This document shows positions 1-64,000 of a stretch of 64,000 nucleotides of DNA, one piece after another. Under the pieces are notes generated by a model that did no database searches, was not told where the DNA came from, and saw only the letters and a program-made list of their open reading frames with translations. Origin of the DNA: Candidatus Omnitrophota bacterium (GTDB lineage: Bacteria > Omnitrophota > Gorgyraeia > Gygaellales > Profunditerraquicolaceae); NCBI GenBank assembly GCA_020058085.1, contig JAGVER010000003.1, forward strand, positions 3,708 to 67,707. Reading direction: 5' to 3'. Numbering within the stretch: the stretch's first letter is position 1; each line of letters begins with the position of its first letter. A program made the translations under genes and the position numbers.

Positions 1-251
1 GCGAAGTTAATTTGGTAAAATTAGTCAATGATTTTGAAAATAAGGCATCTTCTTTAAAGCTTAATCCAATTAAGGTAGCGCTCATGGGTTGTGTAGTGAA
101 CGGTCCAGGAGAGGCTAAAGAAGCGGAGATAGGTGTAGCTTTTGGAAAAGAATACGGGCTCTTGTTTAAGCATGGCAAGGCGATAAAAAAGGTACATTTT
201 TCTGAATGCGTCGATTCTTTATTAAAGGAAATGGAGAACAAGCATGGTTGA
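1..251 (+). CDS. ispG: IspG/GcpE (4-hydroxy-3-methylbut-2-enyl diphosphate synthase), C-terminal fragment; 5' end outside window
   Basis: Frame is open to the window edge. The translation ALMGCVVNGPGEAKEAEIGVAFGK matches the conserved MGCxVNGPGE C-terminal block of IspG. Confidence 0.75.
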   Translation, partial: EVNLVKLVNDFENKASSLKLNPIKVALMGCVVNGPGEAKEAEIGVAFGKEYGLLFKHGKAIKKVHFSECVDSLLKEMENKHG

Positions 252-1503
252 TATGTTAAAGGCTAATATTAGGGATAGAATTATCTCTAGTCATGGAAAA
301 TTATTTTCCCGGGAAGATGTTTCCGCGAAGGAACTAGAAGATGTGATTAACCGTATTCTCAATGAGATAGTTCAACAAGAACATATTAATTTGCTGGTGG
401 TAGAGAAGCAAAAAATTATTCAGGAACTTTTGAATGATTTCTTAGGTTTTGGGCCTATAGATAGCCTGATGAAAGATATCTTAGTTACTGAAATTATGAT
501 TAATGGCCCTAAGAAGATATTCATAGAGCGTAATGGTAAGGCGCAGCTATCGGAGATTACTTTTAAAGATGATAAGGAATTAATGTATTTAATTTATAAA
601 TTGCTTGCGCCTACACGCCGCAGGGTGGATGAATCTAATCCTTATGCTGATATATCTTTAAAGGATGGTTCGCGAGTAAACATTATCATACCTCCGCTTG
701 CCTTAGATGGCCCTATGGTAACGATAAGGAAGTTTTCAAATACCCTAAAGACTGTTAATGATTTGATTACAGCTGGTACTCTAGATAAACGTATGGCAGA
801 TTTTTTGGTCGCTTGTATTAAGGCTAAGGTGAATATTATATTTTCAGGTGCAACCGGAGTGGGCAAAACTACTACTCTCGGGGTCCTTTCTGCGCATATC
901 TCTAATGATGAGCGTATCGTTACAATAGAAGATACTGCGGAACTTCATTTAGATAAGCCTAATGTAGTAAGGCTTGAGGCAAGAACGCGGAATATTGAGG
1001 GTAGAGGTGAGGTTAGTATAAGAGAGCTTTTTAATAATTCGTTGCGTATGCGTCCGGAGAGAATTATTTTAGGTGAGATAAGAAGCTCTGAAGCTTTGGA
1101 TATGCTTCAGGCGATTTGTTCCGGCCATACCGGTTCTTTGGCAGTATTGCATGCTAATGCTCCTAGTGAGGTCATTTACCGTCTTGAGACGATGATTCTA
1201 GTTTCAGGTGTACTTATAAGCATTGAAGCGATACATAGGCAGATGGCAGCAGCTATAGATATCATAGTACATCAGGAGCAGTTGCTTGATGGATCACGTA
1301 AGGTGACTTATATTACTCAAGTTAATGGGATTAAAGATGGCCAGGTTAATTTAGAGGACATCTTCGTTTACGATTTAGAAGGGATTAATCCTGATGGTAA
1401 AGTCCGTGGCAAATGGAAGGCTACCGGAATAATTCCTAAGTTTTACAGGCGTTTTGAAAAAGTAGGAATAAATATCTCTCAAGAGATATTCAACAAGGAC
1501 TAG
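244..1503 (+). CDS. cpaF: CpaF/TadA-type secretion ATPase (VirB11/GspE superfamily), stand-alone
   Basis: 419 aa with Walker A GATGVGKTT, Asp box IVTIEDTAEL, His box GHTGSLAVLHAN, and the VTEIMINGP motif typical of Tad/Flp pilus ATPases. Confidence 0.85.
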   Translation: MVDMLKANIRDRIISSHGKLFSREDVSAKELEDVINRILNEIVQQEHINLLVVEKQKIIQELLNDFLGFGPIDSLMKDILVTEIMINGPKKIFIERNGKAQLSEITFKDDKELMYLIYKLLAPTRRRVDESNPYADISLKDGSRVNIIIPPLALDGPMVTIRKFSNTLKTVNDLITAGTLDKRMADFLVACIKAKVNIIFSGATGVGKTTTLGVLSAHISNDERIVTIEDTAELHLDKPNVVRLEARTRNIEGRGEVSIRELFNNSLRMRPERIILGEIRSSEALDMLQAICSGHTGSLAVLHANAPSEVIYRLETMILVSGVLISIEAIHRQMAAAIDIIVHQEQLLDGSRKVTYITQVNGIKDGQVNLEDIFVYDLEGINPDGKVRGKWKATGIIPKFYRRFEKVGINISQEIFNKD

Positions 1504-1506
1504 AGA

Positions 1507-2757
1507 ATGCTTTGGTCTAAAACATTTATACCAACTTTAAAAGAGGTTCCACAAGAGGCAGAATCAATAAGCCATCGTTTACTTTTACGTGCCGGTATGG
1601 TGCGTATGCTTATGGCCGGGGCTTATTCCTATTTGCCCTTAGGTCTGAAAGTATTATGGAAGATAGAGAATATAGTCCGTGAAGAGATGGATTCTTGTGG
1701 TGCAGCTGAAGTCTTGCTTCCGGCGTTACAGCCTTTAGAGTTCTGGCAGCGATCCGGGAGAGATAAAGATATAGGCGAAGTTATGTTTAAATTTATTGAC
1801 CGCCGCGGGCGCAAGGTTTGTTTAGGGCCCACGCACGAAGAGATTATTACTGAATTAGTTAAAAATCATATATCAAGTTATAAACAATTACCTTTAATTC
1901 TCTATCAGATCCAGACTAAATTCCGCGATGAGTTACGGCCGCGTTTTGGTTTAATCCGCGCCTGTGAATTTATTATGAAAGATGCTTACAGTTTTGATGC
2001 TGAAGATTCCGGGCTAGATAATAATTATCAGGCAATGTATGAAGCTTATCTGAGAATATTTAGAAGATGTGGTTTAGATATATTGACTCCCGAAGCTGAT
2101 TCCGGGGTGATGGGCGGTAAGGTATCACATGAGTTCATGGTTCCAGCTAAAGACGGAGAAGACCTGGTTTTAGTCTGCGAGAAATGTAAAAATGCTAAGG
2201 CTTATAATGATGAGTTAGAGAGTAGTTGTTTGAAGTGCCAAGGAAAGTTAGAGAAAGTTAGCGCTATTGAAGTCGGGCATATTTTTAAACTAGGGACTAA
2301 ATACAGCGTTTCTATGGGTGCTAATTTCTTAGATGCTAATGGGAAATTACAGCCTATAATTATGGGTTGTTATGGCATAGGTGTTTCGCGTTTAATCTCT
2401 GCGGTAATTGAAGAGAATCATGATAAAGATGGGATTATCTGGCCTAAGGAGCTTGCTCCGTACAATGTTATTATTATAGCTTTGGATACTACGGATAAGA
2501 ATATTATGGATCTGGCTTCAAAGGTATATAAAGATTTACAGGGATCTAAGATTGATCTTCTTTTTGATGATCGTGATGAACGGGCAGGGGTAAAGTTTAA
2601 AGACGCCGACCTATTAGGTATACCTTTGCAATTAATTATAGGTAAGGGCGCCCTTAAGGATGGTTCTTTAGAGCTTAAAAATCGTATTACTCAAGAAAAG
2701 ATTATCAAGCCAAGTGCAGAGATTCTTGAAGAAATAAAAAGGTGTGTTAATGGATAG
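1507..2757 (+). CDS. proS: Prolyl-tRNA synthetase, short bacterial-type form without INS editing domain
   Basis: N-terminus MLWSKTFIPTLKEVPQEAESISHRLLLRAGMVR and the block EVGHIFKLGTKYS are typical ProRS. It is only 416 aa. Confidence 0.9.
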   Translation: MLWSKTFIPTLKEVPQEAESISHRLLLRAGMVRMLMAGAYSYLPLGLKVLWKIENIVREEMDSCGAAEVLLPALQPLEFWQRSGRDKDIGEVMFKFIDRRGRKVCLGPTHEEIITELVKNHISSYKQLPLILYQIQTKFRDELRPRFGLIRACEFIMKDAYSFDAEDSGLDNNYQAMYEAYLRIFRRCGLDILTPEADSGVMGGKVSHEFMVPAKDGEDLVLVCEKCKNAKAYNDELESSCLKCQGKLEKVSAIEVGHIFKLGTKYSVSMGANFLDANGKLQPIIMGCYGIGVSRLISAVIEENHDKDGIIWPKELAPYNVIIIALDTTDKNIMDLASKVYKDLQGSKIDLLFDDRDERAGVKFKDADLLGIPLQLIIGKGALKDGSLELKNRITQEKIIKPSAEILEEIKRCVNG

Positions 2758-3262
2758 GCCAGAAGGACATGGTTTGCCTTCCTTTAGGCAAAGCCATGGC
2801 CAAAGCCATAAGGCGGTATTAACTAATGAGTTGAGACTCTTATTAAAGGATTATTTAGGGTCCTTAAATTTTGTATTTGTGGATATTATTTGCAGATATG
2901 AGGGCAGCGATCTCGTTGTGAGGGTCTTGGCGGATAGGCCTGAAGGCGGTATAAATTTAGATGAATGCGCCGGGCTTAATCGCGATATAGGTAGGTTGTT
3001 TGATGAAAAAGATATAATTCGAGAGAGGTATATCTTGGAAGTTTCATCTCCCGGTTTAGACCGGTCGCTTAAAACCAAAGATGATTTCTCGCGCCTCTTG
3101 AATAAAAAAGCTAAATTTTTCTTAAACGAGGCTATTAACGGTAAATTAGAGTGGGATGGGTTGATCAATAAAGTAGGTCAAGAGAGTGTTTTTATAATAA
3201 CCGAGAGTGGTATCCTCGAGGTGCCTTTTCTCAGGATTAACAGAGCAAAACTTATCATCTAA
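2744..3262 (+). CDS. rimP: Ribosome maturation factor RimP (start uncertain: GTG 2744 or ATG 2750; N-terminus runs through a palindromic repeat)
   Basis: VRVLADRPEGGINLDECAGLNRDIGRLFD...YILEVSSPGLDRSLK is the RimP signature. The gene sits in the conserved rimP-nusA-infB order. Confidence 0.85.
   Translation: MLMDRPEGHGLPSFRQSHGQSHKAVLTNELRLLLKDYLGSLNFVFVDIICRYEGSDLVVRVLADRPEGGINLDECAGLNRDIGRLFDEKDIIRERYILEVSSPGLDRSLKTKDDFSRLLNKKAKFFLNEAINGKLEWDGLINKVGQESVFIITESGILEVPFLRINRAKLII
2757..2812 (+). repeat. GC-rich palindromic repeat copy at the proS/rimP junction
   Basis: Hairpin CATGGTTTGCCT-TCCTTT-AGGCAAAGCCATG. The 28-mer at 2770-2797 is identical to 4882-4909 in infB. Confidence 0.85.
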
Positions 3263-3282
3263 TAAGATCGGAGAGTAAAAAA

Positions 3283-4515
3283 ATGAGCCAGGAATTATTA
3301 GCAATAATCGAACAAATTGAGAGGGAAAAAGGGATAAAGAAGGAAGTCTTAATTGAGGCAGTTGAGAGTGCCTTACTTAGCGCTGCCAAAAGAGTCATCG
3401 ATCTCAAACCTGATGAAGAACTTAAGGTAGAACTTGACCGAAATACCGGGAAGGTTCGCGCTTATAGAAACGGCGAAGAGATTACTTCTATAGATTTTGG
3501 TCGTATCGCTGCTTCAACTGCGCGACAGGTTATTATTCAGAAGATGCGCGAGGCAGAGAAGGATGTGGTTTTTAATGAGTTTCAAGGCCGGGTCGGAGAG
3601 ATCGTTAGCGGGACGGTATATAGATTTGAGAAGGGAAATGTAATTATAGACCTTTTGGGTAAAGCCGAAGGGATGCTTATTAAACGCGAACAATCCCCAA
3701 AAGAAGAATTTAAGCAAGGGCAGCGTATCCGTGCTTTTCTCTTGGATGTAAAAAAGGAGGCTAGGGGTGCTCAGATTATTTTGTCGCGTACGCATCCTAA
3801 TTTAGTAAAGAAACTTTTTGAACTTGAAGTACCCGAGATCTACGAGGGTATAGTAGAGATAAAAGCTATATCCCGTCAGCCGGGTGAACGTACAAAAATA
3901 TCAGTTTATTCCAAGAATGATAAAGTTGATTCTGTGGGTGCTTGTGTAGGGATGCGCGGGAATAGGGTGAGAAATATTGTTAATGAACTCTATGGGGAGA
4001 AGATTGATATTGTACGTTATAACGAAGATATCCGAGAGTATATTAAAAACGCGCTTTCCCCGGCTAAGGTCGCCGAGATAAAACTGGAAAAAGAAAAATT
4101 GAAAGCCGAGGTTATAGTTGATGATGATCAATTATCTCTTGCTATAGGTAAACATGGCCAGAATGTCCGGCTTGCTTCAAGGCTTATAGGTTGGGAACTC
4201 GATATTCGCACTAAGACTACTCAAGCCCAAGCATTAGTTAAGGAAAAAGAGGATAAGGATTCAGCTGAGGCTAAAGTCCAAGAAGAAGAGCTTGTTGAGA
4301 AATCCAAGAAGAAGGAGAGAAAAAAGAAGAAGTCCGAAGCCTCATTAGAAGAATTATCCGGTTTAGGGGAGAAGACTTTACTTAGTTTGAAAGAAGCCGG
4401 AATAAACTCGTTGCCAGATCTGATTAAGGCAGGAGAAGAAGGCCTGATTAAAATTAAAGGTATTGGTGAGAAGAAAGCGGCGAAGTTAATCGCTGATGCT
4501 AAGAAATTAAAATAA
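3283..4515 (+). CDS. nusA: Transcription termination/antitermination factor NusA
   Basis: N-terminus MSQELLAIIEQIEREKGI, followed by S1 and KH regions, a K/E-rich linker and a C-terminal HhH (GIGEKKAAKL). Confidence 0.95.
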   Translation: MSQELLAIIEQIEREKGIKKEVLIEAVESALLSAAKRVIDLKPDEELKVELDRNTGKVRAYRNGEEITSIDFGRIAASTARQVIIQKMREAEKDVVFNEFQGRVGEIVSGTVYRFEKGNVIIDLLGKAEGMLIKREQSPKEEFKQGQRIRAFLLDVKKEARGAQIILSRTHPNLVKKLFELEVPEIYEGIVEIKAISRQPGERTKISVYSKNDKVDSVGACVGMRGNRVRNIVNELYGEKIDIVRYNEDIREYIKNALSPAKVAEIKLEKEKLKAEVIVDDDQLSLAIGKHGQNVRLASRLIGWELDIRTKTTQAQALVKEKEDKDSAEAKVQEEELVEKSKKKERKKKKSEASLEELSGLGEKTLLSLKEAGINSLPDLIKAGEEGLIKIKGIGEKKAAKLIADAKKLK

Positions 4516-4546
4516 TTTTTACAAGAACAGGAAGAAGGTAAATATT

Positions 4547-6811
4547 ATGGTTAAGACCAAGAGTTCAAGGAAGGTAGTTAAAAAAGAACCTGCTCTTAAG
4601 GCTAAAAAGATAGTAAAGAAGGCTGTTAAGACAAGCCAACGGGCAGTGGTTTGGCATCCTCTGGCCAAAGCTACAACTAAGGTTGTCAAGCCGGTTAAGA
4701 AAGCTCTCTCTCTACCTAAATCTAAGAAAATCGTTACGCACAAAATACATACTGCGCCAGTTTCTAAGCCAACGCCTGCTATTAGGCTAGAAGGCCATGG
4801 TTTGGCCTCCTCTAGCCAAAGCCACAAGCCAGCGGGCAGTGGTTTGGCCTCCTCTAGCCAAAGCCACAAGCCAGCGGGCAGTGGTTTGCCTTCCTTTAGG
4901 CAAAGCCATAAATTAGAGCCTGTGGTTAAGCCGGAAATTAAAGTTGTTGAACCTAAGGTTGAAAATAGGCCGCATATTCAGGTTAAACCAGTGGTGAAAC
5001 CAGAGGTAAAGCCTGAAGTAAAAGCAGAGGTTGAAGTTGTTAAACCGAAAGTTGAACTTAAAGATTTAGAATTAGTACTTCCTATTACCCTTAAAGATTT
5101 GGCTATAAAGCTTCAGGAAAAGCCGTCAGTAATTATTAAGATGCTTATGGATATAAAAATAATGGCGGGGATAAATCAGACTTTAGATGAATCTATAGTA
5201 GAAAAAATTTGCGAAAAATATCATTGTAAGATTAAGAAGGCATTAGGAGAAGAAGAAATAGTTTTAAGCGCGCACGCGCTTGAGGATGAGGTAAAAGATT
5301 TAAAGCCGCGCTCATCCGTTGTTACATTCATGGGGCACGTTGACCATGGGAAAACTTCTCTTCTTGATGCCATAAGGAAAACTAAGGTTGCCGAATCCGA
5401 GCATGGCGGGATTACTCAGCATATCGGAGCTTATCGGGTAATTCTAAATCACGGAGAGATAACATTTTTGGATACTCCAGGACATGAAGCATTTACTGCT
5501 ATGCGTTCACGGGGCGCCAAGATTACTGATATAGTAGTCTTGGTTGTTGCCGCGGATGATGGTATTATGCCCCAGACTCAAGAGGCCATAGATCATGCCC
5601 GGGCAGCAGGCGTCTCTATAATCGTGGCTATAAACAAGATTGATAAAGCCGGCGCAGATGTTGATCAGGTGAAGAAGCAATTAGCTAAACTTGGCTTAAA
5701 TCCCGAGGATTGGGGTGGTAAGACCATAGTTGTCCCGGTATCAGCCAAGACAGGCGAAGGAATAGATAATCTTTTAGAGATGATTATATTAGAGTCGCAG
5801 ATGCTGGAATTAAAGGCTAATCCTAACCGGTTAGCGCGAGGAGTTGTTATTGAGGCCCAGATGTCTAAAGGGAGAGGTCCGGTAGCGACGTTTCTTGTGC
5901 AAAACGGTACTTTACATTTAAACGAAAATATCATTGTCGGTAATTTTTATGGCAAGATTCGGGCGATGTTTAATGATCATGGGCAGTCTGTAACTAGCGC
6001 TGCTCCTTCGGTCCCTGTTGAAGTTTTAGGTATTTCAGGCGTACCCGCGGCGGGAGAACAGTTTTTTGCCATTCTTCAGGAGAAAGAAGCTAAGGATTTA
6101 GCCTTTTTACGTATGGAAAAAGAAAGAGAGAATCAGGTGAAAACAGTAAAGCGTATAAGCCTGGAAGACTTGCATGCTCAGATTCAGGAAGGTAAGATAA
6201 AAGAATTAAAATTAATTATCAAGGCGGATGTTCAGGGTTCGCTTGAGGCAATCAGAGAGACCTTGAATAAGATGAATGTATCGGAGATAAAACTGGATTT
6301 TATACACTCTGGTGTAGGTAATATCAATAGCTCGGATATTATATTAGCGGTTGCTTCTAATGCTTTGATTTTAGGATTCAATGTTGATATTGACGATTTA
6401 GCTAAAGAACTTATGGCTAAAGAAGGGGTGGATGTAAAAAACTATAATATCATTTACGAATTAGCCAATGATATTAAAGCAGCAATTGAGGGTATGCTTG
6501 AGCCTAAGATTAAGAGAATTTTCTTAGGACGGGCTGAAGTTAGAAAGATGTTTAAGCTTTCCCGTTCGGGTATAGTCGCAGGATGCTTTGTTACTAAGGG
6601 TAAGTTTACCCGTAACTGTTTAGTTAATCTGGTCAGGAATGGAGCAGTAGTTTTTGAAGGTAAGCTTTCTTCGCTGAAGCGTTTCAAAGATGATGTGCGT
6701 GAAGTTGCTGAAGGTTTTGATTGCGGTATTAGCTTAGCCGGGTTCGACCAGTTGGCAGAGGGCGATATTATTGAAGCTTATACCGAAGAGAAGATAGCCA
6801 GAAGAATATGA
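4547..6811 (+). CDS. infB: Translation initiation factor IF-2
   Basis: G-domain motifs [20 protein letters not shown] and NKIDK. The repetitive, low-complexity N-terminal region carries the palindromic repeats. Confidence 0.95.
4632..4675 (+). repeat. Diverged copy of the same palindromic repeat inside infB, read in a different frame
   Basis: CAAGCCAACGGGCAGTGGTTTGGCATCCTCTGGCCAAAGCTACA compared with the unit CAAGCCAGCGGGCAGTGGTTTGGCCTCCTCTAGCCAAAGCCACA. Confidence 0.8.
4786..4911 (+). repeat. Tandem array of the palindromic repeat inside infB: two perfect 42-bp units (4798-4839, 4840-4881) plus a variant third copy
   Basis: Direct reading shows the unit TGGTTTGGCCTCCTCTAGCCAAAGCCACAAGCCAGCGGGCAG twice. 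Each unit contains the hairpin TGGTTTGGC/GCCAAAGCCA and is translated as [14 protein letters not shown]. Confidence 0.9.
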
Positions 6812-7788
6812 GAAAAATAATCTTAAGTGGAATGCGGCCTACCGGTAAATTACACCTGGGTCATCTTGTAGGTGCATTAGATAATTGGATAAAGCTTCAG
6901 GAAGAATATCAGTGTTTTTTTATGGTTGCTGATTGGCATGCGTTAATGAGTGAGTACGAGAATACTTCTGAAATTTCCGAGAATATAACCGATAATGTTT
7001 TAGATTGGTTAAGTGTAGGGATTGATCCTGAAAAATCGGTAATATTTATTCAGTCGGAAGTACCCGAGCACCTTAAGTTATATATGATCTTCTCCTGCCT
7101 TACTCCTTTAGGTATCCTTGAGCGCTGTCCGACCTATAAAGAGCAGATGCGTGAAGTGAAGATGCGTAATCTTAATACTTATGGTTTTCTAGGATACCCG
7201 GTTTTACAGGCCGCAGATATTTTGCTCTATAAAGCGGATAAGGTTCCCGTGGGGAAAGATCAGTTACCGCATTTGGAGTTGACTCGCGAGATTGCCCGGC
7301 TTTTTAATAATTTATATAAGAAAGATATTTTTCCTTATCCGGACGCGATATTGACTCAGACTCCTAAATTATTGGGGCTAGATGGTAGAAAGATGAGTAA
7401 GAGTTACCTTAATACAATAAACCTCTCGGATACTCCAGAGCTTATAATAAAGAAGATCTCTACTATGTTTACGGATCCTAAGAGAATCAAGCTAAGCGAT
7501 AAAGGCCATCCGGATACTTGTAATGTTTTTTCTTATTATTCTACGTTTGTTCCTAGATTGAATAATGAAGTCAGCGATTGGTGCATGAAGGCTTCGGTAG
7601 GTTGCACCGAGTGTAAGAGGCTCCTTGCGGGGAATATTATCAGTAAGATTACGCCTATTCAGCAAAAAAGAGCAGAACTTGGTAAGGATAAAGATAAAGT
7701 AAGAAAAATACTTGATGCAGGCAGGGAGAAGGCAAGCTCAGTCGCTTCTCAGACGATAGAAGAAGCATTTAAGGCAATGAACCTATGA
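6808..7788 (+). CDS. trpS: Tryptophanyl-tRNA synthetase
   Basis: 326 aa class I aaRS with a HIGH-like GKLHLGH motif and KMSKS. Confidence 0.9.
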   Translation: MRKIILSGMRPTGKLHLGHLVGALDNWIKLQEEYQCFFMVADWHALMSEYENTSEISENITDNVLDWLSVGIDPEKSVIFIQSEVPEHLKLYMIFSCLTPLGILERCPTYKEQMREVKMRNLNTYGFLGYPVLQAADILLYKADKVPVGKDQLPHLELTREIARLFNNLYKKDIFPYPDAILTQTPKLLGLDGRKMSKSYLNTINLSDTPELIIKKISTMFTDPKRIKLSDKGHPDTCNVFSYYSTFVPRLNNEVSDWCMKASVGCTECKRLLAGNIISKITPIQQKRAELGKDKDKVRKILDAGREKASSVASQTIEEAFKAMNL

Positions 7789-8546
7789 ATTATAAGATAA
7801 AGCTTGAATTATTTGAGGGCCCCTTAGATTTGTTATTATATTTGGTTAAAAAAGACCACTTAAATATTTACGATATTCCAATATCTAAAGTAACGGAGCA
7901 ATATTTACAATATATTAATCTTATGCAGCTTTTAGATTTAAATATCGCCGGAGAATTCTTAGTTATGGCGGCAACGCTTATGCAGATTAAGTCTAAGATG
8001 CTCCTTCCTGCTGAAGAAGGTGTAGGAGTAGAGGAAGAGAAGGAAGATCCGCGTGAAGAATTAGTCAGGCGGCTTCTGGAGTATGAGAAATTTAAGGAGA
8101 TAGCTGAAAATTTACGCCAGAAAGAAACTGATCAGCGTGAGGTATTTAAACGGCCTAAGACCGAGATAGATAAAGGCGAAGTAAAAGACAGAGAGGTTTA
8201 TTTCGAAGCCAGCATATTTGATCTTATTAGCGCATTTTCCAAGGCCCTAAAAGATATACCTAAGGATATATTTTACGAGGTAGTTAAAGACCAATTTACA
8301 GTCGAGCAGGCGACCCATGAAATACTGCATTTGTTGCTGGTTAAATCTGAAGTTAAGCTTTTGGAGTTGTTTGCCAGAGCAAAAAATAAGATGGAGATTA
8401 TTGTTACTTTCTTAGCAGTATTAGAATTAATCCGCATGAAAGAGATTGTCGCTCGTCAAAACGAGCTATTTGAAGATATAGAGATCTTAAGGAATAAGGA
8501 GAATATAATTCCCTATGAGCGAAGAGACGAGAGAGGCGTTGCTTAA
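7785..8546 (+). CDS. scpA: Segregation and condensation protein A (kleisin)
   Basis: N-terminal ELFEGPLDLLLYLVKKDHLNIYDIPISKVTEQYLQYI is the ScpA signature. Confidence 0.85.
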   Translation: MNYKIKLELFEGPLDLLLYLVKKDHLNIYDIPISKVTEQYLQYINLMQLLDLNIAGEFLVMAATLMQIKSKMLLPAEEGVGVEEEKEDPREELVRRLLEYEKFKEIAENLRQKETDQREVFKRPKTEIDKGEVKDREVYFEASIFDLISAFSKALKDIPKDIFYEVVKDQFTVEQATHEILHLLLVKSEVKLLELFARAKNKMEIIVTFLAVLELIRMKEIVARQNELFEDIEILRNKENIIPYERRDERGVA

Positions 8547-9573
8547 AGGAAAAGTTAATATATCCGGCGTCAAGGAGTCCGAGGAAGATGTCGTATTAAA
8601 TATTTCTCTGCGTCCGAATAAATTCTCGGAGTTTGTCGGGCATAAAGATATTGTTGACAATCTAAAGATCTCCATTCAAGCAGCTAATCAGAGGAAAGAG
8701 CCGTTAGAACATGTTCTCTTAAGCGGCCCTCCGGGCTTGGGCAAGACTTCCTTATCACATATTATTGCTCATGAAGCAGGCTCTAAGATTACGGCAACAA
8801 GCGGCCCGGCCATCGAACGTGCCGGAGATTTAATTGGTATATTAACTAACCTTGAAAAGGGAGACGTGTTATTCATTGACGAGATACATAGACTATCAAA
8901 AGTGGTTGAAGAGTTTTTGTATCCGGCAATGGAAAGTTTTCAAATTGATTTTGTTATTGATAAAGGCCCATATGCTAAGACGATAAAATTTAATTTAAAG
9001 CCCTTTACCCTAATAGGCGCTACCACGCGTACAGGTTTATTAGCCGCGCCATTAAGGGCAAGATTCGGCATATTTTATAATTTGGATTTTTATAAAATTG
9101 AGGATTTGGCTAAAATTATTAAACATTCCGCTAAGATATTAGATATAGGAGTTGAAGATGACGCTGCAGATGAAATAGCTCGTAGGGCACGCGGTACTCC
9201 GCGTGTTGCCAATAGGTTGTTGCGTCGGATAAGAGATTATGCGCAGGTAGCTAAGATGAAAAGAGTAGATCTTAAGATGGCTGCAAAATCTTTAGATGAT
9301 TTAGGTATTGATAAGGCAGGGCTTGATGACTTGGATCGTAAAGTCTTAAGGTTAGTTCTGGAATCATATGGCGGAGGCCCAGTAGGCGTGGAATCTTTAG
9401 CTGCAAGTTTGAACGAAGAAGTAGATACTATCTCTGATACGGTTGAGCCGTATCTTCTTAATGCCGGGTATCTTAGGCGTACCGCACGTGGCCGCACTGC
9501 TACTAAACTCGCCTTTGATCATTTCGGATTCAAGTACGTAAAAGAACAACAGGAAGAGTTGTTTGACAAATGA
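8515..9573 (+). CDS. ruvB: Holliday junction branch migration helicase RuvB
   Basis: LRPNKFSEFVGH, Walker A GPPGLGKTSL, Walker B LFIDEIHRL, and a GTPRVANRLLRR arginine finger region. Confidence 0.95.
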   Translation: MSEETREALLKGKVNISGVKESEEDVVLNISLRPNKFSEFVGHKDIVDNLKISIQAANQRKEPLEHVLLSGPPGLGKTSLSHIIAHEAGSKITATSGPAIERAGDLIGILTNLEKGDVLFIDEIHRLSKVVEEFLYPAMESFQIDFVIDKGPYAKTIKFNLKPFTLIGATTRTGLLAAPLRARFGIFYNLDFYKIEDLAKIIKHSAKILDIGVEDDAADEIARRARGTPRVANRLLRRIRDYAQVAKMKRVDLKMAAKSLDDLGIDKAGLDDLDRKVLRLVLESYGGGPVGVESLAASLNEEVDTISDTVEPYLLNAGYLRRTARGRTATKLAFDHFGFKYVKEQQEELFDK

Positions 9574-9625
9574 AGCTCCACATGCTAAAACCTAAGGTTT
9601 CTTGGAGCCCCAAAAGCTGGATACT

Positions 9626-9648
9626 TAGCCCCGCCTTTGGCGGGGCTA
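9626..9648 (+). terminator. Strong GC hairpin after ruvB (no T-tract; terminator or REP-like palindrome)
   Basis: TAGCCCCGCC-TTT-GGCGGGGCTA, a perfect 10-bp stem. Confidence 0.45.
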
Positions 9649-9659
9649 ATGTATGAAAT

Positions 9660-10196
9660 ATGGATATCCTATTACATACCTGTTGTGCGCCTTGCCTGAT
9701 TTATCCGCTTGAATTATTGAGGCTAAAAGGTTTTAAGGTTACAGGTTTTTTTTATAATCCTAATATTCATCCAGTTTTAGAATATAACGAGAGGAAAAAA
9801 GCCATTGCCGTATTGAATCCGGGAATCGAAGTAATTTATCCGGATTATTTACCTAGGGAGTTTTTCCAGGCAGTAAATTTAAAGGAAGAGGCTCCTGCAA
9901 GATGTGCGCTTTGCTGGAGGCAGAGGCTTGCGAAAACCGCGGCCCTAGCCGGGGAGAAAGGTTTCAAATATTTTAGCACCACTCTTCTGGTCAGCCCCTA
10001 TCAGGACCATGAGCTGTTAAAGAAAATCGGGGATGATATTGCAAAAGAAGTAGGAGTTGAGTTTTATTACACGGATTTTCGTCCAGGTTTTAGAAAGGCC
10101 CGTGATGAAGCAAGAGCCAAAGGCGTATATATTCAGAAATACTGTGGTTGTATCTATTCTGATATAGAGAGGTTTAAGAAAAAACAGAATGCATAG
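9660..10196 (+). CDS. queH: Epoxyqueuosine reductase QueH (DUF208)
   Basis: The LLHTCCAPC N-terminal Cys motif and CxxC...C pattern are typical of QueH, and queA and tgt are neighbours. Confidence 0.8.
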   Translation: MDILLHTCCAPCLIYPLELLRLKGFKVTGFFYNPNIHPVLEYNERKKAIAVLNPGIEVIYPDYLPREFFQAVNLKEEAPARCALCWRQRLAKTAALAGEKGFKYFSTTLLVSPYQDHELLKKIGDDIAKEVGVEFYYTDFRPGFRKARDEARAKGVYIQKYCGCIYSDIERFKKKQNA

Positions 10197-11370
10197 GCTA
10201 AAGTATATAATATTAATTTTTATTATTCTTTGTTTTGGAATTACAGTTTTATCCTTTAGCGAGGATAATTTAGAAAAAGAAACTCCAAGGGGAGTATGGG
10301 TCAGTGTTTTTTCTAAAGATAAGGTTTTGTATTCTCGGGACGCTATCCTGAAGTTAATCGCCTTATGTAAACAGGCAAAAATTAACCAAATATATTTACA
10401 GGTTTATCAGTCTGGCAAGGCCTATTACGATTCTAAAATTACTGATCCCTCAAAATATGAAGATATGGTAAAGTCAGCGGGTGTAGATACGATTGATTTT
10501 CTCTTAAAAGAGGCTCGGGATAATAATATAGAGGTATTTGCTTGGGTAAATTTATTGAGTTTAGGCCAAAATGATCATGCCGATATCATTAAGAAATTCG
10601 GTAAGGACGTCTTAACTAAAGACCAGTATAACAAGATATCCGGCAAAGGCAATCCTGATGCATTAGATCAATTCTATCTTAGGGAGGAGCTTTTATTCCT
10701 TGAGCCCGGAGACCAAAGGGTGGCAAAGTATTTAATCTCTATTGTTGAAGAGATAATCGAACGCTATCCTTTATTTGACGGGGTTCATCTAGATTATCTG
10801 CGCTACCCGATGACAGTACCTTTTATTCCGGGGTCAAGGTTTACAAAATATGGTTTAAGTTACGGGTATGGCCTGAAGAATATTGAGCGGTTTAAGGAGT
10901 GGGCAGGACTGGATCCTCGTAACGGATTAAAAAGCGCTAAGGACTATATGTTTTGGGATGACTGGAGGCGTGATCAAATCACTAGTCTTGTAAGAAGGAT
11001 AGCCAAGCGGGTTAAGGAGGAATCACCCAGACTTTTAGTCTCTTCCGCAGTAATCCCGGCAGGAGAGCGGGCGTATTCGAGCATGTTTCAGGATTGGCCT
11101 CTTTGGCTTGAGGATGGGATAGTAGATTATGTCGTACTGATGAATTATACCCTTGATAACCAACTGACTAAAGAGTTGGTGCGTTCTTCTCTATCTTATC
11201 GTGGCAAGGGTAAGGTTTTTATAGGTATTGGGCTTTATCTTATGAAAGATATTTCAGATGTATTTACCAAACAGTATAAAACCGTGGCCGGGCTCTCTCC
11301 TGACGGGATAGTTATATACTCTTATGATGATTTAGATGATGCGTTCATTGGAAACCTGAGTAATTTATAG
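10189..11370 (+). CDS. Secreted glycoside-hydrolase-like family 10 (YngK/YddW, UPF0748-like) protein
   Basis: N-terminal signal/TM segment. GVWV...NQIYLQV...FAWVN...GVHLDYLRYP resembles the TIM-barrel GHL10 family. The call rests on recall of these motifs only. Confidence 0.55.
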   Translation: MHRLKYIILIFIILCFGITVLSFSEDNLEKETPRGVWVSVFSKDKVLYSRDAILKLIALCKQAKINQIYLQVYQSGKAYYDSKITDPSKYEDMVKSAGVDTIDFLLKEARDNNIEVFAWVNLLSLGQNDHADIIKKFGKDVLTKDQYNKISGKGNPDALDQFYLREELLFLEPGDQRVAKYLISIVEEIIERYPLFDGVHLDYLRYPMTVPFIPGSRFTKYGLSYGYGLKNIERFKEWAGLDPRNGLKSAKDYMFWDDWRRDQITSLVRRIAKRVKEESPRLLVSSAVIPAGERAYSSMFQDWPLWLEDGIVDYVVLMNYTLDNQLTKELVRSSLSYRGKGKVFIGIGLYLMKDISDVFTKQYKTVAGLSPDGIVIYSYDDLDDAFIGNLSNL

Positions 11371-11389
11371 GCCTACCCTTAAAGAAAAA

Positions 11390-12379
11390 ATGAAATTATC
11401 CGATTTTGATTATGACCTTCCTAAAGATTTAATTGCCCAATATCCTTTAAAAGAGCGGCATAAAGCCAAGCTTTTAGTTTTAAACCGCGCTGACGGTTCT
11501 ATTGGGCATTATCTATTTGAGGATATATTAAACTTTATCAATAAAGACGACCTCTTAGTATTAAATAATACTAAAGTCCTTACCTGCCGATTAATGGGTC
11601 GTAAAGCTACGGGTGGAAAGGTCGAGGTACTTTTAACACGTCGTAAGACCGGTTCAATATTTGAGGCTTTAATCCAGCCCAGCCGTACAAAAACAGGAGA
11701 GAAGATAATCTTCGGCGGGGGAGATCTCTCAGGGGTAATCAGCGGCCGCGGTGAAATATCATTTAAATTGCAGGACGCGAACACAATATATCAATTCGGA
11801 CAAGTTCCTTTACCGCCGTATATTAAAAGAGAACCGGAAGATTTAGATAAGGTTTATTATCAGACAGTATATGCGGAAAAAGAAGGGGCAATTGCTTCTC
11901 CCACTGCGGGCCTGCATTTCACCGATGAGCTATTAAAAGAAATCGCATCCCGGGGAATTGATACTGCCTATCTTACTCTGCACGTCGGTTTAGGAACATT
12001 TAAACCAGTAAAATCCGAAGATATCACTGAACATAAGATGGAGCCGGAATATTTTAGGGTTCCCGAAAGTGTCGGGGAGAAGATAGAAAGAGCGCGGCTG
12101 AATAAAAAGCGTATTATCGCCGTAGGTACAACTAGCCTCAGGGCTCTGGAGTCTTACGCTAACGGCGTGAAAGAAGGCAATACGGATTTGTTCATTTATC
12201 CGGGTTATAAATTTAAGATCGTCGATTCTTTGCTAACTAACTTTCATTTACCTAAGACAACACTTTTTATGCTCGTTTGCGCTTTTGGCGGCGAATCCCT
12301 GATGAAGAAGGCTTATCAAGAGGCAGTAGAGCAGAAATATAGATTTTATAGTTATGGCGATGCGATGTTGATAATTTAG
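11390..12379 (+). CDS. queA: S-adenosylmethionine:tRNA ribosyltransferase-isomerase
   Basis: MKLSDFDYDLPKDLIAQYP, GQVPLPPYIKR, AGLHFT and RFYSYGDAMLI are QueA signatures. Confidence 0.95.
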   Translation: MKLSDFDYDLPKDLIAQYPLKERHKAKLLVLNRADGSIGHYLFEDILNFINKDDLLVLNNTKVLTCRLMGRKATGGKVEVLLTRRKTGSIFEALIQPSRTKTGEKIIFGGGDLSGVISGRGEISFKLQDANTIYQFGQVPLPPYIKREPEDLDKVYYQTVYAEKEGAIASPTAGLHFTDELLKEIASRGIDTAYLTLHVGLGTFKPVKSEDITEHKMEPEYFRVPESVGEKIERARLNKKRIIAVGTTSLRALESYANGVKEGNTDLFIYPGYKFKIVDSLLTNFHLPKTTLFMLVCAFGGESLMKKAYQEAVEQKYRFYSYGDAMLII

Positions 12380-12399
12380 GTTGTTCTTACATAGTTTTT

Positions 12400-12600
12400 A
12401 GCGTCTGTCTTGTCTTTGCTTCATTCGGCACCGTTCGTCCCGCCCCACCGAGGCGAGACTCACTTGAAGTTTATGCTCGCTCGCCGTTAACTCTGTATTA
12501 GCGAAGGCACCTGGCCGCTCGCATAAACTAACATGCCGCCTGAACCAAAGCCAATCCATCCGCTAAAATCGACATTCGCTCAAAAATCCACCAGTGTCAT
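12400..12600 (+). repeat. Degenerate copy of the 42.7-kb inverted-repeat element, in the queA-downstream gap
   Basis: It shares the exact 20-mer GCTAAAATCGACATTCGCTC (12562-12581 = 42936-42955) and a similar right end (CCAGTGTCATTTT vs CCAGAGACATTT). It also has internal GC-rich hairpins, e.g. GTTTATGC/GCATAAAC. The boundaries are approximate. Confidence 0.5.
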
Positions 12601-12688
12601 TTTCTGGGGGGAGTGCGTAATTCATGAATTTGAGTTACTTTGCCTAACCTGCCTGTAGGCAGGCGCTCGAACACGGAGGATAATTGAT

Positions 12689-13042
12689 ATGAAAAAATTA
12701 TTTCAACCCTTAATCTTATTTGGATTGGTTTTAGTTTTCTTTACAACTGTTTTTGCAAAATCGGGGCCTCCGATACCCATTCCGCAGGTATCGATAACAG
12801 AAGCGATTACTCTTGCCCAGGACTATTTTTCTAATGAAGAAAAACGAATTGTCGATGTTGAGCTCTTTAAGCGGAAAGATTATTTACTTTATTCAGTTAG
12901 ATATACGAGTAACTTTAATGGCGAATTGGATAAGGAGTGGGCTTGGGAGGTTAAATTTATTCATCCATTGCAGAATGATCATTCGGTAGCATATAAAGTT
13001 ACCAATGACAGAAAGATAATCTTACTATATGCTTCGGAATAG
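12689..13042 (+). CDS. Small secreted hypothetical protein inserted between queA and tgt
   Basis: The 117 aa ORF has a signal peptide (MKKLFQPLILFGLVLVFFTTVFA), an upstream GGAGG RBS, and no recognisable family motif. Confidence 0.5.
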   Translation: MKKLFQPLILFGLVLVFFTTVFAKSGPPIPIPQVSITEAITLAQDYFSNEEKRIVDVELFKRKDYLLYSVRYTSNFNGELDKEWAWEVKFIHPLQNDHSVAYKVTNDRKIILLYASE

Positions 13043-13107
13043 TTACAGATCATTTTTGTTTGTTAAAGTTGTTTGATGAATCATCGATGTGAGTATAACT
13101 TATTAAT

Positions 13108-14241
13108 ATGTTTAAACTAATTCAAGAAGATAAAAATAGTAAAGCACGGCTGGGGAAATTAACTACTCTGCATGGCGAGATTGAGACACCCTGTTTTATG
13201 CCTGTGGGTACTCATGCTACGGTTAAAGGCCTATATCCAAAGGACGTGGAAGAGGCAGGCGCCCAGATTATGCTCTCTAACACTTATCATTTATTTTTAC
13301 GCCCGGGTATGGAAGTTATTCGTAAGGCAGGTGGTTTGCATAAGTTCATGTCCTGGAATAAACCTATTCTTACGGATAGCGGCGGGTATCAGGTATTTAG
13401 TCTTGCGTTTCTAAGAAAGATAAGTGATAAGGGAGTGGAATTTCAATCACACATCGACGGTTCTAAACATTTTCTTACTCCTGAAGATGTTATGGATATA
13501 GAACGGGATTTAGGTTCGGATATTATTATGCCTTTGGATGAATGCAGCCATTATCCTTGTACAAGGGATCATGCGGAGATAGCAATGAAAAGAACGATTA
13601 ATTGGGCAAAACGTTCCTATAAACATAAAGAGGAGCAGGAGGGGAGCGGGCCGACTAAAAAGCAGTTTTTATTCGGAATAGTGCAGGGAGCGACCTACGA
13701 AGACTTGCGTAATATTTGTGCGAAAGAATTAACAGAGATAGATTTTGACGGGTTTGCTATAGGAGGAGTATCAGTTGGCGAGCCGAGTAATTTAATATAT
13801 AATATTCTTGGTAATACAACCGCTCTATTACCTCTTGAGAAGCCGCGTTATGCCATGGGCATAGGTTATCCGGAGGATATTCTTGAGGCAGTGGAGCGTG
13901 GCGTTGATATGTTTGATTGCGTAGTTCCCACGCGTTATGGCAGAAATGGCACTGCTTTTACCAGTACCGGTAAGATCAAGATAGGCAACGCCCCTTATAT
14001 CGAAGACTTTAATGCGCTCGACGTAAGATGTTTTTGTTATACTTGTAGAAATTTCAGCCGCGCCTACCTTCGGCATTTATTTAATGCTCAAGAGATGCTC
14101 GGATTGACGCTACTCTCATTGCATAATCTGTATTTCTTTTTGGATCTGGCGCGTAAAATCCGCGAAGCGATTAAGAATAATCAATTGAGTGAATTTAAAA
14201 AAGAATTTCTAGCTAATTACAATAATTCTCTATGCGCATAG
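13108..14241 (+). CDS. tgt: Queuine tRNA-ribosyltransferase
   Basis: [21 protein letters not shown], and the zinc site CxCxxC...H ([16 protein letters not shown]). Confidence 0.95.
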
Positions 14242-14909
14242 ATATCCTTACAATATTTCCAAAAATGTTTGATCCGGTGCTTAATGAGTCAATTATTAAA
14301 CGTGCCCGGATTAAGGATAAAGTCAAATTCTATATTCATGACTTACGTGACTACACTTCTGATAAGCACAGGAAAGTTGATGATCGGCCTTTTGGCGGAG
14401 GTTCGGGTATGGTGATGCGCGTGGAGCCGATCTTTAATTGTATAGAAACAATAAAGCGTAAGGAGAAAAAACCCAAGATAATTTTACTTACCCCCCAAGG
14501 TAAGAGATTGAATCAGGATAAAGCTAAGAAGCTCTCTAAGCTTTCCCATCTAATTTTAGTTTGCGGGCATTATGAAGGGGTGGATGAAAGGGTGAGAAGT
14601 AATTTAGCGGATGAAGAGATATCTATCGGAGATTATGTCTTGACCGGAGGAGAGCTTCCGGCAATGGTTTTAATAGATGTCATCGTAAGGCTAATGCCCG
14701 GGGTCTTAGGCAACAAAAATTCCTTGAATTTTGAGTCATTTGAGGGTAATCTATTAGAATATCCGCATTATACTAGGCCATCTAGTTTTCGTAAAATGAA
14801 CGTTCCGGAGATACTTGTATCCGGGGATCATCATAAAATAGAAGCTTGGAGACGGGTAGAAGCGTTAAAGAGGACAAAAAAGAGAAGGCCGGATTTGTTG
14901 AAGCGGTAA
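14232..14909 (+). CDS. trmD: tRNA (guanine37-N1)-methyltransferase
   Basis: [26 protein letters not shown] and [19 protein letters not shown]. Confidence 0.95.
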
Positions 14910-14932
14910 TATAATAATATATGGAGGTAGTA

Positions 14933-15289
14933 ATGGATAAGATAAAGCTTATTGAATCGCAATTTACTAAAAAAGATCTTCCTGTCTTTGGCGTTGGAGA
15001 TACAGTGAAGGTTATGACCAGGATACCTGAAGGCCCTGATAAATTCCGTTTGCATCCTTTCGAGGGTGTAGTTATATCCAAGGAAGGTTCGGGAGCAAGA
15101 GAGCATTTTACAGTAAGAAAAGTATCTTATGGTGAAGGCATTGAACGTATATTTCCTTTGAATTCTCCAAGCATTGAGCGAATTGAGATTATTCGTTCCG
15201 GTAAGGTTAAGAGGGCTAAACTCTATTACTTGAGAAATAAGGTTGGGAAACGGGCGACAAAAATAGAAAGTAAAGAAGAGAAGGAATAA
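14933..15289 (+). CDS. rplS: Ribosomal protein L19 (ATG 14933 preferred over 14921; GGAGG lies 5 nt upstream)
   Basis: [11 protein letters not shown]...[21 protein letters not shown] is the L19 signature, in trmD-rplS synteny. Confidence 0.9.
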
Positions 15290-15892
15290 ATTTTATACTA
15301 CGAACGTAAATTTAAGAAAAAGGGTTTTAATTTTATTATCGGAGTTGATGAAGCCGGGCGAGGTCCTTTAGCCGGGCCGGTAGTTTCAGCAGCAGTATTA
15401 TTAAAGGCAAGTAACTTCAGTTCTCGTATAGATGATTCCAAGAAATTATCCCCTTCTCAACGGGAGAATGCTTTTCCAGATATTATTAATAATTCAGTAT
15501 TTGGTATTGGTATTGTAAGCGAAAAAATAATTGATCGAATTAATATTTTGGAAGCTACCCGTCTTTCCATGCGGCAAGCAGTAACCTCTTTGATGAGAAA
15601 ATTGGGTGTCCTTAAAAGTAAAGGCATCTATGTAATCGTGGATGGTAATATGAGTTTAGATTTGGCTTTGCCGTATACATCTATCGTCAAAGGTGATACC
15701 AAATCTAAAAGCATTGCCGCTGCTTCAATCTTGGCTAAAGTTACCCGTGATAGGATAATGATTAAGTATGACAAGCTTTATCCTGAATATGGATTTGCAA
15801 AACATAAAGGTTATCCCACAAGAGAACATCGGGATATTTTAAGAGAGATTGGCCCATCCCGGATACACAGAAAGAGTTTTGCAGGTGTCTGA
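15290..15892 (+). CDS. rnhB: Ribonuclease HII; N-terminal 86 codons lack any ATG/GTG/TTG (probable ATT start directly after the rplS TAA)
   Basis: IIGVDEAGRGPLAGPVVSAAVLL (catalytic DEAGRG) is encoded at 15335-15400, upstream of the track ORF start at 15548. The C-terminus has DSKxLS and HKGYPT motifs. Confidence 0.8.
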   Translation: MLYYERKFKKKGFNFIIGVDEAGRGPLAGPVVSAAVLLKASNFSSRIDDSKKLSPSQRENAFPDIINNSVFGIGIVSEKIIDRINILEATRLSMRQAVTSLMRKLGVLKSKGIYVIVDGNMSLDLALPYTSIVKGDTKSKSIAAASILAKVTRDRIMIKYDKLYPEYGFAKHKGYPTREHRDILREIGPSRIHRKSFAGV

Positions 15893-16265
15893 AGAGAGAA
15901 TATCTTTAGGGAATAAAGGCGAAGAACTGGCTGCGGATTTATTAAAAGATAGCGGTTATAAAATATTATACCGTAATTACAAAACAAAGTTGGGCGAGAT
16001 AGATATTATTGCCAAGGATAAAGAGACAGTTTGTTTTATAGAAGTAAAAACGCGTAGCAGCGATAGGTTTGGTTGCGGCAGCGAAGCTGTTTCACGGGTA
16101 AAGCAGAGGCAGATAGCTAAAGCTGCGCTTAGTTTTCTTAAAGAGAAGCGCCTCTTGGATAAGAAGGCCAGGTTTGATGTGGTTTCTTTAGATTGCTCTT
16201 CTTCAGAGCCAAAGGTAGATTTAATCAAAGATGCTTTTGAACTGGATGGAAGTTTTTCCTACTAA
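15885..16265 (+). CDS. yraN: YraN-family (UPF0102) endonuclease-like protein; GTG 15885 overlaps the rnhB stop
   Basis: GNKGEELAADLLKDSGYKILYRNYKTKLGEIDIIAKDKETVCFIEVKTR is the YraN PD-(D/E)xK signature. Confidence 0.8.
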   Translation: MSEERISLGNKGEELAADLLKDSGYKILYRNYKTKLGEIDIIAKDKETVCFIEVKTRSSDRFGCGSEAVSRVKQRQIAKAALSFLKEKRLLDKKARFDVVSLDCSSSEPKVDLIKDAFELDGSFSY

Positions 16266-16270
16266 TAAAA

Positions 16271-16831
16271 ATGTATAAAGACCAAGCGATTAAAATTTAT
16301 TTAGATGATTTGGCAGCGAGATTACCTGCTCCGGGGGGAGGATCAGCCTGCGCGCTTAATGCTGCTATGGCTGCGGCATTGATAAGCATGGCAGTTAATT
16401 TTACTTTAGGCAAGCCTAAATATGAAAAGTATGAGAAAGAACTAAAAGAGATTTTAAATAAATCGGAAACCTTAAGAAAAGAGTTTTTGAATCTGGTGGA
16501 TTTAGATGTTACCGCTTATAAAAGTAAAAATATGAGAGATGTCCTTAATATTCCCTTTATGGTTGCCCGGCTCTCTTTTGAGGGGATAAAATTATGCCCA
16601 GTGCTTATAAAAAAAGGAAATATAAATTTGATTACCGATGTAGCAGTGGCTGCAATTTTTTTTGAAGCTGCTTTCGTTTCAGCATGCTCTAATGTTGAGA
16701 TCAATCTAAAAAGTTTAGGTGACAAAAAGTTAGCTAAGTCTGTTAAGGGAGAGCTTAACAAGAAAAATAAGCTCATTAAAAAAATAAGAATAGAGACGGA
16801 GAAGAAAGTTGGCGAAATTATTAGATGGTAA
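16271..16831 (+). CDS. Cyclodeaminase/cyclohydrolase family protein (FtcD C-terminal domain-like)
   Basis: LDDLAARLPAPGGGSACALNAAMAAALISMAVNFTLGK is the hallmark N-terminal helix pair of this folate-binding family. Confidence 0.75.
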   Translation: MYKDQAIKIYLDDLAARLPAPGGGSACALNAAMAAALISMAVNFTLGKPKYEKYEKELKEILNKSETLRKEFLNLVDLDVTAYKSKNMRDVLNIPFMVARLSFEGIKLCPVLIKKGNINLITDVAVAAIFFEAAFVSACSNVEINLKSLGDKKLAKSVKGELNKKNKLIKKIRIETEKKVGEIIRW

Positions 16832-17690
16832 AATATTAGCAGAAAGAATTAAGGAAGAGATAAAGGCGCAGATTTCTTCTTTAAAGTTTAAGCCAGTCTT
16901 GGCTAGTATTATGGTTGGAAATAATTGTGGAGCTGCTAGTTATGTTAAATCGCAACAGAAAACAGCAGAGGTATTAGGCATTGAATATCAGCTGCATAAG
17001 TTGGTTCAGGATTCTAGCGAAGCGCATCTATCTGATTTTATTCAAAGATTAAATGTTAATAAATCCGTAAATGGAATTATTATCCAAATGCCGCTTCCTG
17101 CGCATATAGATTATAAGAGGATTAGCCAGTTTATCCTGCCTGAAAAAGATGTTGAAGGAATGCACCCTCAGAATATCGGTAAACTTTTATTTGGAGCTAA
17201 GGGCTTCATTCCTTGTGCGGCTGCAGCAGTTATGGAGTTAATTGCCGCAAGCGGAGTTGATTTATACGGCAAGGAGGCCGTAGTAGTAGGCCATAGCGAA
17301 ATAGTAGGTAAGCCTTTAACACTTTTATTGTTGGATAAATTTGCCACGGTTACAATCTGTCATCTTGCAACAAGTAAAGCCGGAAAATTAGAGGAGCATA
17401 TAAGGCGCGCAGAGGTTTTAATCGTTGCGGTTGGTAAGGCCCGATTGATTAAGGGGGAATGGATCAAAAAAGGCGCGGTAGTTATAGATGTCGGAATAAA
17501 TCGCGTAGGAGATAAAATTGTCGGGGATGTAGAATTTGAGGGAGCAGAGAAACTCGCCTCCTACATTACTCCCGTTCCCGGAGGTGTGGGCCCGCTTACA
17601 GTTATGATCTTAATGCGTAATTTAGTTGAGGCAGCTAAGCTGCAACAGGAACCAAAATATATTGGTGAGGCACCCAATTCTAAAGGATGA
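16809..17690 (+). CDS. folD: Bifunctional methylene-THF dehydrogenase/methenyl-THF cyclohydrolase (TTG start)
   Basis: AKLLDGK, VVVGHSEIVGKPL and TPVPGGVGPLTV. Confidence 0.95.
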   Translation: MAKLLDGKILAERIKEEIKAQISSLKFKPVLASIMVGNNCGAASYVKSQQKTAEVLGIEYQLHKLVQDSSEAHLSDFIQRLNVNKSVNGIIIQMPLPAHIDYKRISQFILPEKDVEGMHPQNIGKLLFGAKGFIPCAAAAVMELIAASGVDLYGKEAVVVGHSEIVGKPLTLLLLDKFATVTICHLATSKAGKLEEHIRRAEVLIVAVGKARLIKGEWIKKGAVVIDVGINRVGDKIVGDVEFEGAEKLASYITPVPGGVGPLTVMILMRNLVEAAKLQQEPKYIGEAPNSKG

Positions 17691-17719
17691 ATTGGTGCCC
17701 ATAACTATGGGAGTTAGAT

Positions 17720-18589
17720 TTGACATTCAAAGAAAAATTACAATCAGGAAAATTTATGGTGACCTCGGAGATCGGGCCGCCAAAAGGTATTGATATCCGG
17801 CAGCTTTTAGAGGACGCCGAGCTTATCCGTAATCGAGTTGACGCAATTAATGTTACGGATTTACAGAGTTCAGTTATGCGCCTTGGTTCTTTAGCGGTTT
17901 CAAGCCTGCTGAAGCATCACGGATTTGAGCCGATATATCAGTTGACCTGTCGTGATCGTAACCGTTTAGCGCTGCAATCGGATCTTTTATCTGCTGCTGC
18001 TTTAGGTATTGAGAATATTTTAATACTTACCGGAGACCATCCGGAATTAGGGGATCATCCTGACGCTAAACCTGTATTTGATTTGGATTCTGTCCAGCTA
18101 TTACAAGTAGCTAAAATATTAGAGTCTGGTGCGGATATGAAAGGTAATAGATTAGTTGGTTCATCGCCAAAATTCTGTTTAGGCGCAGTGGTTAACCCCG
18201 GGGCGGAGCCATTAGAGCCGCAGATTATAAAGATGGAGAAGAAGATTGCCGCAGGGGCGGAATTCTTTCAGACTCAAGCGGTCTATGATTTAAGAATATT
18301 CGAGAATTTCTTAAATAAAACTAAGCACCTAAAAACTAAAATTATAGCGGGGATAGTTTTACTTAAGTCGGCGGGTATGGCTAGATATATGAATCAAAAT
18401 GTTGCCGGCGTATCTGTTCCGGATAATTTGATTAAAGAGATGGAAGAGGCAAAAGATAAAACTGCTCTTTCTGTTGAAATTGCTTCGCGTTTGATTAAGG
18501 AATTAAAGCCTATCTGTGACGGAATACATATTATGCCGATTGGCCTCGATAAGGTAGTTCCGCGCGTATTAGATGCCGCATCATTATGA
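17720..18589 (+). CDS. metF: Methylenetetrahydrofolate reductase (MetF-like)
   Basis: FMVTSEIGPPKG, QLTCRDRNR, ILILTGDHP and FFQTQAVYD are typical of MetF TIM barrels. Confidence 0.85.
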   Translation: MTFKEKLQSGKFMVTSEIGPPKGIDIRQLLEDAELIRNRVDAINVTDLQSSVMRLGSLAVSSLLKHHGFEPIYQLTCRDRNRLALQSDLLSAAALGIENILILTGDHPELGDHPDAKPVFDLDSVQLLQVAKILESGADMKGNRLVGSSPKFCLGAVVNPGAEPLEPQIIKMEKKIAAGAEFFQTQAVYDLRIFENFLNKTKHLKTKIIAGIVLLKSAGMARYMNQNVAGVSVPDNLIKEMEEAKDKTALSVEIASRLIKELKPICDGIHIMPIGLDKVVPRVLDAASL

Positions 18590-19461
18590 ACAACCATATA
18601 GTTATAATCGGAGCTTCTGTTTCGGGCCATAATATTGCTTTACGTTTAAGGGAGAAGTCTAAGGAATGTCAGATTACCTTAATTAGTGAAGAGGAATATC
18701 CTGCCTATGACCATTTGAAATTGGCAGATCTCATCAGCAGCGTAATAAGCGAAAAGGATATCTTCCTTTGCAGCGAAGATAGTTATTCTAAACTCGGCAT
18801 AAATTTTATTAAAAACAAAAAAGTCGGAAGCCTGAATATTTCGAAGAAACTGCTTTATTTTAAGGATAAAGGAAGTATTAATTATGATATTTTAGTCATT
18901 GCTTCAGGGAGGAGCCCGGTTATCCCTGATATTCCTGGCGCCAAGAAGGAAGGAGTTTACCGTCTTTATACATTAAATGATGCCAAGGAATTTATCCAGC
19001 GTTATATAGCGCACCCGGTCTGCATTGTAGGTAGTAATAGTTTTGCCTTAAAAATGGCCGAGGCGGTCTCGAGAAAATATGGCGTTGAGGTAAAGCTTTT
19101 AAGCTGCACTGCGTTTGATCCTTCCAATATTCCCCAGAATACGGAAATTATCAATGATTCTATAACAGAGATAATCGGTGAAGGGGAGACTCAGGCAATT
19201 AAGCTTGCGAGTGGCAAGGCATTAGGTGTTTGCGCTGTTTTATTTATGGATGACTATAAATCTAATATTGAATTCTTAAAAGAGACCGGCATCAAGATTA
19301 AAGATGATTTTGTTCTGGTAGATGGATGGATGCGCACCAATCAAGATAATATTTTTGCTTGTGGAAGCGTGGTGCGTAAAGATAGCGTAGTAATAAGCAT
19401 GATGTTGGTGGATCATATAATTAGTAAGTTAGGGGAAGTAAGTGCCAGGCTCTCTGTTTAA
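18586..19461 (+). CDS. Short FAD/NAD(P)-binding oxidoreductase (pyridine nucleotide-disulfide oxidoreductase family)
   Basis: N-terminal Rossmann segment IVIIGASVSGHNIA, then DILVIASGRSP, then IFACGS near the C-terminus. The second dinucleotide motif looks degenerate (IVGSNSFA). Confidence 0.6.
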   Translation: MNNHIVIIGASVSGHNIALRLREKSKECQITLISEEEYPAYDHLKLADLISSVISEKDIFLCSEDSYSKLGINFIKNKKVGSLNISKKLLYFKDKGSINYDILVIASGRSPVIPDIPGAKKEGVYRLYTLNDAKEFIQRYIAHPVCIVGSNSFALKMAEAVSRKYGVEVKLLSCTAFDPSNIPQNTEIINDSITEIIGEGETQAIKLASGKALGVCAVLFMDDYKSNIEFLKETGIKIKDDFVLVDGWMRTNQDNIFACGSVVRKDSVVISMMLVDHIISKLGEVSARLSV

Positions 19462-20719
19462 AAAAATTTCCCTGGTAAATATTGATATTCCTTTGCCTTA
19501 TTCTTCAGCCTTTGAAGGTGAGAGAATTAGCGAAAAAGATCTGCGAGTTGAATTTGGCGGCAAGAAAGGTCTAGCTCTTGAGTTTCTAACTTCAAAAAGC
19601 GAAGACGAAGTAGAAGATGGTAAGATTAAAATAATCGGCCCGGATATCGAACAGCTAGGGCTGGGCGGAAGATCTCTGCCTCTGGCTGTAATCGTTGATG
19701 TTTATGGCCGTAAGATGCAGAAAGATTTTGAGCCGATCCTAGAGCGTCAGATACATCGTTTTGTCAATTGTGCTCAAGGCTTGACGCATACAGGCCAGCG
19801 CCAGATGAATTTGATTAGAGTAAGCCACGAAGCTTATCGTAATGGTTTTAGATTAAAACATATCGGGGTGATATTACACGCAATGCTGCATCAGGAATAT
19901 GGCGCGATTGTAGATAAGGTACAGGTTAGATTATATACTAAGAAGGAAGCTGTTAAGAAACTGCTCATCGCGGCAAAAAAAGTTTTTGATCAGCGCGATG
20001 AACGCCTAAACGGAATGACTGATGAGAGTGTGGATACTTATTATTCCTGTTTGATCTGCCAGTCATTCACGCCAAATCACGTTTGTGTTATTACTCCGGA
20101 GAGAATAGGAATATGCGGGGCATATTCCTGGCTTGATGCCAAGGCTTCTTTTGAAGTTACTCCTACAGGTCCGAATCAGCCTATCTTAAAAGGTAAAGCG
20201 CTTAATAAAAGGCTGGGCCAGTGGAAGAGTGTAAATGAATTTGTGAGCAGTAAATCCAGTAAAGTAATAGAGAAGGTTAGTTTGTATTCCTTGATTAATT
20301 TTCCCCAGTCATCTTGCGGATATTTCGAATGTATTATTGCCATCATTCCTGAAGTTAACGGGGTAATGGTTGCGCATCGTAATTATTCCGGTCTGACTCC
20401 TTCCGGAATGGATTTTGTCGCTCTGGCAGGTTTAGTGGAGAGGGGGGCGCAAACTCCCGGGTTCTTAGGAGCGAGCAAATTATATATATTAAGCAAAAAG
20501 TTTATTTCAGCTGAAGGCGGGTTAAAGCGCTTGGTTTGGATGCCTAAAGAATTAAAGGAATTGTTAGGAGATAAATTGAAGAAAGCCGCCCAAGATATAG
20601 GGGAGCCTGATTTGCTGGAACAGATTGCGGATGAGGGAGTTGCTAACACTTTGGAAGAGCTCGTAAGCTTTGTTAAGAAGGTTAAACACCCGACTATTTT
20701 TATGGAATCGTTAATATAA
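19442..20719 (+). CDS. Acetyl-CoA synthase (AcsB/CdhC)-like protein, short form, with altered Ni-site tripeptide
   Basis: YYSCLICQSFTPNHVCVITPERIGICGAYSWLDAKASFE matches the A-cluster Cys block. It is followed by QSSCGYFEC where the canonical enzyme has Cys-Gly-Cys. Confidence 0.65.
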   Translation: MPGSLFKKISLVNIDIPLPYSSAFEGERISEKDLRVEFGGKKGLALEFLTSKSEDEVEDGKIKIIGPDIEQLGLGGRSLPLAVIVDVYGRKMQKDFEPILERQIHRFVNCAQGLTHTGQRQMNLIRVSHEAYRNGFRLKHIGVILHAMLHQEYGAIVDKVQVRLYTKKEAVKKLLIAAKKVFDQRDERLNGMTDESVDTYYSCLICQSFTPNHVCVITPERIGICGAYSWLDAKASFEVTPTGPNQPILKGKALNKRLGQWKSVNEFVSSKSSKVIEKVSLYSLINFPQSSCGYFECIIAIIPEVNGVMVAHRNYSGLTPSGMDFVALAGLVERGAQTPGFLGASKLYILSKKFISAEGGLKRLVWMPKELKELLGDKLKKAAQDIGEPDLLEQIADEGVANTLEELVSFVKKVKHPTIFMESLI

Positions 20720-20764
20720 TTTCTCTTGACGTAGCTAACTTATAATATATAATAAAAGAAATAG

Positions 20765-21526
20765 ATGCTAACCTCAATTCCCAAAGTAAACTTGAAGAAA
20801 ATAATCTTAAATTTAGTTATTTTTTTTCTTTCCTCAAATCTTTCTGTTTTTGCTCAGGATTTACTCAATCCAGATAAAAAAGAGGAACTTACTGCCTTGC
20901 AGAAGCAAGCGCGGGAATACCGTGATGAAGGCCTTAAAGTACAAGATATGGGTGATTTAGATTCAGCGATGAAGCTCTATCAAAAAGCAATAGAGGTAGA
21001 TCCTGCTTACGCAGTAGCTTATAATGATTTAGGAGTAATCTACGAAACTAAGGATATGGCTGATCGGGCAGAAGAGAGTTATATTAAGGCTATAAAGATT
21101 GACCCTTATTATTTAAGCACTTATTCTAATCTCGCGCTTTTATATGAAGAAAAAAGGGATTTTGGTAAGGCTGCTTATTGTTGGAAGAAGAGAGCTGAAC
21201 TCGGCGATCTTGAAGACCCATGGACTAAAAAGGCAAGAGAGCGTTTGGAAGATATTCGTCTAAGCTTATCTCCACGTCCGGCTCAAGATTCACAGGAAAA
21301 AGACGTGATAAAGCTTATGAAAGATGTTGCTAACGAAAAGTATATGCTAAGTCATGATGATAAATTACTTGCGCGTAAAAATTTTATGAAAGCTAAAGAT
21401 AGTTTTAATAAAGAAGATTATGCAACCGCTGTAAAGAAAGCATCGGATGCCCAGTTTTTAGATCCGGATAATAAAGCTATAGAGGAATTTATCGAAAGAT
21501 CCCAGAATAGGGCATTATCACGATAG
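20765..21526 (+). CDS. Secreted TPR-repeat protein
   Basis: Signal peptide, then TPR repeats (AMKLYQKAIEVDPAYAVAYNDLGVIY..., AEESYIKAIKIDPYYLSTYSNLALLY). Confidence 0.75.
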   Translation: MLTSIPKVNLKKIILNLVIFFLSSNLSVFAQDLLNPDKKEELTALQKQAREYRDEGLKVQDMGDLDSAMKLYQKAIEVDPAYAVAYNDLGVIYETKDMADRAEESYIKAIKIDPYYLSTYSNLALLYEEKRDFGKAAYCWKKRAELGDLEDPWTKKARERLEDIRLSLSPRPAQDSQEKDVIKLMKDVANEKYMLSHDDKLLARKNFMKAKDSFNKEDYATAVKKASDAQFLDPDNKAIEEFIERSQNRALSR

Positions 21527-21576
21527 AAGCTACTTAAATAATCTCCTACCAAAATTGATTTCCAAATTTCTTAGTC

Positions 21577-24114
21577 ATGGATAGTAAAAGGTTATATCTA
21601 TTAGATGCTACGGCTTTTTGTTATAGGGCGTTTTATGCAGTTAGAGGATTGAGCACTTCTTTCGGCCAGCCCACAGGAGCCATATATGGGTTCGTAAATA
21701 TTTTAAATAAAATCATTAAGGATAATAAGCCTAAGTATCTGGCTGTTTGTTTTGATGTTTCCCGTGATACCTTTAGGTCTAAGATTTTTGCTGAGTATAA
21801 GATCCAGCGTCCGCCTATGCCAGATGATCTTTCCAGCCAGATTCCCTTGATTAAAGAGATAGTCTCTGCTTACGGTTTCTCCATTATTGAAAAAGAAGGG
21901 TTTGAAGCAGATGATATTATTGCTAATTTTGCCAAACGCGCTAAGGTTTCTAATGTCCCTGTAACTATTGTAAGTTCTGATAAGGATATACTGCAATTGG
22001 TAAGCGATGATATTGAGGTATTTAGCCCCTATAAAGATGCCGGTGTAACTTATGATGCAGATATGGTAGAGAAGCGTTTTGGGGTTAAGCCTAACCAAGT
22101 AGCGGATGTTATAAGCCTTATGGGAGATAACGCGGATAATATTCCTGGGATTCCCGGAATCGGAGAAAAAACCGCACTGGGGTTAATTAAGAAATTCGGC
22201 TCTTTGAATAATTTACTGAAAAATATCGAAAAGATAGATAAGGAGAAGTTGAGGCAGACAATAGAAGATAACCAAGATAAGATTAAGTTAAATAATGATT
22301 TAGTGGTTTTATCGGGCGATTTAGAGATAGATTTTAATTTAAAGAGCCTAGAGATAGGCAGCCCGGATTTACTTAAACTGGCGAATCTATTCAAACGTTT
22401 GGAATTTAAAAAGTTTTTAACGGGTTTAGGCTTGAAAGAAGATGCTAACCTCAAGATAGATATGGAAGAATGTAAAGATAGCGATTTAGGCAAGATTTTT
22501 AAAGCCGGGGATGAGATGTGTATTTTTGTAGAGAGACCGGACAACATATTTTTTTATTCCGAAGGGAGAATCATGCATCTTGATAAGGTTGGGGAACATT
22601 TTAAGAGCGCCCTATCAAATCCTAAGATTAAAAAGATTAGCCATGATTTAAAAAGGTGTAAGGTTGTATTATCCAAAGATTCCATACTTTTTGATGGTCT
22701 ATATTTTGATACAATGATTGCCGCTCATCTGTTGAATCCTTCGCAACCCGGATATGCTTTGGAGAGCCTGGCCTTAGGATATCTGGATAAGATACCTCAT
22801 GGTAGAGATATCAGCCCTCAAGAAGGCCTTACTTTGATTAAAGAGTTAAAGCCAAAGCTGGAGAAGTTGTTAAAGGAGAAAATGCTTCTTAATTTATTTA
22901 CTGATACCGAGATGCCTTTGGCAAATGTTTTAGCAGAGATGGAGCTTTGCGGGATAAAGCTGGATTTAAAATTATTAGCTTCTCTCTCTAAAGATTTAGA
23001 AAAGAAACTTAATGCATTAATCCGGGATATATATGATTTAAGCGGCTCGGAATTTAATATTAATTCTCCTAAGCAACTAAGGGTAATTTTATTTGATAAT
23101 CTTAAGCTTCCGGTAGTTAAAAAGACTAAAACCGGGCCTTCTACAGACGAAGAAGTCTTAAATAAATTAGCAACTAAACATAAACTCCCGGCATTATTAT
23201 TAGAATATCGTCAGCTTACAAAACTAAAAACAACATATGTTGATGCTCTTCCTGAGTTAGTTGATCAGAAGACAGGTAAGGTGCATACTTCTTTTAACCA
23301 ATGCGCTACAGAGACCGGCAGGCTTAGCTCTAGTAATCCAAACCTGCAGAATATACCAATTAAAACTGATATTGGCAGGAATATAAGGCGCGCGATAGTC
23401 GCTTCTAGTAAAGAGAATCTGTTTATATCTTGCGATTATTCCCAGGTAGAGTTAAGGATGTTGGCTCATTTATCTAAAGATGAGAATTTGATAACTGCAT
23501 TTATCGCCGGCCACGATATACATAAGATTACTGCCAGCCTTATCTATGGGATAGAGGAAAAAGAGGTGAATAATGAAATGCGCAATACAGCTAAAAGAGT
23601 GAATTTCGGAATTGTCTACGGTCTTACCTCTTTTGGTTTGAGCCGGGATTTAAACATTCCGCTTGATGAAGCGCAGGCTTTTATTGATGCGTATTTTACA
23701 CGCTACCCCAGGGTTAAGGAGTATATTGAAAGCGAGATAAAAAAAGCCCAGAATGACGGTTATGTTACTACTATATTAGGCAGGAGACGGTATATCTCAG
23801 AGATTAATAGTAAAAATATGGCAGTACGCCAATTCGCCCAGCGTCAAGCGGTAAATACACCTATCCAGGGGTCAGCCTCTGATTTGATTAAATTAGCGAT
23901 GATTAATATCCATAATGAGATTAAAGAGAAGGGTTTGAAGTCAAGAATGGTCTTACAAATCCACGATGAACTATTATTTGATTTACCTAAAGATGAGTTA
24001 TCGCTTTTAGTTAATTTAGTGCGTGAAAGAATGGAAAAAGTTTTGAAACTCGACGTGCCAATTACCGTAGATATAAAAAAGGGCCATAATTGGCTGGAGA
24101 TGGAGGAAGTATGA
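21577..24114 (+). CDS. polA: DNA polymerase I
   Basis: A 5'-nuclease N-terminus, then pol motifs DYSQVELRMLAH, RRxAKxxNFGxxYG-like AKRVNFGIVYG, and QIHDELLF. Confidence 0.95.
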   Translation: MDSKRLYLLDATAFCYRAFYAVRGLSTSFGQPTGAIYGFVNILNKIIKDNKPKYLAVCFDVSRDTFRSKIFAEYKIQRPPMPDDLSSQIPLIKEIVSAYGFSIIEKEGFEADDIIANFAKRAKVSNVPVTIVSSDKDILQLVSDDIEVFSPYKDAGVTYDADMVEKRFGVKPNQVADVISLMGDNADNIPGIPGIGEKTALGLIKKFGSLNNLLKNIEKIDKEKLRQTIEDNQDKIKLNNDLVVLSGDLEIDFNLKSLEIGSPDLLKLANLFKRLEFKKFLTGLGLKEDANLKIDMEECKDSDLGKIFKAGDEMCIFVERPDNIFFYSEGRIMHLDKVGEHFKSALSNPKIKKISHDLKRCKVVLSKDSILFDGLYFDTMIAAHLLNPSQPGYALESLALGYLDKIPHGRDISPQEGLTLIKELKPKLEKLLKEKMLLNLFTDTEMPLANVLAEMELCGIKLDLKLLASLSKDLEKKLNALIRDIYDLSGSEFNINSPKQLRVILFDNLKLPVVKKTKTGPSTDEEVLNKLATKHKLPALLLEYRQLTKLKTTYVDALPELVDQKTGKVHTSFNQCATETGRLSSSNPNLQNIPIKTDIGRNIRRAIVASSKENLFISCDYSQVELRMLAHLSKDENLITAFIAGHDIHKITASLIYGIEEKEVNNEMRNTAKRVNFGIVYGLTSFGLSRDLNIPLDEAQAFIDAYFTRYPRVKEYIESEIKKAQNDGYVTTILGRRRYISEINSKNMAVRQFAQRQAVNTPIQGSASDLIKLAMINIHNEIKEKGLKSRMVLQIHDELLFDLPKDELSLLVNLVRERMEKVLKLDVPITVDIKKGHNWLEMEEV

Positions 24115-25499
24115 AGATAGTAATTTGCGCTTCCGAGGTGGTTCCTTTTGCTAAGACCGGGGGTTTGGCGGATGTAGCTGGGGCGCTGCCGTTAGCTTTA
24201 GAAAAAGAGAAGCAGGAAGTTATTATTATCCTGCCGCGCTATAAAGCAGTGGATGGCGCTAAATTCAATCTCAAGAAACTAAATGCCGAGATCTCTTATT
24301 GTGGGATTGGGAATAATACGAAAGTTTATTTTATTGAAAACGAAAAGTATTTTAATCGAGAAGGATTATATGGAAATAAGGACGGTGACCATAAAGATAA
24401 CTTGGATCGCTTTGCTTATTATTGCCGTAGGTCGCTGCGCCTCTTAAAGGAGATAAATTTTAAGCCGGATATTATCCATTGTCATGATTGGCAATCTTCT
24501 TTAATTCCGGTATATTTGAAGACAATCTATGCTAATGATCAGTTTTATAAGAAAATACGCACGGTTTTAACCATACATAATATTGGATATCAGGGTATTT
24601 TCCCAAAGGATGAATTCTTGAAGCTCGGGCTTGACTGGAGCTTGTTTGATATGGAGGGATTAGAGTTTTATGGCCAGGTCAACATCTTAAAAGGCGGTAT
24701 GGTTTTTGCTGATCTTATTAATACTGTAAGCCCTACATATGCCAAAGAGATAGAGACTAAAGAATTCGGTTTTGGCCTTGAAGGTGTATTAGATAAACGC
24801 CGGGGTTCAGTCTTTGGCATATTAAACGGATTGGATTATGATACCTGGAATCCCCAAACCGATAAATTTATCGCTAAAAATTTTTCTGCTCTGGACCCGG
24901 GTGGGAAGAGAAAAGATAAGGAAGCTCTTCAGGTTGCCTGTAATTTACACAAGGCTAAAAATCTCCCGCTATTTGGTATTGTCTCAAGGTTGGCGGAGCA
25001 GAAGGGTTTTGATATTCTAGCCGAAGGGATTGATGAGATATGTAAGATGGGCATTCAGATGGTAATCCTGGGAACAGGGGATATTAAATACCATCAGATT
25101 CTTGAGAATATAGTAAAGAAGTACCCGAAAGTAATCTCTCTGAATCTTAGATTTGATGATCCTTTGGCACATAAGATTTATGCTGGTTCAGATATTTTTC
25201 TTATGCCATCTAAATATGAGCCTTGCGGACTCGGCCAGCTAATAGCTTTAAGGTATGGAACCATACCGCTTGTTTTTAAGACTGGGGGGTTAGCCGATAC
25301 GGTAAATTCATCTAATGGTTTTGTTTTTGATTCTTACAGTAGGATTGGCCTAATTAAGACGATTAAAAAGGCAAGCGCAGTTTTTTCTGATAGTAAAAAA
25401 TGGGACGTTTTGATATCACGGGCAATGAAATGTAATTTTTCTTGGGCTGCATCTGCTAGGAAGTATTTGGAGCTTTATGTTAAGGCAAAAGAAGGCTAA
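24111..25499 (+). CDS. glgA: Glycogen/starch synthase (ATG 24111 overlaps the polA stop as ATGA)
   Basis: MKIVICASEVVPFAKTGGLADV, a GT5 N-terminus, and a C-terminal PSKYEPCGLGQL motif. Confidence 0.9.
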   Translation: MKIVICASEVVPFAKTGGLADVAGALPLALEKEKQEVIIILPRYKAVDGAKFNLKKLNAEISYCGIGNNTKVYFIENEKYFNREGLYGNKDGDHKDNLDRFAYYCRRSLRLLKEINFKPDIIHCHDWQSSLIPVYLKTIYANDQFYKKIRTVLTIHNIGYQGIFPKDEFLKLGLDWSLFDMEGLEFYGQVNILKGGMVFADLINTVSPTYAKEIETKEFGFGLEGVLDKRRGSVFGILNGLDYDTWNPQTDKFIAKNFSALDPGGKRKDKEALQVACNLHKAKNLPLFGIVSRLAEQKGFDILAEGIDEICKMGIQMVILGTGDIKYHQILENIVKKYPKVISLNLRFDDPLAHKIYAGSDIFLMPSKYEPCGLGQLIALRYGTIPLVFKTGGLADTVNSSNGFVFDSYSRIGLIKTIKKASAVFSDSKKWDVLISRAMKCNFSWAASARKYLELYVKAKEG

Positions 25500-26100
25500 G
25501 AAACTTGTTATTGGCGTAACCGGAATTTTTGGCAGCGGAAAAAGCACAGTCTCCGGTATACTCAAGTCTTACGGTTTAAAGATCATAGATGCTGATAAAA
25601 TAGCGCATAACTATCTTTTACCCGGGACTAGGACTTATAAAAAGATACTGGATTATTTTGGGAGAGGTATTCTCAAAAAAGATAATAAGATCGACCGGCA
25701 AAAACTTGGAAAGCTGGTCTTTGCTAATCAAAGACTGCTCAAGAGGTTGAATAGTATCGTACATCCCGAAGTAATTTCTGATATCAGAGAGGGTATTAGA
25801 AAATCAAAGGAAAAGATAGTTGTTTTAGACGCGCCTTTGTTACTCGAATCGGGATTAAGAAAGATAGTAGATGATTTGATTGTGGTAATAATAAAAAGAG
25901 ATGAGTTGATGAGGAGGTTAGCAAAAAAGTCTGTTTTAAAGAGGCCAGAGATCCTAGAGAGAATAAAATCTCAAATTCCGCAAAAAGTGAAGTCACGATT
26001 TGCGAATTTTATCATAGATAACAGTGGTAAGGTTAGCGAGACAAAGAGGCAGGTAAAAAAAGTGATGAAAAAAATTGAGGAGGGTATGTGGAGAAATTAG
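25477..26100 (+). CDS. coaE: Dephospho-CoA kinase
   Basis: [15 protein letters not shown]-loop, IDADKIAH and VHPEV. Confidence 0.85.
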
Positions 26101-27344
26101 AGATTAAGAATTTGAAAGATATGAAGATTACCGAATTAAACAAGTTGGCTAAGGAGCTTAATGCTAACGGGACAAGCGGATTAAAGAAGCAGGATTTAAT
26201 TTTTAAAATCCTGCAGGCTCAGGCGGAGAAAGAGGGCCTTATGTTTGGCGAGGGAGTTTTGGAGATTCTTCCCGAAGGCTTTGGTTTTTTAAGAAGCCCG
26301 AATTATAATTATTTGCCTTGCCCCGACGATATCTATATCTCCCCTTCACAAATAAGGAAATTCGACTTAAGAACAGGGGATACTGTTTCAGGGCAGATCC
26401 GTCCGCCGAAAGAAGGGGAAAAATATTTCGCCCTGCTTAAGGTTGAAGCGGTAAACTTTGAGAACCCGGATGACCTTAAAGAAAAGGTGCTTTTTGATAA
26501 TCTCACTCCGGTTTATCCGCATGATGCTTTTGGCCTTGAAACTAAGCCGGATGAAGTATCTATGAGGGTTATGAATTTGCTTGCTCCGATAGGTAAAGGT
26601 CAGCGTGGTTTAATTGTTGCCCAGCCCTATAGCGGGAAAACTGTACTTCTGCAGAAGATCGCCAATGCCATAACTACAAATAATCCGGATGTAATCCTAA
26701 TTGTACTTTTAATTGATGAGCGCCCGGAAGAAGTTACAGATATGCAACGGCATGTCAAGGGAGAGGTTATCTCTTCTACATTTGATGAACCTCCGGAGAG
26801 ACATGTACAGGTAGCTGAAATTGTATTGGAGAAAGCTAAAAGGTTGGTTGAGCATAAGCGTGATGTAGTCGTTTTGTTAGATAGTATAACGCGACTCGCC
26901 CGCGCCTACAATTCAGTTGTTCCGCATAGCGGCAAGGTTCTTTCAGGCGGAGTTGATTCTAACGCTCTGCAGAAACCTAAGAGATTTTTTGGAGCAGCGC
27001 GAGCGGTTGAAGAAGGCGGGAGCCTGACAATTATTGCTACGGCGCTGGTCGATACCGGAAGCCGTATGGATGAGGTTATCTTCGAAGAATTTAAGGGCAC
27101 AGGAAATATGGAGACCCAGCTCGATAGAAACTTATTCCAGCGTAGAATTTATCCGGCTATTGATATTAAACGCTCGAATACCCGGCATGAAGAGCTTCTG
27201 GTTAAACCGGATGTATTGCAGAAGACTTGGATCTTGAGGAAAGTGCTTAATGAATTAAATAATGTTGAGGCAATGGAACTTTTAGTCGGTAAACTTAGTA
27301 AGACCAAGAACAATGAAGAGTTTTTAAATAGTATGAATCAATAA
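26088..27344 (+). CDS. rho: Transcription termination factor Rho
   Basis: N-terminal Rho_N ([16 protein letters not shown]), a cold-shock-like RNA-binding domain, a [11 protein letters not shown]-loop and [11 protein letters not shown]. Confidence 0.95.
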
Positions 27345-27359
27345 TGAGGAGAAAAGAAA

Positions 27360-27560
27360 ATGAAAGACAAAGTACACCCTGAATACAAAGAAAGCACAAT
27401 TGTTTGTGCTTGTGGAGAGACAATTCATACCCGCTCGACTCGTCCAAGCATAAGAGTTGAGATTTGTTCTAAGTGTCATCCGTTTTTTACAGGAAAACAG
27501 AAATTCGTAGATTCTGCCGGGCGCGTGGAAAAGTTTATAAAGAAATTCGGGAAAAAATAA
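27360..27560 (+). CDS. rpmE: Ribosomal protein L31
   Basis: MKDKVHPEY...CxC...[13 protein letters not shown] is the L31 signature. Confidence 0.95.
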
Positions 27561-27580
27561 TAGAGAATCAATAATCAAAA

Positions 27581-28642
27581 ATGTTTGAGCAATTACAAAG
27601 ACTGGAAGACCGCTATAATGAACTGGAGCAACTTTTAAGTTCATTCGAAGTATTCTCTGACCGTGAAAGATCGAATAATTTAGCCAGAGAGCTCTCCGGA
27701 ATTAAAGAGCCGGTAAGTTTATTCCGGGCATATAAAAAAGTGTTAAAGGAGGTATCTGACCTTAGAGGAGTGCTTGAGGAAAAACATGATCAAGAATTCA
27801 TCGACTTGGCAAATAATGAACTTAGAGAACTCGAATCAAAAGAAAAGGAAATAGAAGGAAAGTTAAAAAAAGCTCTTACCCAAGAAGATAAAGATGCTGA
27901 TCGCGACGTTATTCTAGAGATTAGGCAGGGTACCGGAGGAGATGAGGCTGGCTTGTTTGCCGCTGATCTCTATCGTATGTATACTAAGTATGCTGCGAAC
28001 AAAGGCTGGACAACAGAACTTATGTCAGCGACTGATAATGAGTCCGGCGGGCTTAAAGAAGTATCTTTTGCGGTAAAAGGTAAGGATGTTTACAGAAGGT
28101 TTAGATTTGAGAGTGGGGTGCATCGGGTGCAGCGTGTTCCTACAACCGAAGCGCAAGGTAGGATTCATACTTCTACTGCTACAGTTGCGGTCTTAATGGA
28201 ACCTGAAGAAGTGGATTTAACTATTGATCCCGGAGATTTGAGGATAGATACATATCGCTCCAGCGGCCCTGGAGGCCAGCATATGCAAAAGACCGATTCT
28301 GCGGTAAGGATAACGCATATACCTACGGGTGTTGTAGTTGCTTGTCAGGATGAACGTTCTCAATTAAAAAATAAGAATAAAGCAATGCGAATCTTGCGCG
28401 CCAAAATTTTAGACGCTAGAATAGAAGCAGAATCTAAAAAGATGTCGCAGGAGAGGAAGTCTCAAGTCGGTTCAGGCGACCGTAGCGAAAAGATACGTAC
28501 TTATAATTTTCCGGATAGGCGAATTACCGACCACCGTATAAACTTTACTACGCATAGCTTAGAAGCTGTGCTTGAAGGTGAATTTGATGAGATCTCCGAT
28601 GCGCTGATAAAGGCAGCTGCTGAAGCCGCAGAGAAAATATAA
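27581..28642 (+). CDS. prfA: Peptide chain release factor 1
   Basis: GGQ motif (SSGPGGQHMQKTDSAVRITHIPTG) and an RF1-type PxT region (RVQRVPTTEAQGRIHTS). Confidence 0.95.
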   Translation: MFEQLQRLEDRYNELEQLLSSFEVFSDRERSNNLARELSGIKEPVSLFRAYKKVLKEVSDLRGVLEEKHDQEFIDLANNELRELESKEKEIEGKLKKALTQEDKDADRDVILEIRQGTGGDEAGLFAADLYRMYTKYAANKGWTTELMSATDNESGGLKEVSFAVKGKDVYRRFRFESGVHRVQRVPTTEAQGRIHTSTATVAVLMEPEEVDLTIDPGDLRIDTYRSSGPGGQHMQKTDSAVRITHIPTGVVVACQDERSQLKNKNKAMRILRAKILDARIEAESKKMSQERKSQVGSGDRSEKIRTYNFPDRRITDHRINFTTHSLEAVLEGEFDEISDALIKAAAEAAEKI

Positions 28643-29415
28643 TGATTGAATCAGAGCTATTATTTACCCAGGTTTTAGGTTGTGATAGGGTATCTTTATA
28701 TCTCAATAAAGATAAGCGTTTAACTTCTGATCAGGCTAGGTTCATCTCTTCTTCGCTGGAAAAAAGAATTAAAGGCGAGCCTTTACAGTATATTCTCGGT
28801 AAGACAGAATTTATGGGTTTAGAATTCAGGGTAAATAAGAAGGTGCTTATCCCTCGGCCGGAGACCGAAACTTTAGTTGAGGCTGCGATTAAATACGCTA
28901 AAGGTAAAAAGATTTTAGATTTAGGTACTGGTTCAGGTTGCATCGCGGTATCTATAGCCAAGAAATCACCCGGTAGCGATGTAACGGCCGTGGATATATC
29001 AAAAGACGCACTTGATATAGCTAAAGAGAACGCTGAGCTTAACAGGGTTAAAGTTAGGTTTTTACGTACTAAATTGTTTAAAGGCTTATTAACAAAGTAT
29101 GATCTTATTATAAGTAATCCACCCTATATTCCTCGTGATCAAATCAGGTCTCTTCAGCCTGAATTAAAATATGAGCCGTTTATTGCTTTGGATGGAGGAA
29201 ACGACGGGTTAGCATTCTATAGGAAGATAATTAAGGAGGCTCCGGATTATTTAAAAGATAACGGAATTTTGATTATGGAGATGGGTTTTAATCAAAGAAA
29301 ATGGATAGAGGGCATTCTTCGTAGGGTTAAGCATTTTAATATCATAGAGGTAATCAAAGATTATAATAATATAGATAGAGTAATCGTAGTACAGAAAGGT
29401 AGAAGAAATGGATAA
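28642..29415 (+). CDS. prmC: Release factor glutamine N5-methyltransferase (HemK/PrmC)
   Basis: SAM motif ILDLGTGSGCIA and catalytic NPPY (IISNPPYIP). The gene lies directly after prfA. Confidence 0.9.
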   Translation: MIESELLFTQVLGCDRVSLYLNKDKRLTSDQARFISSSLEKRIKGEPLQYILGKTEFMGLEFRVNKKVLIPRPETETLVEAAIKYAKGKKILDLGTGSGCIAVSIAKKSPGSDVTAVDISKDALDIAKENAELNRVKVRFLRTKLFKGLLTKYDLIISNPPYIPRDQIRSLQPELKYEPFIALDGGNDGLAFYRKIIKEAPDYLKDNGILIMEMGFNQRKWIEGILRRVKHFNIIEVIKDYNNIDRVIVVQKGRRNG

Positions 29416-30670
29416 ATTAATTATTGAAGGTGGAGTAAAACTTAAGGGTGAAGTGATTATCTCGGGGGCTAAGAATTCGGTTCTACCGATTATGGCTGCT
29501 ACATTGCTTACTGATGATGCTTGTCTGATTAAAGGCGTTCCGGAATTACGGGATACTAACACTATGGTCAAGATATTACGCTCTTTAGGTAAAGGAGTTG
29601 AATTTAATAAGGGGATGGTAACAGTCGCCACTCTTAAAAATACAAATTATGTTGCGGATTATAAGCTTGTTTCTACTATGCGCGCTTCTTTTTGTGTTTT
29701 GGGCCCACTTTTGGGGAAGTTAAAAAAAGCCAAGGTTTCTCTCCCTGGAGGATGTATTATTGGTGTGCGCCCGGTTGATTTACATTTAAAAGGAATAAAA
29801 GCTTTGGGCGCAGAGATAAGTATTGATTCGGGTTATGTCTTGGCAAAAGCCAAGAAATTAAAAGGTACTCATATTTATTTGGGTGGTGTTTATGGCTCTT
29901 CGGTATTAGCCACTGATAATGTTATGATGGCTGCGGTTTTAGCTTCTGGTAAGACTATAATTGAAGCCGCTGCATGTGAACCCGAAGTAGTGGATTTAGC
30001 GGAATTTTTGAATAAAATGGGCGCAAAGATTAGCGGCCATGGAACGCCAACCATAGAGATTGAAGGAGTTAAGCATCTGCACGGCGCAACACATACAATT
30101 ATCCCGGATAGAATTGAGGCAGGGACGATGATTTTGACCGCACTGATTACTAAAGGCGATATTATTATTAAGAATGTGTTGCTGCGGCACTTGGGCGCTT
30201 TAATCGATAAGTTAGAAGAGGCAGGTGTTAATATAATTAAAACGGATAATTCTATACACGTAAGTTATAAAAGGCCACTTAAAGCAGTGAATATTACCAC
30301 ACTTCCTTATCCGGGATTTCCTACTGATATGCAGGCGCAGATGATGAGCCTAATGTGCGTTACCCCAGGGATAACTATAGTGACCGAAAAGATTTACCCG
30401 GATAGGTTTATGCATGTTGCTGAACTTAACCGTATGGGCGCGCATATTCAGCGTGAGGGCCCCCATGCTATTGTCGAAGGTATTGAAAAATTATCCGGCG
30501 CGCCTGTTATGGCTTCGGATTTACGCGCTTCAGCATCGCTCGCATTGGCAGGCCTTGCAGCATCAGGTAAGACATCAATATCAAGGATATATCATCTTGA
30601 GCGCGGTTATGAAAATATCGAGAGTAAATTAGAGAAATTAGGTGCTAAGATTTGGAGAGAAAAAGAATGA
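29408..30670 (+). CDS. murA: UDP-N-acetylglucosamine 1-carboxyvinyltransferase
   Basis: [14 protein letters not shown] and the active-site Cys loop [15 protein letters not shown]. Confidence 0.95.
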
Positions 30671-31233
30671 TACTGATGATTGATAATTACGACTCTTTTA
30701 CTTATAACTTAGTCCAATATTTAGGTGGCTTTGGTCAAGAAGTAAAAGTATTTCGTAATGATAAAATAGATTTGGCCAAGATAAAGTCTTTAAAGCCCAA
30801 GGGGATAGTTATTTCACCCGGTCCGGGCCGGCCTGAAGATGCTGGAATATCTTGCGCGGTTATAAAAGAATTCTCCGGAAAGATTTCTATTCTCGGTGTT
30901 TGCCTCGGGCATCAGGCAATAGGTTATTCTTTCGGAGGCAAGATTATCGGGGCAAAAAAACTTATGCATGGTAAAACTTCATTAATATACCATAATAAGA
31001 AAGATATATTCCATAATATTCCCAACCCTTTTTTAGCAACGCGGTATCATTCATTAATCGTAGAGAGAAAGAGTCTGCCTAGTTCTCTTCAAGTGATAGC
31101 AGAGACAGAAGAGAAAGAGATTATGGGGTTAAAACACAAAGATTATCCTCTTTGGGGTGTGCAATTTCATCCGGAGTCTATTCTTACAAGTTCGGGTAAA
31201 GATATCTTAAATAATTTTATTAAATTATGCTGA
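30667..31233 (+). CDS. trpG: Anthranilate (or aminodeoxychorismate) synthase glutamine amidotransferase component (ATG 30667 overlaps the murA stop)
   Basis: [29 protein letters not shown] catalytic Cys, and GVQFHPES. Confidence 0.9.
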
Positions 31234-32234
31234 TTAAAGAAGCGATCAAGAGGTTGGCTCAGAAAAGAGATTTAGATAGAGAGCAGATGCAGGGTGTAAT
31301 GCTGGAGATATTAGGCGGGGTAACTGATAATGCCGATATAATTGCCTTTCTTACGCTTTTAAACGATAAAGGCGAAACGGTTGAGGAATTGACAGCGGCG
31401 ATAGAGTCAATGCTTAAATATGTTGATCCTATTATTGTTGACCGGCCGAATATATTAGATACTTGCGGCACGGGGGGAGATAGGAAAGGAACATTCAACA
31501 TTTCAACCATTACTGCTTTCGTAGCAAGCGGGGCAGGGGTTTGTGTGGCTAAACACGGCAATCGTTCTGTCTCAAGTAAGTGCGGAAGCGCGGATATATT
31601 GGAGGCTTTAGGTGTAAATATTAATATGAGTAAGGAAAAAATAAAAAAATGCCTGGAAGAGATCGGAATCGCTTTTTTATTTGCTCCTAACTTTCATCCA
31701 GCGATGAAAAATGTTATGCCTGCGCGCCGTAAGATTGCCACGAAGACTATGTTTAATATCCTAGGGCCATTGATTAATCCTGCGCGTGCGACAAATCAAT
31801 TAATCGGTGTTTATAGCCATAAGTGGACCAAAATTTTAGCACGAGTCTTATATAACTTAGGTACTAAACATGTTTTGGTAGTTCATGGTAAGGATGGCTT
31901 GGATGAAGTAACCACGACTGATAAGACTATTATCTCCGAGGTCTCTGATGGTAAGTTTAAGGATTATGAAATTGCCCCCGAGGACTTTGGTTTTAAGAGG
32001 GCTTCTTCAGAAGATCTTATTGGTGGAGATGCTAAGGAGAATGTAGGCATTGTTATGGATGTTTTGAATGGGAGATCCGGATTTAAGCGAGATATAGTTT
32101 TGTTAAACTCTGGTTGCGCCATATATGCCTCGGATAAAGCTAAATCAATAGAGGAGGGGATAAAACTGGCAAAGGAATCAATAGATAGCGGGGCAGCATT
32201 AAAAAAGTTAGGTTTATTAAAGGAGTATTCTTAA
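31227..32234 (+). CDS. trpD: Anthranilate phosphoribosyltransferase
   Basis: [38 protein letters not shown]. Confidence 0.95.
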
Positions 32235-32235
32235 G

Positions 32236-33027
32236 ATGAAGAGTGTAGATACTTTAAAGGATATTTTAACTAAGAAAAAAGAAAGGATTGCTTTAGCTAA
32301 ACAAGGTATAGCGGAGGAAGAATTAAAAGTAAGGGTTCAAGGTTTGCTTCCTACCCGGCCGTTTATTGAAGTAATCAATAAGCCGCGCCAGATTTCGCTT
32401 ATCGCCGAGATTAAAAAAGCTTCTCCTTCGCAAGGGGTTATCCGTCAGGATTTTAATCATATTGAGATTGCCAAGGCCTATCAGGATTCCGGAGTTCAGG
32501 CTATATCGGTTTTAACCGAGGAAGATTACTTTTTGGGGAATATAGCTTATATTAATGAAGTAAAAAATTTAACCACGGTTCCCATCTTAAGAAAAGATTT
32601 TATTCTCGAGCCGTATCAGATCTATGAGTCACGTTTTTATGGAGCGGACGCAGTATTGTTGATTGCAAGTTTGCTTACGCAGGATGAGATACTCCAGTTT
32701 TCAAGACTAGCTGATGAATTAGGTATGGATTCATTAGTTGAGGTGCATAATGAAAAAGAGCTTAAGAAAGTATTAAAACTAAAAGGCATACCACTTATCG
32801 GAATTAATAATCGCGATCTGCGTACCTTAGAGGTTGATCCTAAAACCGTTGAAAAGCTATTCCCGCTTCTCCCAAAAGACAAGGTAGTAGTCGTGGAGAG
32901 TGGGATTAAAACAGCGCAAGATGTATTATTCTTGAAAATTTTCGGGATAAATGCCATCTTGGTTGGAACGACCTTTATGCAAGCTCCCGAAATAAAGAAA
33001 AGCGTGGAAGGGTTGATGGGGTGGTGA
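32236..33027 (+). CDS. trpC: Indole-3-glycerol phosphate synthase
   Basis: IAEIKKASPSQG, LRKDFI, GINNRDL. Confidence 0.95.
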   Translation: MKSVDTLKDILTKKKERIALAKQGIAEEELKVRVQGLLPTRPFIEVINKPRQISLIAEIKKASPSQGVIRQDFNHIEIAKAYQDSGVQAISVLTEEDYFLGNIAYINEVKNLTTVPILRKDFILEPYQIYESRFYGADAVLLIASLLTQDEILQFSRLADELGMDSLVEVHNEKELKKVLKLKGIPLIGINNRDLRTLEVDPKTVEKLFPLLPKDKVVVVESGIKTAQDVLFLKIFGINAILVGTTFMQAPEIKKSVEGLMGW

Positions 33028-33632
33028 GAGTAAAGATTTGCGGAATTACTAATTTAGAGGATGCCTTAGCTGCGTTTTTTAGCGGTGCGGATGCCATAGG
33101 TTTTGTATTTTACAAGAAAAGCCCGCGTTATATTGATCCGATAAAAGCCAGAAATATATCGCGTATCTTGCCTAAAAAGATAATTAAGGTTGGAGTATTT
33201 GTTGATGAAAAAGAGGGCAAGATTAGGGGTATCTCTAAAATGTGCGCTTTGGATATGCTGCAGTTTCATGGTAGCGAATCGCCGGAATTCTGTTCTAGAT
33301 TTAAAGGATATAAGATTATTAAGGCTTTCAGGATTGAGGATAAGTTGGAATTAGCGAAATTAAAAAAGTATAAGACATTTGCTTATCTTTTTGATACTTT
33401 TTCTAAATATAAAGCCGGAGGCACAGGAAGAAAGTTTGATTGGAATTTATTGCGGGAAAAGAGTAGAATAAAGCGTCCGGTTTTCTTGTCCGGAGGATTA
33501 AATATAAGGAATATAAAGTCTGCGTTAAGAGAGGTTAATCCGGATTGGGTGGATGTTTCTAGTTCAATTGAATATAAGCCGGGTAAAAATGATCATAGAA
33601 AAATCCGGAATTTTATGAGAGTGATAAAATGA
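33021..33632 (+). CDS. trpF: Phosphoribosylanthranilate isomerase
   Basis: [35 protein letters not shown]. Confidence 0.9.
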
Positions 33633-34834
33633 AAAATAATTTGATCAATAAGAAGTTACCGGACAGGCTAGGGCATTTTGCGGAGTTTGGTGGCAGATTT
33701 GTTCCAGAAACGCTTATTTTTGCCTTAGATGAGTTGGAGAAGGAGTATGCCAAAGCAAGGCGGGATAAGAAATTCATCTGCGAATTAGATTATTATTTAA
33801 GAGAATACGCCGGCAGGCCCACCCCGTTATATTTTGCTAAGAACCTAAGTAAATATTTAGGGATACGTAAAATATATTTAAAGAGGGAAGACCTTCTACA
33901 TACAGGCGCGCATAAGATAAATAATACTTTGGGCCAGGCGCTTTTAGCCTTAAGGATGAAAAAGCCTAGGGTCATTGCTGAGACTGGGGCAGGCCAGCAT
34001 GGGGTTGCTACTGCTACTGTAGCCGCGCTCTTTGGTTTAAAATGTGATATCTATATGGGTGAAGAAGATATGGAGCGTCAGAAACCCAATGTTTTTAGGA
34101 TGAAACTTCTCGGCGCTAAGGTGATCCCTGTTAGAAATGGCTCTAAGACTCTCAAAGACGCGATGACCGAAGCTTTACGTGACTGGGTTACTAATGTTTG
34201 TGATACTCATTATATCATCGGCACTGTTGCCGGGCCGCATCCTTATCCTATGCTAGTCAGGGATTTTCAGGCGGTTATCGGTAAAGAAACAAAGCAGCAG
34301 CTTAAAACACAAGAAAATAGGTTGCCGGATTATTTAGTTGCCTGTGTAGGCGGCGGAAGCAATGCCTTAGGATTATTCCATCCATTCTTTAAAGATAAGA
34401 AAGTAAAGTTTATAGGAGTGGAGGCAGGCGGAAGAGGGTTATCTTTAGGCGAGCATGCAGCGACGTTAGTCAATGGGAAGATCGGCGTATTACATGGTTC
34501 AAAGTCCGGGTTGCTGCAGAATGATTCAGGACAGGTTAGCCCTACGCATTCTATTTCCGCGGGATTGGATTATCCCGGAGTTGGCCCGGAGCATGCTTAT
34601 TATAAGAAAATAGGCCGCGCCGAATATTTTGCGGTTAATGATAAAGAGGCTTTAGCGGGTTTTGAGTTGCTCTCTAAATTAGAAGGTATAATTCCGGCGT
34701 TAGAATCTGCTCATGCAGTGGCTTATTTAAAGAAAATGCCTAAGAATAAAATTAGGGATGCTATTGTTGTTGTCTGTTTATCCGGCAGGGGAGATAAAGA
34801 TTTAGGGATCGTCACCCGGGAACTAAAAATATGA
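33629..34834 (+). CDS. trpB: Tryptophan synthase beta chain
   Basis: [12 protein letters not shown]-lysine motif, [16 protein letters not shown]. Confidence 0.95.
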
Positions 34835-35619
34835 ACCGTATAGAAAAGAAGTTTAAGGAACTAAAAAAATCTAAGCAAAAGGCGTTCATTGCCTTCATTA
34901 CTGCCGGTTACCCCAGTTTGAATATCACTGAAAAGCTGGTTGTAGAATTTGAGAGATCCGGCGTAGATATTATAGAATTGGGCGTGCCTTTCTCTGATCC
35001 TATGGCTGATGGCCCAATAATCCAAGAGGCATCCTGCGAAGCGCTAAAGAAAAATATCCGGCTTGTTGATATTTTGAGTTTAGTGAAAAAATTACGCAAA
35101 AGGGTAAATATCCCTATAATACTTATGACTTATTATAATCCTATATTTTCTTTAGGCGATAATAAATTCATTAGCATGGCTGTAGAGTCGGGAGTGGATG
35201 GGGTGATTATTCCTGATCTTCCTGCTGATGAAGGAAAAGATTTTATTCTCAAAGCTAACAAATCCGGATTAAATAATATCTGCTTTATCTCTCCCACGAC
35301 AAGCCTTAGACGGATAAAGTTTATTTCTGCTCTAGCCAGAGGTTTTATTTATTATGTTTCTTTAGCCGGGGTTACGGGCATTCGCAAAGCCATTGCCTCT
35401 AATCTGAAACAGAATATCAAAAGAATCAAACGATATACAGATAAACCCCTATGTGTTGGTTTTGGTGTATCCAGCAGTGAACAGGTGAGAGAGGTTGGAA
35501 GAATAGCTGATGGTGTTATCGTGGGTAGCGCAATCGTAGCCAAGATAAGAGAAAATATTAATAATCCATCTTTGGTTAAAAGAGTAAGTGAATTCGTGCG
35601 GGGGCTAAAGGGGAGATGA
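34831..35619 (+). CDS. trpA: Tryptophan synthase alpha chain
   Basis: [17 protein letters not shown] and GVTG...GFGVS motifs. Confidence 0.95.
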
Positions 35620-36893
35620 AACCAGTGTATAAAAAAAGCATATTGAATAACGGATTGAAAATAATCGTACATCGTATGCCTGCAAGGCAGTCAGTATCTT
35701 TGGGCATCTGGATAAAGGTCGGGGGGAGATATGAGAATAGCGGTAATAAAGGGATAGCGCATTTTTTAGAGCATCTTCTTTTCAAGGGGACTAAGAAATA
35801 TTCTTGTCGTAAGCTTAAGGAATCTATTGAGGGTGTTGGTGGGTCTCTTAATGGTTTTACCTCGGAAGAGTTAACTTGTTATTTAGTTAAGATGCCCGGT
35901 GTTTATTTAGAAAAGGCGCTTCATATTCTCTCAGATATGGTGATTCAGCCTACTTTACCCAGCCTTGAGATCAAGAAAGAGAAGACTGTTATTTTGGAAG
36001 AGCTCAAGATGTACCGGGATCTCCCGCAAAGCTATGTATATGAGCTTTTAGATGAATTATTATGGCCAAAGCAACCATTAGGAGCACCGATTATAGGTAC
36101 GGTTGGTTCAGTCAGCCGGATGTGCAGGAAAGAAATTATTTCATTTAAAGAAGATTGTTATACTGCTTCAAATATGGTGATTAGCGCGGCTGGAGAACTA
36201 GACGAAGAAAAATTAAAAGATGGGGTAGCTAAAATTTTTTCTCGTCTTCCCATGAAGCGTGAAAATATTTTTCTTAACGCAGAAGAAAGACAGGATGAAG
36301 TAGGACTCAAGGTATTCTATAAGGAGACCGAGCAAACGCATATGGCATTAGGTTTTAGGAGTTTTAAGCGCGGCCATCCTTTAAGGCATGCCTTAGGTTT
36401 GCTGCACATTATACTAGGTGCAAATATGTCTAGCCGACTTTTTGATGAGGTAAGGGAGAAAAGAGGCTTGGCTTATGAAATTGGGACGGCGGTTAAACGT
36501 TTTTATGACACCGGGGCTTTTTTAGTGCACGCCGGTATTGACAATCAGAAAGTCTATAACGCTATCCCTTTAATTTTGAGAGAACTTAGCAAGACTAGAG
36601 ATGATTTAGTAACTAATGATGAGTTTAGGAGGGCTAAAGAGTTTTATCTAGGGCAATTGAAATTAGGGCTTGAAGATACAATGGAGCATATGCTTTGGAT
36701 AGGCGAGACTACTACTACTTTAGATAGAACCTATTCCTTAGATGAAATTATTGCTGAAGTTGATTCTGTTACAAGAGCCGATATCCGTGAAGTTGCCAGA
36801 GAGGTCTTTAAGAATAATAATCTTAACTTAAGTTTGATCGGTCCGCTTAAAGGCTCGGAAGATAAAATACGTAAGCAGCTTGTTTTAAGCTAG
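35616..36893 (+). CDS. M16-family zinc peptidase (insulinase/PqqL-like)
   Basis: Inverted zinc motif HFLEHLLFKGT (HxxEH). Confidence 0.85.
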   Translation: MKPVYKKSILNNGLKIIVHRMPARQSVSLGIWIKVGGRYENSGNKGIAHFLEHLLFKGTKKYSCRKLKESIEGVGGSLNGFTSEELTCYLVKMPGVYLEKALHILSDMVIQPTLPSLEIKKEKTVILEELKMYRDLPQSYVYELLDELLWPKQPLGAPIIGTVGSVSRMCRKEIISFKEDCYTASNMVISAAGELDEEKLKDGVAKIFSRLPMKRENIFLNAEERQDEVGLKVFYKETEQTHMALGFRSFKRGHPLRHALGLLHIILGANMSSRLFDEVREKRGLAYEIGTAVKRFYDTGAFLVHAGIDNQKVYNAIPLILRELSKTRDDLVTNDEFRRAKEFYLGQLKLGLEDTMEHMLWIGETTTTLDRTYSLDEIIAEVDSVTRADIREVAREVFKNNNLNLSLIGPLKGSEDKIRKQLVLS

Positions 36894-36899
36894 ACAAAT

Positions 36900-37889
36900 A
36901 TGAATAATATACCCGTAATAATATTGTTTATAATCTTGGCGGTAGTTTCATTCTTTCTTTCTGCATCCGAAACATCTATTATCGCCTTAAGCAAGATACG
37001 CTTACGTCATATGATTGTCCAAGGAATTAAAAGAGCGCAGAGTGTTCAAAACTTAGTAACTAAAATAGATAAGTTTATTGCTGCCATACTGATCGGCAAT
37101 AATTTTGTGAATATCGCCATGTCCGCGATTATAACTGCATTATGTATACCTATATTTGGGTTTAAATGGGGTACTATTGTAGCGACTTTTGTTACGGCAT
37201 TCTTTGTGCTTGTCTTTTGTGAGATTACTCCTAAAATGCTTGCTACGAAACATACGGATAAGATTGCGCTTTTGTTCGCCCCTATTATGGAAAGATTTAT
37301 GAAAGCGCTTAACCCTTTATCTAACTTTTTTATCGGCATTAGCAATTTTTTGCTTAAGATATTCAATGTCAGCTCGACTAAACGTTCACCTTTGATAACT
37401 GAAGAAGAGCTTAAGCTCATGATCGAAATTGGCAAAGAGGAAGGGGTCTTGAGTGACGAAGAAAGAAAAATGCTTCATCGCATCTTTGAATTTGGGGATA
37501 CTAAGGTTAGCGACGTTATGGTCCACAGGGATAAGATGATTTCAGTCAACATAAATACTACTTCTGAGGAGCTCTTGAACTTGTTTGTCGAAGAGGGGCA
37601 TGCCCGGCTCCCGGTATATAACGGAACTATTGATAATATTGTCGGGGTTATTTATGCCCGTGATCTGCTTTATATATTAAGGGATAAGGGGTTGTTTTTG
37701 CTGCAGGACCTTATACATAAAGCCTATTATATACCAGAAAATATGCGTGTTAATGAATTATTACGTAGGTTTCAGGCGAATAAGATTCAGATGGCCATAG
37801 TAGTAGATGAGTTTAATAAAGCGCTGGGCTTGTTAACTCTTGAGGATTTGGTTGAAGAGATTGTTGGTGAGATAGAAGAAGAGAGCTAG
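36900..37889 (+). CDS. CNNM/DUF21 transmembrane protein with tandem CBS domains (TlyC/CorC-type, lacks the CorC_HlyC C-terminal domain)
   Basis: Four N-terminal TM helices with SASETSI, followed by a CBS pair (VSDVMVHRDKM..., ARLPVY). Confidence 0.8.
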   Translation: MNNIPVIILFIILAVVSFFLSASETSIIALSKIRLRHMIVQGIKRAQSVQNLVTKIDKFIAAILIGNNFVNIAMSAIITALCIPIFGFKWGTIVATFVTAFFVLVFCEITPKMLATKHTDKIALLFAPIMERFMKALNPLSNFFIGISNFLLKIFNVSSTKRSPLITEEELKLMIEIGKEEGVLSDEERKMLHRIFEFGDTKVSDVMVHRDKMISVNINTTSEELLNLFVEEGHARLPVYNGTIDNIVGVIYARDLLYILRDKGLFLLQDLIHKAYYIPENMRVNELLRRFQANKIQMAIVVDEFNKALGLLTLEDLVEEIVGEIEEES

Positions 37890-37917
37890 ACCAAATCTTA
37901 TTGTGCTTAAATAAAAA

Positions 37918-37946
37918 TTGACCTTTTTTGTTTAAAGTTGTATAAT
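37918..37946 (+). promoter_or_regulatory. Sigma70-type promoter for the zinc-ribbon/rsfS/argS unit
   Basis: TTGACC, a 17-bp spacer, then TATAAT. Confidence 0.7.
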
Positions 37947-38027
37947 CTAGAAATAGTAACTAAGAAGCTTGACTACGACGCCTATTAAGGGCTCCATGAA
38001 TCAAGCGCTCATTAAGGGAGGAATAAA

Positions 38028-38177
38028 ATGGCAGAAACAGGTTATTGCGTGAAATGTAAGGGTAAGAAAGAGATGAAGGATGAACAGAAGGTAACGATGA
38101 AGAACGGCCGTTCGGCGATGAAGGGAAAATGTACTTCTTGCGGGACAGGCATGTATAAGATTTTAGGGAATAAATAA
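38028..38177 (+). CDS. 49-aa zinc-ribbon protein (CxxC...CxxC); below the ORF-track size cut-off
   Basis: MAETGYCVKCKGKKEMKDEQKVTMKNGRSAMKGKCTSCGTGMYKILGNK. It has a strong RBS (AAGGGAGG) and a consensus promoter at 37918-37946. Confidence 0.7.
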   Translation: MAETGYCVKCKGKKEMKDEQKVTMKNGRSAMKGKCTSCGTGMYKILGNK

Positions 38178-38200
38178 TTTATTAGGATAGGAAGAGGTAG

Positions 38201-38563
38201 GTTAAAATAGAAACAAAAAATTTAGCTCAAGCGATTGCGAAAGCTGCTAAGTCGAAAAAAGCGCAGAAGGTGGTAATTTTAGATATGCGATATGTTGCTG
38301 CCTTCTGCGATTATTTTGTTATAGCAAGCGGTACTTCTTTACGTCAGGTGAATGCTATCGCTAGGGGCATCGAAGAAGAATTAAGTAAAAATGAAATAAA
38401 GCCGCTTTCTCATGCCTCTTTGAGAGATGAATCAGGTTGGGTAGCCCTCGATTTTGTTTCAGTTATTGCGCATATATTTTATAAGCCGATGCGTGATTTG
38501 TATGCTCTTGAACGCCTCTGGTCTGATGCAAAGAAAGTAAAAGCAATAAAATCCCCCCGATAG
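38201..38563 (+). CDS. rsfS: Ribosomal silencing factor RsfS/iojap; conserved N-terminal helix lies upstream of the first canonical start (GTG 38270)
   Basis: VVILDMRYVAAFCDYFVIASGTSLRQVNAIA...WVALDFVSVIAHIF is the RsfS signature. The 23 codons after the in-frame TAG (38198-38200) encode ETKNLAQAIAKAAKSKKAQK, typical of RsfS helix 1. Confidence 0.8.
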   Translation, partial: VKIETKNLAQAIAKAAKSKKAQKVVILDMRYVAAFCDYFVIASGTSLRQVNAIARGIEEELSKNEIKPLSHASLRDESGWVALDFVSVIAHIFYKPMRDLYALERLWSDAKKVKAIKSPR

Positions 38564-38578
38564 CCTTTTTAAAGATAT

Positions 38579-40210
38579 ATGAAAAAAAATATCCAAGAAA
38601 GAATAATCCAATTAATAAAAGAGTCTTTAAAGGGTTTTGATGGTGGTTTTTCTGAAGAACCCCAATTAGATTTTCCCCAAGATCCAAAGTTTGGAGACCT
38701 CTCTACAAATATCGCAATGCGATTGAGTAAATCGCTTAAGAAGCCGCCACGCGATATTGCGATTAAACTCATGGTTAATATTAATTCTGAAATGGAGGGG
38801 CATGGTTTAAGGGATTATATCAAGGAAGTTAGAGTTGAAGGTGCCGGTTTTATTAATTTTTATCTTAGTGAAAAATATCTTTATGAATCACTTAAGGATA
38901 TATTAACCAGAGAAAAGGAAGCATTACGTGTAGATTTAGGAAAGGGTAAACGGGTATTAATTGAATTTGTGAGCGCGAATCCTACTGGTTCTCTTTCAGT
39001 GGCTCACGCGCGCCAAGCGGCAGTAGGCGATGCCCTTGCGAGCATACTTGAATTCTTGGGTTTTAAAGTGAAGAGGGAGTATTATCTAAACGACGAAGGT
39101 AACCAGATCAATATTCTGGGTAGATCAACTGAACTAAGAATGAAAGAGTTGGCAGGTGAAAAAATAGAATTCCCCGAGAATTATTATCAGGGTGAATATA
39201 TTTATGATATAGCTAAAGAAGCCAAGCAAAAAGGGATTAAGGTAGATGATTTGGGTCATTTTGCCGCGGATTATATTCTCGGTATCATTAAGCGAGAGCT
39301 GGATGATTTTGGAGTAAAATTTGATTCTTGGTATTCGCAGAAGGAGTTAGGCGAGAGCGGCAAGATTGAGAAGGCCTTTGACTATTTAAAGAAAAAAGGC
39401 TTTTTATATGATTCTGACGGCGCGCTCTGGTTTAAATCGACCGATTTTTCTGATGATAAAGACAGGGTGGTTGTAAAGAGCGACGGCTCTCAAACTTACT
39501 TAGCTCCGGATATTGCTTATCATGATGATAAGTATAAGCGCGGCTTTGAATGGTTGATTAATATCTGGGGTCCGGATCACCATGGCTATATTAACCGGCT
39601 TAAATCATCAGTTGCGGCGTTTGGAAGGGATCCGGATTCGCTCTCCATATTAATAGTACAATTGGCTACAATCTTTAGAGATGGTAAGCCAGTTCAGATG
39701 TCTACTCGCCGGGGAGAGTTTATAACCTTAAGAGAAGTTTTAGATGAAGTGGGTAGAGATGCTGCCAGGTTCTTTTTTATGGCAAGACGCACCTCAAGTC
39801 ATCTTGATTTTGACCTTGATATTGCTAAGGAGCAGAGTGCGCAGAATCCAGTTTATTATGTGCAATATGCACATGCCCGTATTCATAGTATTTTACGCAA
39901 TAGTATCGTCAAATTAGGCAAGAATGCTGATCTTTCATTGCTCAAAGAGAAAGAAGAGCTGGCATTGATTAAGAAATTGCTCCAGTTCTCCTATATTTTA
40001 AATATCTGCTTAAGTACCCAGGATCCTTATATGCTCACTGTTTATCTTCAGGAGCTTTCAGAATCATTCCATAAATTTTATGATCTTTGCCGAGTTCTAT
40101 CTGATGACGAACAGCTTACTAAAGCTAGGCTCGCTCTTATCGAAGGGGTAAGGATTGTTATTGCTGCAGGTTTAGATTTATTAGGGGTTTCTAAACCCGA
40201 GAAGATGTAA
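38579..40210 (+). CDS. argS: Arginyl-tRNA synthetase
   Basis: FVSANPTGSLSVAHAR (HIGH region), MSTRRGEF (KMSKS equivalent), and a DALR anticodon-binding C-terminus. Confidence 0.95.
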   Translation: MKKNIQERIIQLIKESLKGFDGGFSEEPQLDFPQDPKFGDLSTNIAMRLSKSLKKPPRDIAIKLMVNINSEMEGHGLRDYIKEVRVEGAGFINFYLSEKYLYESLKDILTREKEALRVDLGKGKRVLIEFVSANPTGSLSVAHARQAAVGDALASILEFLGFKVKREYYLNDEGNQINILGRSTELRMKELAGEKIEFPENYYQGEYIYDIAKEAKQKGIKVDDLGHFAADYILGIIKRELDDFGVKFDSWYSQKELGESGKIEKAFDYLKKKGFLYDSDGALWFKSTDFSDDKDRVVVKSDGSQTYLAPDIAYHDDKYKRGFEWLINIWGPDHHGYINRLKSSVAAFGRDPDSLSILIVQLATIFRDGKPVQMSTRRGEFITLREVLDEVGRDAARFFFMARRTSSHLDFDLDIAKEQSAQNPVYYVQYAHARIHSILRNSIVKLGKNADLSLLKEKEELALIKKLLQFSYILNICLSTQDPYMLTVYLQELSESFHKFYDLCRVLSDDEQLTKARLALIEGVRIVIAAGLDLLGVSKPEKM

Positions 40211-40216
40211 CACGTT

Positions 40217-41905
40217 ATGAATAGCCACAAGATACTTAATCTCGCCGTATTAAATTCAATCTCTCAGGAAAAATTAAGCAAAGAGTTAAACATATCTAAG
40301 GTTCTTGCTCAAATTCTCATTAATCGCGGCCTAACCGATCCTCTCCAGGCCGAGAAATTTCTTAATGTAAGCCTAAAAGAGATGCATGACCCGTTTTCTT
40401 TTTCAGATATGGCTCAAGTAGTTGATAGGATTAAGCGGGCTGCGACAAAAAAAGAAAAGATTATGGTTTTTGGCGATTATGATGTTGATGGTATAACCAG
40501 TGTAGCTATTCTTAAGAATAATCTGGATAAGCTGGGCTTAAACGCTGACTATTATCTGCCTCATCGCATCAAAGAGGGATATGGTTTGCCTAAAAACATA
40601 TTAAAGATTGCTCAAGAGAGAAAGATTAATCTTGTTATTACTGCTGACTGCGGAACAAGTAATAGCCGTGAAGTAGAGGATTTAAAGCGGCATAATATCA
40701 ATACTATTATTACTGATCATCATGAACCTTCGATCAAAGATTTACCTTCCGCAGTAGGTATTATTAACCCGAAAGTTAAAAATTCTACCTATAAATACCG
40801 GGAATTAGCCGGAGTAGGAGTTGCTTATAAATTATGCCAGGCTCTTACGCAATCAAAGTTGATAGATGATCTGGATTTAGTGACCTTAGGTACAATCGCT
40901 GATGTAGTTCCTTTAACCGGAGAGAATCGTGTATTTGTAAAAGAAGGGTTGAAAGCTTTCCCGCAGACGAAAAGGCCGGGGCTTAAAGCAATGATCGAGA
41001 ATGCGGGGATAAAGAATAAGAAATTTACTCCTACATTTGTCAGTTTTATCATTGGCCCGAGATTAAATGCTTCGGGCCGGATGGATTCAGCGGATGCTTC
41101 CTTAAAATTATTAATGACAAGTAATGATCAAGAGGCGCAGGAATTGGCAGGTCTACTTGAGCAGCATAACCGCTCGCGCCAGCGCATCGAAGGCAAGATT
41201 TTAGAAGAGGCGGAAGCGATTATTAATAAAGATGTCAATTTTAAGAAACATAAAGTAATCGTAGTAGCCAAAGAAGACTGGCATCAGGGTGTTTTAGGTA
41301 TAGTAGCCTCAAAACTTGCGGATAGATTCTATCGCCCGGCAATTGTTATCTCTCTTAACGAAGATATTTGCAAAGGGTCAGGGCGCTCAATAAAGAACTT
41401 CCATCTTTTCCACGCGCTTGGCGAATGCAGTGAATTTTTACATGCTTTTGGCGGCCACGCTCATGCTGTAGGGCTGACAATTACCCGCGAAAGCATTGAC
41501 GATTTTAGGGATAGTATTAACCGCTTAGCGCATGACAAATTGTCCTTTGAAGATCTTCTGCCTAGCTTAGAAGTTGATATGGAATTAAGTTTAGCGGATT
41601 TGAATGAGAAAACAGTCCAAGAATTAGAAAAATTAGAGCCTTTTGGCATGGGTAATCCTGAACCTTTATTCTATACCCGTGGCCTTAAGCTAAAAGGAGA
41701 GCCTCAAAATCTTGCCCGTGAAACAATAAAATTCTGGGTTACTGATGGCGAGAATACTCATCAGGTTATAGGTTTCGGGATGAGCAGCCTGACAATGGAT
41801 CTTAAAGAAGCAGATACTTTAGATTTAGTCTATAATGCGCGGATGGATAACTGGGGAGATGAACCTTCGGTGATCTTAGAGGCTAAGGATATTTTCTTTA
41901 AATAA
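40217..41905 (+). CDS. recJ: Single-stranded-DNA-specific exonuclease RecJ
   Basis: DHH family motifs VFGDYDVDGITS, ITADCG, ITDHHEP and GGHAHAVG. Confidence 0.95.
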   Translation: MNSHKILNLAVLNSISQEKLSKELNISKVLAQILINRGLTDPLQAEKFLNVSLKEMHDPFSFSDMAQVVDRIKRAATKKEKIMVFGDYDVDGITSVAILKNNLDKLGLNADYYLPHRIKEGYGLPKNILKIAQERKINLVITADCGTSNSREVEDLKRHNINTIITDHHEPSIKDLPSAVGIINPKVKNSTYKYRELAGVGVAYKLCQALTQSKLIDDLDLVTLGTIADVVPLTGENRVFVKEGLKAFPQTKRPGLKAMIENAGIKNKKFTPTFVSFIIGPRLNASGRMDSADASLKLLMTSNDQEAQELAGLLEQHNRSRQRIEGKILEEAEAIINKDVNFKKHKVIVVAKEDWHQGVLGIVASKLADRFYRPAIVISLNEDICKGSGRSIKNFHLFHALGECSEFLHAFGGHAHAVGLTITRESIDDFRDSINRLAHDKLSFEDLLPSLEVDMELSLADLNEKTVQELEKLEPFGMGNPEPLFYTRGLKLKGEPQNLARETIKFWVTDGENTHQVIGFGMSSLTMDLKEADTLDLVYNARMDNWGDEPSVILEAKDIFFK

Positions 41906-41910
41906 ACTTT

Positions 41911-42138
41911 TTAAGCTTTCTTAAGATCGCCTTTTTTGATACATTTGGCGCAGACGTAAACTCTTGTAGGTTGGCCTTTAATAAGAATACGTATTTTTTG
42001 CAGGTTGGGAAAGAATTTGCGCATACTCCAGCGGCTGATCTTAGAACCTGTTCCGCCTTTAGCCTTATATTGGCCTTTGCGCGCGACAGTTTTACCTTTG
42101 AGTGCACCTTTTCCACATAAAGCACATTTTTTAAGCAT
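41911..42138 (-). CDS. rpmB: Ribosomal protein L28
   Basis: MLKKCALCGKGALKGKTVA...RKFFPNLQKIRILIKGQPTRVYVCAKCIKKG is the L28 pattern. The overlapping ORF 41898..42125 is the wrong frame. Confidence 0.85.
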   Translation of the reverse strand: MLKKCALCGKGALKGKTVARKGQYKAKGGTGSKISRWSMRKFFPNLQKIRILIKGQPTRVYVCAKCIKKGDLKKA

Positions 42139-42168
42139 CTTCGTTACTCCTTAGTTATTAATTGAACT

Positions 42169-42196
42169 AGTATACTTGAAAAAGTGGCATTGTCAA
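42169..42196 (-). promoter_or_regulatory. Sigma70-type promoter for rpmB (minus strand)
   Basis: The minus strand reads TTGACA (complement of 42191-42196), a 16-bp spacer, then TATACT (complement of 42169-42174). Confidence 0.65.
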
Positions 42197-42246
42197 GAGG
42201 GTTTCTCATCTAGCCTGTTTCTCTCCGATTTTAAGCGTAGGTTATG

Positions 42247-42304
42247 GGGGACGGTTCTATTTTTCCATTTTTCTAGGTTTCTATTGAAAAATAGAACTGT
42301 CCCC
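42247..42304. promoter_or_regulatory. 18-bp inverted repeat (1 mismatch) between the divergent rpmB and HTH promoters; operator or insulator/terminator hairpin
   Basis: GGGGACGGTTCTATTTTT (42247-42264) pairs with AAAAATAGAACTGTCCCC (42287-42304), followed by TAGTTTTT. A related half-site, GGACAGATAGTTCTA, occurs near 45320. Confidence 0.55.
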
Positions 42305-42320
42305 TAGTTTTTAAAAGAAC

Positions 42321-42349
42321 TTGACATTTATACACCAATGGCGTATACT
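42321..42349 (+). promoter_or_regulatory. Sigma70-type promoter for the XRE HTH gene
   Basis: TTGACA (42321-42326), a 17-bp spacer, then TATACT (42344-42349), 22 nt before the ATG. A GGAGG RBS is present. Confidence 0.7.
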
Positions 42350-42371
42350 TTAAGTGTGAAGGAGGCGCAAT

Positions 42372-42662
42372 ATGAACAATAAGAACTTTGGAGATTTATT
42401 AACAAGTATCGGACAGGCTAGGAAGATACATAGCGGCAGAATGAAACCCGGGAATATCTCTAAGTTTCATCCAATAATTGTAAAAAGAATACGTAAGAAA
42501 CTCCATAAATCCCAAACCGAATTTGCCTATTTAATCGGAGTTAGCGTTGATACTTTGCAGAATTGGGAACAGGGTAGGAGAAGGCCCGAAGGCCCGGCAT
42601 TGGCATTACTAAGAGTAGCGCAGTCTAATCCGGAAGTTGTTATAAAAGCTCTACATGCATAA
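42372..42662 (+). CDS. XRE-family HTH protein with MqsA/NadS-type antitoxin-like architecture, no cognate toxin ORF adjacent
   Basis: 96 aa. IRKKLHKSQTEFAYLIGVSVDTLQNWEQGRRRPEGPALALLRVAQSNPEVV is a classic HTH with the RxPxGxAxxLL tail. It has its own TTGACA-17-TATACT promoter. Confidence 0.75.
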   Translation: MNNKNFGDLLTSIGQARKIHSGRMKPGNISKFHPIIVKRIRKKLHKSQTEFAYLIGVSVDTLQNWEQGRRRPEGPALALLRVAQSNPEVVIKALHA

Positions 42663-42727
42663 TTTGTCCTTTAGAGCCCCATTTTTAAGGTTGCACCCGT
42701 ATTGAATCAGCAGTAGAATAAGTTTTG

Positions 42728-42976
42728 TAAATGTCTCTGGCAAGCTTCTCGCTCAGGTCGATTTTGCCACATAAAGTTACTATTTAGGCAATGCCAATGA
42801 TCTTTCGTATTTCGGCGGCAAAACAACTCGCGCTTCGGCTTCTGGCCTTGGCGCTCAAACAGTTTTGCCGTGCCTGTGTTGTCTCCCGCCTATGGCGGTA
42901 TCCACAGGCATTTCCTCAGTGCTCAAGCTCCATTGGCTAAAATCGACATTCGCTCGAACCATGCCAGAGACATTTA
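42728..42976 (+). repeat. ~249-bp element with 15-bp perfect terminal inverted repeats and several internal hairpins (MITE-like or structured ncRNA)
   Basis: TAAATGTCTCTGGCA (42728-42742) is the exact reverse complement of 42962-42976. The sub-terminal arms also pair (GTCGATTTTGCC / GGCTAAAATCGAC). Internal stems include CGGCAAAAC/GTTTTGCCG, GCCTGTG/CACAGGC and CCGCC/GGCGG. Confidence 0.7.
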
Positions 42977-43106
42977 AATAGGCTGAGGAGTCATTGGGAT
43001 TCATTGATTTGTTAGTAGCTATCTAGAAACGGTCTGGAATTTTTCGGATGATCATGTTGACAAAGGAGTAAAGAAATTGGATTTTTGACGGAGAGAATAT
43101 TAATTC

Positions 43107-44225
43107 ATGTTTGGACAATGGTTGGGCGGGACAATAGGAACAAATAAAGGTTTTTGTGTTTTGAATATAGAACCCGGTGCGCCATTAGAAGGCAGAATAA
43201 TGTTTTTTGACATGGACCAAACAAAGCATTCAATGTGGGCAAGCGTCTCTTTTAAGATAGAAAATGACAAGATAACAGGTAATTTATACAATTATCTGGT
43301 TTTCTACAAAAACGAATTAATAAAAAGCGAGGAATTAAATAAAGAAATCGCGCCTGAAAGATATCCAGTTACTGGCGAAATTAACGGCTCATTTATAGGA
43401 GGAAAGCTCAAGGGTAATTTTAAAACTAATGTAAATACTTTTGGAGAGTTTATTCTTACTAAAACCGTGCTTGGAGAGCCAACTAAGCCTAATCGAGAAA
43501 TGAGTTGGGGTGAATATAAGAAATTTGTCAGCGAGCTTGATCGAACCAACAAAGTCATAATCTTCCGGGGTCAATCCAATAATAATCAAAGATTAGTGAC
43601 TACTTACCATAGGTCAGGTAGGGCGGATTTATTTAGATATCTTGGTGGCGATATCCCAAATTTAGTTCGTTTTATAAATTTGATTCCGCCATACAAGTAT
43701 GATTTAAACAAAATCGGAGATCTTGATGCATTGTTAGGATTAGTTCAGCACCACGAATACCCAACTCCTTTCCTTGATTGGACAGAATCACCTTATATTG
43801 CTGCCTATTTCGCTTATAGAAAAGCAAAAAATGACCAACAGACCGACAAGGTTAGAATTTTCATTTTTGATACTGTTCCCTGGGTAAGTTTTTGGCAGGC
43901 AATAGCTCAAAACACTATATTAATAGCACCTAAGCCCGTTATTTCTATTCATAATCTTACCTCAACGAATAATAACCGAGCTATTCGACAAAAAGCAGTT
44001 TCAGTATTTTCTAATATTGTCGATATGGAAGCTTTTTTTGATGCGTCCAAAGAAACGGGGAAGTTGCCGGATTCTTTTTTTCAAAGAATTGACTTGCCAT
44101 ATTCTGAGAAAGAAGCAGCAATGAATGATCTTTTAGATATGGAGATTAGCACCGCAACATTATTCCCAGGTTTAGATGGGGTTTGTAGGTTCTTAAGTGA
44201 GCAATATTTTGGGAAAATAAATTAA
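43107..44225 (+). CDS. FRG-domain protein with unassigned ~130-aa N-terminal domain
   Basis: VIIFRGQSNNNQRLVTTYHR (the FRG motif at nt 43563-43571) and LGLVQHHEYPTPFLDWTESPYIAAYFA (the QHxGxPTxxLDWTxSP core of the FRG family). Confidence 0.75.
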   Translation: MFGQWLGGTIGTNKGFCVLNIEPGAPLEGRIMFFDMDQTKHSMWASVSFKIENDKITGNLYNYLVFYKNELIKSEELNKEIAPERYPVTGEINGSFIGGKLKGNFKTNVNTFGEFILTKTVLGEPTKPNREMSWGEYKKFVSELDRTNKVIIFRGQSNNNQRLVTTYHRSGRADLFRYLGGDIPNLVRFINLIPPYKYDLNKIGDLDALLGLVQHHEYPTPFLDWTESPYIAAYFAYRKAKNDQQTDKVRIFIFDTVPWVSFWQAIAQNTILIAPKPVISIHNLTSTNNNRAIRQKAVSVFSNIVDMEAFFDASKETGKLPDSFFQRIDLPYSEKEAAMNDLLDMEISTATLFPGLDGVCRFLSEQYFGKIN

Positions 44226-44236
44226 TTCCTATATAA

Positions 44237-44255
44237 TAGGCACATTTTGGGCACA
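44237..44255 (+). repeat. 19-nt direct repeat copy 1, 12 nt after the FRG gene stop
   Basis: TAGGCACATTTTGGGCACA, containing GGCACA-N4-GGGCACA. Confidence 0.7.
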
Positions 44256-44356
44256 AAGCAAAAAAGTGATGTTCTTAACTTGCTGCAAGATAACAGATAA
44301 AAGTTAATTGATGTAGAGCGAGGTGTTCTAATACCATGTTAGAATGAGGGTTGCAA

Positions 44357-45205
44357 ATGAAAGTTATTGCTCCGCTATTCAACTTTTGGTGTAAAGAGGG
44401 AATATCAGAATTTAAAATTACAAAATACTTCTCAATAAAGAAAGAAAAATACAACATAAAGAATGATGATGCAAAAGATTTTTTGTCCAAATATGAAAGA
44501 AGCGATATCTCTGAATGTGATTTTTTGGCAGAGATTGATAATGAGCCCAAAGATTTGAGTCCGGGAGAAATACTGAATGCATTTCTTTTGTCTATCTGGT
44601 TTATAGGACCTACTAAAGTCACAATTACCCATAGATTTGAAGAACCAAATACTATTTCAAGAATGCTGGATAGATTTCAACCTAATAAAAAAGATATATT
44701 TAAAGAAGAGCTATCAAAGGAGGATCTAAATACAGTTGCAAATTATTTCAAGTTGCTAATCAAGATAAGAAGAAGTAAAAAAAGATTATTCACTGCACTT
44801 GCTAATACATATCAAGGATGTATTGCACACCAATGGAAAGTAGCTTTTGTTCTTTTTACTGCAGCATTAGAAGCTATGTTGACATATAGCAGAGATGTGG
44901 GGATAACTAAACGATTATCTAAATCTTATGCTTGTGTAGTAGGAAAGACTAAATACAAAAGAGACCGCTACTATAGGCAATTTTATGGTCTTTACAGTGT
45001 ACGTTCAGATATAATGCATGGAAGAATAAGAAAATATTCAAAACCAGAAGGAAATTTGAAGTCTCTTTCAAAATTAGCAATATTATTAAGAAAACTATGG
45101 CAGGGTATATTAGAGAATGCTGCTTTATTAAATGCTTTAGAAAAAGACGATATGAACAGAAAACATTTTTTCAAGAATTTGGAACAGGGATATATTGCAC
45201 CTTGA
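44357..45205 (+). CDS. HEPN-like protein (Rx4H motif), function unknown (alternative TTG start at 44351)
   Basis: The C-terminal helical region has FTAALEAMLTY ... FYGLYSVRSDIMHGR, with R-S-D-I-M-H at nt 45002-45019. The N-terminal ~140 aa are unassigned. Confidence 0.6.
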   Translation: MKVIAPLFNFWCKEGISEFKITKYFSIKKEKYNIKNDDAKDFLSKYERSDISECDFLAEIDNEPKDLSPGEILNAFLLSIWFIGPTKVTITHRFEEPNTISRMLDRFQPNKKDIFKEELSKEDLNTVANYFKLLIKIRRSKKRLFTALANTYQGCIAHQWKVAFVLFTAALEAMLTYSRDVGITKRLSKSYACVVGKTKYKRDRYYRQFYGLYSVRSDIMHGRIRKYSKPEGNLKSLSKLAILLRKLWQGILENAALLNALEKDDMNRKHFFKNLEQGYIAP

Positions 45206-45226
45206 GAGAACATAATAATTTATTTT

Positions 45227-45245
45227 TAGGCATTTTTTGGGCACA
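45227..45245 (+). repeat. 19-nt direct repeat copy 2, 22 nt after the HEPN-like gene stop
   Basis: TAGGCATTTTTTGGGCACA, identical to copy 1 at 17 of 19 positions and lying 990 bp from it. Confidence 0.7.
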
Positions 45246-45371
45246 TGGTAATTGAAGAAAAATCATAACTAATTATACCATAACAAATTTAACTCATTTT
45301 GAGTTAGGACAGATAGTTCTAACTACTTCTGCTTGGGATTTTTATTTATAAGCGGTATAATTGAAGAGTAA

Positions 45372-45471
45372 TTAGCGGGTGACTTGGTTTGCACCTTGCC
45401 TCAAAGGATAGGCAAGTGCGCCCTTTTGGGCGATTACGAGCAGCATGTTAAGCCAAGGCAGGACCCGCTAA
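45372..45471 (+). repeat. Structured GC-rich element A (outer stem plus two adjacent hairpins) 16 nt upstream of the helicase-nuclease start
   Basis: Outer stem TTAGCGGGT/ACCCGCTAA. Hairpin 1 is GCACCTTGCCT/AGGCAAGTGC. Hairpin 2 is CGCCC-TTTT-GGGCG. Confidence 0.7.
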
Positions 45472-45487
45472 ACACGAAATTATAATC

Positions 45488-48397
45488 ATGAATAAAATAT
45501 TAGAAGGCCTAAATAAGGAGCAGTTGGAGGCGGTGACGCATAAAGAGGGGCCGCTTTTAATTATTGCCGGTGCAGGGACAGGGAAGACTACGGTGATTAG
45601 CCGGAGGATTGCCTGGCTTATCTCTGAAGGTTTGGCCAAGACTGATGAGATTTTAGCGCTTACCTTTACGGATAAAGCCGCTAAAGAGATGCAGGAGCGC
45701 GTGGATATCCTTGTTCCTTATGGATATACAGATATCTGGATATCTACATTTCATGCTTTTGGCGATCGAATCTTGCGTGAGAATTCTTTGATTGCCGGAT
45801 TAAATCCGGATTTTAAGGTTTTATCCCAGAGTGAAGCTACAGTATTCTTCCGCGAACGGCTCTTTCAGTTTACCTTAAATTATTTTCGGCCTTTAGCTGA
45901 TCCTACGCGTTTCATCGAAACACTTATACAATTATTCAGCCGGGCAAAAGATGAGGATATCTCGCCTCAAGAATATATTAAATACGCGCAGGATCTCTTA
46001 ATTAAGGCTAAAGCTGACCAGAAAGATCTAGCTCTGCAGGAAGAATCGCTTAGGGAATCAGAGGTAGCTAATGCTTATGTTAAATATCAGGAGCTTTTAG
46101 CTAAAGAAGGGCTTCTAGATTTTGGTAATCAGTTTTATCTTAGTTTGAATCTCTTGCGTAATCATCCGGCAGTATTAAAGAAGTATCAGAAGCAATTTAA
46201 ATATATCTTAGTTGATGAGTTCCAGGATACAAATTATGCCCAATATCAGTTGGCAAAGATTCTCACCAATAAAGAGCAAAATATTACCGTTACGGGGGAC
46301 GATGACCAGAGTATCTATCGTTGGCGCGGAGCAGCATATAGCAATCTCTTAAATTTTATTAATGAATATCCTGACACTAAAAAAGTAAGCCTTATCAGAA
46401 ATTACCGCTCTACACAGCCAATTTTAGATAGCGCGTATCAACTGATCCAGAATAATAATCCTGAACGTTTTGAGGTAAAAGCGAACATAAATAAGCGGCT
46501 CATTGGTTTAACCAAGGAAGGCCAGCTTCCTAAGCACCTGCATTATGATACTTATTCTACAGAGGCTGATAATGTAGCCAAGATTATTCATGAAAAGGTT
46601 AAATCAGGAGATTTTAGATATAGTGATTTTGCCATTCTTGTGCGTTCAAATTCCGATGCCCAGGGATTTCTCCAGGCGTTGAATATGGAAAATATTCCTT
46701 GGCAATTCAGTGGCAATCAGGGACTTTATTCAAGGGAAGAGGTAAAACTCTGTATTAATTTCTTAAGGGTGACAGCTAATCTCTCGGATTCTTTAAGTTT
46801 GTATTATCTGGTTAGTTCTGAAATCTATGGTTTAAATTTAATTGATCTTAATTTGTGCAATCATTATGCCCGGCGCAGGAATAAATCTCTGTATTCGGTA
46901 TTTAGAGAATTAAATAGTATCCCCGAATTAAAAGAGATAAGCGAGGACTCCTTAAAGAAGATAGAAGGGCTTCTTGCGGATTTAGATAAATATTTGAGGA
47001 TTGCCCGGGAAGAGACTACTGGTAGATTGCTCTATGCTTTTTTAACCGAGACTAGCTATCTAAAGAAATTAACCAGCCTGCAGAACCTAGAGAATGAGGA
47101 TAAGATCCGTAATATTGCCAAATTTTTTACTAATGTTCGGGATTTTGAATTAGTGGCAAAGGAAGACCGGGTGATCAGTTTTGTGAGTTATCTTAATTTA
47201 TTAATTGAAGCAGGAGATGATCCGCCTACAGTAGAAGCGGATTTAGATACTGATGCAGTCAATATACTCACAATACATAAGGCTAAAGGGCTTGAGTTCA
47301 GAGTTGTTTTCTTAGTTGGCCTGGTGCAAGGGCGTTTTCCCTGGCCGCACAGGTCAGAAGCAATTGAATTACCGGATGCATTGATAAAAGAAGTTTTGCC
47401 TAAAGGCGATTTTCATACTCATGAAGAACGCAGGTTATTTTATGTTGGGATGACTCGCGCAAAAGAGGAGTTATATCTAACCAGCGCCGAGGATTATGGC
47501 GGCAAGCGCCTGCGTAAGGTAAGCGCATTTGTTTTTGAGGCGCTAGGGACAGAAGCTAAAGAGAAAGAGAAGAAAAAGGCAAGCGCTATGGAGGCGATCG
47601 CACGTTTTGCCCCCAAGAAAGATTCGGCTAAGTCTCAAGATACAAAAATAGACGAGACTAAGCCTGTAAAATTAAGTTATTACCAGATCGATGATTATAT
47701 TACCTGTCCTTTAAAATACAAATACGTAAATATTTTGCGCGTTCCGATTATGGAGCATCATACGGTTATCTATGGCCGGGCAATGCATGAGGCAGTTACT
47801 CGGTATTTTCAGTTCAAGATGGCTGGCAGAAAAATGGAGTTGGATGATATCTTGAATGCTTTTGAATCAAGTTTTGACCCGCAGGGATTCTTGGATCAGT
47901 ATCATCAGGAGGAGAGGTCTAGGGTAGGCAGGGAGGCTTTAGTGAAGTTCTTCCACATGGAGGAAGAGTGCGATAGCAACCCAAAGTTTATTGAGAAAGA
48001 ATTTTCTTTTATCTTTGAGGGTAATAAAATCGCCGGAAGGTTTGACCGGGTAGATGAGGATGCTGAAGGGGATATTATTATTGATTTTAAGACCTCGGAA
48101 ATTAAGGCTCAAGATGTTGCGGACAAAAAAGCTCAAGAGAGCCTGCAGTTGGCCCTCTATGCTTTGGCTTATCAGCAGATATTTGGTAGATTGCCGCTGC
48201 GAGTTGAGCTATTTTTTCTTGAGTCTGGAATTATCGGGAGTTCTGTTATTGAAGAAGATGGCTTAGAAAAGATTAAGGAGAAGATTCGGATAGTATCTGA
48301 TGGGATACGCAGCCAGAATTTTAAGGCTACTCCTGCTTATATGGCATGTACATATTGTGCTTATAACCAGATTTGCCCTGCAGCTAAAGCCCGTTAG
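45488..48397 (+). CDS. UvrD/PcrA-family helicase fused to a C-terminal Cas4/AddB-like Cys4 PD-(D/E)xK nuclease
   Basis: AGAGTGKTT, VDEFQDTN, YRST, TIHKAKGLEF and VGMTRAKEEL are the helicase motifs. The C-terminus has YITCPLKY ... IIIDFKT ... QLALYALAY ... CTYCAYNQIC (one Cys plus CxxCx5C). Confidence 0.85.
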   Translation: MNKILEGLNKEQLEAVTHKEGPLLIIAGAGTGKTTVISRRIAWLISEGLAKTDEILALTFTDKAAKEMQERVDILVPYGYTDIWISTFHAFGDRILRENSLIAGLNPDFKVLSQSEATVFFRERLFQFTLNYFRPLADPTRFIETLIQLFSRAKDEDISPQEYIKYAQDLLIKAKADQKDLALQEESLRESEVANAYVKYQELLAKEGLLDFGNQFYLSLNLLRNHPAVLKKYQKQFKYILVDEFQDTNYAQYQLAKILTNKEQNITVTGDDDQSIYRWRGAAYSNLLNFINEYPDTKKVSLIRNYRSTQPILDSAYQLIQNNNPERFEVKANINKRLIGLTKEGQLPKHLHYDTYSTEADNVAKIIHEKVKSGDFRYSDFAILVRSNSDAQGFLQALNMENIPWQFSGNQGLYSREEVKLCINFLRVTANLSDSLSLYYLVSSEIYGLNLIDLNLCNHYARRRNKSLYSVFRELNSIPELKEISEDSLKKIEGLLADLDKYLRIAREETTGRLLYAFLTETSYLKKLTSLQNLENEDKIRNIAKFFTNVRDFELVAKEDRVISFVSYLNLLIEAGDDPPTVEADLDTDAVNILTIHKAKGLEFRVVFLVGLVQGRFPWPHRSEAIELPDALIKEVLPKGDFHTHEERRLFYVGMTRAKEELYLTSAEDYGGKRLRKVSAFVFEALGTEAKEKEKKKASAMEAIARFAPKKDSAKSQDTKIDETKPVKLSYYQIDDYITCPLKYKYVNILRVPIMEHHTVIYGRAMHEAVTRYFQFKMAGRKMELDDILNAFESSFDPQGFLDQYHQEERSRVGREALVKFFHMEEECDSNPKFIEKEFSFIFEGNKIAGRFDRVDEDAEGDIIIDFKTSEIKAQDVADKKAQESLQLALYALAYQQIFGRLPLRVELFFLESGIIGSSVIEEDGLEKIKEKIRIVSDGIRSQNFKATPAYMACTYCAYNQICPAAKAR

Positions 48398-48417
48398 GGG
48401 CTAGGAGGGTTTTAAGC

Positions 48418-48588
48418 TTGGAAACTAAGATCGGCCATTTAAAAGTTGAGATCTTTAAGATTAAAAATCGCTCTGGCTATGCGGCGATCTGTTGCGGCCA
48501 CCTTACTGAAGGCAAAACTGCTCAAGAGGCGCATGAGCGCATGATTAAAGCTTTGCGCAGGACTAATAGAAAAGAAGTCTCTGGATAA
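48418..48588 (+). CDS. Possible 56-aa HicB-like/UPF0150-like small protein (TTG start)
   Basis: A GGAGGG RBS lies 8 nt upstream. The translation LETKIGHLKVEIFKIKNRSGYAAICCGHLTEGKTAQEAHERMIKALRR loosely resembles the HicB N-terminal fold pattern. Evidence is weak. Confidence 0.3.
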   Translation: METKIGHLKVEIFKIKNRSGYAAICCGHLTEGKTAQEAHERMIKALRRTNRKEVSG

Positions 48589-48595
48589 AGATTCC

Positions 48596-48624
48596 TTGAG
48601 CGGCCGGGAGTTCTATGGTATATT
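48596..48624 (+). promoter_or_regulatory. Extended -10 promoter for the histidine kinase operon
   Basis: TTGAGC, a 17-bp spacer, then TGgTATATT. Its core TTCTATGGTATAT is identical to the promoter at 51501-51513. Confidence 0.6.
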
Positions 48625-48654
48625 CAGTCAAAGTATTTTGGTAGAAAGGTTAAA

Positions 48655-50073
48655 ATGTCTCCTATAGTAATATTATACATAGTAACAGCGGTTGTTAGTA
48701 CAGCGGTTGCCTTAGTATTGTTTAATTTGACAAAGATATCCGGGCGGGCGAAGATAACTACTGATAATAAAAGAGAAAAAATGGAATATTTAGATTCAAA
48801 TATTCTTCCTGGTAAGCCCTTGAAACAAGCTATACTTGAAGAAATAGATGAGTTTGTGGATTCAAAACAACAGCGTCAAGAAATAAGCAATAAGCTATCC
48901 GATGCTTTTGAGAAAGAATTAGAAAAGAAAATAAATCTGAGCACTCAAGAATTAAGTAAAAAATATGAAGCGGTTATTAAAGAAGAAAAACGAAATGAAG
49001 AGGTTACTTGGAAAAAATATAAGAAAGTACTTACTGATAAGAAAAGTACAGATGCAGTGATACGTAGCATCGCTGAAGGATTGGTTGTAGTAGACGCAGA
49101 AGGCAAGGTCATTATGATGAATCCTGCCGCGGAAAGACTTTTAGGTATTCCGAAGAAAGACAAAATCGGTAAACTTATTTCAGAGGACCTTAAAGAAGAG
49201 CAATTGATTTCTTTGATTAAAGGTTCATCTGATAAAGAGGAAAGAGAGATTGAGCTAATTAGTCAAAAAGATGATACTAAGAAGGTTCTAAGGGCGAGTA
49301 GCGCGGTTATAGAGAATGAAAATGGGCAGTCTATAGGCATGGTTTCTGTTCTAAGCGATATTTCCAAGCAGAAAGAGCTCGATCGATTAAAATCAAATTT
49401 TGTCTCTAGCGTCACTCATGAGCTACGCACGCCTCTGGTGGCCATAGATAAGTCCATCTCTTTGATTCTTACGAAAAGTGTAGGAGAGATTTCATCCGCT
49501 CAAGAGGAATTTCTTTCTATCGCGCAGCGTAATATTAAAAGACTCTCTAATATGATTAATGATCTGTTGGATCTCTCTAAGCTTGAAGCAGGAAAAATGG
49601 AAATCAAGGCTCGGCCATCTTCGATTGTATATGCCATTAATGAATCAGTTGAGTCTCTTAGTAATTGGTCGAAAACAAAATCTATCAGTATAGAAAAGAA
49701 AATAGAGGAAGGGCTGCCAGAAATAAATATTGATCCAGACAGGGTTATCCAGGTTTTAAATAATCTTATTGGTAATGCCATTAAATTTACGCCTACTAAT
49801 GGTAATATAACTATTGCAGTATCGTTAGATGGCGAGGGCAAAGCAGTAATGGTTAGTGTTCAGGATAACGGTATAGGTATATCTAAAGAAGATTTGCCTA
49901 AAATTTTTAACAAATTTTACCAGGCAGGAGAAAGAGTCGCTTCAGATATAAGTGGAACGGGTATAGGGTTATCAATTGTCAAAGAAATTGTTGAATTACA
50001 CGCTGGAAAGATTTGGGTAGAGAGCGAAAAGGGCGTAGGCGCACGGTTTATTTTTACGCTTCCATTAAAGTAA
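48655..50073 (+). CDS. Sensor histidine kinase (TM - coiled coil - PAS - HisKA - HATPase_c)
   Basis: H-box SVTHELRTPL, N-box LNNLIGNAIKFT, G1 VQDNGIGI, G2 GTGIGLSIV. Confidence 0.9.
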   Translation: MSPIVILYIVTAVVSTAVALVLFNLTKISGRAKITTDNKREKMEYLDSNILPGKPLKQAILEEIDEFVDSKQQRQEISNKLSDAFEKELEKKINLSTQELSKKYEAVIKEEKRNEEVTWKKYKKVLTDKKSTDAVIRSIAEGLVVVDAEGKVIMMNPAAERLLGIPKKDKIGKLISEDLKEEQLISLIKGSSDKEEREIELISQKDDTKKVLRASSAVIENENGQSIGMVSVLSDISKQKELDRLKSNFVSSVTHELRTPLVAIDKSISLILTKSVGEISSAQEEFLSIAQRNIKRLSNMINDLLDLSKLEAGKMEIKARPSSIVYAINESVESLSNWSKTKSISIEKKIEEGLPEINIDPDRVIQVLNNLIGNAIKFTPTNGNITIAVSLDGEGKAVMVSVQDNGIGISKEDLPKIFNKFYQAGERVASDISGTGIGLSIVKEIVELHAGKIWVESEKGVGARFIFTLPLK

Positions 50074-50123
50074 TTACACTGTGTTAGTTAACGAATCCAC
50101 TTTATATCGGTGTTAAAAAACAC

Positions 50124-50245
50124 CCGGCCTTATTTGCACCTTGGCATAAATGTACCTTTGCCTATTTGAAAGCAAAGTACGCTTCTTCTGAAGCGATTGC
50201 CAAGCGCCCCCTTCAGGGGGCGGCCCATTCGGGGCGAGAGGCCGG
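50124..50245 (+). repeat. Structured GC-rich element B, same architecture as element A with compensatory stem changes, in the kinase/receiver intergenic region
   Basis: Outer stem CCGGCCT/AGGCCGG. Hairpin 1 is GCACCTTGGCA/TGCCAAGCGC with two nested extra hairpins. Hairpin 2 is GCGCCCCC-TTCA-GGGGGCG. The leader TTTGCACCTTG is shared with A. Confidence 0.7.
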
Positions 50246-50315
50246 TACCTCGACATAAATGAATGTCGAGTATCCCGTTTTCTGCGGGATGTGCGCTAGT
50301 GCGCAAGGAGGAATA

Positions 50316-50717
50316 ATGATGGCTGAAAATAAAATTACCGTTCTTGTCGCGGAAGACGAAACCGATTTTCGTACAATAATGACGTTTTGGCTTGAATCAA
50401 AAGGCTACGCAGTTATACCCGCGTCTGATGGAAGAATGGCAGTGGAGCTGGCAAAAGAAAAAAATCCAGATGTTGTTTTTCTGGATTTGAATATGCCGGG
50501 CATGGATGGCGTTGAAGCTTTTAAGAGCATAAGGAAATTCAATATTGATGTTCCGATAATAATTATCAGCGCGCACTTAGGTACTCCCAGGGCCAAAGAG
50601 GCAATGTCTTTGGGGGCTTCAGGCGTATTTTCTAAAGAAGATGATTTTGAGAAAGGGTTCTCTTTATTAGAGATTGCTTTGAGAGGGAATAAAAAACTCA
50701 AGGAAAGGACAAAATAG
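50316..50717 (+). CDS. Single-domain response regulator (CheY-like receiver); ATG 50316 preferred over track start 50259
   Basis: An AAGGAGG RBS precedes 50316. Motifs are VLVAEDE, the phospho-acceptor in VVFLDLNMPGMDG, and ISAH. The track's N-terminal extension runs through a structured repeat. Confidence 0.85.
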   Translation: MMAENKITVLVAEDETDFRTIMTFWLESKGYAVIPASDGRMAVELAKEKNPDVVFLDLNMPGMDGVEAFKSIRKFNIDVPIIIISAHLGTPRAKEAMSLGASGVFSKEDDFEKGFSLLEIALRGNKKLKERTK

Positions 50718-50718
50718 A

Positions 50719-51420
50719 ATGCAGAAGGAAGAAGCGCCCCTTAAAGGATCTCAGGAGGAAAAGATAGCAGCCATACGTCAATTCGCGGTTGGTTTGACAG
50801 ATGAGATGAGCAATCTCTTAATTGTTATCTCTGGAAGGCTAAGGATTCTTTTAGAGCAAAAAACAATTGATAAGGATATTAGAGGGGCTTTGGATACAAT
50901 TAGTAATTGTACAGATAGGCTTAGCGAGATAGTCAACCGGATTCTTAAGTTCGCTATGAATATGCCTCAGAAATTTGAAAATTTAAATATAAATGAGATT
51001 ATTGAAAGTGTTTTTACGCTTCTTAATTATCATAAGGTATACTCTACATCCGTAAGCATAGAAAAAGACCTGGCGAAAGACCTTCCTCTCGTTAAAGGTG
51101 ATGTTAATCAATTGCAGGAAGCCTTTTTGGATTTATTACTGAACGCCTATCAGGCAATGGCAGGAAGGGGTAAGCTTACCGTAAAAACATCTAATTTTCA
51201 AAATCATCATATCGAAATTAAGATAAGTTACAGAGGATGCGAAATATTGGATGAAAGTTTGGAAAACATATCTAAACCTCCTTTATTTAAGAAAAAAGAG
51301 TGGATAGATTTTGACTTATTATTCTGTCACAAGGTTATTAATAATCTTAATGGTTCTATAGATATAGAAAGTCAGGAAAATTACGGCACTACTGTTATTA
51401 TAAGATTACCGTTTGTTTAG
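50719..51420 (+). CDS. Degenerate histidine-kinase-like protein (His to Asp in H-box, eroded G-boxes)
   Basis: FAVGLTDEMSNLL stands where the HE(x)xNPL H-box is expected. The N-box LLLNAYQAM is retained. G1 is YRGCEI and G2 is absent. Confidence 0.65.
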   Translation: MQKEEAPLKGSQEEKIAAIRQFAVGLTDEMSNLLIVISGRLRILLEQKTIDKDIRGALDTISNCTDRLSEIVNRILKFAMNMPQKFENLNINEIIESVFTLLNYHKVYSTSVSIEKDLAKDLPLVKGDVNQLQEAFLDLLLNAYQAMAGRGKLTVKTSNFQNHHIEIKISYRGCEILDESLENISKPPLFKKKEWIDFDLLFCHKVINNLNGSIDIESQENYGTTVIIRLPFV

Positions 51421-51447
51421 AAATTGAGATTTTAAATAAATAAAATA

Positions 51448-51476
51448 GGCCCAGCTTTTTTGCTGGGCATTTTTTT
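51448..51476 (+). terminator. Rho-independent terminator after the degenerate kinase gene
   Basis: GGCCCAGC-TTTTTT-GCTGGGC followed by ATTTTTTT. Confidence 0.8.
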
Positions 51477-51486
51477 AAATTTTTCA

Positions 51487-51514
51487 TTGACAAGATTGAA
51501 TTCTATGGTATATA
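51487..51514 (+). promoter_or_regulatory. Extended -10 promoter for the MerR-like gene
   Basis: TTGACA, a 16-bp spacer, then TGgTATATA. Confidence 0.6.
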
Positions 51515-51579
51515 TAGGAGTTATGGTAATCAGGATAATTACAATATCTTTAGAGGCTTATCAAAGATAAAATAAGTGA

Positions 51580-51825
51580 ATGACTATGGTCAATAATAAA
51601 CAGGATAAAATGCTTTCAGTAAAAGAGATTATGCAGGAATATAATATAACTTATCAGACAGTAAATCACTATACTGATTTTGGATTATTGCCCATAGAGT
51701 TAAAAAAAGGAAACGTGAGGTTTTATAACAAGAATATAGTGGAGGAGCGCCTGAAGAAGATAAAAGAATTGACAGAAGAAGGGTATTCTTTGCGCTTGAT
51801 TCGCAAACAAATAATTGGAATTTAG
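51580..51825 (+). CDS. Small MerR/excisionase-type HTH protein
   Basis: LSVKEIMQEYNITYQTVNHYTDFGLLP followed by a short coiled coil. It has its own promoter and terminator. Confidence 0.65.
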   Translation: MTMVNNKQDKMLSVKEIMQEYNITYQTVNHYTDFGLLPIELKKGNVRFYNKNIVEERLKKIKELTEEGYSLRLIRKQIIGI

Positions 51826-51905
51826 AATAAAGACTAAAGTTATTGGAATATAAGAAGATACAATAGAATATGCTTGGAACCTTTAGGTTTAGGGAAATTA
51901 GGATA

Positions 51906-51942
51906 AAAGGCTTGATTTTAAATAATAAATCAGGCCTTTTTT
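51906..51942 (+). terminator. Rho-independent terminator after the MerR-like gene
   Basis: AAAGGCTTGATTT-loop-AAATCAGGCCTTT followed by a T-run. Confidence 0.7.
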
Positions 51943-51964
51943 ATAATTATTTCAAGGACGAAAG

Positions 51965-52834
51965 ATGAGTTATTTCAAGGTGTTAGGATTTAATAAGGAG
52001 CCATTCTCTACCAGTCCTGATCCAGAGTTCTTTTATTTATCCAAAGAGCACGAGACAGCGCTTACAAATATCTTGATTGAGCTTCGGCTTAAAAGGGGGC
52101 TCTCGGTTATCTTAGGAGATGTGGGAACCGGCAAGACTACTTTATCCCGTAAACTTATTCAGGAGTTAAAAGAAAGAGATGATTTTGTCCTGCATATAAT
52201 TTTGGATCCCTCTTTTGAAAATGAACTGCTATTTATTACATCGTTAGTAAAAAACTTTGAAATTAATATTAATAGCGCGGGCCTTCCTACAATTGTGGAC
52301 TTAAGGGAATCTTTGGAAAGATTTCTTTTCCAAAAAGGCGTTAGTGAAAATAAAACCGTAGTTTTAATTATTGATGAGGCTCAAAAATTAAATGAAAATT
52401 CTTTAGAGATTTTACGCGTGCTTCTAAATTATGAAACAAATGAATTCAAGCTCATACAAGTAGTTCTTTTAGGGCAGTTGGAATTGCATTCTAAAATAAT
52501 TAATATTCCTAATTTTTTTGACCGCATCAGTTTTAAATGTAATTTAAATCCTTTGGATCTTAGAGAAACAAAGGAAATGATTGAGTTTCGCATAAGGCAA
52601 GCGGGCTATGTTGCGAATATGCATTTGTTTTTGGATGAGGCGATAAAAGAGATTCATCAGTACAGCCAGGGCTATCCAAGAAGAATAACAATGCTCTGCC
52701 ATAAGGCCTTAAAAGTTTTGATATTAAAAAATAAATTTGTAGTGGATGCGGATTTTATCAAAGAAATAATTGATCAGGAGATAAGAACAGGGTGGCACAG
52801 GAAAGATCTGTTACTCCAGAGAAACAGTTATTAG
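51965..52834 (+). CDS. ExeA/GspA/MshM-like AAA ATPase
   Basis: FGFNKEPFSTSPDPEFFYLSKEH, Walker A GDVGTGKTT, Walker B VLIIDEAQKL, and GYPRRITMLCHKAL are typical of ExeA-family secretin-assembly ATPases. Confidence 0.85.
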   Translation: MSYFKVLGFNKEPFSTSPDPEFFYLSKEHETALTNILIELRLKRGLSVILGDVGTGKTTLSRKLIQELKERDDFVLHIILDPSFENELLFITSLVKNFEININSAGLPTIVDLRESLERFLFQKGVSENKTVVLIIDEAQKLNENSLEILRVLLNYETNEFKLIQVVLLGQLELHSKIINIPNFFDRISFKCNLNPLDLRETKEMIEFRIRQAGYVANMHLFLDEAIKEIHQYSQGYPRRITMLCHKALKVLILKNKFVVDADFIKEIIDQEIRTGWHRKDLLLQRNSY

Positions 52835-53472
52835 GATTAATCGAGGGGCCCAAGATTAACGCTTCAGGAGCCCGGGCTCAGATTATTAAACATCATAGTT
52901 TAAGCTTCTTTTCGTTTAGCGCCTGGATGGGCAGAGTTTCTTTTTTTAAAGATGAATTTAGAAAATTGTTTCATAGGGCTAAGCCGTTACAGTTTGACAT
53001 TAAGTCAATTAACAGTGTTTTGATTTTACTTGTTCTTATTTTGAGCGGTTATTTTTTGAGTACGCTTTTTAGTTCTATTGTTAGTTTGAAAAAAAATACT
53101 CATTTTGAATTAAAGGCTCCGGAAGGAACCGGCTCGGCAGCCTATCAAGATACCTCATTATTAAAAAAAGCGGCATCTTATTATTTGGAGAAAGTCAGGC
53201 AAAGAGATATCTTTAAGATGGGACAGAATAAAAAGGGTGCTACTGAGGTTGTTTCTCGCGGCCCTTCTTCAAGGATTATTGAAGTAACTCAGCATTTAAA
53301 ACTGGTAGGGATTTCCTGGTCTGATGATCCGGACGCGATGATTGAGGATACTAAGGCGCTAAGGACTTTTTTTGTAAAAAGGGGAGGGTTTGTTGGCGAG
53401 ATAAAAGTTCAGGCAATTTTTAAGGATAAGTTGATCTTAAGTTACGCGGGAGAAGAAACTGAATTAAGATGA
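52792..53472 (+). CDS. Hypothetical single-pass membrane protein, possibly a GspC/PilP-like secretin partner
   Basis: GTG start. One TM helix (VLILLVLILSGYFLSTLF). The C-terminal beta-rich segment LVGISWSDDPDAMIEDTKALRTFFVKRGGFVGEIKVQAIFKDKLILSY resembles secretin-docking HR/PilP domains. The function is an inference. Confidence 0.4.
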   Translation: MAQERSVTPEKQLLGLIEGPKINASGARAQIIKHHSLSFFSFSAWMGRVSFFKDEFRKLFHRAKPLQFDIKSINSVLILLVLILSGYFLSTLFSSIVSLKKNTHFELKAPEGTGSAAYQDTSLLKKAASYYLEKVRQRDIFKMGQNKKGATEVVSRGPSSRIIEVTQHLKLVGISWSDDPDAMIEDTKALRTFFVKRGGFVGEIKVQAIFKDKLILSYAGEETELR

Positions 53473-55310
53473 AATCTATAAGAAATATAATTTTACTGGT
53501 TATCCCTATCTTATTTTCTATGAATTACTCTTCAATCGCAGAAGAGGCCACTTCGCAATTAGCTCAAGCTTCTTCGAATCAGGCTCAAACCGCAATTTTG
53601 CCTGTATCCGGCGGTATAATGGGAAGGATTTCTTTGGACCTGCGTAATATTGATGTAGTGGAGGCGCTTAAATTTATAGCCACTAAAGCAGGAATAAATA
53701 TTATTTCTACTAAAAATGTTACCGGTAGAATTACACTTATGGTGGAGAATGTCCCGGTTAAAGATGTATTTGATATAACTCTGCGTTCTAACGGCCTTGC
53801 TTATACCAAGCAGGGTGAAATTTATAATGTAATGACAGAAGATGAATATAAAGCGCTTTTCGGAAAAAAGTTTGCGGATATCAGGCAAGTGAAGACTTTT
53901 AAACTTCAATACGCTATACCCGAGCAGGCGTTCAGCCTTTTAGATACTTTAAAGAGCGAGGTAGGAAGGGTTTTAGTTGAGCCTGATTCCGGTACTGTCA
54001 TGATTATGGACACTCCAGAAAATATCAAACAGATTGAGAATGCTTTAGCTTCGTTAGAGCAGAAAAATTTAGTTCGTGTATTTACTTTAAAATATGCTAA
54101 AGTAAAAGATGTGGAAGAGCAGCTTAAAGCCCAATTAGATGCCAAGAAGGTCGGTTCGATAAAAGCAGATGAGCGTTCAAATCAGGTTATTATTCAAGCG
54201 TTGCCTGAACGAATGCGGGACATGGAGATGTTAGTACAAGCTTTGGATAAAAAGACAAAACAAGTTTTAATTGATACGAAAATCGTGAAGGTTAAATTAT
54301 CCGATGAATTAACTACCGGGATTGAATGGGAAGGGCTATTTAATTTAGGTACGAAAATAGGAGCTGCTTATATGGGTTCTTATCCTTTTAGCGTGATACC
54401 TGCTGCAACTACTGCGATTCCTTGGCAATCCAGGAAGGCTTTTCTAAATTCCCAGAAGACAATCGGCGCCTATCCCACCAGCAGTTCCACTAGCGCAAAG
54501 ACCCCTCCCGGAGAGATGCATGTTGGTATGATAAATGATAAACAGGATTTTGATGTTATAATTAAATATCTGCAGACACTAGGTAATACGCAAATACTTT
54601 CTAATCCCCAGTTAGCGGTGATAAATAATCAGGAAGCAAGAATACATGTGGGTGAAAAACAGGCTTATGTTACAACAACTACTACTACCGGCCAGACTAC
54701 TACTACGGTTTCCGAAGAGGTAACTTTCGTGGATGTGGGGATTCAGCTCTCTGTAACTCCAACTATAAATGATGACGGTTATGTGACGATGAAAGTAAAG
54801 CCGGAGGTTTCCAGCGTGGTTTCTACTCTGACTACCCCTTCGGGCAATAAAATTCCTATAATTGATTCCTCTATGGCAGAAACAACGGTGATGGTAAAGG
54901 ATGGCGCGACTATTGTTATCGGAGGCTTACGTAAAGAGGAAAAGACTTCCAGCGGCGACCAGGTGCCTATATTAGGTAAAATTCCTCTCTTGGGTTTCTT
55001 TTTTAGGTCAGGCACAAAAAAAACCGAAAGGACGGAATTATTGGTAATGTTAACTCCGCATATTGTTAGTGGCGATACTCTCACTACCGGCGATGAAAGG
55101 GAGTTTGGAACAAAACCCGGGAAAGACTATAAAGAGTACCCCTCGTTTACTGAAAAGTCGGATTTTAAACCACCCAAGAAAATACCGGAAAAGATAATTA
55201 GCCCTAAGGCCGCGCCAGAAGAAGAAATAAAACCTTATCGGGAATATATGGCTCTTAAGAGAGAAAAGGAATCCAAGACAACAATTAAAGGAGAAGGGGA
55301 CAATGAATAA
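53469..55310 (+). CDS. Outer-membrane secretin (GspD/PilQ/MshL family)
   Basis: Signal peptide, an N0/STN-like domain (ISLDLRNIDVVEALKFIATKAGINII), and a secretin core (LSNPQLAVINNQEA..., VDVGIQLSVTPTIN, VPILGKIPLLGFFFRS, ELLVMLTPHIV). Confidence 0.9.
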   Translation: MKSIRNIILLVIPILFSMNYSSIAEEATSQLAQASSNQAQTAILPVSGGIMGRISLDLRNIDVVEALKFIATKAGINIISTKNVTGRITLMVENVPVKDVFDITLRSNGLAYTKQGEIYNVMTEDEYKALFGKKFADIRQVKTFKLQYAIPEQAFSLLDTLKSEVGRVLVEPDSGTVMIMDTPENIKQIENALASLEQKNLVRVFTLKYAKVKDVEEQLKAQLDAKKVGSIKADERSNQVIIQALPERMRDMEMLVQALDKKTKQVLIDTKIVKVKLSDELTTGIEWEGLFNLGTKIGAAYMGSYPFSVIPAATTAIPWQSRKAFLNSQKTIGAYPTSSSTSAKTPPGEMHVGMINDKQDFDVIIKYLQTLGNTQILSNPQLAVINNQEARIHVGEKQAYVTTTTTTGQTTTTVSEEVTFVDVGIQLSVTPTINDDGYVTMKVKPEVSSVVSTLTTPSGNKIPIIDSSMAETTVMVKDGATIVIGGLRKEEKTSSGDQVPILGKIPLLGFFFRSGTKKTERTELLVMLTPHIVSGDTLTTGDEREFGTKPGKDYKEYPSFTEKSDFKPPKKIPEKIISPKAAPEEEIKPYREYMALKREKESKTTIKGEGDNE

Positions 55311-56316
55311 ATTTAAGATACCGATTATTTTAATAGGGGTCTTAATCTTTGCTGAGAGCGCTGGCCTTATATATTTTGTCAGCAAGTCGCAAGATTTATC
55401 TAAAAAACTGGAAACTATAAAGCCGGGTTATCAAAAGCTTAGCCAAGAAGAGCAGGAGTTAAAGAGTAAATACGCGGGGGTGCTTAAGGAAAATGAAGTA
55501 TTAAAGGTTGACCGTGATAATATTTTGGCTCAAACCAAGAGCCTTATGGGAGAAAGAAGCCGGGCAAATGAACTTACGGTTTCTTTAGAGAGATCTAACT
55601 TAGAGGTAAGCCAGCTTCAGAAGGGAAAAGAAGAGATACAAAATTATAATTTGAGTTTAAAAGAGGAAATCGGAAAATTCCTAGAAGAACAAAAGCGCCT
55701 GACTCGGGAAAGGGACGATTTTAAGGTTGCCTATGAAAAAGCCAGGAAGGATAATATCATTAAAGAGTTAAATAATAAGATTTCTAATTTGCAGAAAGAA
55801 AAGAATAATGTTGAGGGTAATTTAAAGAATAAACAGGGGGAGATAGATAAATTGACAGGGCAGAAATCTAAATTGGAAGCGGAAAATGAACGCTTAACAG
55901 CGCAATTAAAAGGCTATAAGAAAAATTACGCGCAAGCGGTTAGAAAAAACAAAGAGTTGGGACATGAAGTGATAAATATACCCAAAAAGTTTTCTGAAAT
56001 TGCGCGGCAGAATAAGGTGTTAATTAGGCAGACCGCGGAGATGCATTATAACTTGGGTGTTTTTTATACTAAGAATAAGGAATATGAAAGGGCAGTTGCC
56101 GAGTTTGAAAAAGTGGTAGAAATAACTCCGGATGATTCTTACGCCCATTTTAATCTAGGTTATATCTACGCAGAATATCTGGTGAATCGTAAGAGAGCAA
56201 TTGAGCATTTTCGGCATTTCTTAAGATTGGCCAAAAGCGGTGACAAAGATGTAGATTGGGTAAAGAAATATCTACTTACTTGGGAGACATATGAGGGTAA
56301 GAAGCCGATGCAATAG
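55303..56316 (+). CDS. Membrane-anchored coiled-coil protein with C-terminal TPR repeats (MshN-like position)
   Basis: An N-terminal TM helix, about 200 aa of heptad-rich K/E/L/N sequence, then TPRs (AEMHYNLGVFYTKNKEYERAVAEFEKVVEITPDDSYAHFNLGYIY). Confidence 0.7.
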   Translation: MNKFKIPIILIGVLIFAESAGLIYFVSKSQDLSKKLETIKPGYQKLSQEEQELKSKYAGVLKENEVLKVDRDNILAQTKSLMGERSRANELTVSLERSNLEVSQLQKGKEEIQNYNLSLKEEIGKFLEEQKRLTRERDDFKVAYEKARKDNIIKELNNKISNLQKEKNNVEGNLKNKQGEIDKLTGQKSKLEAENERLTAQLKGYKKNYAQAVRKNKELGHEVINIPKKFSEIARQNKVLIRQTAEMHYNLGVFYTKNKEYERAVAEFEKVVEITPDDSYAHFNLGYIYAEYLVNRKRAIEHFRHFLRLAKSGDKDVDWVKKYLLTWETYEGKKPMQ

Positions 56317-56342
56317 AGTGAAGAGGTAAAAAAGGAGGAAGG

Positions 56343-56837
56343 ATGAAAAAGGCAGTATCGTTATTAATGGTTTTCGGTTTTTTAGTTTTGACTTACGGAT
56401 CAGTTTTTGCCGCATGGTTTGACAAAGGAAAAGCGCCGCAAGCTCCGGCTGTCTCTCAATCAAGGCCTGTTTCACAAGCTGCGGAGGTTGTTGCCAAGAA
56501 GAAAGCCGAGTTAAACGGAACAGAATGGAATATTGAATTATGGTCAATGGCTAAACCCAAGGGAAAGTCCAAGGGGGAGATAGATGTAATTAGTTTTGCT
56601 GAAAATAAGGTTGCTTCTAAAAATCTAAGCGCTTTAGGTTATGCGGCTTCAGGTTTCAGCGTTAGGTTAGAAGAAGATGGCACGGTTATCTGGGAGACGA
56701 TGCAGGTCTCAGAAAAGTCCGGCACAGCATTTTGGCGAGGTGATATCGGGCCAGACGGCACAATGCGCGGGGTCTTAAGTAGAAGAGACGCAAAAGGTAA
56801 TACTGTTGATTCCAATTTTGTGAGCGTACCTAAGTAA
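56343..56837 (+). CDS. Secreted hypothetical protein
   Basis: AGGAGGAAGG RBS, a signal peptide (MKKAVSLLMVFGFLVLTYGSVFA), and no recognisable motif. Confidence 0.6.
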   Translation: MKKAVSLLMVFGFLVLTYGSVFAAWFDKGKAPQAPAVSQSRPVSQAAEVVAKKKAELNGTEWNIELWSMAKPKGKSKGEIDVISFAENKVASKNLSALGYAASGFSVRLEEDGTVIWETMQVSEKSGTAFWRGDIGPDGTMRGVLSRRDAKGNTVDSNFVSVPK

Positions 56838-56876
56838 AAAATAAGTAAAAATAACTATATCCCCGAAAGAATACTT

Positions 56877-57392
56877 ATGAGGCTATTTAAGTTTATCTGC
56901 ATTCTCGTTTTATTTTTTTTCTTTAGTCAAATTTGTTTTGCAAAAATTCTTAATTTAAAGTTCAGTATATTATTAGAGAAGAGTGCATATAAATGGGAAG
57001 AGCCTATTAATGTTACTTTTAAATTAGAGAATAAAGGTAAAGAGCCGGAGTTTGTTAATAAAAGATTCTATCTTAACTCAGAAGATATAGCTAAGGAGCG
57101 TCGAGGAGAGGTGGTGCTTAAGGTAATCTCGCCATCTGGTAAAGAGCTTCCTTGCAAATTCTCTTATGAGACAGGCCTTCCCAAGAGCGACTATTTTGAG
57201 TTGCTAGAACCGAGTAAAGAAATAATTTCAGAATATCCGCGGAATTTGCGCGGATATTTTTCTTTTGAGGAGCCGGGTGTTTATAAAGTAGCCGCGGTGT
57301 ATCAGAATATTTTTGGCAAGGAGATAGGACTGGATGTATTTAAAGATAAACTCTCCTCTGATTCAGTTTCTTTTAAGATAATTAAAGAATGA
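56877..57392 (+). CDS. Secreted hypothetical protein, probable Ig-like beta-sandwich
   Basis: Signal peptide, then alternating beta-strand pattern ([15 protein letters not shown]...GVYKVAAVY). The fold assignment is an inference. Confidence 0.55.
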
Positions 57393-58858
57393 GAAAAACT
57401 TATTTTTTTATTATTGCCGCTTTATTTCTTGGGGTGGGATTATCCTTTTCCCAGCCACCTGATAACCAGCCGTCTAACAAAGGGAATGTCGTTGGAGAAG
57501 CTTTTGGTAAACTCGTAACTAATGAGGAGTTTCTCTATTATTACAAAACTGCCCTTATTTTTACTCGTTCCGGAGATAAAGGACAAAAGGAGACAGAGCG
57601 TACTGATGAAGAAAGAAGGCAGGAGGCCTGGCAGAACCTTATTTTCACAAAAGAAGCTAAAATACTTGGGATTACAGTAGATAAGGAAGAAACAATAGCA
57701 GAGCTTAAGCGTTTGTTATCAGAAAAGAATATAGAGTATGGCACAGATAAATATAACTCCTGGATATTGTTAACCTTTGGCGAAGATCAAAAAGTCTTTG
57801 AGCAGCGAATAGAGAACTTACTCCTGATAAATAAATTTGTTAAGATTAAAATGAGGCCGGAGGTTTCCGTAACTGAAGAGGAGGCCAGGGAGAAATTTCT
57901 AAATCAGTACAACTCTTTTGAGAGCGAATATATTCTTTTTGAGAGTGCAAAAGAAGCTAAGGAATTTGCGCAGCAGGCAAAAAAAAATCCCAGGCTCTGG
58001 AAGGATACTTACGACCAGAAAAAACCACTTGGACAGAAAGGCGCCAGCTGGATAAATATAATGTCACTAGAGGCGTTAATCGATCTTTGGAAGATACCCA
58101 AGGAGGATGCCCAGCGTATTCTTGATAGCAGGGAAGGGGATTTTATTGCGGCAAGAAACTATTATGGCGATGTAGTATTTCGTTTACTTTTTAAAAGAAA
58201 AGCAGATTTGAAGGAATATGACGGGAAAAAACAGGAGTATTACCGAAAAATGCTCACTCAATCAAAGACATATAGAATAGTCAAGGATTATTTCGATGGT
58301 TTGTTTAAACGGGCTAATTTCCGGGATTATCTGGCAGAAAAACAGCAAGCAGAGAAAATCGAGGCGCTCAAGAAAAAATCTCAACTTGTCTTGCAGACAA
58401 ATCAAGGTGATATTGAAGTAAAATTGTTTCCGGATATAGCTCCTTTGGCTTGTGAAAATTTTATCGGGCTGGTTGAAAAGGGGTATTACAACGGCATTAT
58501 TTTTCATCGTGTAATTAAAGATTTTATGATTCAGGGCGGTGATCCTACGGGTACTGGCACTGGAGGGGAGTCTCTTTGGGGTAAGAGGCCGTTTGCCGAT
58601 GAGTTCAGCGATAAAGTATCTTTTGATAAACCGGGAATCTTGGCAATGGCAAACTCCGGTTCAGATACCAATCTAAGCCAGTTTTTTATTACGCTTAAAC
58701 CTCTTCCGTCGTTAAATGGAAGGCATACGATATTTGGCGAAGTAATTTCTGGAATGGATGTAGTAAAAAAGATAGAAACTTCACCAACAGATGCTAAAGA
58801 TAAGCCTAAGGTTGAGCAAAAAATAGTGAAGGCCTATATTAAGGCGCAGAAGCCATAG
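57389..58858 (+). CDS. Periplasmic chaperone: SurA-N-like helical domain fused to a cyclophilin-type peptidyl-prolyl isomerase
   Basis: C-terminal [57 protein letters not shown] is the cyclophilin signature. A signal peptide and a ~330-aa helical region precede it. Confidence 0.85.
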
Positions 58859-58910
58859 AGATCAAGGAAAAAATTTATCCGGTAATAAAATAAATGAATA
58901 AGGAGATAAA

Positions 58911-59420
58911 ATGATGAAGCGGACTAATAAAATTCCCTTAATTAAAATGATAATGAGCTTAATTTTATTTTCGGGTTTAATATGCAGCGTAAACGCAGCA
59001 GAAAAAGGCGCGGAAGATAAAGAAGAGCCTAAAAAGATAACGCTGGAAAAAACAGTTAGTGGAGATGTAAGCGGGATAAGCCCTAATTTTATCGCTATCC
59101 TTTATGGTCAGGATAAAAAGACATCTTATGAGATGGCGTTGGTTATTGATAAAAATACAAAAGTAGAACGCAAAAAGAGTTTGAAGGAAATTGGGGCCGG
59201 AGATACTGTATCAGTGAAATATGAGGAGACAACCCAGACGCATAAGGAGAAGACGGAGAAAGGCAAAGAGAAGGATATAACTAAGATATTAGTCCGGCTG
59301 GCAAAGGTGGTTAGCTTTGTTAAGGCGGCGCCCAAAGAGTTACAGTCGCTTGAGGTAAACGAGCTACCCGCGCCTGAGCAATCTGAAGAGAGTAATTCTG
59401 AAGAGAGTGAATCCAAATAG
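58911..59420 (+). CDS. Secreted K/E-rich hypothetical protein
   Basis: Signal peptide (LIKMIMSLILFSGLICSVNA) and an acidic Ser/Glu tail. Its stop lies 1 nt before the giant ORF start. Confidence 0.55.
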   Translation: MMKRTNKIPLIKMIMSLILFSGLICSVNAAEKGAEDKEEPKKITLEKTVSGDVSGISPNFIAILYGQDKKTSYEMALVIDKNTKVERKKSLKEIGAGDTVSVKYEETTQTHKEKTEKGKEKDITKILVRLAKVVSFVKAAPKELQSLEVNELPAPEQSEESNSEESESK

Positions 59421-59421
59421 A

Positions 59422-62400
59422 ATGAATAAGATAAGCAGTAATTTTGTAAAGAAATTAAGGAAGTTACATTTCGTAATAGCTTTGGCGGTGTTAGGAGGGT
59501 TTTTGTTTGCTTCAACTGCTGAAGCCGTACAGATAAAAAGGGTGCAGACCGGTGAAATTTATTTTGATGCTGACGATATTACCCAGGTGGCTGAAATTTC
59601 AGCTGTGGATCAGAGCAAAACGATTGTGCTGCTTTATCCGAAGCCGGATTTAAATACCGGAACTAATGCGCGGCAGAATATTCTCTTTTCCGCTGATTTC
59701 GGTTCCGATACCGATTTAGTGCTTACCCGTGACGGCGCCAGTTACGGAGTTACGGTGCGTTATTATTTAATCGAGTTTGCCGACGGGGTTAATGTTACCC
59801 GCGGTATCTCTTCTTTTGCCGCCGGCAGCCCGACTAACACCAAATATACTACCAAAAATATCGCGCTTTCTCCCAGCCTTACTGATTATAATAACGCGGT
59901 AGCCATTGTGCAAACCCGCTCCGCTCTTACTACTTCTACTAGTGATGAAATTGCCACCGTCAGGGCCAGTATTCCTGATAATAATACCTTAACCTTAGAC
60001 CGTTACGCGACTAATGATGTCCTCAAGAGCGTGAATATGGTTTGGCAGATAGCGGAGTTTACTAAAGATGTCACAGTCAAGCAAGGAACGGCGACGATTG
60101 CCGTGAACTCTACTTCGCAAACCGCGACAATTAATCCAGCGATAGGCACTCTGGGCAAAGCCTTGTTATTATTTAGCTGTAAAGCTAACCGCAGCGTAAA
60201 TGGTATCGAAGGGTATGAGGATATCAGAGGGGTAATTACTAATGCCACAACCCTTACTTTTACCCGCGGCTACAGCAGCTCGACTACTTTAACTGATGTG
60301 GCGATCAACTGGTTTGTTATTGAGTTAACTGACCCTTTGAGCACTGTTCAGAGCGCAGGCGCTCTTTCTGTGGCTAGCGCTGTAGAAGGCATAGGTATAA
60401 CTTTAGGTACGGCGGTAGATCCCACCCGCTCGGTGCCGATTTTTACGGTTTCCGGCCCTGCCAGCCAGAGTGGTTCCGGCTATGAAGATGAGAACAGGTT
60501 TTCTGTTGAAAGAGACTCTCCGCGTGGTGTTGTTTATGTATCGGGAACTCCGGGAGAGGTCTGGGTAGCTAATTATTATTCCAATACTGTAACCCGGTAT
60601 AATGCTTCTACCGGAGCCTTAGTGGGCAGCGTGATCACCGTAGGGACCGGGCCGATTGCCTTGTGTTATAGCGCGGTTAATCCGGCTTCAGTCTGGGTAG
60701 CTAACTATCTTTCGGATAATGTTACCAGGATAGACGCCTCTACCGGAGCAGTGATCGAGACCGTGGCATTAACTGCGGGAGCAGCGCCGCTTGGTATTGC
60801 CGCGGACGCGACCTCTTCTTCGGTGTGGACTGCTAATAGCGGGATGACTTCTAGCAGTAACGTGGTAACTAGGATTGTTGTGGATACCAGCAGTCCTTAC
60901 GCGAGTGTGGCTACTAATTATAACGGTTATGCGGGGTATCCGGTGGCTATCTGTTATGACCCGGGTTCAGGCGGCAGCAGCCCTTATATGTGGGTAGGTT
61001 ATCAGGTGAGCGATAGAATTACCAGATTTCTCTGTACCAATCCGGCAACTTCTGTTAACTATGACTTAGGGGCCACGAACAACTTCTATAACTCGATTGT
61101 TTACGCTCCTCCTGGCTTCGGAGGCTATGCTAGCCCAAGCCTCTGGATTACTTCAGCCAGAAATAACTTTATTTCACGCGCAACTTTAAATTCTTCTACA
61201 CATGCTTATTCCTCTCAAACTACGTTTGGCACCGAGCTTAATCCCAAAGGAGTTGACCTTATCGGCAGTGGAGCAAGCGGTAAAATAGCTTTTACCAATT
61301 ACGGTTCCAATACCATGAACATCATGAATCCTAATGACGGCACGACGACTGCCTATGCTACGCAGTCAAACCCCTGGGGCTTAAGTTATGATGCTACCAA
61401 CAGTAAGATCTGGGTAACTAACTCCTCCAGCGGTTCGTTTATGAAGTTTGACGCTGACGGATCAAACCCGGTGGCTTATCTGCCGAATTCTATTTTGACT
61501 AATTATTATTTTGCCCGCCTTAACGCTACCACTACCGGCGCCGATACCATTAGCTGGTTTGTCCCGGAATTTTGCCCGTTTACCTTAAATAACCCTAATG
61601 GCGCCGATACTTGGGTTATTGGCAGTAATGTGGATATTACCTGGAAATACGCTGATTCTTTAAAAACCGGCGGTGGCGGTACCGGCACTGTGCATCGCGT
61701 AAAGTTGGAGCTCTCTACTAACGGAACCAACTGGTATGAGATTCCCGGTGCCTCTAGCTTAGATATCAGCAATGGTTATGATTCGGCTGTCAGTAATGAC
61801 GGTAAGTTTACCTGGAGTAATCTTCCGGCTGCAATTACCGGGATTAATAATGATATCGGCACGACTTTAAAAGTTAAGATCTCCGATATCGAAACCGGAT
61901 ATACCGGCTTCTATGATACCTCGAATAATAATTTTAACATTAAAGGACTTCTTACCGTGGATACTCCTCCGGATACCTGGAAATTAGGCGAAACAAAAAA
62001 TATTACCTGGAGCACAAAAGGTAAATTGAATGATTCGGCATTCTCTCCGGATAATGATATGACAATTTACTTGTCTACGGATGGCGTGACTTTTAATCAT
62101 ACCTTGACTGCTGTTGCCGACCCGGGTACAGACGGCACCAGCAATAATCCCTGGAGCTGGGCGAATATTCCCTCAAGTATAGAAAGGAACGCGCCGGAGC
62201 AGGGGACATTTGATAATACTATCAGCTCGAATAACAAGATAAAGATAAAGTCTAATTATACCGCAGCCGGGACGGTAGAGAGTATTGGTAACGCGTTTGT
62301 CTTAAAAGGAACAATAAGTAATGTTAGGGTTACTAATGCCGGTGGCACTACAATGACCTCCTGCCTTCGCGGCGGCGCCTATAAAGTGAAGTGGAGTAAA

Positions 62401-64000
62401 TTAGGTCATTTTGGCGCGGGGATAACCGAGGGAACAGTGGATATTTATTATTCTCAGGATACTGGTGCCTCTTATCCCACATTGCTTAGCGCTGGAGTGA
62501 CGGCTGGGGCAGATGGTGATAATGGTTCCTGGGATTGGAATATTCCGGCTGATTTTACTCCTACTCCGGCTACTTTTATGTCGGAGGTAAAAGTAGCCCA
62601 ATCCACGGATACTTCGGTTTTTAATGACAGTAAAACTAATGCCAGTGATTTTGATATAAAGAGCGGGACCTTGATTGTCACCGCTCCCGGTAATGGAACA
62701 ACATGGAATATAGGTACATTACAGCATATCACTTGGGATTATACCGGTAACTACACTACTGTGAAGATATCTTTATCCAGAGATAATGGCGCTGATCAGT
62801 ATGATGAGGTCTTAGTTGCTTCGACTACCGCAAGTACTAAAGATTATTCCTGGCCAATAGTTATTCCTCCGTTAACCACCCAAGCTAAAATTAAAATAGA
62901 AAGTACGCAGTATCCGGATGTATTTGCCACGAGCACAGGTAATTTTATTATTGCTGGCGCGATAACCGTTACTGCTCCTTTGGTTACCGATATTTGGGAG
63001 ATTGGTACTGCGCAAAATATTACCTGGTCAACGACCGGAACTTTTTCTACGGTAAATATATATGTATCCCGCGATAGCGGAGGAAGTTGGGGGCTTCCGA
63101 TAGTCAGCGGATATAGCGCCGCGGGTACTTATCCCTGGACGGTTGCCGCGCCCGGAACTCAGGAGGCGCTGGTAGCTAAGGTTAAGGTAGAGAGCACGGA
63201 TTTTGCGCAGGAGACAATTTCCGGGACTAGCGCGCTTTTTAAAATTCGCGAAGCTATCCAAGTAACTGTTCCGAATAATACCGGAATTATCTGGCGAGTA
63301 GGAACGAGTCCAAATATTCAATGGAGTATTGCCGGTTCATTACCCGGTAATATGGTGGATATATATTATAAAAAGTTAGTCGGTGGTGCCTGGACATTGC
63401 TTGCTGGGTTCCCCGGTTCAGGTTATCAGGCGGATAACGGCGGCGGGGGAAATACTTACTCCTGGTTGATACCGAATGATATTCATGATGAAGTTTATAT
63501 TAAGGTGCAAGATCACAGCCGCGCCTATATCAATGATGTCAGCGATAACAGTTTTAAAATAAAAGGGTTAATTTCAGTTACTGAGCCGCATTTGAATGAA
63601 ATCGTTAAAGTTTCCGATACCGGCGAATCAAAAAATATCCAATGGAATCTTACCGGAAATATTACCGGCACCGCTGCGATAAGATTATCTAAAAACGGGG
63701 GTACTTCTTACGATACTCTTTTGACTTCGGGTGCTGTGAATATAACTTTAAACAATTATAACTGGACTGTGCTGGCTGCCCATTTAGGATTAGATGATAA
63801 AATAAAAGTAGCTTTGGATGGGGATGAGGATTTAGCTACCGGAACAGCGGGTGTTTCGCCCGGGTTTATTGTTAAATCACAATTAAAATTAACCTATCCT
63901 AATCAGAGCGGTATTACTAAGAACATCGGCGATACGATGACCATAACCTGGAATGCTATTCCTGATGATTTGGGCGGCGCAGGCCAGGTAAATATAAGAT
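59422..64000 (+). CDS. Giant secreted/surface protein, 5' part (>1526 codons, continues past window end): signal anchor, three related N-terminal modules, YVTN/NHL-like beta-propeller, at least 8 Ig-like ~90-aa repeats
   Basis: My own translation from ATG 59422 (MNKISSNFVKKLRKLHFVIALAVLGGFLFASTAEA...) is uninterrupted to position 64000. Propeller blades such as VWVANYYSNTVTRYNASTGALVG, VWVANYLSDNVTRIDASTGAVIE and KIWVTNSSSGSFMKFDADG are present, as is a repeated xTxPxxxxxWxxGxxxxITWxxxG...F.IKG module. The ORF is absent from the track only because it has no stop codon. Confidence 0.85.
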   Translation, partial: MNKISSNFVKKLRKLHFVIALAVLGGFLFASTAEAVQIKRVQTGEIYFDADDITQVAEISAVDQSKTIVLLYPKPDLNTGTNARQNILFSADFGSDTDLVLTRDGASYGVTVRYYLIEFADGVNVTRGISSFAAGSPTNTKYTTKNIALSPSLTDYNNAVAIVQTRSALTTSTSDEIATVRASIPDNNTLTLDRYATNDVLKSVNMVWQIAEFTKDVTVKQGTATIAVNSTSQTATINPAIGTLGKALLLFSCKANRSVNGIEGYEDIRGVITNATTLTFTRGYSSSTTLTDVAINWFVIELTDPLSTVQSAGALSVASAVEGIGITLGTAVDPTRSVPIFTVSGPASQSGSGYEDENRFSVERDSPRGVVYVSGTPGEVWVANYYSNTVTRYNASTGALVGSVITVGTGPIALCYSAVNPASVWVANYLSDNVTRIDASTGAVIETVALTAGAAPLGIAADATSSSVWTANSGMTSSSNVVTRIVVDTSSPYASVATNYNGYAGYPVAICYDPGSGGSSPYMWVGYQVSDRITRFLCTNPATSVNYDLGATNNFYNSIVYAPPGFGGYASPSLWITSARNNFISRATLNSSTHAYSSQTTFGTELNPKGVDLIGSGASGKIAFTNYGSNTMNIMNPNDGTTTAYATQSNPWGLSYDATNSKIWVTNSSSGSFMKFDADGSNPVAYLPNSILTNYYFARLNATTTGADTISWFVPEFCPFTLNNPNGADTWVIGSNVDITWKYADSLKTGGGGTGTVHRVKLELSTNGTNWYEIPGASSLDISNGYDSAVSNDGKFTWSNLPAAITGINNDIGTTLKVKISDIETGYTGFYDTSNNNFNIKGLLTVDTPPDTWKLGETKNITWSTKGKLNDSAFSPDNDMTIYLSTDGVTFNHTLTAVADPGTDGTSNNPWSWANIPSSIERNAPEQGTFDNTISSNNKIKIKSNYTAAGTVESIGNAFVLKGTISNVRVTNAGGTTMTSCLRGGAYKVKWSKLGHFGAGITEGTVDIYYSQDTGASYPTLLSAGVTAGADGDNGSWDWNIPADFTPTPATFMSEVKVAQSTDTSVFNDSKTNASDFDIKSGTLIVTAPGNGTTWNIGTLQHITWDYTGNYTTVKISLSRDNGADQYDEVLVASTTASTKDYSWPIVIPPLTTQAKIKIESTQYPDVFATSTGNFIIAGAITVTAPLVTDIWEIGTAQNITWSTTGTFSTVNIYVSRDSGGSWGLPIVSGYSAAGTYPWTVAAPGTQEALVAKVKVESTDFAQETISGTSALFKIREAIQVTVPNNTGIIWRVGTSPNIQWSIAGSLPGNMVDIYYKKLVGGAWTLLAGFPGSGYQADNGGGGNTYSWLIPNDIHDEVYIKVQDHSRAYINDVSDNSFKIKGLISVTEPHLNEIVKVSDTGESKNIQWNLTGNITGTAAIRLSKNGGTSYDTLLTSGAVNITLNNYNWTVLAAHLGLDDKIKVALDGDEDLATGTAGVSPGFIVKSQLKLTYPNQSGITKNIGDTMTITWNAIPDDLGGAGQVNIR

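Follow-up and report, generated by a model that had tools for sequence, protein, structure and literature searches.

The window analysed here, a stretch of 64,000 nt from a Candidatus Omnitrophota contig, carries on its forward strand the junction of proS with rimP (2750-3262) and, further downstream, infB (4547-6811), which encodes an IF-2 of 754 aa. In the protein collection, the nearest IF-2 shares only 88% identity with the one encoded here. Four copies of a short hairpin repeat lie in infB, all on the forward strand. They fall in the N-terminal region, which is variable and rich in K, P, V and E, and lengthen it by 56 residues; the conserved IF2_N and GTPase domains (placed from the Pfam domains of orthologs) lie downstream of all of them. 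One copy stands alone at 4631-4676 (58 bits) with ACAA on both flanks; it is read in the second open frame, its phase being two bases off from that of the others. The remaining three form an array. Unit 1 (4782-4827; 63.8 bits) and unit 2 (4824-4869) have an ACAA in common and carry the variant A stem GGTTTGGC...GCCAAAGCC; unit 3 (4866-4911; 68.7 bits) carries the variant B stem GGTTTGCC...GGCAAAGCC, set apart from variant A by a compensatory G/C swap. A full stem 1 can be seen at the left end of unit 1, TTAGGCTAGAAGGCCATGG. As assembled, the 42-mers at 4798-4839 and 4840-4881 are identical, and Tandem Repeats Finder reports a period of 42 with 2.6 copies over 4798-4908. An earlier note on this DNA had described the perfect tandem pair, the variant third unit and an isolated fourth copy in another frame, all of which are present.

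A fifth copy, absent from that note, lies on the forward strand at 2754-2799 (62.8 bits), straddling the proS stop and the first rimP codons. It also has the variant B stem, and its 25-nt stem-loop is identical to that of array unit 3. The proS stop TAG (2755-2757) falls within the 5' ATAG of this copy, which is read in RimP after MDR. Directly behind it, 12 nt of the element's 3' arm recur as a partial duplicate, GGCCAAAGCCAT (2800-2811, same strand), translated as GQSH(K). In ATGGATAG the ATG that starts rimP, at 2750, overlaps the stop codon of proS, and the overlap is kept in the related genome L124. From this start RimP is 170 aa long in the window against 152 aa in L124, the N-terminal insert of 18 residues being encoded by the 2754-2799 unit and the 12-nt duplicate.

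The core pattern has a chance expectation of 0.00 in the window (100 shuffles). An ORF of 116 aa on the reverse strand (4519-4869) overlaps infB; it is most likely spurious and kept open by the stop-free antisense frames of the element. The earlier note had made the same call, a reasonable one given that four of the six element frames are open. Two intergenic spacers hold candidate diverged relatives on the reverse strand. The first, at 50150-50191 (GCTTC-AGAA-GAAGC / GTAC-TTTGCT...AGGCAAA-G-GTAC; 17.7 bits, E ~0.009), has the GTAC...G-GTAC outer stem in common with the L128 subfamily. The second is at 45389-45434 (CGCCC-AAAA-GGGCG / CAC-TTGCCT...AGGCAA-G-GTG; 16.9 bits, E ~0.015). The density of the element in the window is low, with five copies and two occupied sites in 64 kb, all in one operon, which weighs against reading it as mobile.

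The unit comprises 46 nt, namely 42 nt plus a shared tetranucleotide A[CT]A[AG] (AYAR) that is seen on both sides, with the consensus A[CT]A[AG]-GCC-AGAR-GGC-N[GA]-TGGTTTGGC-TTCCNNTA-GCCAAA-G-CCA-[CT]AA. As 19 of the 46 positions were fixed by the scan pattern, this consensus and the invariance of the outer part of stem 2 are partly built in. Stem 1 is short with an AGAR loop; stem 2, of ~10 bp, has a single bulged G and a loop that contains TCC. The hairpin TGGTTTGGC...GCCAAAGCCA described in the earlier note does exist, with the bulged G, but it is only half of this two-hairpin unit. The unit has sharp edges: counted from the anchor, information content rises at -17 and falls after +28, with unrelated sequence on either side. 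The ends, GCCAGA... and ...AAAGCC, form no terminal inverted repeats, a further point against a mobile element.

Both stems are supported by covariation. Paired cells amount to 92.4%, against 20-49% in slid controls, and two-sided changes occur at 11 of the 15 pairs (122 cells against 15.6 +/- 5.1 in shuffles, with none of 500 shuffles as high). Columns 2 and 16 pair as C-G (71 copies) or as T-A (49), with four exceptions, and pair 24-35, which the scan pattern left free, is complementary in 122 of 124 copies. The folding energies of single copies are modestly below those of shuffles (z -1 to -3.8). The stem variants recode the peptide non-conservatively (GLAS..SQSH, GLPS..RQSH, GSAS..SRSH, GAAS..GRSH). 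In these alignments it is the base-paired structure that is conserved and not the encoded peptide.

Relatives preserve the sites in several states. Over 4635-4676, at the isolated infB copy, three of them (L124, L123 and L002) have an exact 42-nt gap flanked by ACAA|ACAA. The main array site holds no copy in L124, one decayed copy in L123, two in L002 and three in the window. In rimP, ~54 nt are extra after codon 3 compared with the empty site in the syntenic L124. Most of the close IF-2 orthologs are without the peptide; others have one to four copies in varying places, and one relative has it in the other frame. ETF-alpha provides a larger sample, gathered by protein homology and hence independent of the scan pattern: at one site 87 orthologs are empty, 26 have 14 additional aa, four have 28 and three are partial. 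These states are scattered on the tree and need at least 20 gains or losses; evolution in place, suggested by compensatory differences at this site, was withdrawn on that account. Moreover, in two independent cases, confirmed in the DNA, a unit is inserted into the loop 2 ATAG of another. Exact empty sites and nested insertions into the loop together show that the element spreads by site-specific insertion.

New copies lie at AYAR tetranucleotides in a single orientation relative to the tetranucleotide. The targets include the end of an existing copy, which yields head-to-tail arrays with a 42-nt period, and the loop ATAG of an existing copy, which yields nested copies. AYAR is found on both sides of the element and once in empty sites, but the two flanking AYARs often differ (ATAG vs ATAA), and the pair could be a target-plus-element motif instead of a true target-site duplication.

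An exact-pattern scan detected the element in at least 118 genomic stretches, 100 of those listed being labelled Omnitrophota or Omnitrophica. The same scan often placed copies at contig ends and usually on several contigs per genome, up to nine or more per MAG; as all related data derive from MAGs, per-genome copy numbers and contig-end effects are uncertain. A profile search gave 184 copies in 123 sources, and a scan of viral contigs with the core pattern gave no matches. The similarity of copies at different sites is 0.759 within genomes and 0.651 between them, a difference that none of 500 permutations reached and that, in these sequences, would signify recent amplification.

At least 62% of the copies (115 of 184) are inside ORFs, and 15 more overlap ORF ends. 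Sense copies outnumber antisense ones by 95 to 20 within genes; intergenic copies, at 9:5, show little bias of orientation. Among those clearly internal to genes, 44 are in frame 0, six in the other sense frame and 10 antisense. The target tetranucleotide itself is evenly available, with AYAR counts of 874 and 918 on the two strands and 403 and 407 in the open phases. Because the 42 nt correspond to 14 codons and four of the six frames contain no stop codon, insertion into a gene need not destroy it. Full-length coding copies are all 46 nt or differ by 3 nt in either direction, and +1-nt variants are restricted to non-coding DNA. The favoured frame encodes KPEGSGLASDSQSH, the most hydrophilic (GRAVY -1.26) and rich in Gly and Ser. 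The hosts are unrelated (IF-2, RimP, LeuRS, ETF-alpha, RecX, an SRPBCC-like protein and an acyltransferase) and the copies always occupy termini, linkers or loops. In an AlphaFold model of an insert-bearing ETF-alpha, the insert is the least confident, unstructured stretch, the model as a whole (mean pLDDT 55) being too poor to establish it as a surface loop.

The reading that we prefer, with a probability of roughly 0.78, is that both the array in infB and the insert in rimP belong to a non-autonomous DNA repeat family, mobile or recently mobile, that is widespread in Candidatus Omnitrophota. The element would insert at AYAR sites and persist where a loop of 14 codons is tolerated. Selection would presumably remove copies that damage proteins; those that survive would be located in termini, linkers and loops and would overwhelmingly be read in the single frame that gives a hydrophilic peptide. 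The hairpins would be the feature recognised by an enzyme acting in trans. A DNA-level origin for a palindrome tolerated in frame had been proposed in the earlier note and staked on two comparisons, both of which bear it out: IF-2 orthologs keep the nucleotides and not the peptide, and the repeat recurs in rimP of the window as well as across at least 69 assemblies, where many unrelated genes and spacers carry it. Of its suggestion that the element was selfish or slippage-prone, insertion is supported by the empty and nested sites, but slippage alone is insufficient.

As to what moves the element, our best guess, a tentative one, would be an enzyme acting on single-stranded hairpin DNA, such as an HUH/Y1 transposase of the IS200/IS605 or RAYT kind. 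The 1348 ORFs neighbouring copies, once clustered, comprised host genes and their syntenic neighbours only, with no recurrent transposase cluster. An HUH motif scan near copies returned only a HIT-family protein, and the ORFs between inverted copy pairs included nothing transposase-like. A phmmer search with hand-written Y1 and RAYT probe sequences gave one real match, a Y1 transposase in L041; it was rejected as the mobiliser, its flanking repeats being unrelated to the element. A second Y1_Tnp gene, in L127, was discarded likewise, its flanks also being unrelated. In the ~0.9 Mb around copies, no RAYT flanked by the unit appeared among the matches listed. That no mobilising enzyme emerged from these searches weighs against a mobile element. 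Scans for terminators and promoters were uninformative.

A doubtful extension of the preferred reading makes the unit a codon-compatible mobile module whose hairpins are kept by selection after insertion; throughout the phylum it would then also serve either as a nucleic-acid signal acting in cis or as a source of new surface loops, and would perhaps be moved by an undescribed single-strand insertion at AYAR, hairpin loops included.

It is unlikely, in our judgement, that the unit is in the first place a host-beneficial cis-acting structural signal maintained by selection, its insertional spread being secondary or ancient. Such a signal might be a DNA or RNA hairpin bound by a protein, an element for RNase processing or mRNA stability, or a site at domain boundaries where translation pauses. 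The strong covariation of both stems, with nearly pure Watson-Crick pairing, and the retention of the architecture in diverged subfamilies agree with this, but G.U pairs are almost absent and show no strand asymmetry (35 G.U against 34 A.C), unlike typical sense-strand RNA motifs, a count that leaves RNA versus DNA folding undecided. Nor did the element match any Rfam family (E up to 10, window 2600-5100). The loop motifs AGAR and TCC..T are conserved phylum-wide, but partly through the scan pattern. Copies at shared sites are more conserved than adjacent coding DNA; at the SRPBCC site the values are 0.89 for the copies and 0.71-0.75 for the flanks, which weighs against a mobile element and could reflect a host-level function, but can also be explained by scan ascertainment and recurrent re-insertion. 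The sense orientation of 83% of genic copies might be expected of a signal; set against it are the 17% that are antisense and the weak intergenic bias. Finally, a maintained signal sits poorly with presence and absence that vary among close relatives in which no compensating feature is seen, with the visibly decaying copy of L123, with the repeated gains or losses at the single ETF-alpha site, and with functionally unrelated hosts in which any insert-tolerant loop or terminus is used.

The infB array would be explained without any transposition if a palindrome that arose by chance had undergone local replication slippage or unequal recombination, or if the array were an assembly artefact. The perfect identity of two adjacent units, the tendency of short-read assemblers to mis-estimate tandem copy number and the breakage of contigs at copies in other MAGs could all be cited for it, and the perfect pair of variant A units may indeed have arisen by slippage or unequal exchange. 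The array as a whole is not a simple amplification of one unit, since its third unit is a different variant that is identical to the rimP copy. The unit recurs, moreover, outside the array: 150 bp upstream of it in a different frame, in rimP at a distance of 1.9 kb, and in other genomes at more than 100 unrelated loci; comparable arrays are present in the independent assemblies L001, L004, L064 and L041, and slippage cannot produce nested insertions. We regard this explanation as very improbable. Hardly credible at all is a protein-level repeat, in which a functional 14-residue module (GLASxSQSHKP...) is selected in IF-2 and elsewhere and the nucleotide similarity is a by-product: one frame does account for 44 of the 60 clearly internal copies and the peptide recurs in the IF-2 N-termini of several species, but inside real genes these nucleotides also appear in a second sense frame and antisense, copies lie in non-coding DNA too, non-conservative amino-acid changes follow base pairing (L/Q, S/R and A/R pairs), serine and glycine codons are fixed (AGC, GGT) in a genome of ~39% GC, and most orthologs are without the peptide.

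If the family is a mobile one, as we prefer, its small and clean unit exposes the rules of such insertion: a tetranucleotide target, growth in quanta of 14 codons, nested and tandem expansion, and a frame filter that can be measured. The two hairpins and AYAR offer a concrete substrate for seeking the responsible enzyme, and the inserts are natural experiments on insertion-tolerant protein loops. In practical terms, the element accounts for three oddities of Omnitrophota MAGs, namely antisense ORFs that are spurious, N-termini that are too long and contigs that break, and is a possible marker for strain typing.

No prior description of a 46-nt repeat family of this kind was found in the literature. 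The family is RPE-like and REP-like, yet departs from the defining features of RPEs, REPs/REPINs and MITEs. Like the Rickettsia palindromic elements, it is an interspersed hairpin repeat that interrupts many unrelated housekeeping genes in frame and adds a translated peptide to their products, with one preferred frame and insertion at places that the fold tolerates; like them it encodes no transposase and has no known mobilising enzyme. RPEs, however, belong to Alphaproteobacteria and measure ~105-150 bp (Ogata et al. 2000, as summarised in PMC10969869 and PMC3184786) against the 42-46 nt found here, the two being set apart by their descriptions rather than by sequence. The Omnitrophota element differs further in its head-to-tail arrays with a 14-codon period, in its AYAR flanks, whether duplicated or shared, and in inserting into its own loop. 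The precedent of RPEs, invoked in the earlier note, thus holds as a functional resemblance, but membership of the RPE family is unsupported.

The likeness to REPs lies in the small size and GC-rich hairpin of the repeat, in the short conserved tetranucleotide beside a stem, in copy numbers of tens per genome or more with signs of amplification within genomes, and in the want of a known transposase, as for the CGTC-type REP families. The palindrome of REPs is tagged at one end with GTAG or CGTC, and intragenic translated REPs, most numerous in Opitutus terrae and R. conorii, form dimers that encode 20-30 residues and are argued to lie in linkers and loops (PMC3733652). In general, however, REPs are extragenic and downstream of genes, whereas most Omnitrophota copies are inside ORFs; the tag here is AYAR, with GTAG only occasional, and the unit has two different hairpins. 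REPINs replicate as inverted doublets (PMC3116915), whereas the Omnitrophota clusters are head-to-tail with 42-nt spacing, inverted pairs being rare and far apart.

Bacterial MITEs (e.g. Correia, ERIC, BOX, RUP; PMC10969869) are likewise non-autonomous and structured, with short direct-repeat flanks and sometimes in-frame fusion to ORFs. The Omnitrophota unit lacks their terminal inverted repeats and is below their usual size, and no parent insertion sequence with matching ends was seen. Two other families invite comparison. Mycobacterial interspersed repetitive units (MIRUs) are tandem units of 46-100 bp within operons, with small ORFs that overlap the stop and start codons of their neighbours, much as the proS/rimP copy does, but they are intergenic minisatellites and not dispersed in-frame inserts. 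The SDRs of cyanobacteria are hairpin-associated mobile repeats of ~21-27 nt that nest in one another and encode no transposase; they are shorter than the present unit and lie mostly in non-coding DNA. A two-hairpin unit of 14 codons is a feature of neither family. So far, in-frame selfish palindromes have been a curiosity known chiefly from Rickettsia and from intragenic REPs here and there; by analogy, the family described here, found across a phylum of uncultured bacteria, would be an independent counterpart of the selfish DNA inside Rickettsia genes.

The window has a GC content of ~39%, and its forward strand carries nearly all genes, among them proS (1507-2757), rimP, nusA (3283-4515) and infB (4547-6811). 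In the N-terminal region of infB, Tandem Repeats Finder detects a period of 42 nt from 4798 to 4908. The 42-mers at 4798-4839 and 4840-4881 show no differences, a third unit ending at 4911 has a variant stem, and a copy at 4631-4676 lies in a reading phase offset by two bases from the others. An earlier note, made from the sequence alone, had described these tandem units, the variant third and the out-of-phase copy correctly (period, identity and frame are confirmed), and the antisense ORF at 4519-4869 is open as it stated. It had not seen a fifth copy, at 2754-2799, whose 25-nt stem-loop (GGTTTGCCTTCCTTTAGGCAAAGCC) is the same as that of the third infB unit; relative to the remaining units, both arms carry a G/C swap that leaves the pair intact. 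The chance expectation of the core pattern in the window is 0.00. If the two stem versions are called A and B, the array reads A-A-B and the fifth copy, in rimP, is B, so the array is no simple amplification of a single unit. Elsewhere in the window, a 30-nt direct repeat (12555-12584 and 42929-42958; TCCATCCGCTAAAATCGACATTCGCTCAAA) has two 90% identical copies separated by 30 kb. GC rises from ~0.39 to 0.44-0.47 over 60001-64000, where 60542-60617 and 60674-60749 form a pair of 76-nt direct repeats with 71% identity; the region probably encodes a repetitive protein or differs in origin from the rest.

An exact-pattern scan sampling one genome per species found at least 118 stretches; among the matches listed, 100 are labelled Omnitrophota/Omnitrophica, and most of the others bear automated 'Planctomycetales' labels on contigs with the same host genes. 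A profile search gave 184 copies from 123 sources. With copies aligned on a GGTTTG anchor, information content rises abruptly at -17 and is lost after +28, and the flanks are unrelated, defining a unit of 46 nt: A[CT]A[AG]GCCAGARGGCN[GA]TGGTTTGGCTTCCNNTAGCCAAAGCCA[CT]AA. Array units share four bases, the end of one being the start of the next, hence the 42-nt period. Copies at different sites in the same genome are more similar than copies from different genomes (0.759 vs 0.651 over pattern-free columns; reached in 0 of 500 permutations). In many genomes the copies are distributed over several contigs, frequently at contig ends; MAG Yes70-23 has identical ones on a large number of contigs, often in terminal positions. 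Contigs of several Omnitrophota MAGs (L007, L044, L062, L066, L081 and L001) begin or end exactly within a copy; the repeat evidently breaks short-read assemblies, and copy numbers in MAGs are therefore underestimated.

The unit folds into two hairpins. In a gap-free alignment of 124 distinct 46-nt copies, which are mutually related and have 19 positions fixed by the scan, 92.4% of cells are paired under the two-hairpin model, both sides have changed at 11 of 15 pairs, and doubly changed cells number 122 against 15.6 +/- 5.1 after shuffling (0 of 500 shuffles reach this). Sliding the partner column leaves pairing at only 20-49%. Stem 1 lies wholly outside the scan pattern, with 16 double changes at pair 6-13 and 14 at pair 7-12; columns 2 and 16 hold C-G in 71 copies and T-A in 49, with four exceptions; and pair 24-35 is complementary in 122 of the 124 copies although the scan pattern permitted mismatches. 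Stem changes are nearly all Watson-Crick and G.U intermediates are rare; as G.U (35 in total) is about as frequent as A.C (34), there is no sign of folding on the sense strand only. Folding energies of single copies are unremarkable. Diverged subfamilies have rewritten stems and the same architecture: TTCGGC/GCCGAA in ETF-alpha inserts, TGCGGC/GCCGCA and TTTCGT/ACGAAA, and a 'GTAC-type' forming three tandem 42-nt units (peptide TTQRRVLAHPIEPG) in an IF-2 ortholog (P0076; positions 2058-2187 of stretch L128). The last retains the layout of two hairpins, the loop motifs and the bulged G, so the family is wider than the scan pattern. Two intergenic two-hairpin look-alikes in the window, at 45389-45434 and 50150-50191 (both on the minus strand; E ~0.01 with a covariance model), could be relatives that have diverged or decayed; the second has a GTAC...G-GTAC outer stem in common with the GTAC-type.

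Copies recur beyond infB. By a longest-ORF gene model, genes contain 115 of the 184, 95 in sense and 20 in antisense orientation, and 15 more overlap gene ends; nine sense and five antisense copies are intergenic between co-directional genes. The hosts are unrelated (IF-2, RimP, LeuRS, ETF-alpha, RecX, an SRPBCC-like protein and an acyltransferase fusion), and the inserts occupy termini, linkers or loops. Where at least 60 codons are open on each side (60 copies), 44 are read in one frame, six in the other open sense frame and ten antisense; stop codons interrupt the third sense frame. The edge tetranucleotide AYAR (A[CT]A[AG]) is equally available by strand (874 sense, 918 antisense) and in the two phases giving open sense frames (403 vs 407) over 46 kb of window coding DNA, so the bias does not come from target availability. 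The favoured frame gives the most hydrophilic peptide (KPEGSGLASDSQSH, GRAVY -1.26, against +0.49, +1.25 and +0.19). All full-length coding copies are 46 nt except two at +/-3 nt, and none of the three +1-nt variants is in coding DNA. For one ETF-alpha with the insert, an AlphaFold model too poor to rely on (mean pLDDT 55) hints that the insert may be unstructured.

Comparison with relatives reveals discrete insertions. L124, a syntenic stretch from a close relative, has zero copies; against it and two other relatives, 4635-4676 is an exact 42-nt insertion with ACAA on each side. The rimP ATG at 2750 overlaps the proS stop codon in ATGGATAG, as it does in L124, and this stop lies inside the tetranucleotide at the 5' edge of the copy. 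The window gene has 54 extra nt after codon 3 (42 plus a 12-nt partial duplicate), giving MDR-[[18 protein letters not shown]]-AVL... (170 aa) against MDR-EALV... (152 aa); this copy is predicted to be translated, not intergenic. The earlier note had proposed checking infB of relatives, and there the array is absent or varies in number: three copies in the window and zero, one (visibly decayed, in stretch L123) or two in relatives. Insertion is clearest in an ETF-alpha/FixB-like protein, where the insert falls between the two 4Fe-4S cysteine motifs, at a site that is empty in 87 of 120 orthologs (...MD|KKAVIDL...), extended by 14 residues in 26 and by 28 in four, and partial in three. In the tree these states are dispersed, and at least 20 gains or losses are required; the nearest neighbour is also a bearer for only 19 of the 33 bearers. 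The empty site holds ACAA or ATAA. A structural signal beneficial to the host would account for the very well kept structure and for shared-site copies being 0.89 conserved vs 0.71-0.75 for flanking coding DNA, but we think it improbable in view of ascertainment, recurrent re-insertion at hot sites, the decaying copy in L123, presence and absence among close relatives, antisense copies and the unrelated hosts.

In two ETF-alpha orthologs a complete unit is nested in the ATAG of another unit's loop 2, with ATAA/ATAG or GTAG/ATAG at its edges; the two inner units are not the same. Slippage cannot be the source of nested copies, and slippage only, or an assembly artefact, could explain at most the identical A-A pair in an otherwise mixed array whose B version also occurs in rimP.

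What recurs is DNA rather than peptide. The nearest IF-2 proteins come from MAGs of Candidatus Omnitrophota, and none is more than 88% identical; nothing among 5.8 billion clustered proteins exceeds that identity to the window IF-2, and the source species appears to be missing from this collection. Only ~10 among the best 120 IF-2 orthologs have the peptide (K)PxGxGLASxSQSH, in one to four copies at varying positions, and one has the other-frame version RKAVVWSPLAKA; four bearers compared as DNA share the nucleotide sequence. The DNA-level origin proposed in the earlier note holds: most IF-2 orthologs lack the peptide, its bearers have the nucleotide sequence in common, and copies occur elsewhere. 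Variation in the stems changes the encoded residues non-conservatively (GLAS..SQSH, GLPS..RQSH, GSAS..SRSH, GAAS..GRSH, GFVS..NESH), and in the ETF-alpha set, gathered by protein homology and so without nucleotide ascertainment, residues pair L/Q, S/R and A/R exactly as TTG/CAA, TCG/CGA and GCG/CGC predict. Structure is thus kept while the peptide is recoded. The nucleotides of the unit are also translated in the other open sense frame (window 4631; stretch L003), read antisense inside real genes (as in an SRPBCC-like protein of eight species, insert GMALAKGSQTTDLCPV) and carried in non-coding DNA, which rules out a protein-level repeat and contradicts a functional peptide. The degenerate 12/24-nt periodicity at 4980-5032, which gives the N-terminal part of IF-2 its KPEV-type repeats, is an ordinary low-complexity linker with no relation to the unit.

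The units are discrete; AYAR borders each on both sides and occurs once where a site is empty, and head-to-tail arrays and same-sense nesting show their orientation to be fixed relative to AYAR. They insert into hairpin loops, evolve with structure preserved and survive with frame preserved. A trans-acting enzyme would recognise the hairpins and join the unit beside AYAR. The loop target, Watson-Crick-only covariation and lack of terminal inverted repeats point most naturally to a putative single-strand transposase of HUH/Y1 type, a tentative suggestion that we hold at well below even odds. Y1 transposase genes occur in these genomes, each with its own unrelated flanking repeats; no gene flanked by the unit was found in ~0.9 Mb examined. 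One, COG1943/RayT-like and carried by an Omnitrophota MAG (L041, 3779-4465), lies downstream of leuS between its own inverted repeats TAATTAGGGACAGACAC and GTGTCTGTCCCTAATTA, and looks like a separate REP/RAYT-type system. The other (PF01797, Y1_Tnp; L127, 4329-4820), flanked by GACCGTTTCC and GGAAACGGCC, which are unrelated to the unit, is inserted between the ETF-alpha gene and an HTH_17 gene and is missing in the syntenic stretch L125; it shows HUH transposases to be active in the lineage.

No Rfam family matches the unit, and no paper mentioning Omnitrophota was found in the literature searched on palindromic or repeat elements; the unit represents an apparently undescribed, phylum-wide family. 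Having no terminal inverted repeats, it is not a MITE. It differs from REPs in being without a GTAG or CGTC tag, in not being mainly extragenic, in forming head-to-tail arrays rather than inverted doublets (PMC3116915) and in that no RAYT was flanked by the unit in the ~0.9 Mb. In behaviour it resembles the REPs that lie within genes of Opitutus terrae and R. conorii (PMC3733652). The Rickettsia palindromic elements, outlined in PMC10969869 and PMC3184786 as in-frame, translated, hairpin-forming and without an encoded transposase, were cited as precedent in the earlier note, whose interpretation was essentially right and whose finding is real. The functional likeness stands, as the unit has all of these properties; membership of that family does not, the unit being one third of the size and in a different phylum. 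The family embodies no new principle and is an unusually clean, tractable instance of the one known from these systems.

Follow-up and report, generated by a model that had tools for sequence, protein, structure and literature searches.

The 64-kb window, by which we mean the whole stretch of DNA analyzed here, carries an fchA-like gene, folD, metF, a flavoprotein gene and a shortened relative of the acetyl-CoA synthase (ACS) gene acsB, which together form a single tightly packed unit from 16271 onward (Table 1). The start of the flavoprotein gene overlaps the stop of metF by 4 nt, whilst its stop overlaps the start of the ACS-like gene (hereafter ACS') by 20 nt (19442-19461). Pfam agreed with the original prediction that ACS' is preceded by a cyclodeaminase-like gene, folD, metF and a short flavoprotein gene. 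The frame upstream of the 425-aa ORF (19442-20719) is closed by stop codons. Scans of the 64-kb window for tRNA genes and Rfam families gave zero matches.

Table 1. Features of the ACS' locus, in window coordinates.
Feature	Position	Strand	Basis
fchA-like gene (FTCD_C)	16271-16831	+	Pfam
folD	16809-17690	+	Pfam
metF	17720-18589	+	Pfam
Flavoprotein gene (Pyr_redox_2, 291 aa)	18586-19461	+	ORF, Pfam
ACS', Ni-ligand-deficient, shortened acsB derivative (425 aa, GTG start, domains A2 and A3 only)	19442-20719	+	ORF, Pfam, PDB alignment, AF2
Middle domain A2 (CdhC, aa 16-171)	19487-19954	+	Pfam
Leu124 at the CoA adenine-stacking Trp position	19811-19813	+	Moorella 427 by offset; taken as C. autoethanogenum Trp405
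C-terminal domain A3 (ACS_CODH_B_C, aa 182-425)	19985-20716	+	Pfam and HMMER alignment
[4Fe-4S] motif C203-x2-C206-x8-C215-x9-C225	20048-20116	+	Moorella Cys506/509/518/528 by alignment
Cys292-Gly293-Tyr294, replacing Ni-binding Cys595-Gly596-Cys597	20315-20323	+	Codons TGC GGA TAT, alignment
Glu333-Arg334, replacing otherwise invariant Gly-Gly (Moorella 636-637) of the GxVGGGxQTPGF loop	20438-20443	+	Alignment
Ser345, replacing Gly648	20474-20476	+	Alignment

In canonical ACS the A-cluster is borne by domain A3, and domain A1 of the bacterial enzyme is where CODH docks and where the CO tunnel and the CO alcove lie. Pfam found CdhC (2e-58) and ACS_CODH_B_C (1.5e-108) in the 425-aa protein, and did not detect CODH_A_N (domain A1). 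Residues 8-424 were aligned by HMMER with residues 311-727 of C. hydrogenoformans ACS and 312-727 of Moorella ACS (E about 1e-145), the identity to solved bacterial ACS being 49-50%; Moorella numbering is given here as the query residue plus 303, the offset to the Moorella chain. An AF2 model (pLDDT 91.5) matched 3GIT with a TM of 0.94-0.95 and an rmsd of 1.3 Å over 413 columns. With both A2 and A3 the protein has the ACS fold, and these alignments bear out the prediction of a short, 425-aa ACS-like protein; it is an ACS homolog without the N-terminal domain. It passed the NCBIfam cdhC cut-offs (TIGR00316, 399 bits vs 356; NF003379, 424 vs 372) and failed those for full-length AcsB (NF040764, 649 bits vs 800; NF007078, 628 vs 809), its match to the latter two profiles being limited to positions 289-704. 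Having neither A1 nor a full-length score, it is not an AcsB of the bacterial bifunctional type.

The cysteines that hold the [4Fe-4S] cubane in Moorella ACS (Cys506, Cys509, Cys518 and Cys528) were all intact, as C203, C206, C215 and C225, in line with what had been predicted. They were unchanged in 47 aligned family members and present in 70/70 family representatives, with the exception of one C518S. The same stretch also holds Phe209, at the position of Phe512, and Thr210, where Ala513 has become Thr. At the nickel site, 'sscgYfe' of the query aligned opposite 'tscgCfe' of solved ACS. This placed CGY opposite CGC, which answered the concern that the CGC motif might lie elsewhere in the protein, and confirmed that the residue replaced is the equivalent of the nickel ligand Cys597. 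Within SSCGYFEC, C292 corresponds to Cys595 and Y294 (TAT, 20321-20323) to Cys597, so that the motif is C-G-Y and not Cys-Gly-Cys. At the Cys597 position, each of 158 canonical Omnitrophota sequences had Cys, and the 7 members of the CGY clade described below all had Tyr. The distal nickel depends on Cys597 as a key ligand; both metal ions share its thiolate, and no distal Ni is present when Cys597 is unavailable (PMC8910529). We considered Cys297 (the last residue of CGYFEC) as a compensating ligand and rejected it, because canonical Omnitrophota AcsB reads CGCFEC and carries this Cys too.

The proximal nickel is gated by Phe512. At this position the seven CGY members have F, T, L, L, L, F and H, the window protein having Phe. 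For C. autoethanogenum ACS, roles in acetyl-CoA binding have been described for Trp405, Arg383 and His386, with Trp405 stacking on the CoA adenine (bioRxiv 10.1101/2024.08.05.606187). By alignment offset, Leu124 occupies the position of Trp405, and A2 keeps Arg102, His105 and Gly118 as the equivalents of Arg383, His386 and Gly399. Of 158 canonical sequences from Omnitrophota, 98.7% had the stacking Trp; the position was Leu or Cys in 7/7 CGY members and Arg in L083, a further Omnitrophota locus. In the CGY lineage, the CoA-stacking Trp has been replaced and the proximal-Ni-gating Phe has been freed to vary. Replacements of Gly636 and Gly637 in the Gly loop, and of Gly648, were fixed throughout the CGY clade, L083 showed partly convergent changes, and the same sites are often lost in degenerate representatives of the ACS family. 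In all, the fixed changes fall at R333/334, W427, L508, A513, C597, G636, G637 and G648.

The CGY motif was found in seven distinct sequences, 65-86% identical and from independent assemblies (JGI, ENA (Hainich groundwater), NCBI assemblies and Logan runs). P0001-P0004 and P0029 read CGYFEC, P0005 reads CGYVEC and P0045 CGYLEC. All seven reading frames were intact, the Tyr codon was TAT in 6/7 and TAC in 1/7, and neighboring codons differed synonymously. This fixation, with its TAT/TAC and synonymous variation, refuted the suggestion that the window carries a sequencing or population variant, and the clade conservation of CGY that had been left to be checked was complete (7/7 Tyr). CGY-type genes occur in the Hainich H41 assemblies ERZ1292628/630/633, in GCA_900218215.1 and in runs SRR17021129/30 and SRR15311596/99. 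A scan of JGI metagenomes gave at least one CGY-clade locus (L093). In GTDB species representatives the best match to the CGY lineage, among the matches listed, was 72% identical and canonical.

In a tree built from flanking genes, the CGY clade was monophyletic in 100/100 bootstraps, with the CGC-bearing L012, L014 and L109 as neighbors. A full-length sister lineage (P0123/P0292/P0293) reads S/G-G-Y: Cys595 is replaced by Ser or Gly, Tyr is kept and A1 is still conserved. Proteins of the S/G-G-Y type include MDD3987422.1, MFA5437580.1, MDD4981301.1, MDD5664588.1 and MDD3087519.1. PolA of L174 (G-G-Y) was closest to the CGY clade (68-69% vs at most 62.5% to CGC forms), and the Tyr state is shared by lineages whose PolA differs by as much as 31%. 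Tyr at the Cys597 position goes back to an ancestor shared by the CGY clade and the S/G-G-Y sister, and A1 was lost later in the CGY branch, through several different in-frame deletions. P0005 retains about 200 aa of A1, P0002, P0003 and P0029 retain a vestigial 'LSEVDYSLPLINPLFKK' and P0045 has a different junction, whilst the window gene and P0004 have a GTG start immediately behind a stop codon. All of these N-terminal deletions are in frame, with the start still coupled to the upstream gene. That the sister has kept A1 is a poor fit with a picture in which everything catalytic became dispensable.

The gene order trmD-rplS-rnhB-yraN-fchA-folD-metF-flav-acsB-TPR-polA-glgA-coaE-rho was common to CGY loci, to loci with canonical 726-aa CGC acsB and to S/G-G-Y loci. 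Since it occupies the locus where the canonical gene sits in relatives, the 425-aa gene is the positional ortholog of canonical Omnitrophota acsB and no paralog. The original prediction had also considered a genuine paralog with altered metal chemistry; the acsB locus argues against the paralog, and the Trp loss, together with the family pattern described below, points to loss of the Ni site and not to a new one.

Pfam analysis of every ORF of at least 150 aa in the 64-kb window, except a giant ORF (at least 1,520 aa) running off the 3' end, found no CODH, AcsC/D, AcsE, RACo or CooC. No remnants of CODH, CFeSP, RACo, CooC or AcsE were found by tblastn of the whole window, giant ORF included, with six proteins from the Omnitrophota-type cluster L084 as queries (E<=1e-3). 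The predicted absence of CODH and corrinoid partners from the window is thus real. It is not diagnostic, however, as 70/95 canonical CGC loci likewise have no CODH at this position and 92/108 no AcsC downstream, so that absent partner genes say little. Lack of an adjacent CODH was rejected as a marker of degenerate forms (8/8 degenerate vs 70/95 canonical loci, p = 0.19). CODH and CFeSP genes do accompany acsB at other Omnitrophota loci, for example L165 and L084.

Loss of the nickel ligands was not confined to the CGY lineage. L083 (MAG JBDRLG01) has CGT in a protein of 417 aa, with the Trp changed to Arg and with G637Q and G648A. A neighbor-joining tree of ACS alone grouped L083, P0124, P0123 and the CGY sequences, suggesting a single origin of the degenerate forms. 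For L083 this was rejected because the flanking-gene tree (six genes) placed L083 among CGC lineages, CGY plus L083 being monophyletic in 0/100 bootstraps. The ACS-only grouping is long-branch attraction or convergence, and Ni-ligand loss and shortening in L083 arose independently of the CGY clade. P0124 has no flanking genes and was left out of the flanking-gene tree.

Across 70 ACS family representatives at 50% identity, 33 were without one or both Ni cysteines and kept the cubane. The Trp was retained in 26/37 intact and 4/33 degenerate representatives (p = 8e-7), and the Ni cysteines, the Trp, the Phe and the Gly loop tended to disappear together. Besides L083 and the S/G-G-Y lineage, Ni-cysteine-less homologs include P0124 (SSL), P0130 (CSY), P0150 (SSL, Chloroflexota) and about 30 more cluster representatives. 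Like the window protein, homologs of these types have kept the cubane Cys and lost one or both Ni cysteines, often with the Trp, Phe and Gly loop as well; they vary in length (about 410-730 aa) and lineage. Literature searches for natural ACS homologs without Ni ligands, or for Cys597 variants, returned designed or model systems only, and we found no publication describing Ni-cysteine-less ACS homologs.

Selection on ACS' was then compared with that on its neighbors. In the CGY clade dN/dS was 0.141 (range 0.09-0.175) for ACS', whilst eight flanking genes with equal dS gave 0.043-0.114; as pairwise dS was about 1.1 and partly saturated, the absolute values are rough and the result is robust only as a comparison with the flanking genes. 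The flavoprotein gave 0.075 in the same clade, and canonical AcsB pairs gave 0.074. By domain, A2 showed 0.175 in the CGY clade vs 0.076 in canonical pairs and A3 0.113 vs 0.073, whilst the cluster core was the most constrained region in the clade (0.068). The ratio of ACS to neighbor protein distance was 1.4-2.9 for CGY vs 0.45-1.5 for divergence-matched canonical pairs. At 138 ultra-conserved sites, CGY members deviated at 11-22, compared with a canonical median of 0 and maximum of 7. Purifying selection on A2-A3 therefore persists, 2-3 times weaker than in canonical AcsB, and the strongest constraint is on Cys595, the four cubane cysteines and the core around them. Seven intact frames and a dN/dS of 0.09-0.175, not near 1, are not those of a pseudogene. 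The earlier suggestion of a decaying gene was right in that constraint is relaxed 2-3 fold; the dN/dS of 0.14 and the intact frames in all members speak against decay.

With bacterial AcsB (Moorella thermoacetica, C. hydrogenoformans, C. autoethanogenum) the window protein shares the A2-A3 fold (45-50% identity), the cubane Cys, Cys595 and the Arg and His close to the A-cluster. It differs in having no A1, in the changes of Cys597 to Tyr and Trp to Leu, in the replaced Gly636, Gly637 and Gly648, and in evolving 2-3 times faster than canonical AcsB relative to flanking genes. Archaeal CdhC is also without the bacterial A1 and is of similar size, the Methanosarcina CdhC 9C0S being 37% identical to the window protein. 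Archaeal CdhC, however, keeps Cys-Gly-Cys and works in the five-subunit ACDS complex, whereas the window protein is a bacterial AcsB that was shortened secondarily. It shares about 70% identity with the 726-aa Omnitrophota form and does not belong to the archaeal type. The engineered Moorella ACS 3GIT (residues about 311-729) is nearly identical in extent; it is a laboratory construct with native Ni ligands, while the window protein results from natural in-frame deletions and has one Ni ligand missing. ACS without AcsA/CooS has been reported in 24 Omnitrophota species (PMC10066038). Omnitrophota of the Velamenicoccus archaeovorus type, and Dehalococcoides mccartyi, have ACS without CODH in incomplete Wood-Ljungdahl pathways. 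Those pathways are described with a functional ACS; in contrast, the window protein is without CGC and A1, both of which its canonical neighbors keep.

Taken from sequence comparison, the 425-aa protein is probably an in-place descendant of Omnitrophota acsB which is no longer an acetyl-CoA synthase and is still maintained as a protein. Without Cys597 the Ni-Ni part of the A-cluster would not be assembled, without A1 there would be no docking to CODH, and without the Trp CoA would be bound poorly, so that acetyl-CoA would be neither made nor cleaved. The product would instead persist as a plain [4Fe-4S] protein, the likeliest reason being that it works with the product of the adjoining flavoprotein gene, in a structural or electron-transfer capacity. 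We propose this partner because the genes are translationally coupled here and fused in other Omnitrophota; conceivably, the role extends to the MetF methyl-branch module. In almost every arrangement type of the loci set, the flavoprotein gene immediately precedes acsB, and flavoprotein-AcsB fusions were found in P0306 and P0122 (Pfam), with P0359 listed with the same domains. The case for a flavoprotein/MetF partnership is made from gene adjacency, coupled translation and these fusions, which belong to canonical (CGC) relatives where the link may serve a genuine enzyme.

More broadly, though we think it rather unlikely, Ni-cysteine-less ACS derivatives could be a widespread class of functional [4Fe-4S] proteins that arose repeatedly. 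Those in Omnitrophota might form an electron-transfer module with the FAD/NAD(P)H flavoprotein, whose gene is adjacent and in some cases fused. Such a module could, for instance, feed MetF where the methyl branch has survived the loss of the carbonyl branch.

There is a slim chance that the protein is a still-active enzyme with a remodeled site. Retention of Arg102, His105, Gly118 and Cys292 would make some A-cluster-like chemistry possible, and a single nickel or other metal, bridged to the cubane, might sit on Cys206 and Cys292 (Cys509 and Cys595) together with the Tyr294 phenolate or Cys297. With such a site the protein could carry out reactions of CO, methyl groups or thioesters, or cleave acetyl-CoA, with no need for CODH. 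The persisting purifying selection is consistent with this, as are the strict conservation of Tyr in the CGY clade and its sister, the kept cubane and equivalents of Cys595, Arg383, His386 and Gly399, the folding of archaeal CdhC and engineered 3GIT without A1, and the Omnitrophota reported with ACS but no CODH (PMC10066038). Against it, the Cys597 thiolate serves both nickels and no distal Ni is held without it (PMC8910529), the sister lineage has lost Cys595 as well whilst keeping Tyr, the CoA-stacking Trp is gone and the Phe512 position is unconstrained. Family-wide, Ni-cysteine loss accompanies loss of the Trp, Phe and Gly loop, and Cys297, being part of canonical CGCFEC, is no compensatory change.

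A gene in the process of being lost, left over without function from a dismantled Wood-Ljungdahl cluster and kept only by short time or operon position, would explain the 2-3 fold relaxed constraint, the 11-22 changes at otherwise invariant sites, the stepwise erosion of A1 and a window with no partner genes or remnants when other Omnitrophota loci (L165, L084) hold CODH and CFeSP. We regard it as improbable, however, because dN/dS is 0.14 over a pairwise dS of about 1.1, seven frames are intact with in-frame N-terminal deletions and a start coupled upstream, and the Tyr state has been kept across up to 31% PolA divergence; operon position cannot conserve an amino-acid sequence. We give similarly little credence to an accessory or regulatory copy beside an intact ACS elsewhere in the genome, serving as a scaffold for assembly or competing for CFeSP or CoA: the gene occupies the ancestral acsB locus itself, no second acsB was seen in any of the loci compared, and a protein that competes for CoA or CFeSP should have retained the CoA-binding Trp. 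Lastly, although a single transition turns TGT into TAT and the window contig comes from one assembly only, it is barely credible that the Tyr codon reflects a sequencing or assembly error, or a variant rare in the population of an otherwise normal acsB, and sequencing error is excluded because the seven sequences sharing CGY come from independent assemblies, with many clade-specific changes and A1 missing, and the full-length sister has S/G-G-Y.

If our preferred reading of a maintained, non-synthase protein holds, the series from canonical AcsB through full-length C597Y to loss of Cys595 or stepwise deletion of A1 is a natural dissection of the enzyme. The parts lost together (Ni cysteines, Trp, gating Phe and Gly-rich loop) would be those tied to nickel chemistry, and the cubane core would be kept for another reason. 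Should about half of ACS family clusters lack the Ni site and yet keep the cubane, this ancient fold would have an unexplored function. Were the Ni-cysteine-less class functional, ACS would have a second, nickel-independent function, selectable on its own.

AcsB/CdhC is a standard Wood-Ljungdahl marker gene in metagenome-based metabolic reconstruction. As the window protein passes the NCBI cdhC equivalog cut-off, genomes with only such forms would be wrongly scored as acetogenic or autotrophic, and a check for Cys-Gly-Cys and the CoA-stacking Trp would correct this mis-annotation. Degenerate relatives have been deposited as 'acetyl-CoA decarbonylase/synthase complex subunit alpha/beta'.

Comparative sequence analysis indicates that ACS', the 425-aa product of the acsB derivative, is a real, clade-conserved, selectively maintained and catalytically degenerate derivative of acetyl-CoA synthase (ACS). 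Pfam assigned CdhC (aa 16-171) and ACS_CODH_B_C (aa 182-425) to the protein, and the N-terminal domain, CODH_A_N, was not found in it. In an HMMER alignment, residues 8-424 covered positions 311-727 in the ACS of Carboxydothermus hydrogenoformans and 312-727 in that of Moorella (E about 1e-145 for both), with 'sscgYfe' of ACS' lying opposite 'tscgCfe' of the reference. Using the offset to Moorella ACS (Moorella number = query + 303), C203, C206, C215 and C225 correspond to the [4Fe-4S] cubane ligands Cys506, 509, 518 and 528, and C292 to Cys595, whilst Y294 (TAT, 20321-20323) takes the place of Cys597. A confident AlphaFold2 model (pLDDT 91.5) gave a TM of 0.94 when superposed on 3GIT, an engineered, truncated form of Moorella ACS. 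The original prediction of a short ACS-like protein with cubane cysteines and a Cys-Gly-Tyr motif was therefore right in every particular, and alignment to solved ACS fixed the replaced cysteine as the Cys597 equivalent.

The nearest database proteins to ACS' all came from Candidatus Omnitrophota, in which canonical AcsB measures 717-730 aa, has CGCFEC at the motif and shares about 70% identity with ACS'. The Cys-Gly-Tyr (CGY) motif proved to be clade-conserved, being common to seven distinct sequences: CGYFEC in ACS' itself and in P0002, P0003, P0004 and P0029 (86, 82, 79 and 74% identity to it, respectively), CGYVEC in P0005 (621 aa) and CGYLEC in P0045 (420 aa). A sequencing error or variant, one option raised originally, was excluded because the seven members were assembled independently (JGI, ENA, NCBI and Logan), Tyr is encoded by TAT in six and by TAC in one, and synonymous variation occurs in the Cys and Gly codons on either side. 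The cysteine following Phe-Glu was considered as a compensating ligand and rejected, as it is a phylum-wide feature also present in canonical CGCFEC.

Every CGY gene lies in the order (tgt)-trmD-rplS-rnhB-yraN-fchA-folD-metF-flavoprotein-ACS'-TPR-polA-glgA-coaE-rho. The canonical 726-aa CGC acsB of the closest relatives has the same surroundings (L011, and L010/L012 from a Lac Pavin MAG), and metF was upstream of acsB in 83 of the 89 loci with enough upstream sequence. ACS' is thus the positional orthologue of canonical acsB and not the paralogue that had been one of the original options. The Rho encoded in the window is almost invariant: it had 1 difference in 418 aa from that of L001, where PolA differs by 11%, and was 97.8% identical to that of L174, though PolA was only 68% identical.

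The absence of CODH and corrinoid partner genes from the window held true: none was found by Pfam in any ORF of 150 aa or more, nor were remnants found by tblastn. Partner genes (CODH, AcsC, RACo, CooC, AcsD and AcsE) were identified in locus L084 and then used to read the other loci. Locus L165 has the same complete carbonyl-branch cluster placed after fchA-folD-metF, giving the fullest arrangement seen (fchA-folD-metF-CODH-flav-acsB-acsC-RACo-cooC-acsD-acsE), of which other loci are stepwise smaller versions; the window locus, too, resembles a cut-down form of this layout. Partner-gene absence does not set ACS' apart from working genes, as most canonical loci also lack CODH (70/95) and AcsC (92/108) adjoining acsB. 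CODH, CFeSP or a second acsB may possibly lie elsewhere in the genome. Wood-Ljungdahl pathways without AcsA/CooS are reported in Omnitrophota (PMC10066038).

Features of the window and of compared loci (L-numbers)
Feature	Location	Strand	Details
T2SSE ATPase	244-1503		secretion system
Pyr_redox_2 flavoprotein	18586-19461
ACS'	19442-20719	+	425 aa; GTG start directly after in-frame stops
rho	26088-27344	+
Tryptophan operon	30652-35619	+	compact, after aroA: trpG-like GATase, trpD, trpC, trpF, trpB, trpA
ORF-poor stretch	41905-43107		about 1.2 kb, few ORFs
FRG-domain protein	43107-44225	+
UvrD-helicase/PD-(D/E)XK nuclease	45488-48397	+	AddA-like, 969 aa
Secretin	53469-55310		secretion system
Giant open frame	about 59,420-64,000	+	at least 1,520 aa
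Carbonyl-branch cluster	L084:5089-18901		CODH, flavoprotein (429 aa, Rubredoxin_C domain), AcsB, AcsC, RACo, CooC, AcsD, AcsE, FocA
Short ACS	L083:10007-11260		417 aa, CGTPEC, not CGCFEC; MAG JBDRLG010000163.1, same locus
AcsB with CDFFEC	L015:287-1540		MAG JAQUOO010000067.1, contig coverage about 4x

Nei-Gojobori estimates within the CGY clade gave a dN/dS of 0.141 (range 0.09-0.175) for ACS' at a dS of about 1.1, whereas the eight genes compared on its flanks gave 0.043-0.114 at equal dS; as dS is partly saturated, this comparison weighs more than the absolute value. Canonical pairs over the same region at comparable dS gave 0.074, at or below their own neighbors. The ratio of ACS to neighbor protein distance was 1.4-2.9 in CGY pairs and 0.45-1.5 in divergence-matched canonical pairs. 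Conservation of at least 97% among 158 canonical sequences defined a set of 138 sites, at which CGY members had 11-22 deviations (canonical median 0, maximum 7). Relaxation was strongest in domain A2 (dN/dS 0.175 versus 0.076 in canonical pairs), and the cubane and motif core was the most constrained part of ACS' (0.068). Purifying selection on ACS' is thus real but weakened. The earlier option of a decaying gene stood only as to this weakening; the persisting selection, at 0.141, rejects a neutral pseudogene.

All N-terminal versions in the CGY clade are in frame, and the start overlaps the end of the flavoprotein gene in every one. P0005 carries two internal deletions and still has about 200 aa of A1, the domain for CODH docking and the CO tunnel; P0002, P0003 and P0029 keep a vestige, LSEVDYSLPLINPLFKK, of the canonical PETNYYLPLINALLK; the P0045 junction differs ('MQLSE|KTPLG'); and P0004, like ACS', has a GTG start immediately after a stop. 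That A1 was deleted in frame more than once, and A2-A3 kept each time, argues that the clade came to be able to do without A1 but not without A2-A3. Gene calls for many other Omnitrophota AcsB (P0121, P0317 and others) give 840-865 aa, owing to an N-terminal extension (about 128 aa) without a Pfam match. This extension could be a genuine additional domain, or start codons may have been systematically miscalled so that the frame overlaps the flavoprotein gene.

Changes fixed in 7/7 CGY members at otherwise invariant sites were R333/334 to S, N or K, W427 to L or C, L508I, A513T, C597Y, G636E, G637 to R or N, and G648S; at the position of Phe512 the members have F, T, L, L, L, F and H. In C. autoethanogenum ACS, the acetyl-CoA adenine stacks on Trp405, Arg383 and His386 adjoin the A-cluster, and Phe491 (= Phe512) moves aside to let CoA attack. 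By alignment offsets, Trp405 would be the Trp lost in ACS', which keeps the Arg, His and Gly399 equivalents (R102, H105 and G118). Cys597 is a key distal-nickel ligand, and distal Ni is absent when it is unavailable (PMC8910529); A1 supplies the CODH interface, tunnel gate and CO alcove. With these gone, ACS' would be unable to build the Ni-Ni site or receive CO from CODH, and without the stacking Trp it would bind CoA poorly. For these reasons we infer that ACS' does not act as an acetyl-CoA synthase, and [4Fe-4S] protein is the description that suits it best.

ACS' may instead be retained as the partner of the upstream Pyr_redox_2 flavoprotein. This hypothesis draws on the flav-acsB pair, which recurs in nearly all arrangement types seen, on the 20-nt overlap of the two genes in the window, and on P0306, P0122 and P0359 from other Omnitrophota, fusions of about 1,024-1,029 aa between a Pyr_redox_2 flavoprotein and full-length AcsB (by Pfam for the first two; P0359 is listed with the same domains). 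Such fusions are a Rosetta-stone hint that the flavoprotein works with AcsB. The flavoprotein gene also overlaps metF by 4 nt, and one could envisage a redox role that supplies the methyl branch.

A full-length lineage with S-G-Y or G-G-Y (P0123, P0292 and P0293; 715-717 aa) occupies the same locus as the CGY gene (L174) and occurs in several NCBI Omnitrophota MAGs, where it is labelled as genuine ACS. By PolA it is the closest to the CGY clade (68-69%, versus no more than 62.5% to CGC forms), as it is by flavoprotein and MetF, and its A1 evolves no faster than A2-A3. In the simplest history, C597Y would have arisen once, in a full-length protein, with Cys595 then lost in the S/G-G-Y branch and A1 in the CGY branch. 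The Tyr state has thus persisted across a split that reaches 31% divergence in PolA.

The short ACS of L083, a locus of another Omnitrophota MAG, carries W427R, G637Q and G648A, and the ACS tree groups it with the CGY clade. A single origin was rejected by a tree of six flanking genes, in which the CGY clade was monophyletic in 100/100 bootstraps, CGY plus L083 appeared in 0/100, and L083 sat among CGC lineages; the likeness is therefore due to convergence or long-branch attraction. Four extra ORFs separate ACS from TPR in L083; of three scanned with Pfam, one was a nucleotidyltransferase and two had no match. The AcsB of L015 is otherwise canonical and only 6% diverged from that of L016; its changed motif (Gly596 to Asp, Cys597 to Phe) reflects either an inactivation in the very recent past or an assembly error at low coverage.

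We surveyed the family through 70 near-full-length sequences, each standing for one cluster at 50% identity. The four cubane cysteines were kept throughout (one with C518S), and 33/70 lacked one or both Ni cysteines, a proportion that overstates the abundance of Ni-less forms as fast-evolving lineages split into more clusters. Trp427 was kept in 26/37 intact and 4/33 degenerate representatives (Fisher p = 8e-7), with the same pattern at Phe/Tyr512 and Gly636/637. Judged from these alignments, loss of Ni cysteines with the cubane kept is clearly widespread and coherent. ACS' belongs to this larger set, which is apparently undescribed, as literature searches found no paper on natural ACS homologs lacking Ni ligands; current annotation pipelines call them functional ACS.

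Across the whole window (1-64000), no tRNA or tmRNA gene was detected by ARAGORN, nor did any Rfam family pass its gathering threshold. A 284-aa ORF that matched nothing in Pfam lies between the FRG-domain and AddA-like genes. The giant frame, a single one running off the 3' end, has an N-terminus resembling a signal peptide (MNKISSNFVKKLRKLHFVIALAVLGGFLFASTAEA) and is like the 'big ORF' genes of Omnitrophota (Seymour et al.).

Follow-up and report, generated by a model that had tools for sequence, protein, structure and literature searches.

The extragenic palindromes of the REP, BIME and REPIN systems (RAYT, HUH transposase) are located just after stop codons within operons in either orientation, with this orientation set by asymmetric stem mismatches. 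They are non-autonomous, lack target-site duplications and form genome-specific sequence families, and in BIMEs two unit types alternate in inverted orientation with short spacers. The ERIC (IRU) and Correia (CREE) elements are multicopy imperfect palindromes of 100-160 bp, found in transcribed intergenic regions, whose presence or absence and orientation vary between related genomes. They form long RNA hairpins which are processed by RNase III or RNase E. In integron attC sites structure is retained over sequence and one folded strand is active, and integron cassettes carry small promoterless accessory ORFs, mostly without assigned function, which differ between relatives. Bacterial MITEs, including RUP, Nezha and MITEAba12, are small, non-coding, multicopy and intergenic, with complementary ends. 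Likenesses to all of these systems are found in T1, an element at positions 42728-42976 of the 64-kb stretch of Omnitrophota DNA analysed here (the window), and in T2, a second rod-shaped element with which T1 is paired in a BIME-like, inverted arrangement.

There are also differences from each system. At 100-250 nt, T1 and T2 are 5-10 times larger than REP sequences (20-40 nt); their tip branches into a Y, their internal loops are conserved and some of their hairpins are optional. On reading the T1 and T2 sequences and consensus no GTAG was noticed, no RAYT or HUH gene was found within T1 loci, and T1-T2 pairs can enclose genes. T1 bears no sequence similarity to ERIC or Correia elements, displays much more covariation and has a fixed partner element; whereas Correia elements have conserved 26-bp terminal inverted repeats (TIRs) and a TA duplication, T1 has neither. 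Unlike attC sites, the rods do not conform to the R/L box consensus, do not occur in arrays, have no integrase in their loci and are mutually inverted, with T1 containing ~100 highly conserved positions and most T1-T2 pairs being empty. In contrast to bacterial MITEs, T1 has ends that are not conserved, no target-site duplication, no parent insertion sequence in the loci covered and a structurally constrained interior. With a probability of roughly 55%, we assign T1 to a new, Omnitrophota-restricted superfamily of rod-shaped palindromes that are repeated, non-coding, constrained in structure, and mobile in a non-autonomous manner.

Sequence and fold of T1

The perfect 15-bp inverted repeat reported in the original prediction was confirmed, with TAAATGTCTCTGGCA (42728-42742) matching the reverse complement of 42962-42976 at every position. 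Including the sub-terminal pairing that it described, the arms reach 38 nt and are 82% complementary, and no other inverted repeat in the window is as long. By arithmetic estimate, chance alone would yield ~0.02 perfect inverted repeats of 15 nt within 300 nt over the 64 kb. The minimum-energy fold incorporates all three of the inner stems named at the outset (CGGCAAAAC/GTTTTGCCG, GCCTGTG/CACAGGC and CCGCC/GGCGG), with energies of -97.5 kcal/mol for the plus strand (z = -7.6) and -105.9 kcal/mol for the minus strand (z = -9.2). Covariance model R1 aligns with the element over model positions 1-219/219 (180.7 bits). The features of T1 are as follows (unstranded unless a strand is given):

42728-42976, minus strand (the better-folding, purine-mismatch strand, not necessarily the transcribed strand): complete T1 copy, 249 nt (nhmmer E = 3e-51)
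42728-42748: P1 outer stem, left arm, consisting of the predicted 'TIR' and a GAA/UUC extension; pairs with 42956-42976
42749-42756: conserved 8x8 internal loop, left strand TCGCTCAG (minus strand CUGAGCGA)
42757-42765: P2 left arm GTCGATTTT; pairs with AAAATCGAC at 42939-42947, with 99.5% of cells paired
42766-42791: optional variable hairpin between P2 and P3 (alignment columns 52-90 and fold)
42793-42799: P3 left arm GCCAATG; pairs with CATTGGC at 42931-42937
42816-42870: P5 stem (CGGCAAAAC/GTTTTGCCG) around hairpin P5a, one branch of the Y-shaped tip (fold and helices 8-11)
42871-42910: P6 hairpin (TGCCTGTG/CACAGGCA, inner CCGCC/GGCGG), the other branch of the Y-shaped tip (fold and helix 7)
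42931-42937: P3 right arm CATTGGC (covariation, helix 4)
42939-42947: P2 right arm AAAATCGAC (covariation, helix 3)
42948-42955: conserved 8x8 internal loop, right strand ATTCGCTC (minus strand GAGCGAAU)
42956-42976: P1 outer stem, right arm (inverted repeat, fold and covariation)

The T1 fold thus listed, in which P1, the conserved 8x8 loop, P2 and P3 lead to a Y-shaped tip of two hairpins, is held by compensatory change. Double changes occur across copies in 12/12 pairs of P1, 9/9 pairs of P5a and 7/7 pairs of P6, and the central pair of P3 (columns 53/212) is U-A in 33 copies and A-U in 28, with no broken cell. The hairpin at 42766-42791 is present in about half of the copies and varies in both length and sequence. 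The view that the inner hairpins exceed what a simple foldback needs is supported, and these hairpins co-vary. Read from the sequence, the 8x8 loop opposite GAGCGAAU forms the pairs G·A, A·G, G-C, C-G, G·A, A·G and A-U. Its left strand lies outside the word used for searching and retains TGAGCGA in 57/65 copies, while the invariance of the right strand (42948-42955) among copies is biased by its location inside the 20-mer with which the copies were fished.

The T1 family in the Omnitrophota

Further copies of the element were found, with the 20-mer shared between T1 and the 12.4-kb region matching 84 loci in 44 Omnitrophota assemblies. Up to nine loci occur per assembly, many of them at contig ends, and at least 120 further metagenome contigs contain the 20-mer among the matches listed. 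T1 had no match among phage records, plasmid records or viral contigs. Comparison of the whole window against Rfam 15 at gathering thresholds gave no match; around T1 only chance-level matches were obtained up to E <= 10 (snoTBR17 and KCNQ1OT1), around the T2 regions there were none at E <= 1, and the tRNA/tmRNA search gave none. In the literature, no paper was found that connects a repeat or RNA motif of this kind, a MITE or an integron with the Omnitrophota. The T1 family, a phylum-wide set of ~220-nt rod-shaped repeats, is apparently undescribed so far.

Covariation extends through the whole fold. It was measured on a MAFFT alignment that was not fitted to the structure. Here 92.7% of cells are paired; the figure falls to 78.6% for shuffled and to 38-46% for slid controls. 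Covariation scores 0.350, versus 0.123 (shuffled) and 0.05-0.08 (slid), and 45/67 pairs display double changes. The sequence of P1 varies between copies yet pairs inside each copy, and compensated P1 changes distinguish even copies within one genome (CAZQEY01). P1 is therefore a structural helix and not a TIR of the transposase type. The minus strand is the more stable in 65/65 copies (mean -105.8 vs -93.1 kcal/mol), since on this strand the conserved loops turn into tandem G·A pairs, and wobble counts also favour it. About half of the 220 T1 positions (about 100) are highly conserved across the phylum.

T1 occurs in multiple copies and has been amplified within lineages. Within an assembly, identity between copies has a median of 88% and a maximum of 96%, compared to 71% for copies from different assemblies. 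The closest relation of a copy almost always comes from its own genome in the multicopy assemblies CAZQEY01, JBDRHJ01 and JBFZAG01, and does so for 24/59 copies overall. As no copy pair is more than 96% identical, a recent transposition event was not caught. Arm-only remnants and internally deleted copies also exist. In many copies, the distance between the upstream stop codon and the left end of T1 is -6 to +20 nt.

A protein-coding reading of T1 was rejected. No frame is open in more than 24/65 copies, motif spacing is uniform modulo 3, and the ORFs that span the element are artefacts caused by its high G+C content. Simple ORF calls read through the element in 25/84 loci, as spurious extensions. 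An extra motif match at 60426 was discarded as a chance occurrence; it falls in a stretch without a stop-bounded ORF of at least 60 aa, which is probably part of a long ORF leaving the window.

T2 rods, cargo and turnover of sites

The polarity of T1 is fixed relative to T2, a second and more heterogeneous rod family. Using homology-based T2 detection with both sides searched, it is the right side of T1 that carries the nearest T2 in 72/76 cases (p = 3.6e-17), a figure obtained with a search seeded mostly from sequences right of T1. Detection by homology was employed since the left flanks are coding, and left and right medians in a flank folding test were equal as a result; only the tail of that test differs (43 vs 16 flanks at or below -75 kcal/mol). 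T2 is found at a distance of 10-140 nt from T1, or 0.4-2.4 kb away across one or two small accessory genes, and 52/72 right-hand pairs have a gap under 145 nt and no cargo. The stable strand of T2 is opposite to that of T1 in 33/39 right-hand cases. The following T2 and associated features are present in the window:

12397-12567, minus strand: T2a rod downstream of queA, the body of the predicted 'second copy' (homology and fold)
12548-12602, unstranded: T1 right-arm remnant of 55 nt, with P3 right, P2 right, loop strand and P1 right (profile and covariance model)
42977-45371, plus strand: cargo between T1 and T2, with an FRG-domain gene (43107-44225), a 284-aa ORF (44351-45205) and a promoter-like site (45333-45361)
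45372-45474, plus strand: T2 rod, partner of the window T1, with termini TTAGCGGGTG...GGACCCGCTAA (iterative nhmmer)

The gene predicted to carry an FRG domain starts 131 nt downstream of T1, and this domain was recovered by Pfam (E = 9.5e-17); an exact-protein look-up found no record of the gene product, and the 284-aa ORF matched no Pfam family. The promoter-like site (10/12 match) is located just upstream of T2, which lies in the leader of a UvrD/PD-(D/E)XK helicase gene. The T2 rod (fold z = -3.9 / -4.0) stops 13 nt before the start codon of this gene at 45488.

Close relatives differ in whether a given site holds rods and cargo, and in which ones it holds. At the window site, which adjoins rpmB, the whole block from ~42170 to 45474 is absent in relative L208. 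Relative L206 contains nine other cargo genes and a single detected rod, with the left T2 arm and the promoter-like site upstream of it retained. In L205, a T2a rod occurs exactly at the position of the window's T1, between orthologous flanks, and the RecJ proteins of the relative with this replacement and the window are 91% identical. Similarly, nothing occupies the amidohydrolase-MTAP site in L065, five other genomes show it filled in different ways or inverted, and the queA-tgt site contains the element in both orientations; at both of these sites the element persists across species. The cargo ORFs between T1 and T2 are small and mostly orphan or defence-type (FRG, DUF2971), and they are co-directional with the flanking genes whatever the rod orientation. 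As proposed, the element lies at accessory-gene boundaries.

Neither TA nor any other consistent target-site duplication was evident in the flanks of 70 copies and ~25 T1+T2 composites, as judged by eye and from flank listings. Clustering of the ORFs within 3.5 kb of ~165 copies revealed no recurrent transposase, recombinase, integrase or reverse transcriptase (RT); only housekeeping families recur, on both sides. Over 204 loci in all, no recurrent or parent transposase was found. No split T1 copy encloses an ORF or transposase. The hexamers resembling a -10 box show no positional peak beside T1, and a promoter composed of the T1 end and a spacer was rejected.

The 12.4-12.6 kb region had been interpreted as an eroded copy of the same element. 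While queA is the gene upstream of this region, and the exact 20-mer (12562-12581 = 42936-42955) is real and lies inside a 30-nt match at 90%, only the right arm at 12548-12602 is T1, with the body belonging to T2, a family that is related to T1 yet distinct from it. The 64-member family profile matches only this arm there (E = 9e-8, vs E = 3e-51 for 42729-42975), and the covariance model scores 21.9 bits, compared to 180.7 bits at 42728-42976. The arm is joined to the T2a rod at a shared GCTAAAA motif and has no matching left arm; arm-only T1 remnants beside a T2 rod also occur in L049, L072 and L073. The T2a rod is 84% identical over 173 nt to L040:1026-1196 and matches a rod in a relative at E = 1.6e-30, and it folds at -78.0 kcal/mol on the minus strand versus -55.4 kcal/mol on the plus strand (z = -4.0).

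Proposed mobility, possible function and alternative readings

If T1 belongs to a mobile, structure-constrained repeat superfamily, the rods would spread and be exchanged as DNA. The agent may be a trans-acting enzyme that reads the folded single strand, that is structure and not end sequence, together with gene conversion between copies. We propose that such reading of the fold would account for the retention of structure without that of the 'TIR' sequence, and for the lack of a target-site duplication. A rod between a stop codon and the next ribosome-binding site would be co-transcribed, and by analogy with REP, ERIC and Correia elements its long hairpin is probably an mRNA processing or stabilising site. 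Long imperfect palindromes may furthermore render the sites prone to recombination, which would favour the accessory-gene turnover seen there. Against this reading, the ~100 conserved positions exceed the usual need of end binding and are fitted equally well by a functional RNA or RNP, and the rod swaps could have arisen by homologous recombination after gene transfer, without dedicated mobility. A more specific version, in which a structure-reading machinery (a recombinase/transposase system or an RNP) takes the rods as its substrates in single-stranded, folded form, moves them, and both inserts and exchanges promoterless cargo between the T1-T2 pair, is rather doubtful. Should it hold, the rods would represent a new gene-cassette system, with Y-shaped hairpin ends of 100-250 nt containing tandem G·A pairs.

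It is possible, though unlikely, that T1 is primarily a functional structured RNA, either a trans-acting RNA or RNP produced from the minus strand or a cis-acting operon element (RNase III or other processing site, 3'-end stabiliser or insulator), with the paralogues kept by host selection. The strong covariation in every helix speaks for such an RNA, as do the conserved loop nucleotides, with at least four or five tandem G·A motifs on one strand. On the minus strand U·G alternates with C-G and U-A (columns 141/177: UG in 35, CG in 21), and optional hairpins of variable length occur in many RNA families. The persistence of the element at the queA-tgt and amidohydrolase-MTAP sites across species, and the location of T2 at 45372 in the helicase gene leader, just downstream of the 10/12 promoter-like site, are likewise compatible with an RNA. 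However, the element takes either orientation to the flanking genes at the same orthologous site, and gaps of -6 to about +30 nt to the neighbouring genes are too short to accommodate a dedicated promoter or terminator, with no -10-like motif at a fixed position beside T1. The copies group in genome-specific and not orthologue clades; some copies are decayed, truncated or chimeric; the relative with 91% RecJ identity has a T2a rod in place of T1; and the Rfam 15 search gave no match. Among described RNAs and sites, a retron ncRNA was rejected given that the family is multicopy and no RT-like neighbour recurs among neighbours clustered by ORF family, and the T1 consensus fits none of the features of hammerheads, K-turns, attC sites, bridge RNAs or group II domain V.

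A quite improbable alternative is that the rods are folded ssDNA recombination sites of an integron-like or other structure-specific system (tyrosine recombinase or HUH), between which promoterless cassettes are exchanged. The retention of structure over sequence, the better folding of one strand and the variability of T2 in length and sequence are hallmarks of attC. The small orphan or defence-type cargo, its co-directionality with the flanking genes irrespective of rod orientation, the exchange of this cargo at the same site between relatives where promoter and T2 arm remain, and the swapping of rods at an identical position all agree with cassette exchange. Yet there are no arrays of ORF-rod units, with the nine cargo genes of L206 accompanied by one detected rod, and T1 and T2 are inverted, unlike the direct polarity of attC arrays. 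Read from the sequence, the termini TTTAGCGG...CCGCTAAA do not conform to the R''(RYYYAAC)/R'(GTTRRRY) boxes, no integrase was found among the clustered neighbour ORFs, and the majority of right-hand pairs (52/72) are closely spaced and without cargo.

The classical MITE, a form of one of the two readings offered in the original prediction (MITE or structured ncRNA), here an internally deleted DDE insertion sequence moved via its TIRs, is highly improbable and already contradicted by the tested features, for although the perfect 15-bp repeat of the window copy, its legibility as AATG...CATT with TA on both sides, and the small, ORF-less, multicopy, intergenic, dispersed and variably present nature of the element all stand, the ends differ between subfamilies (CGCGTATAGG..., GTTCCACTATAG... 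and GAAGAAAGAAAAGG...) and yet stay complementary, the flanks display no consistent duplication, covariation runs through the whole interior, and no copy encloses a transposase.

The Omnitrophota are an uncultivated, globally distributed phylum, in which hypervariable 'mobile-cargo' loci have been reported in a recent preprint with their mechanism left unsettled (10.64898/2026.06.07.730766). A structured bipartite repeat at such sites provides a handle on the gain and loss of accessory and defence genes. T1 also represents an unusually information-rich new fold that combines a three-way junction with ~67 base pairs and no fewer than four or five tandem G·A motifs, and for which more than 200 natural variants can be used in modelling. 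On a practical level, these repeats break assemblies.

Structure and covariation of the T1 rod

The element designated T1 (window 42728-42976) carries the perfect 15-nt inverted repeat of the original prediction, with TAAATGTCTCTGGCA at 42728-42742 forming the exact reverse complement of 42962-42976 (by arithmetic, chance would give ~0.02 perfect repeats of this length with arms at most 300 nt apart). Its arms reach 38 nt at 82 % complementarity, representing the longest inverted repeat found by the repeat finder in the 64-kb window. Folded as RNA, the 249 nt yield -97.5 kcal/mol on the plus strand (z = -7.6 vs shuffled sequence) and -105.9 kcal/mol on the minus strand (z = -9.2), while folding as DNA gives z = -7.0 and -8.6 on the two strands, and all of the inner stems previously named occur in the minimum-energy fold. 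The surrounding genes are recJ, rpmB, an MqsA/XRE-type HTH gene, an FRG-domain gene, a 284-aa ORF and a UvrD/PD-(D/E)XK helicase; neighbouring genes agree with, or improve on, their earlier description, with the FRG gene beside the 42.7-kb element and queA and tgt bordering the 12.4-kb region.

Features of the window around T1
42247-42304: 22-nt inverted repeat, 91 % complementarity (GGGGACGGTTCTATTTTTCCAT / ATTGAAAAATAGAACTGTCCCC), between rpmB and the HTH gene
42321-42349: promoter-like site of the HTH gene
42372-42662: MqsA/XRE-type HTH antitoxin-like gene, 96 aa
42728-42976: T1
44351-45205: 284-aa ORF downstream of the FRG gene, no Pfam family matched
45302-45324: weak terminator-like hairpin, preceding the next site
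45333-45361: promoter-like site, TTGGGA-17-TATAAT, 10/12 match, immediately before the T2 rod and helicase gene
45372-45474: rod of a second family (T2), z ~ -4, ending 13 nt short of the start codon of the helicase gene

No toxin partner of the HTH gene was recognisable. The inverted repeat at 42247-42304, the right half of which is kept in the relative L206, could be a terminator or a remnant of another element.

The outer arms (helix P1) of 70 complete T1 copies, whose median length is 225 nt, vary from copy to copy and pair within each copy, as in CGCGTATAGGTATCTGAT.../...ATCAGATACCTATACGCG, GAAGAAAGAAAAGG/CCTTTTCTTTCTTC and GTTCCACTATAGCCTGCTG/CAGGCTATAGTGTAAC. The supposed terminal inverted repeat is thus a co-varying helix, in which arm sequence changes and complementarity is kept. 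Pairs were counted by applying a 67-pair structure to a MAFFT alignment of 61 copies, which had been fitted to no structure.

Pairing in the T1 alignment (observed; shuffled; partner slid 1-3 columns)
Cells paired: 92.7 %; 78.6 ± 0.4 %; 38-46 %
Pairs changed on both sides: 45; 30.9 ± 2.1; 18-25
Covariation score: 0.350; 0.123; 0.05-0.08

The covariation sought among copies is therefore present, with double changes in 12/12 pairs of P1, 7/7 of hairpin P6 and 9/9 of hairpin P5a, and one P3 pair alternating between U-A (33 copies) and A-U (28 copies) with zero broken cells. As the T1 copies are related sequences, the shuffle control overstates significance, and the slid controls and per-helix double changes are the stronger covariation evidence. 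A coding function was ruled out, with the best anchored frame open in at most 24/65 copies and motif spacing uniform modulo 3.

Consensus anatomy of T1, from the outer stem inward
P1: ~19 bp, variable
8x8 internal loop: TCGCTCAG / ATTCGCTC
P2: GTCGATTTT / AAAATCGAC
Optional hairpin between P2 and P3: variable length, in about half of the copies
P3: GCCAA[T/A]G / C[A/T]TTGGC
Inward of P3: short helices with TC/TC mismatches between them
Tip: three-way junction bearing two co-varying hairpins

In 65/65 copies the minus strand folds more stably than the plus strand (mean -105.8 vs -93.1 kcal/mol), because the internal loop and the TC/TC mismatches form tandem G·A pairs there. On this strand the loop reads 5'-GAGCGAAU / 5'-CUGAGCGA, with the pairs G·A, A·G, G-C, C-G, G·A, A·G and A-U. 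The loop strand outside the search word, TGAGCGA, is found in 57/65 copies, and other GA-bearing motifs are similarly frequent (CTTGAG 62/65, GTYYGAG 56/65, YGAGTT 59/65). Wobbles lean modestly toward the minus strand (G·U 128 vs A·C 81); on the plus strand, with a plus-derived structure, A·C exceeds G·U (127 vs 100).

Genomic distribution and position of T1

The 20-mer GCTAAAATCGACATTCGCTC, confirmed as an exact word common to T1 (42936-42955) and 12562-12581, matches 84 stretches in 44 assemblies of a one-genome-per-species collection (up to nine loci per assembly), and at least 120 further stretches in a metagenome scan. The unit is thus multicopy. As all copies were collected with this one exact word, the copy numbers are lower bounds and conservation of the 20-mer segment is biased; the MAGs are incomplete, and many matches lie at contig ends. 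Nearly all of the 84 matches lie in Candidatus Omnitrophota MAGs or SAGs, and close relatives of the window RecJ are likewise annotated as Omnitrophota. A few copies occur in MAGs labelled otherwise, including Atribacterota (L018) and 'uncultured Planctomycetales' (L004 and others), which probably reflects how these MAGs were binned or labelled. The 20-mer was not matched in viral contigs, phage records or plasmids, T1 had no match in Rfam 15 at gathering or permissive thresholds, and a full-text literature search found no paper describing a repeat or RNA motif of this kind in Omnitrophota, two genome papers on the phylum making no mention of one.

T1 lies strictly between genes. In many cases its left end is -6 to +20 nt from the upstream stop codon, abutting or overlapping it, while its right end precedes the next gene start by ~20-130 nt. 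Between co-directional neighbours T1 may point either way (25:12), and both orientations occur at single orthologous sites among genomes (queA-tgt, rplM-argC, cinA-ligT and amidohydrolase-MTAP). Identity between copies has a median of 88 % within an assembly (maximum 96 %) and 71 % between assemblies; in multicopy assemblies a copy nearly always has its closest relative elsewhere in its own genome rather than at the matching syntenic site of a different genome, and the P1 differences among copies of a single genome are compensated. Truncated, internally deleted (118 nt in L071) and arm-only variants occur, and two copies stand back to back in L006:2451-2949. Around ~165 T1 copies, no gene for a transposase, a recombinase or a reverse transcriptase recurs, so that no transposase could be linked to the element, and no target-site duplication is visible.

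T2 rods, cargo genes and turnover between relatives

The 12.4-kb region had been taken for a second, diverged copy of T1; the family profile and covariance model recognise only the right arm there (12548-12602), and its body (12397-12567) belongs to T2, a second family of rod-like palindromes. T2 rods are heterogeneous (100-240 nt), Y-shaped like T1, with termini of roughly TTTAGCGG...CCGCTAAA and arms bearing tandem pyrimidine mismatches (purine on the other strand), as read in the window (winB) and L008 copies; they were found in many of the T1 loci, ~100 of those fetched. Given the T2 body, the match restricted to the right arm and the intact T1, in either orientation, at the queA-tgt site of other genomes, the 12.4-kb sequence reads as a T2a rod joined to a leftover T1 arm at a common GCTAAAA motif. 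Similar arm remnants occur in L049, L072 and L073. At its right end T2a is similar to the inner rod of T1, a sign that T1 and T2 are probably related.

Iterative nhmmer searches placed T2-like rods within 3 kb of 76/166 T1 copies, the nearest lying to the right in 72 and to the left in four (20-mer orientation; binomial p = 3.6e-17), with some loci in these counts duplicated between the two collections. Gap lengths form two groups (52 of 10-144 nt, 20 of 386-2397 nt). The more stable strand of T2 is opposite to that of T1 in 33/39 right-hand cases, so that the rods are inverted to each other, as two ends of an element. The window T1 and its partner at 45372-45474 enclose 2.4 kb with the FRG gene and the 284-aa ORF; the remaining long gaps each contain one or two small ORFs, most of which match no Pfam family. 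Cargo ORFs all run in the direction of the flanking housekeeping genes, whichever way the rods point; an integron-like cassette system is nonetheless judged improbable. In L020/L059 the ORF after T1 has a DUF2971 domain, with no T2 rod detected there. Other arrangements include one T2 between two inverted T1 copies (L012:2901-3559) and T1 with T2 on both sides (L014 and L039).

Contents of the amidohydrolase-MTAP site
L065: empty, 83-nt spacer
L005: T1 and a second rod
L061 and L078: T1-cargo-T2
L051: whole arrangement inverted
L066: T1 and >1 kb of cargo

The rpmB-helicase intergenic site (window ~42170-45474) is hypervariable among L205-L209, contigs with RecJ at 89-91 % identity, none of which contains T1.

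Contents of the rpmB-helicase site
L208: empty (rpmB, 86 nt, helicase)
L206/L207: nine unrelated cargo genes (DUF3800, flavodoxin, SHOCT, others), then promoter-like sequence and T2 left arm as in the window, almost identical in L206
L209: other genes (ORF6N and flavodoxin)
L205: the window's HTH gene, then a T2a rod exactly at the T1 position, both flanks orthologous

These relatives provide the most direct evidence that, over a short evolutionary scale, rods are acquired, lost or swapped in the DNA itself. The HTH gene is missing from L206, L208 and L209.

Nature of the element

T1 is read, at a probability of about 0.55, as one module of a mobile repeat that is new, non-autonomous and under structural constraint, on the basis of its misfit with a MITE, an RNA gene or a cis-regulator and its closeness to the structured intergenic repeats of the REP/BIME, ERIC and Correia class, which are likewise non-autonomous and are the closest known kind. 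In BIMEs above all, palindromic units of two types follow stop codons and alternate in orientation. Unlike this class, the Omnitrophota rods are 5-10 times larger, branched and rich in conserved non-canonical pairs, and pairs of them can bracket genes. The folded single strand of T1 might be recognised by a trans-acting enzyme, gene conversion may operate between copies, and an inserted T1 could act as an mRNA hairpin.

A primary RNA function would be compatible with mobility and is considered rather unlikely. Against an ordinary RNA gene or cis-regulator stand the orientation flips at orthologous sites, the lack of room for transcription signals of its own, the clustering of copies in genome-specific clades, the decayed copies and the replacement of rods by the other rod type. 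The MITE reading, in its classical DDE-type sense, is excluded by the variable ends, the absence of a duplication and the absence of a parent element near the ~165 copies.

Other repeats were observed in the window. Repeats of 42-46 nt, each with a small inverted repeat (TTTGGC...GCCAAA), occur three in tandem at 4782-4911 (42-nt spacing) and singly at 4631 and 2754 (2754-2799); those at 4631-4911 are coding and unrelated to T1, since they lie inside a 754-aa ORF (4547-6811). Two 76-nt direct repeats, 71 % identical and 132 nt apart, lie at 60542-60749, a stretch without a stop-bounded ORF of at least 60 aa, which is probably part of a repeat-containing long ORF running off the window.
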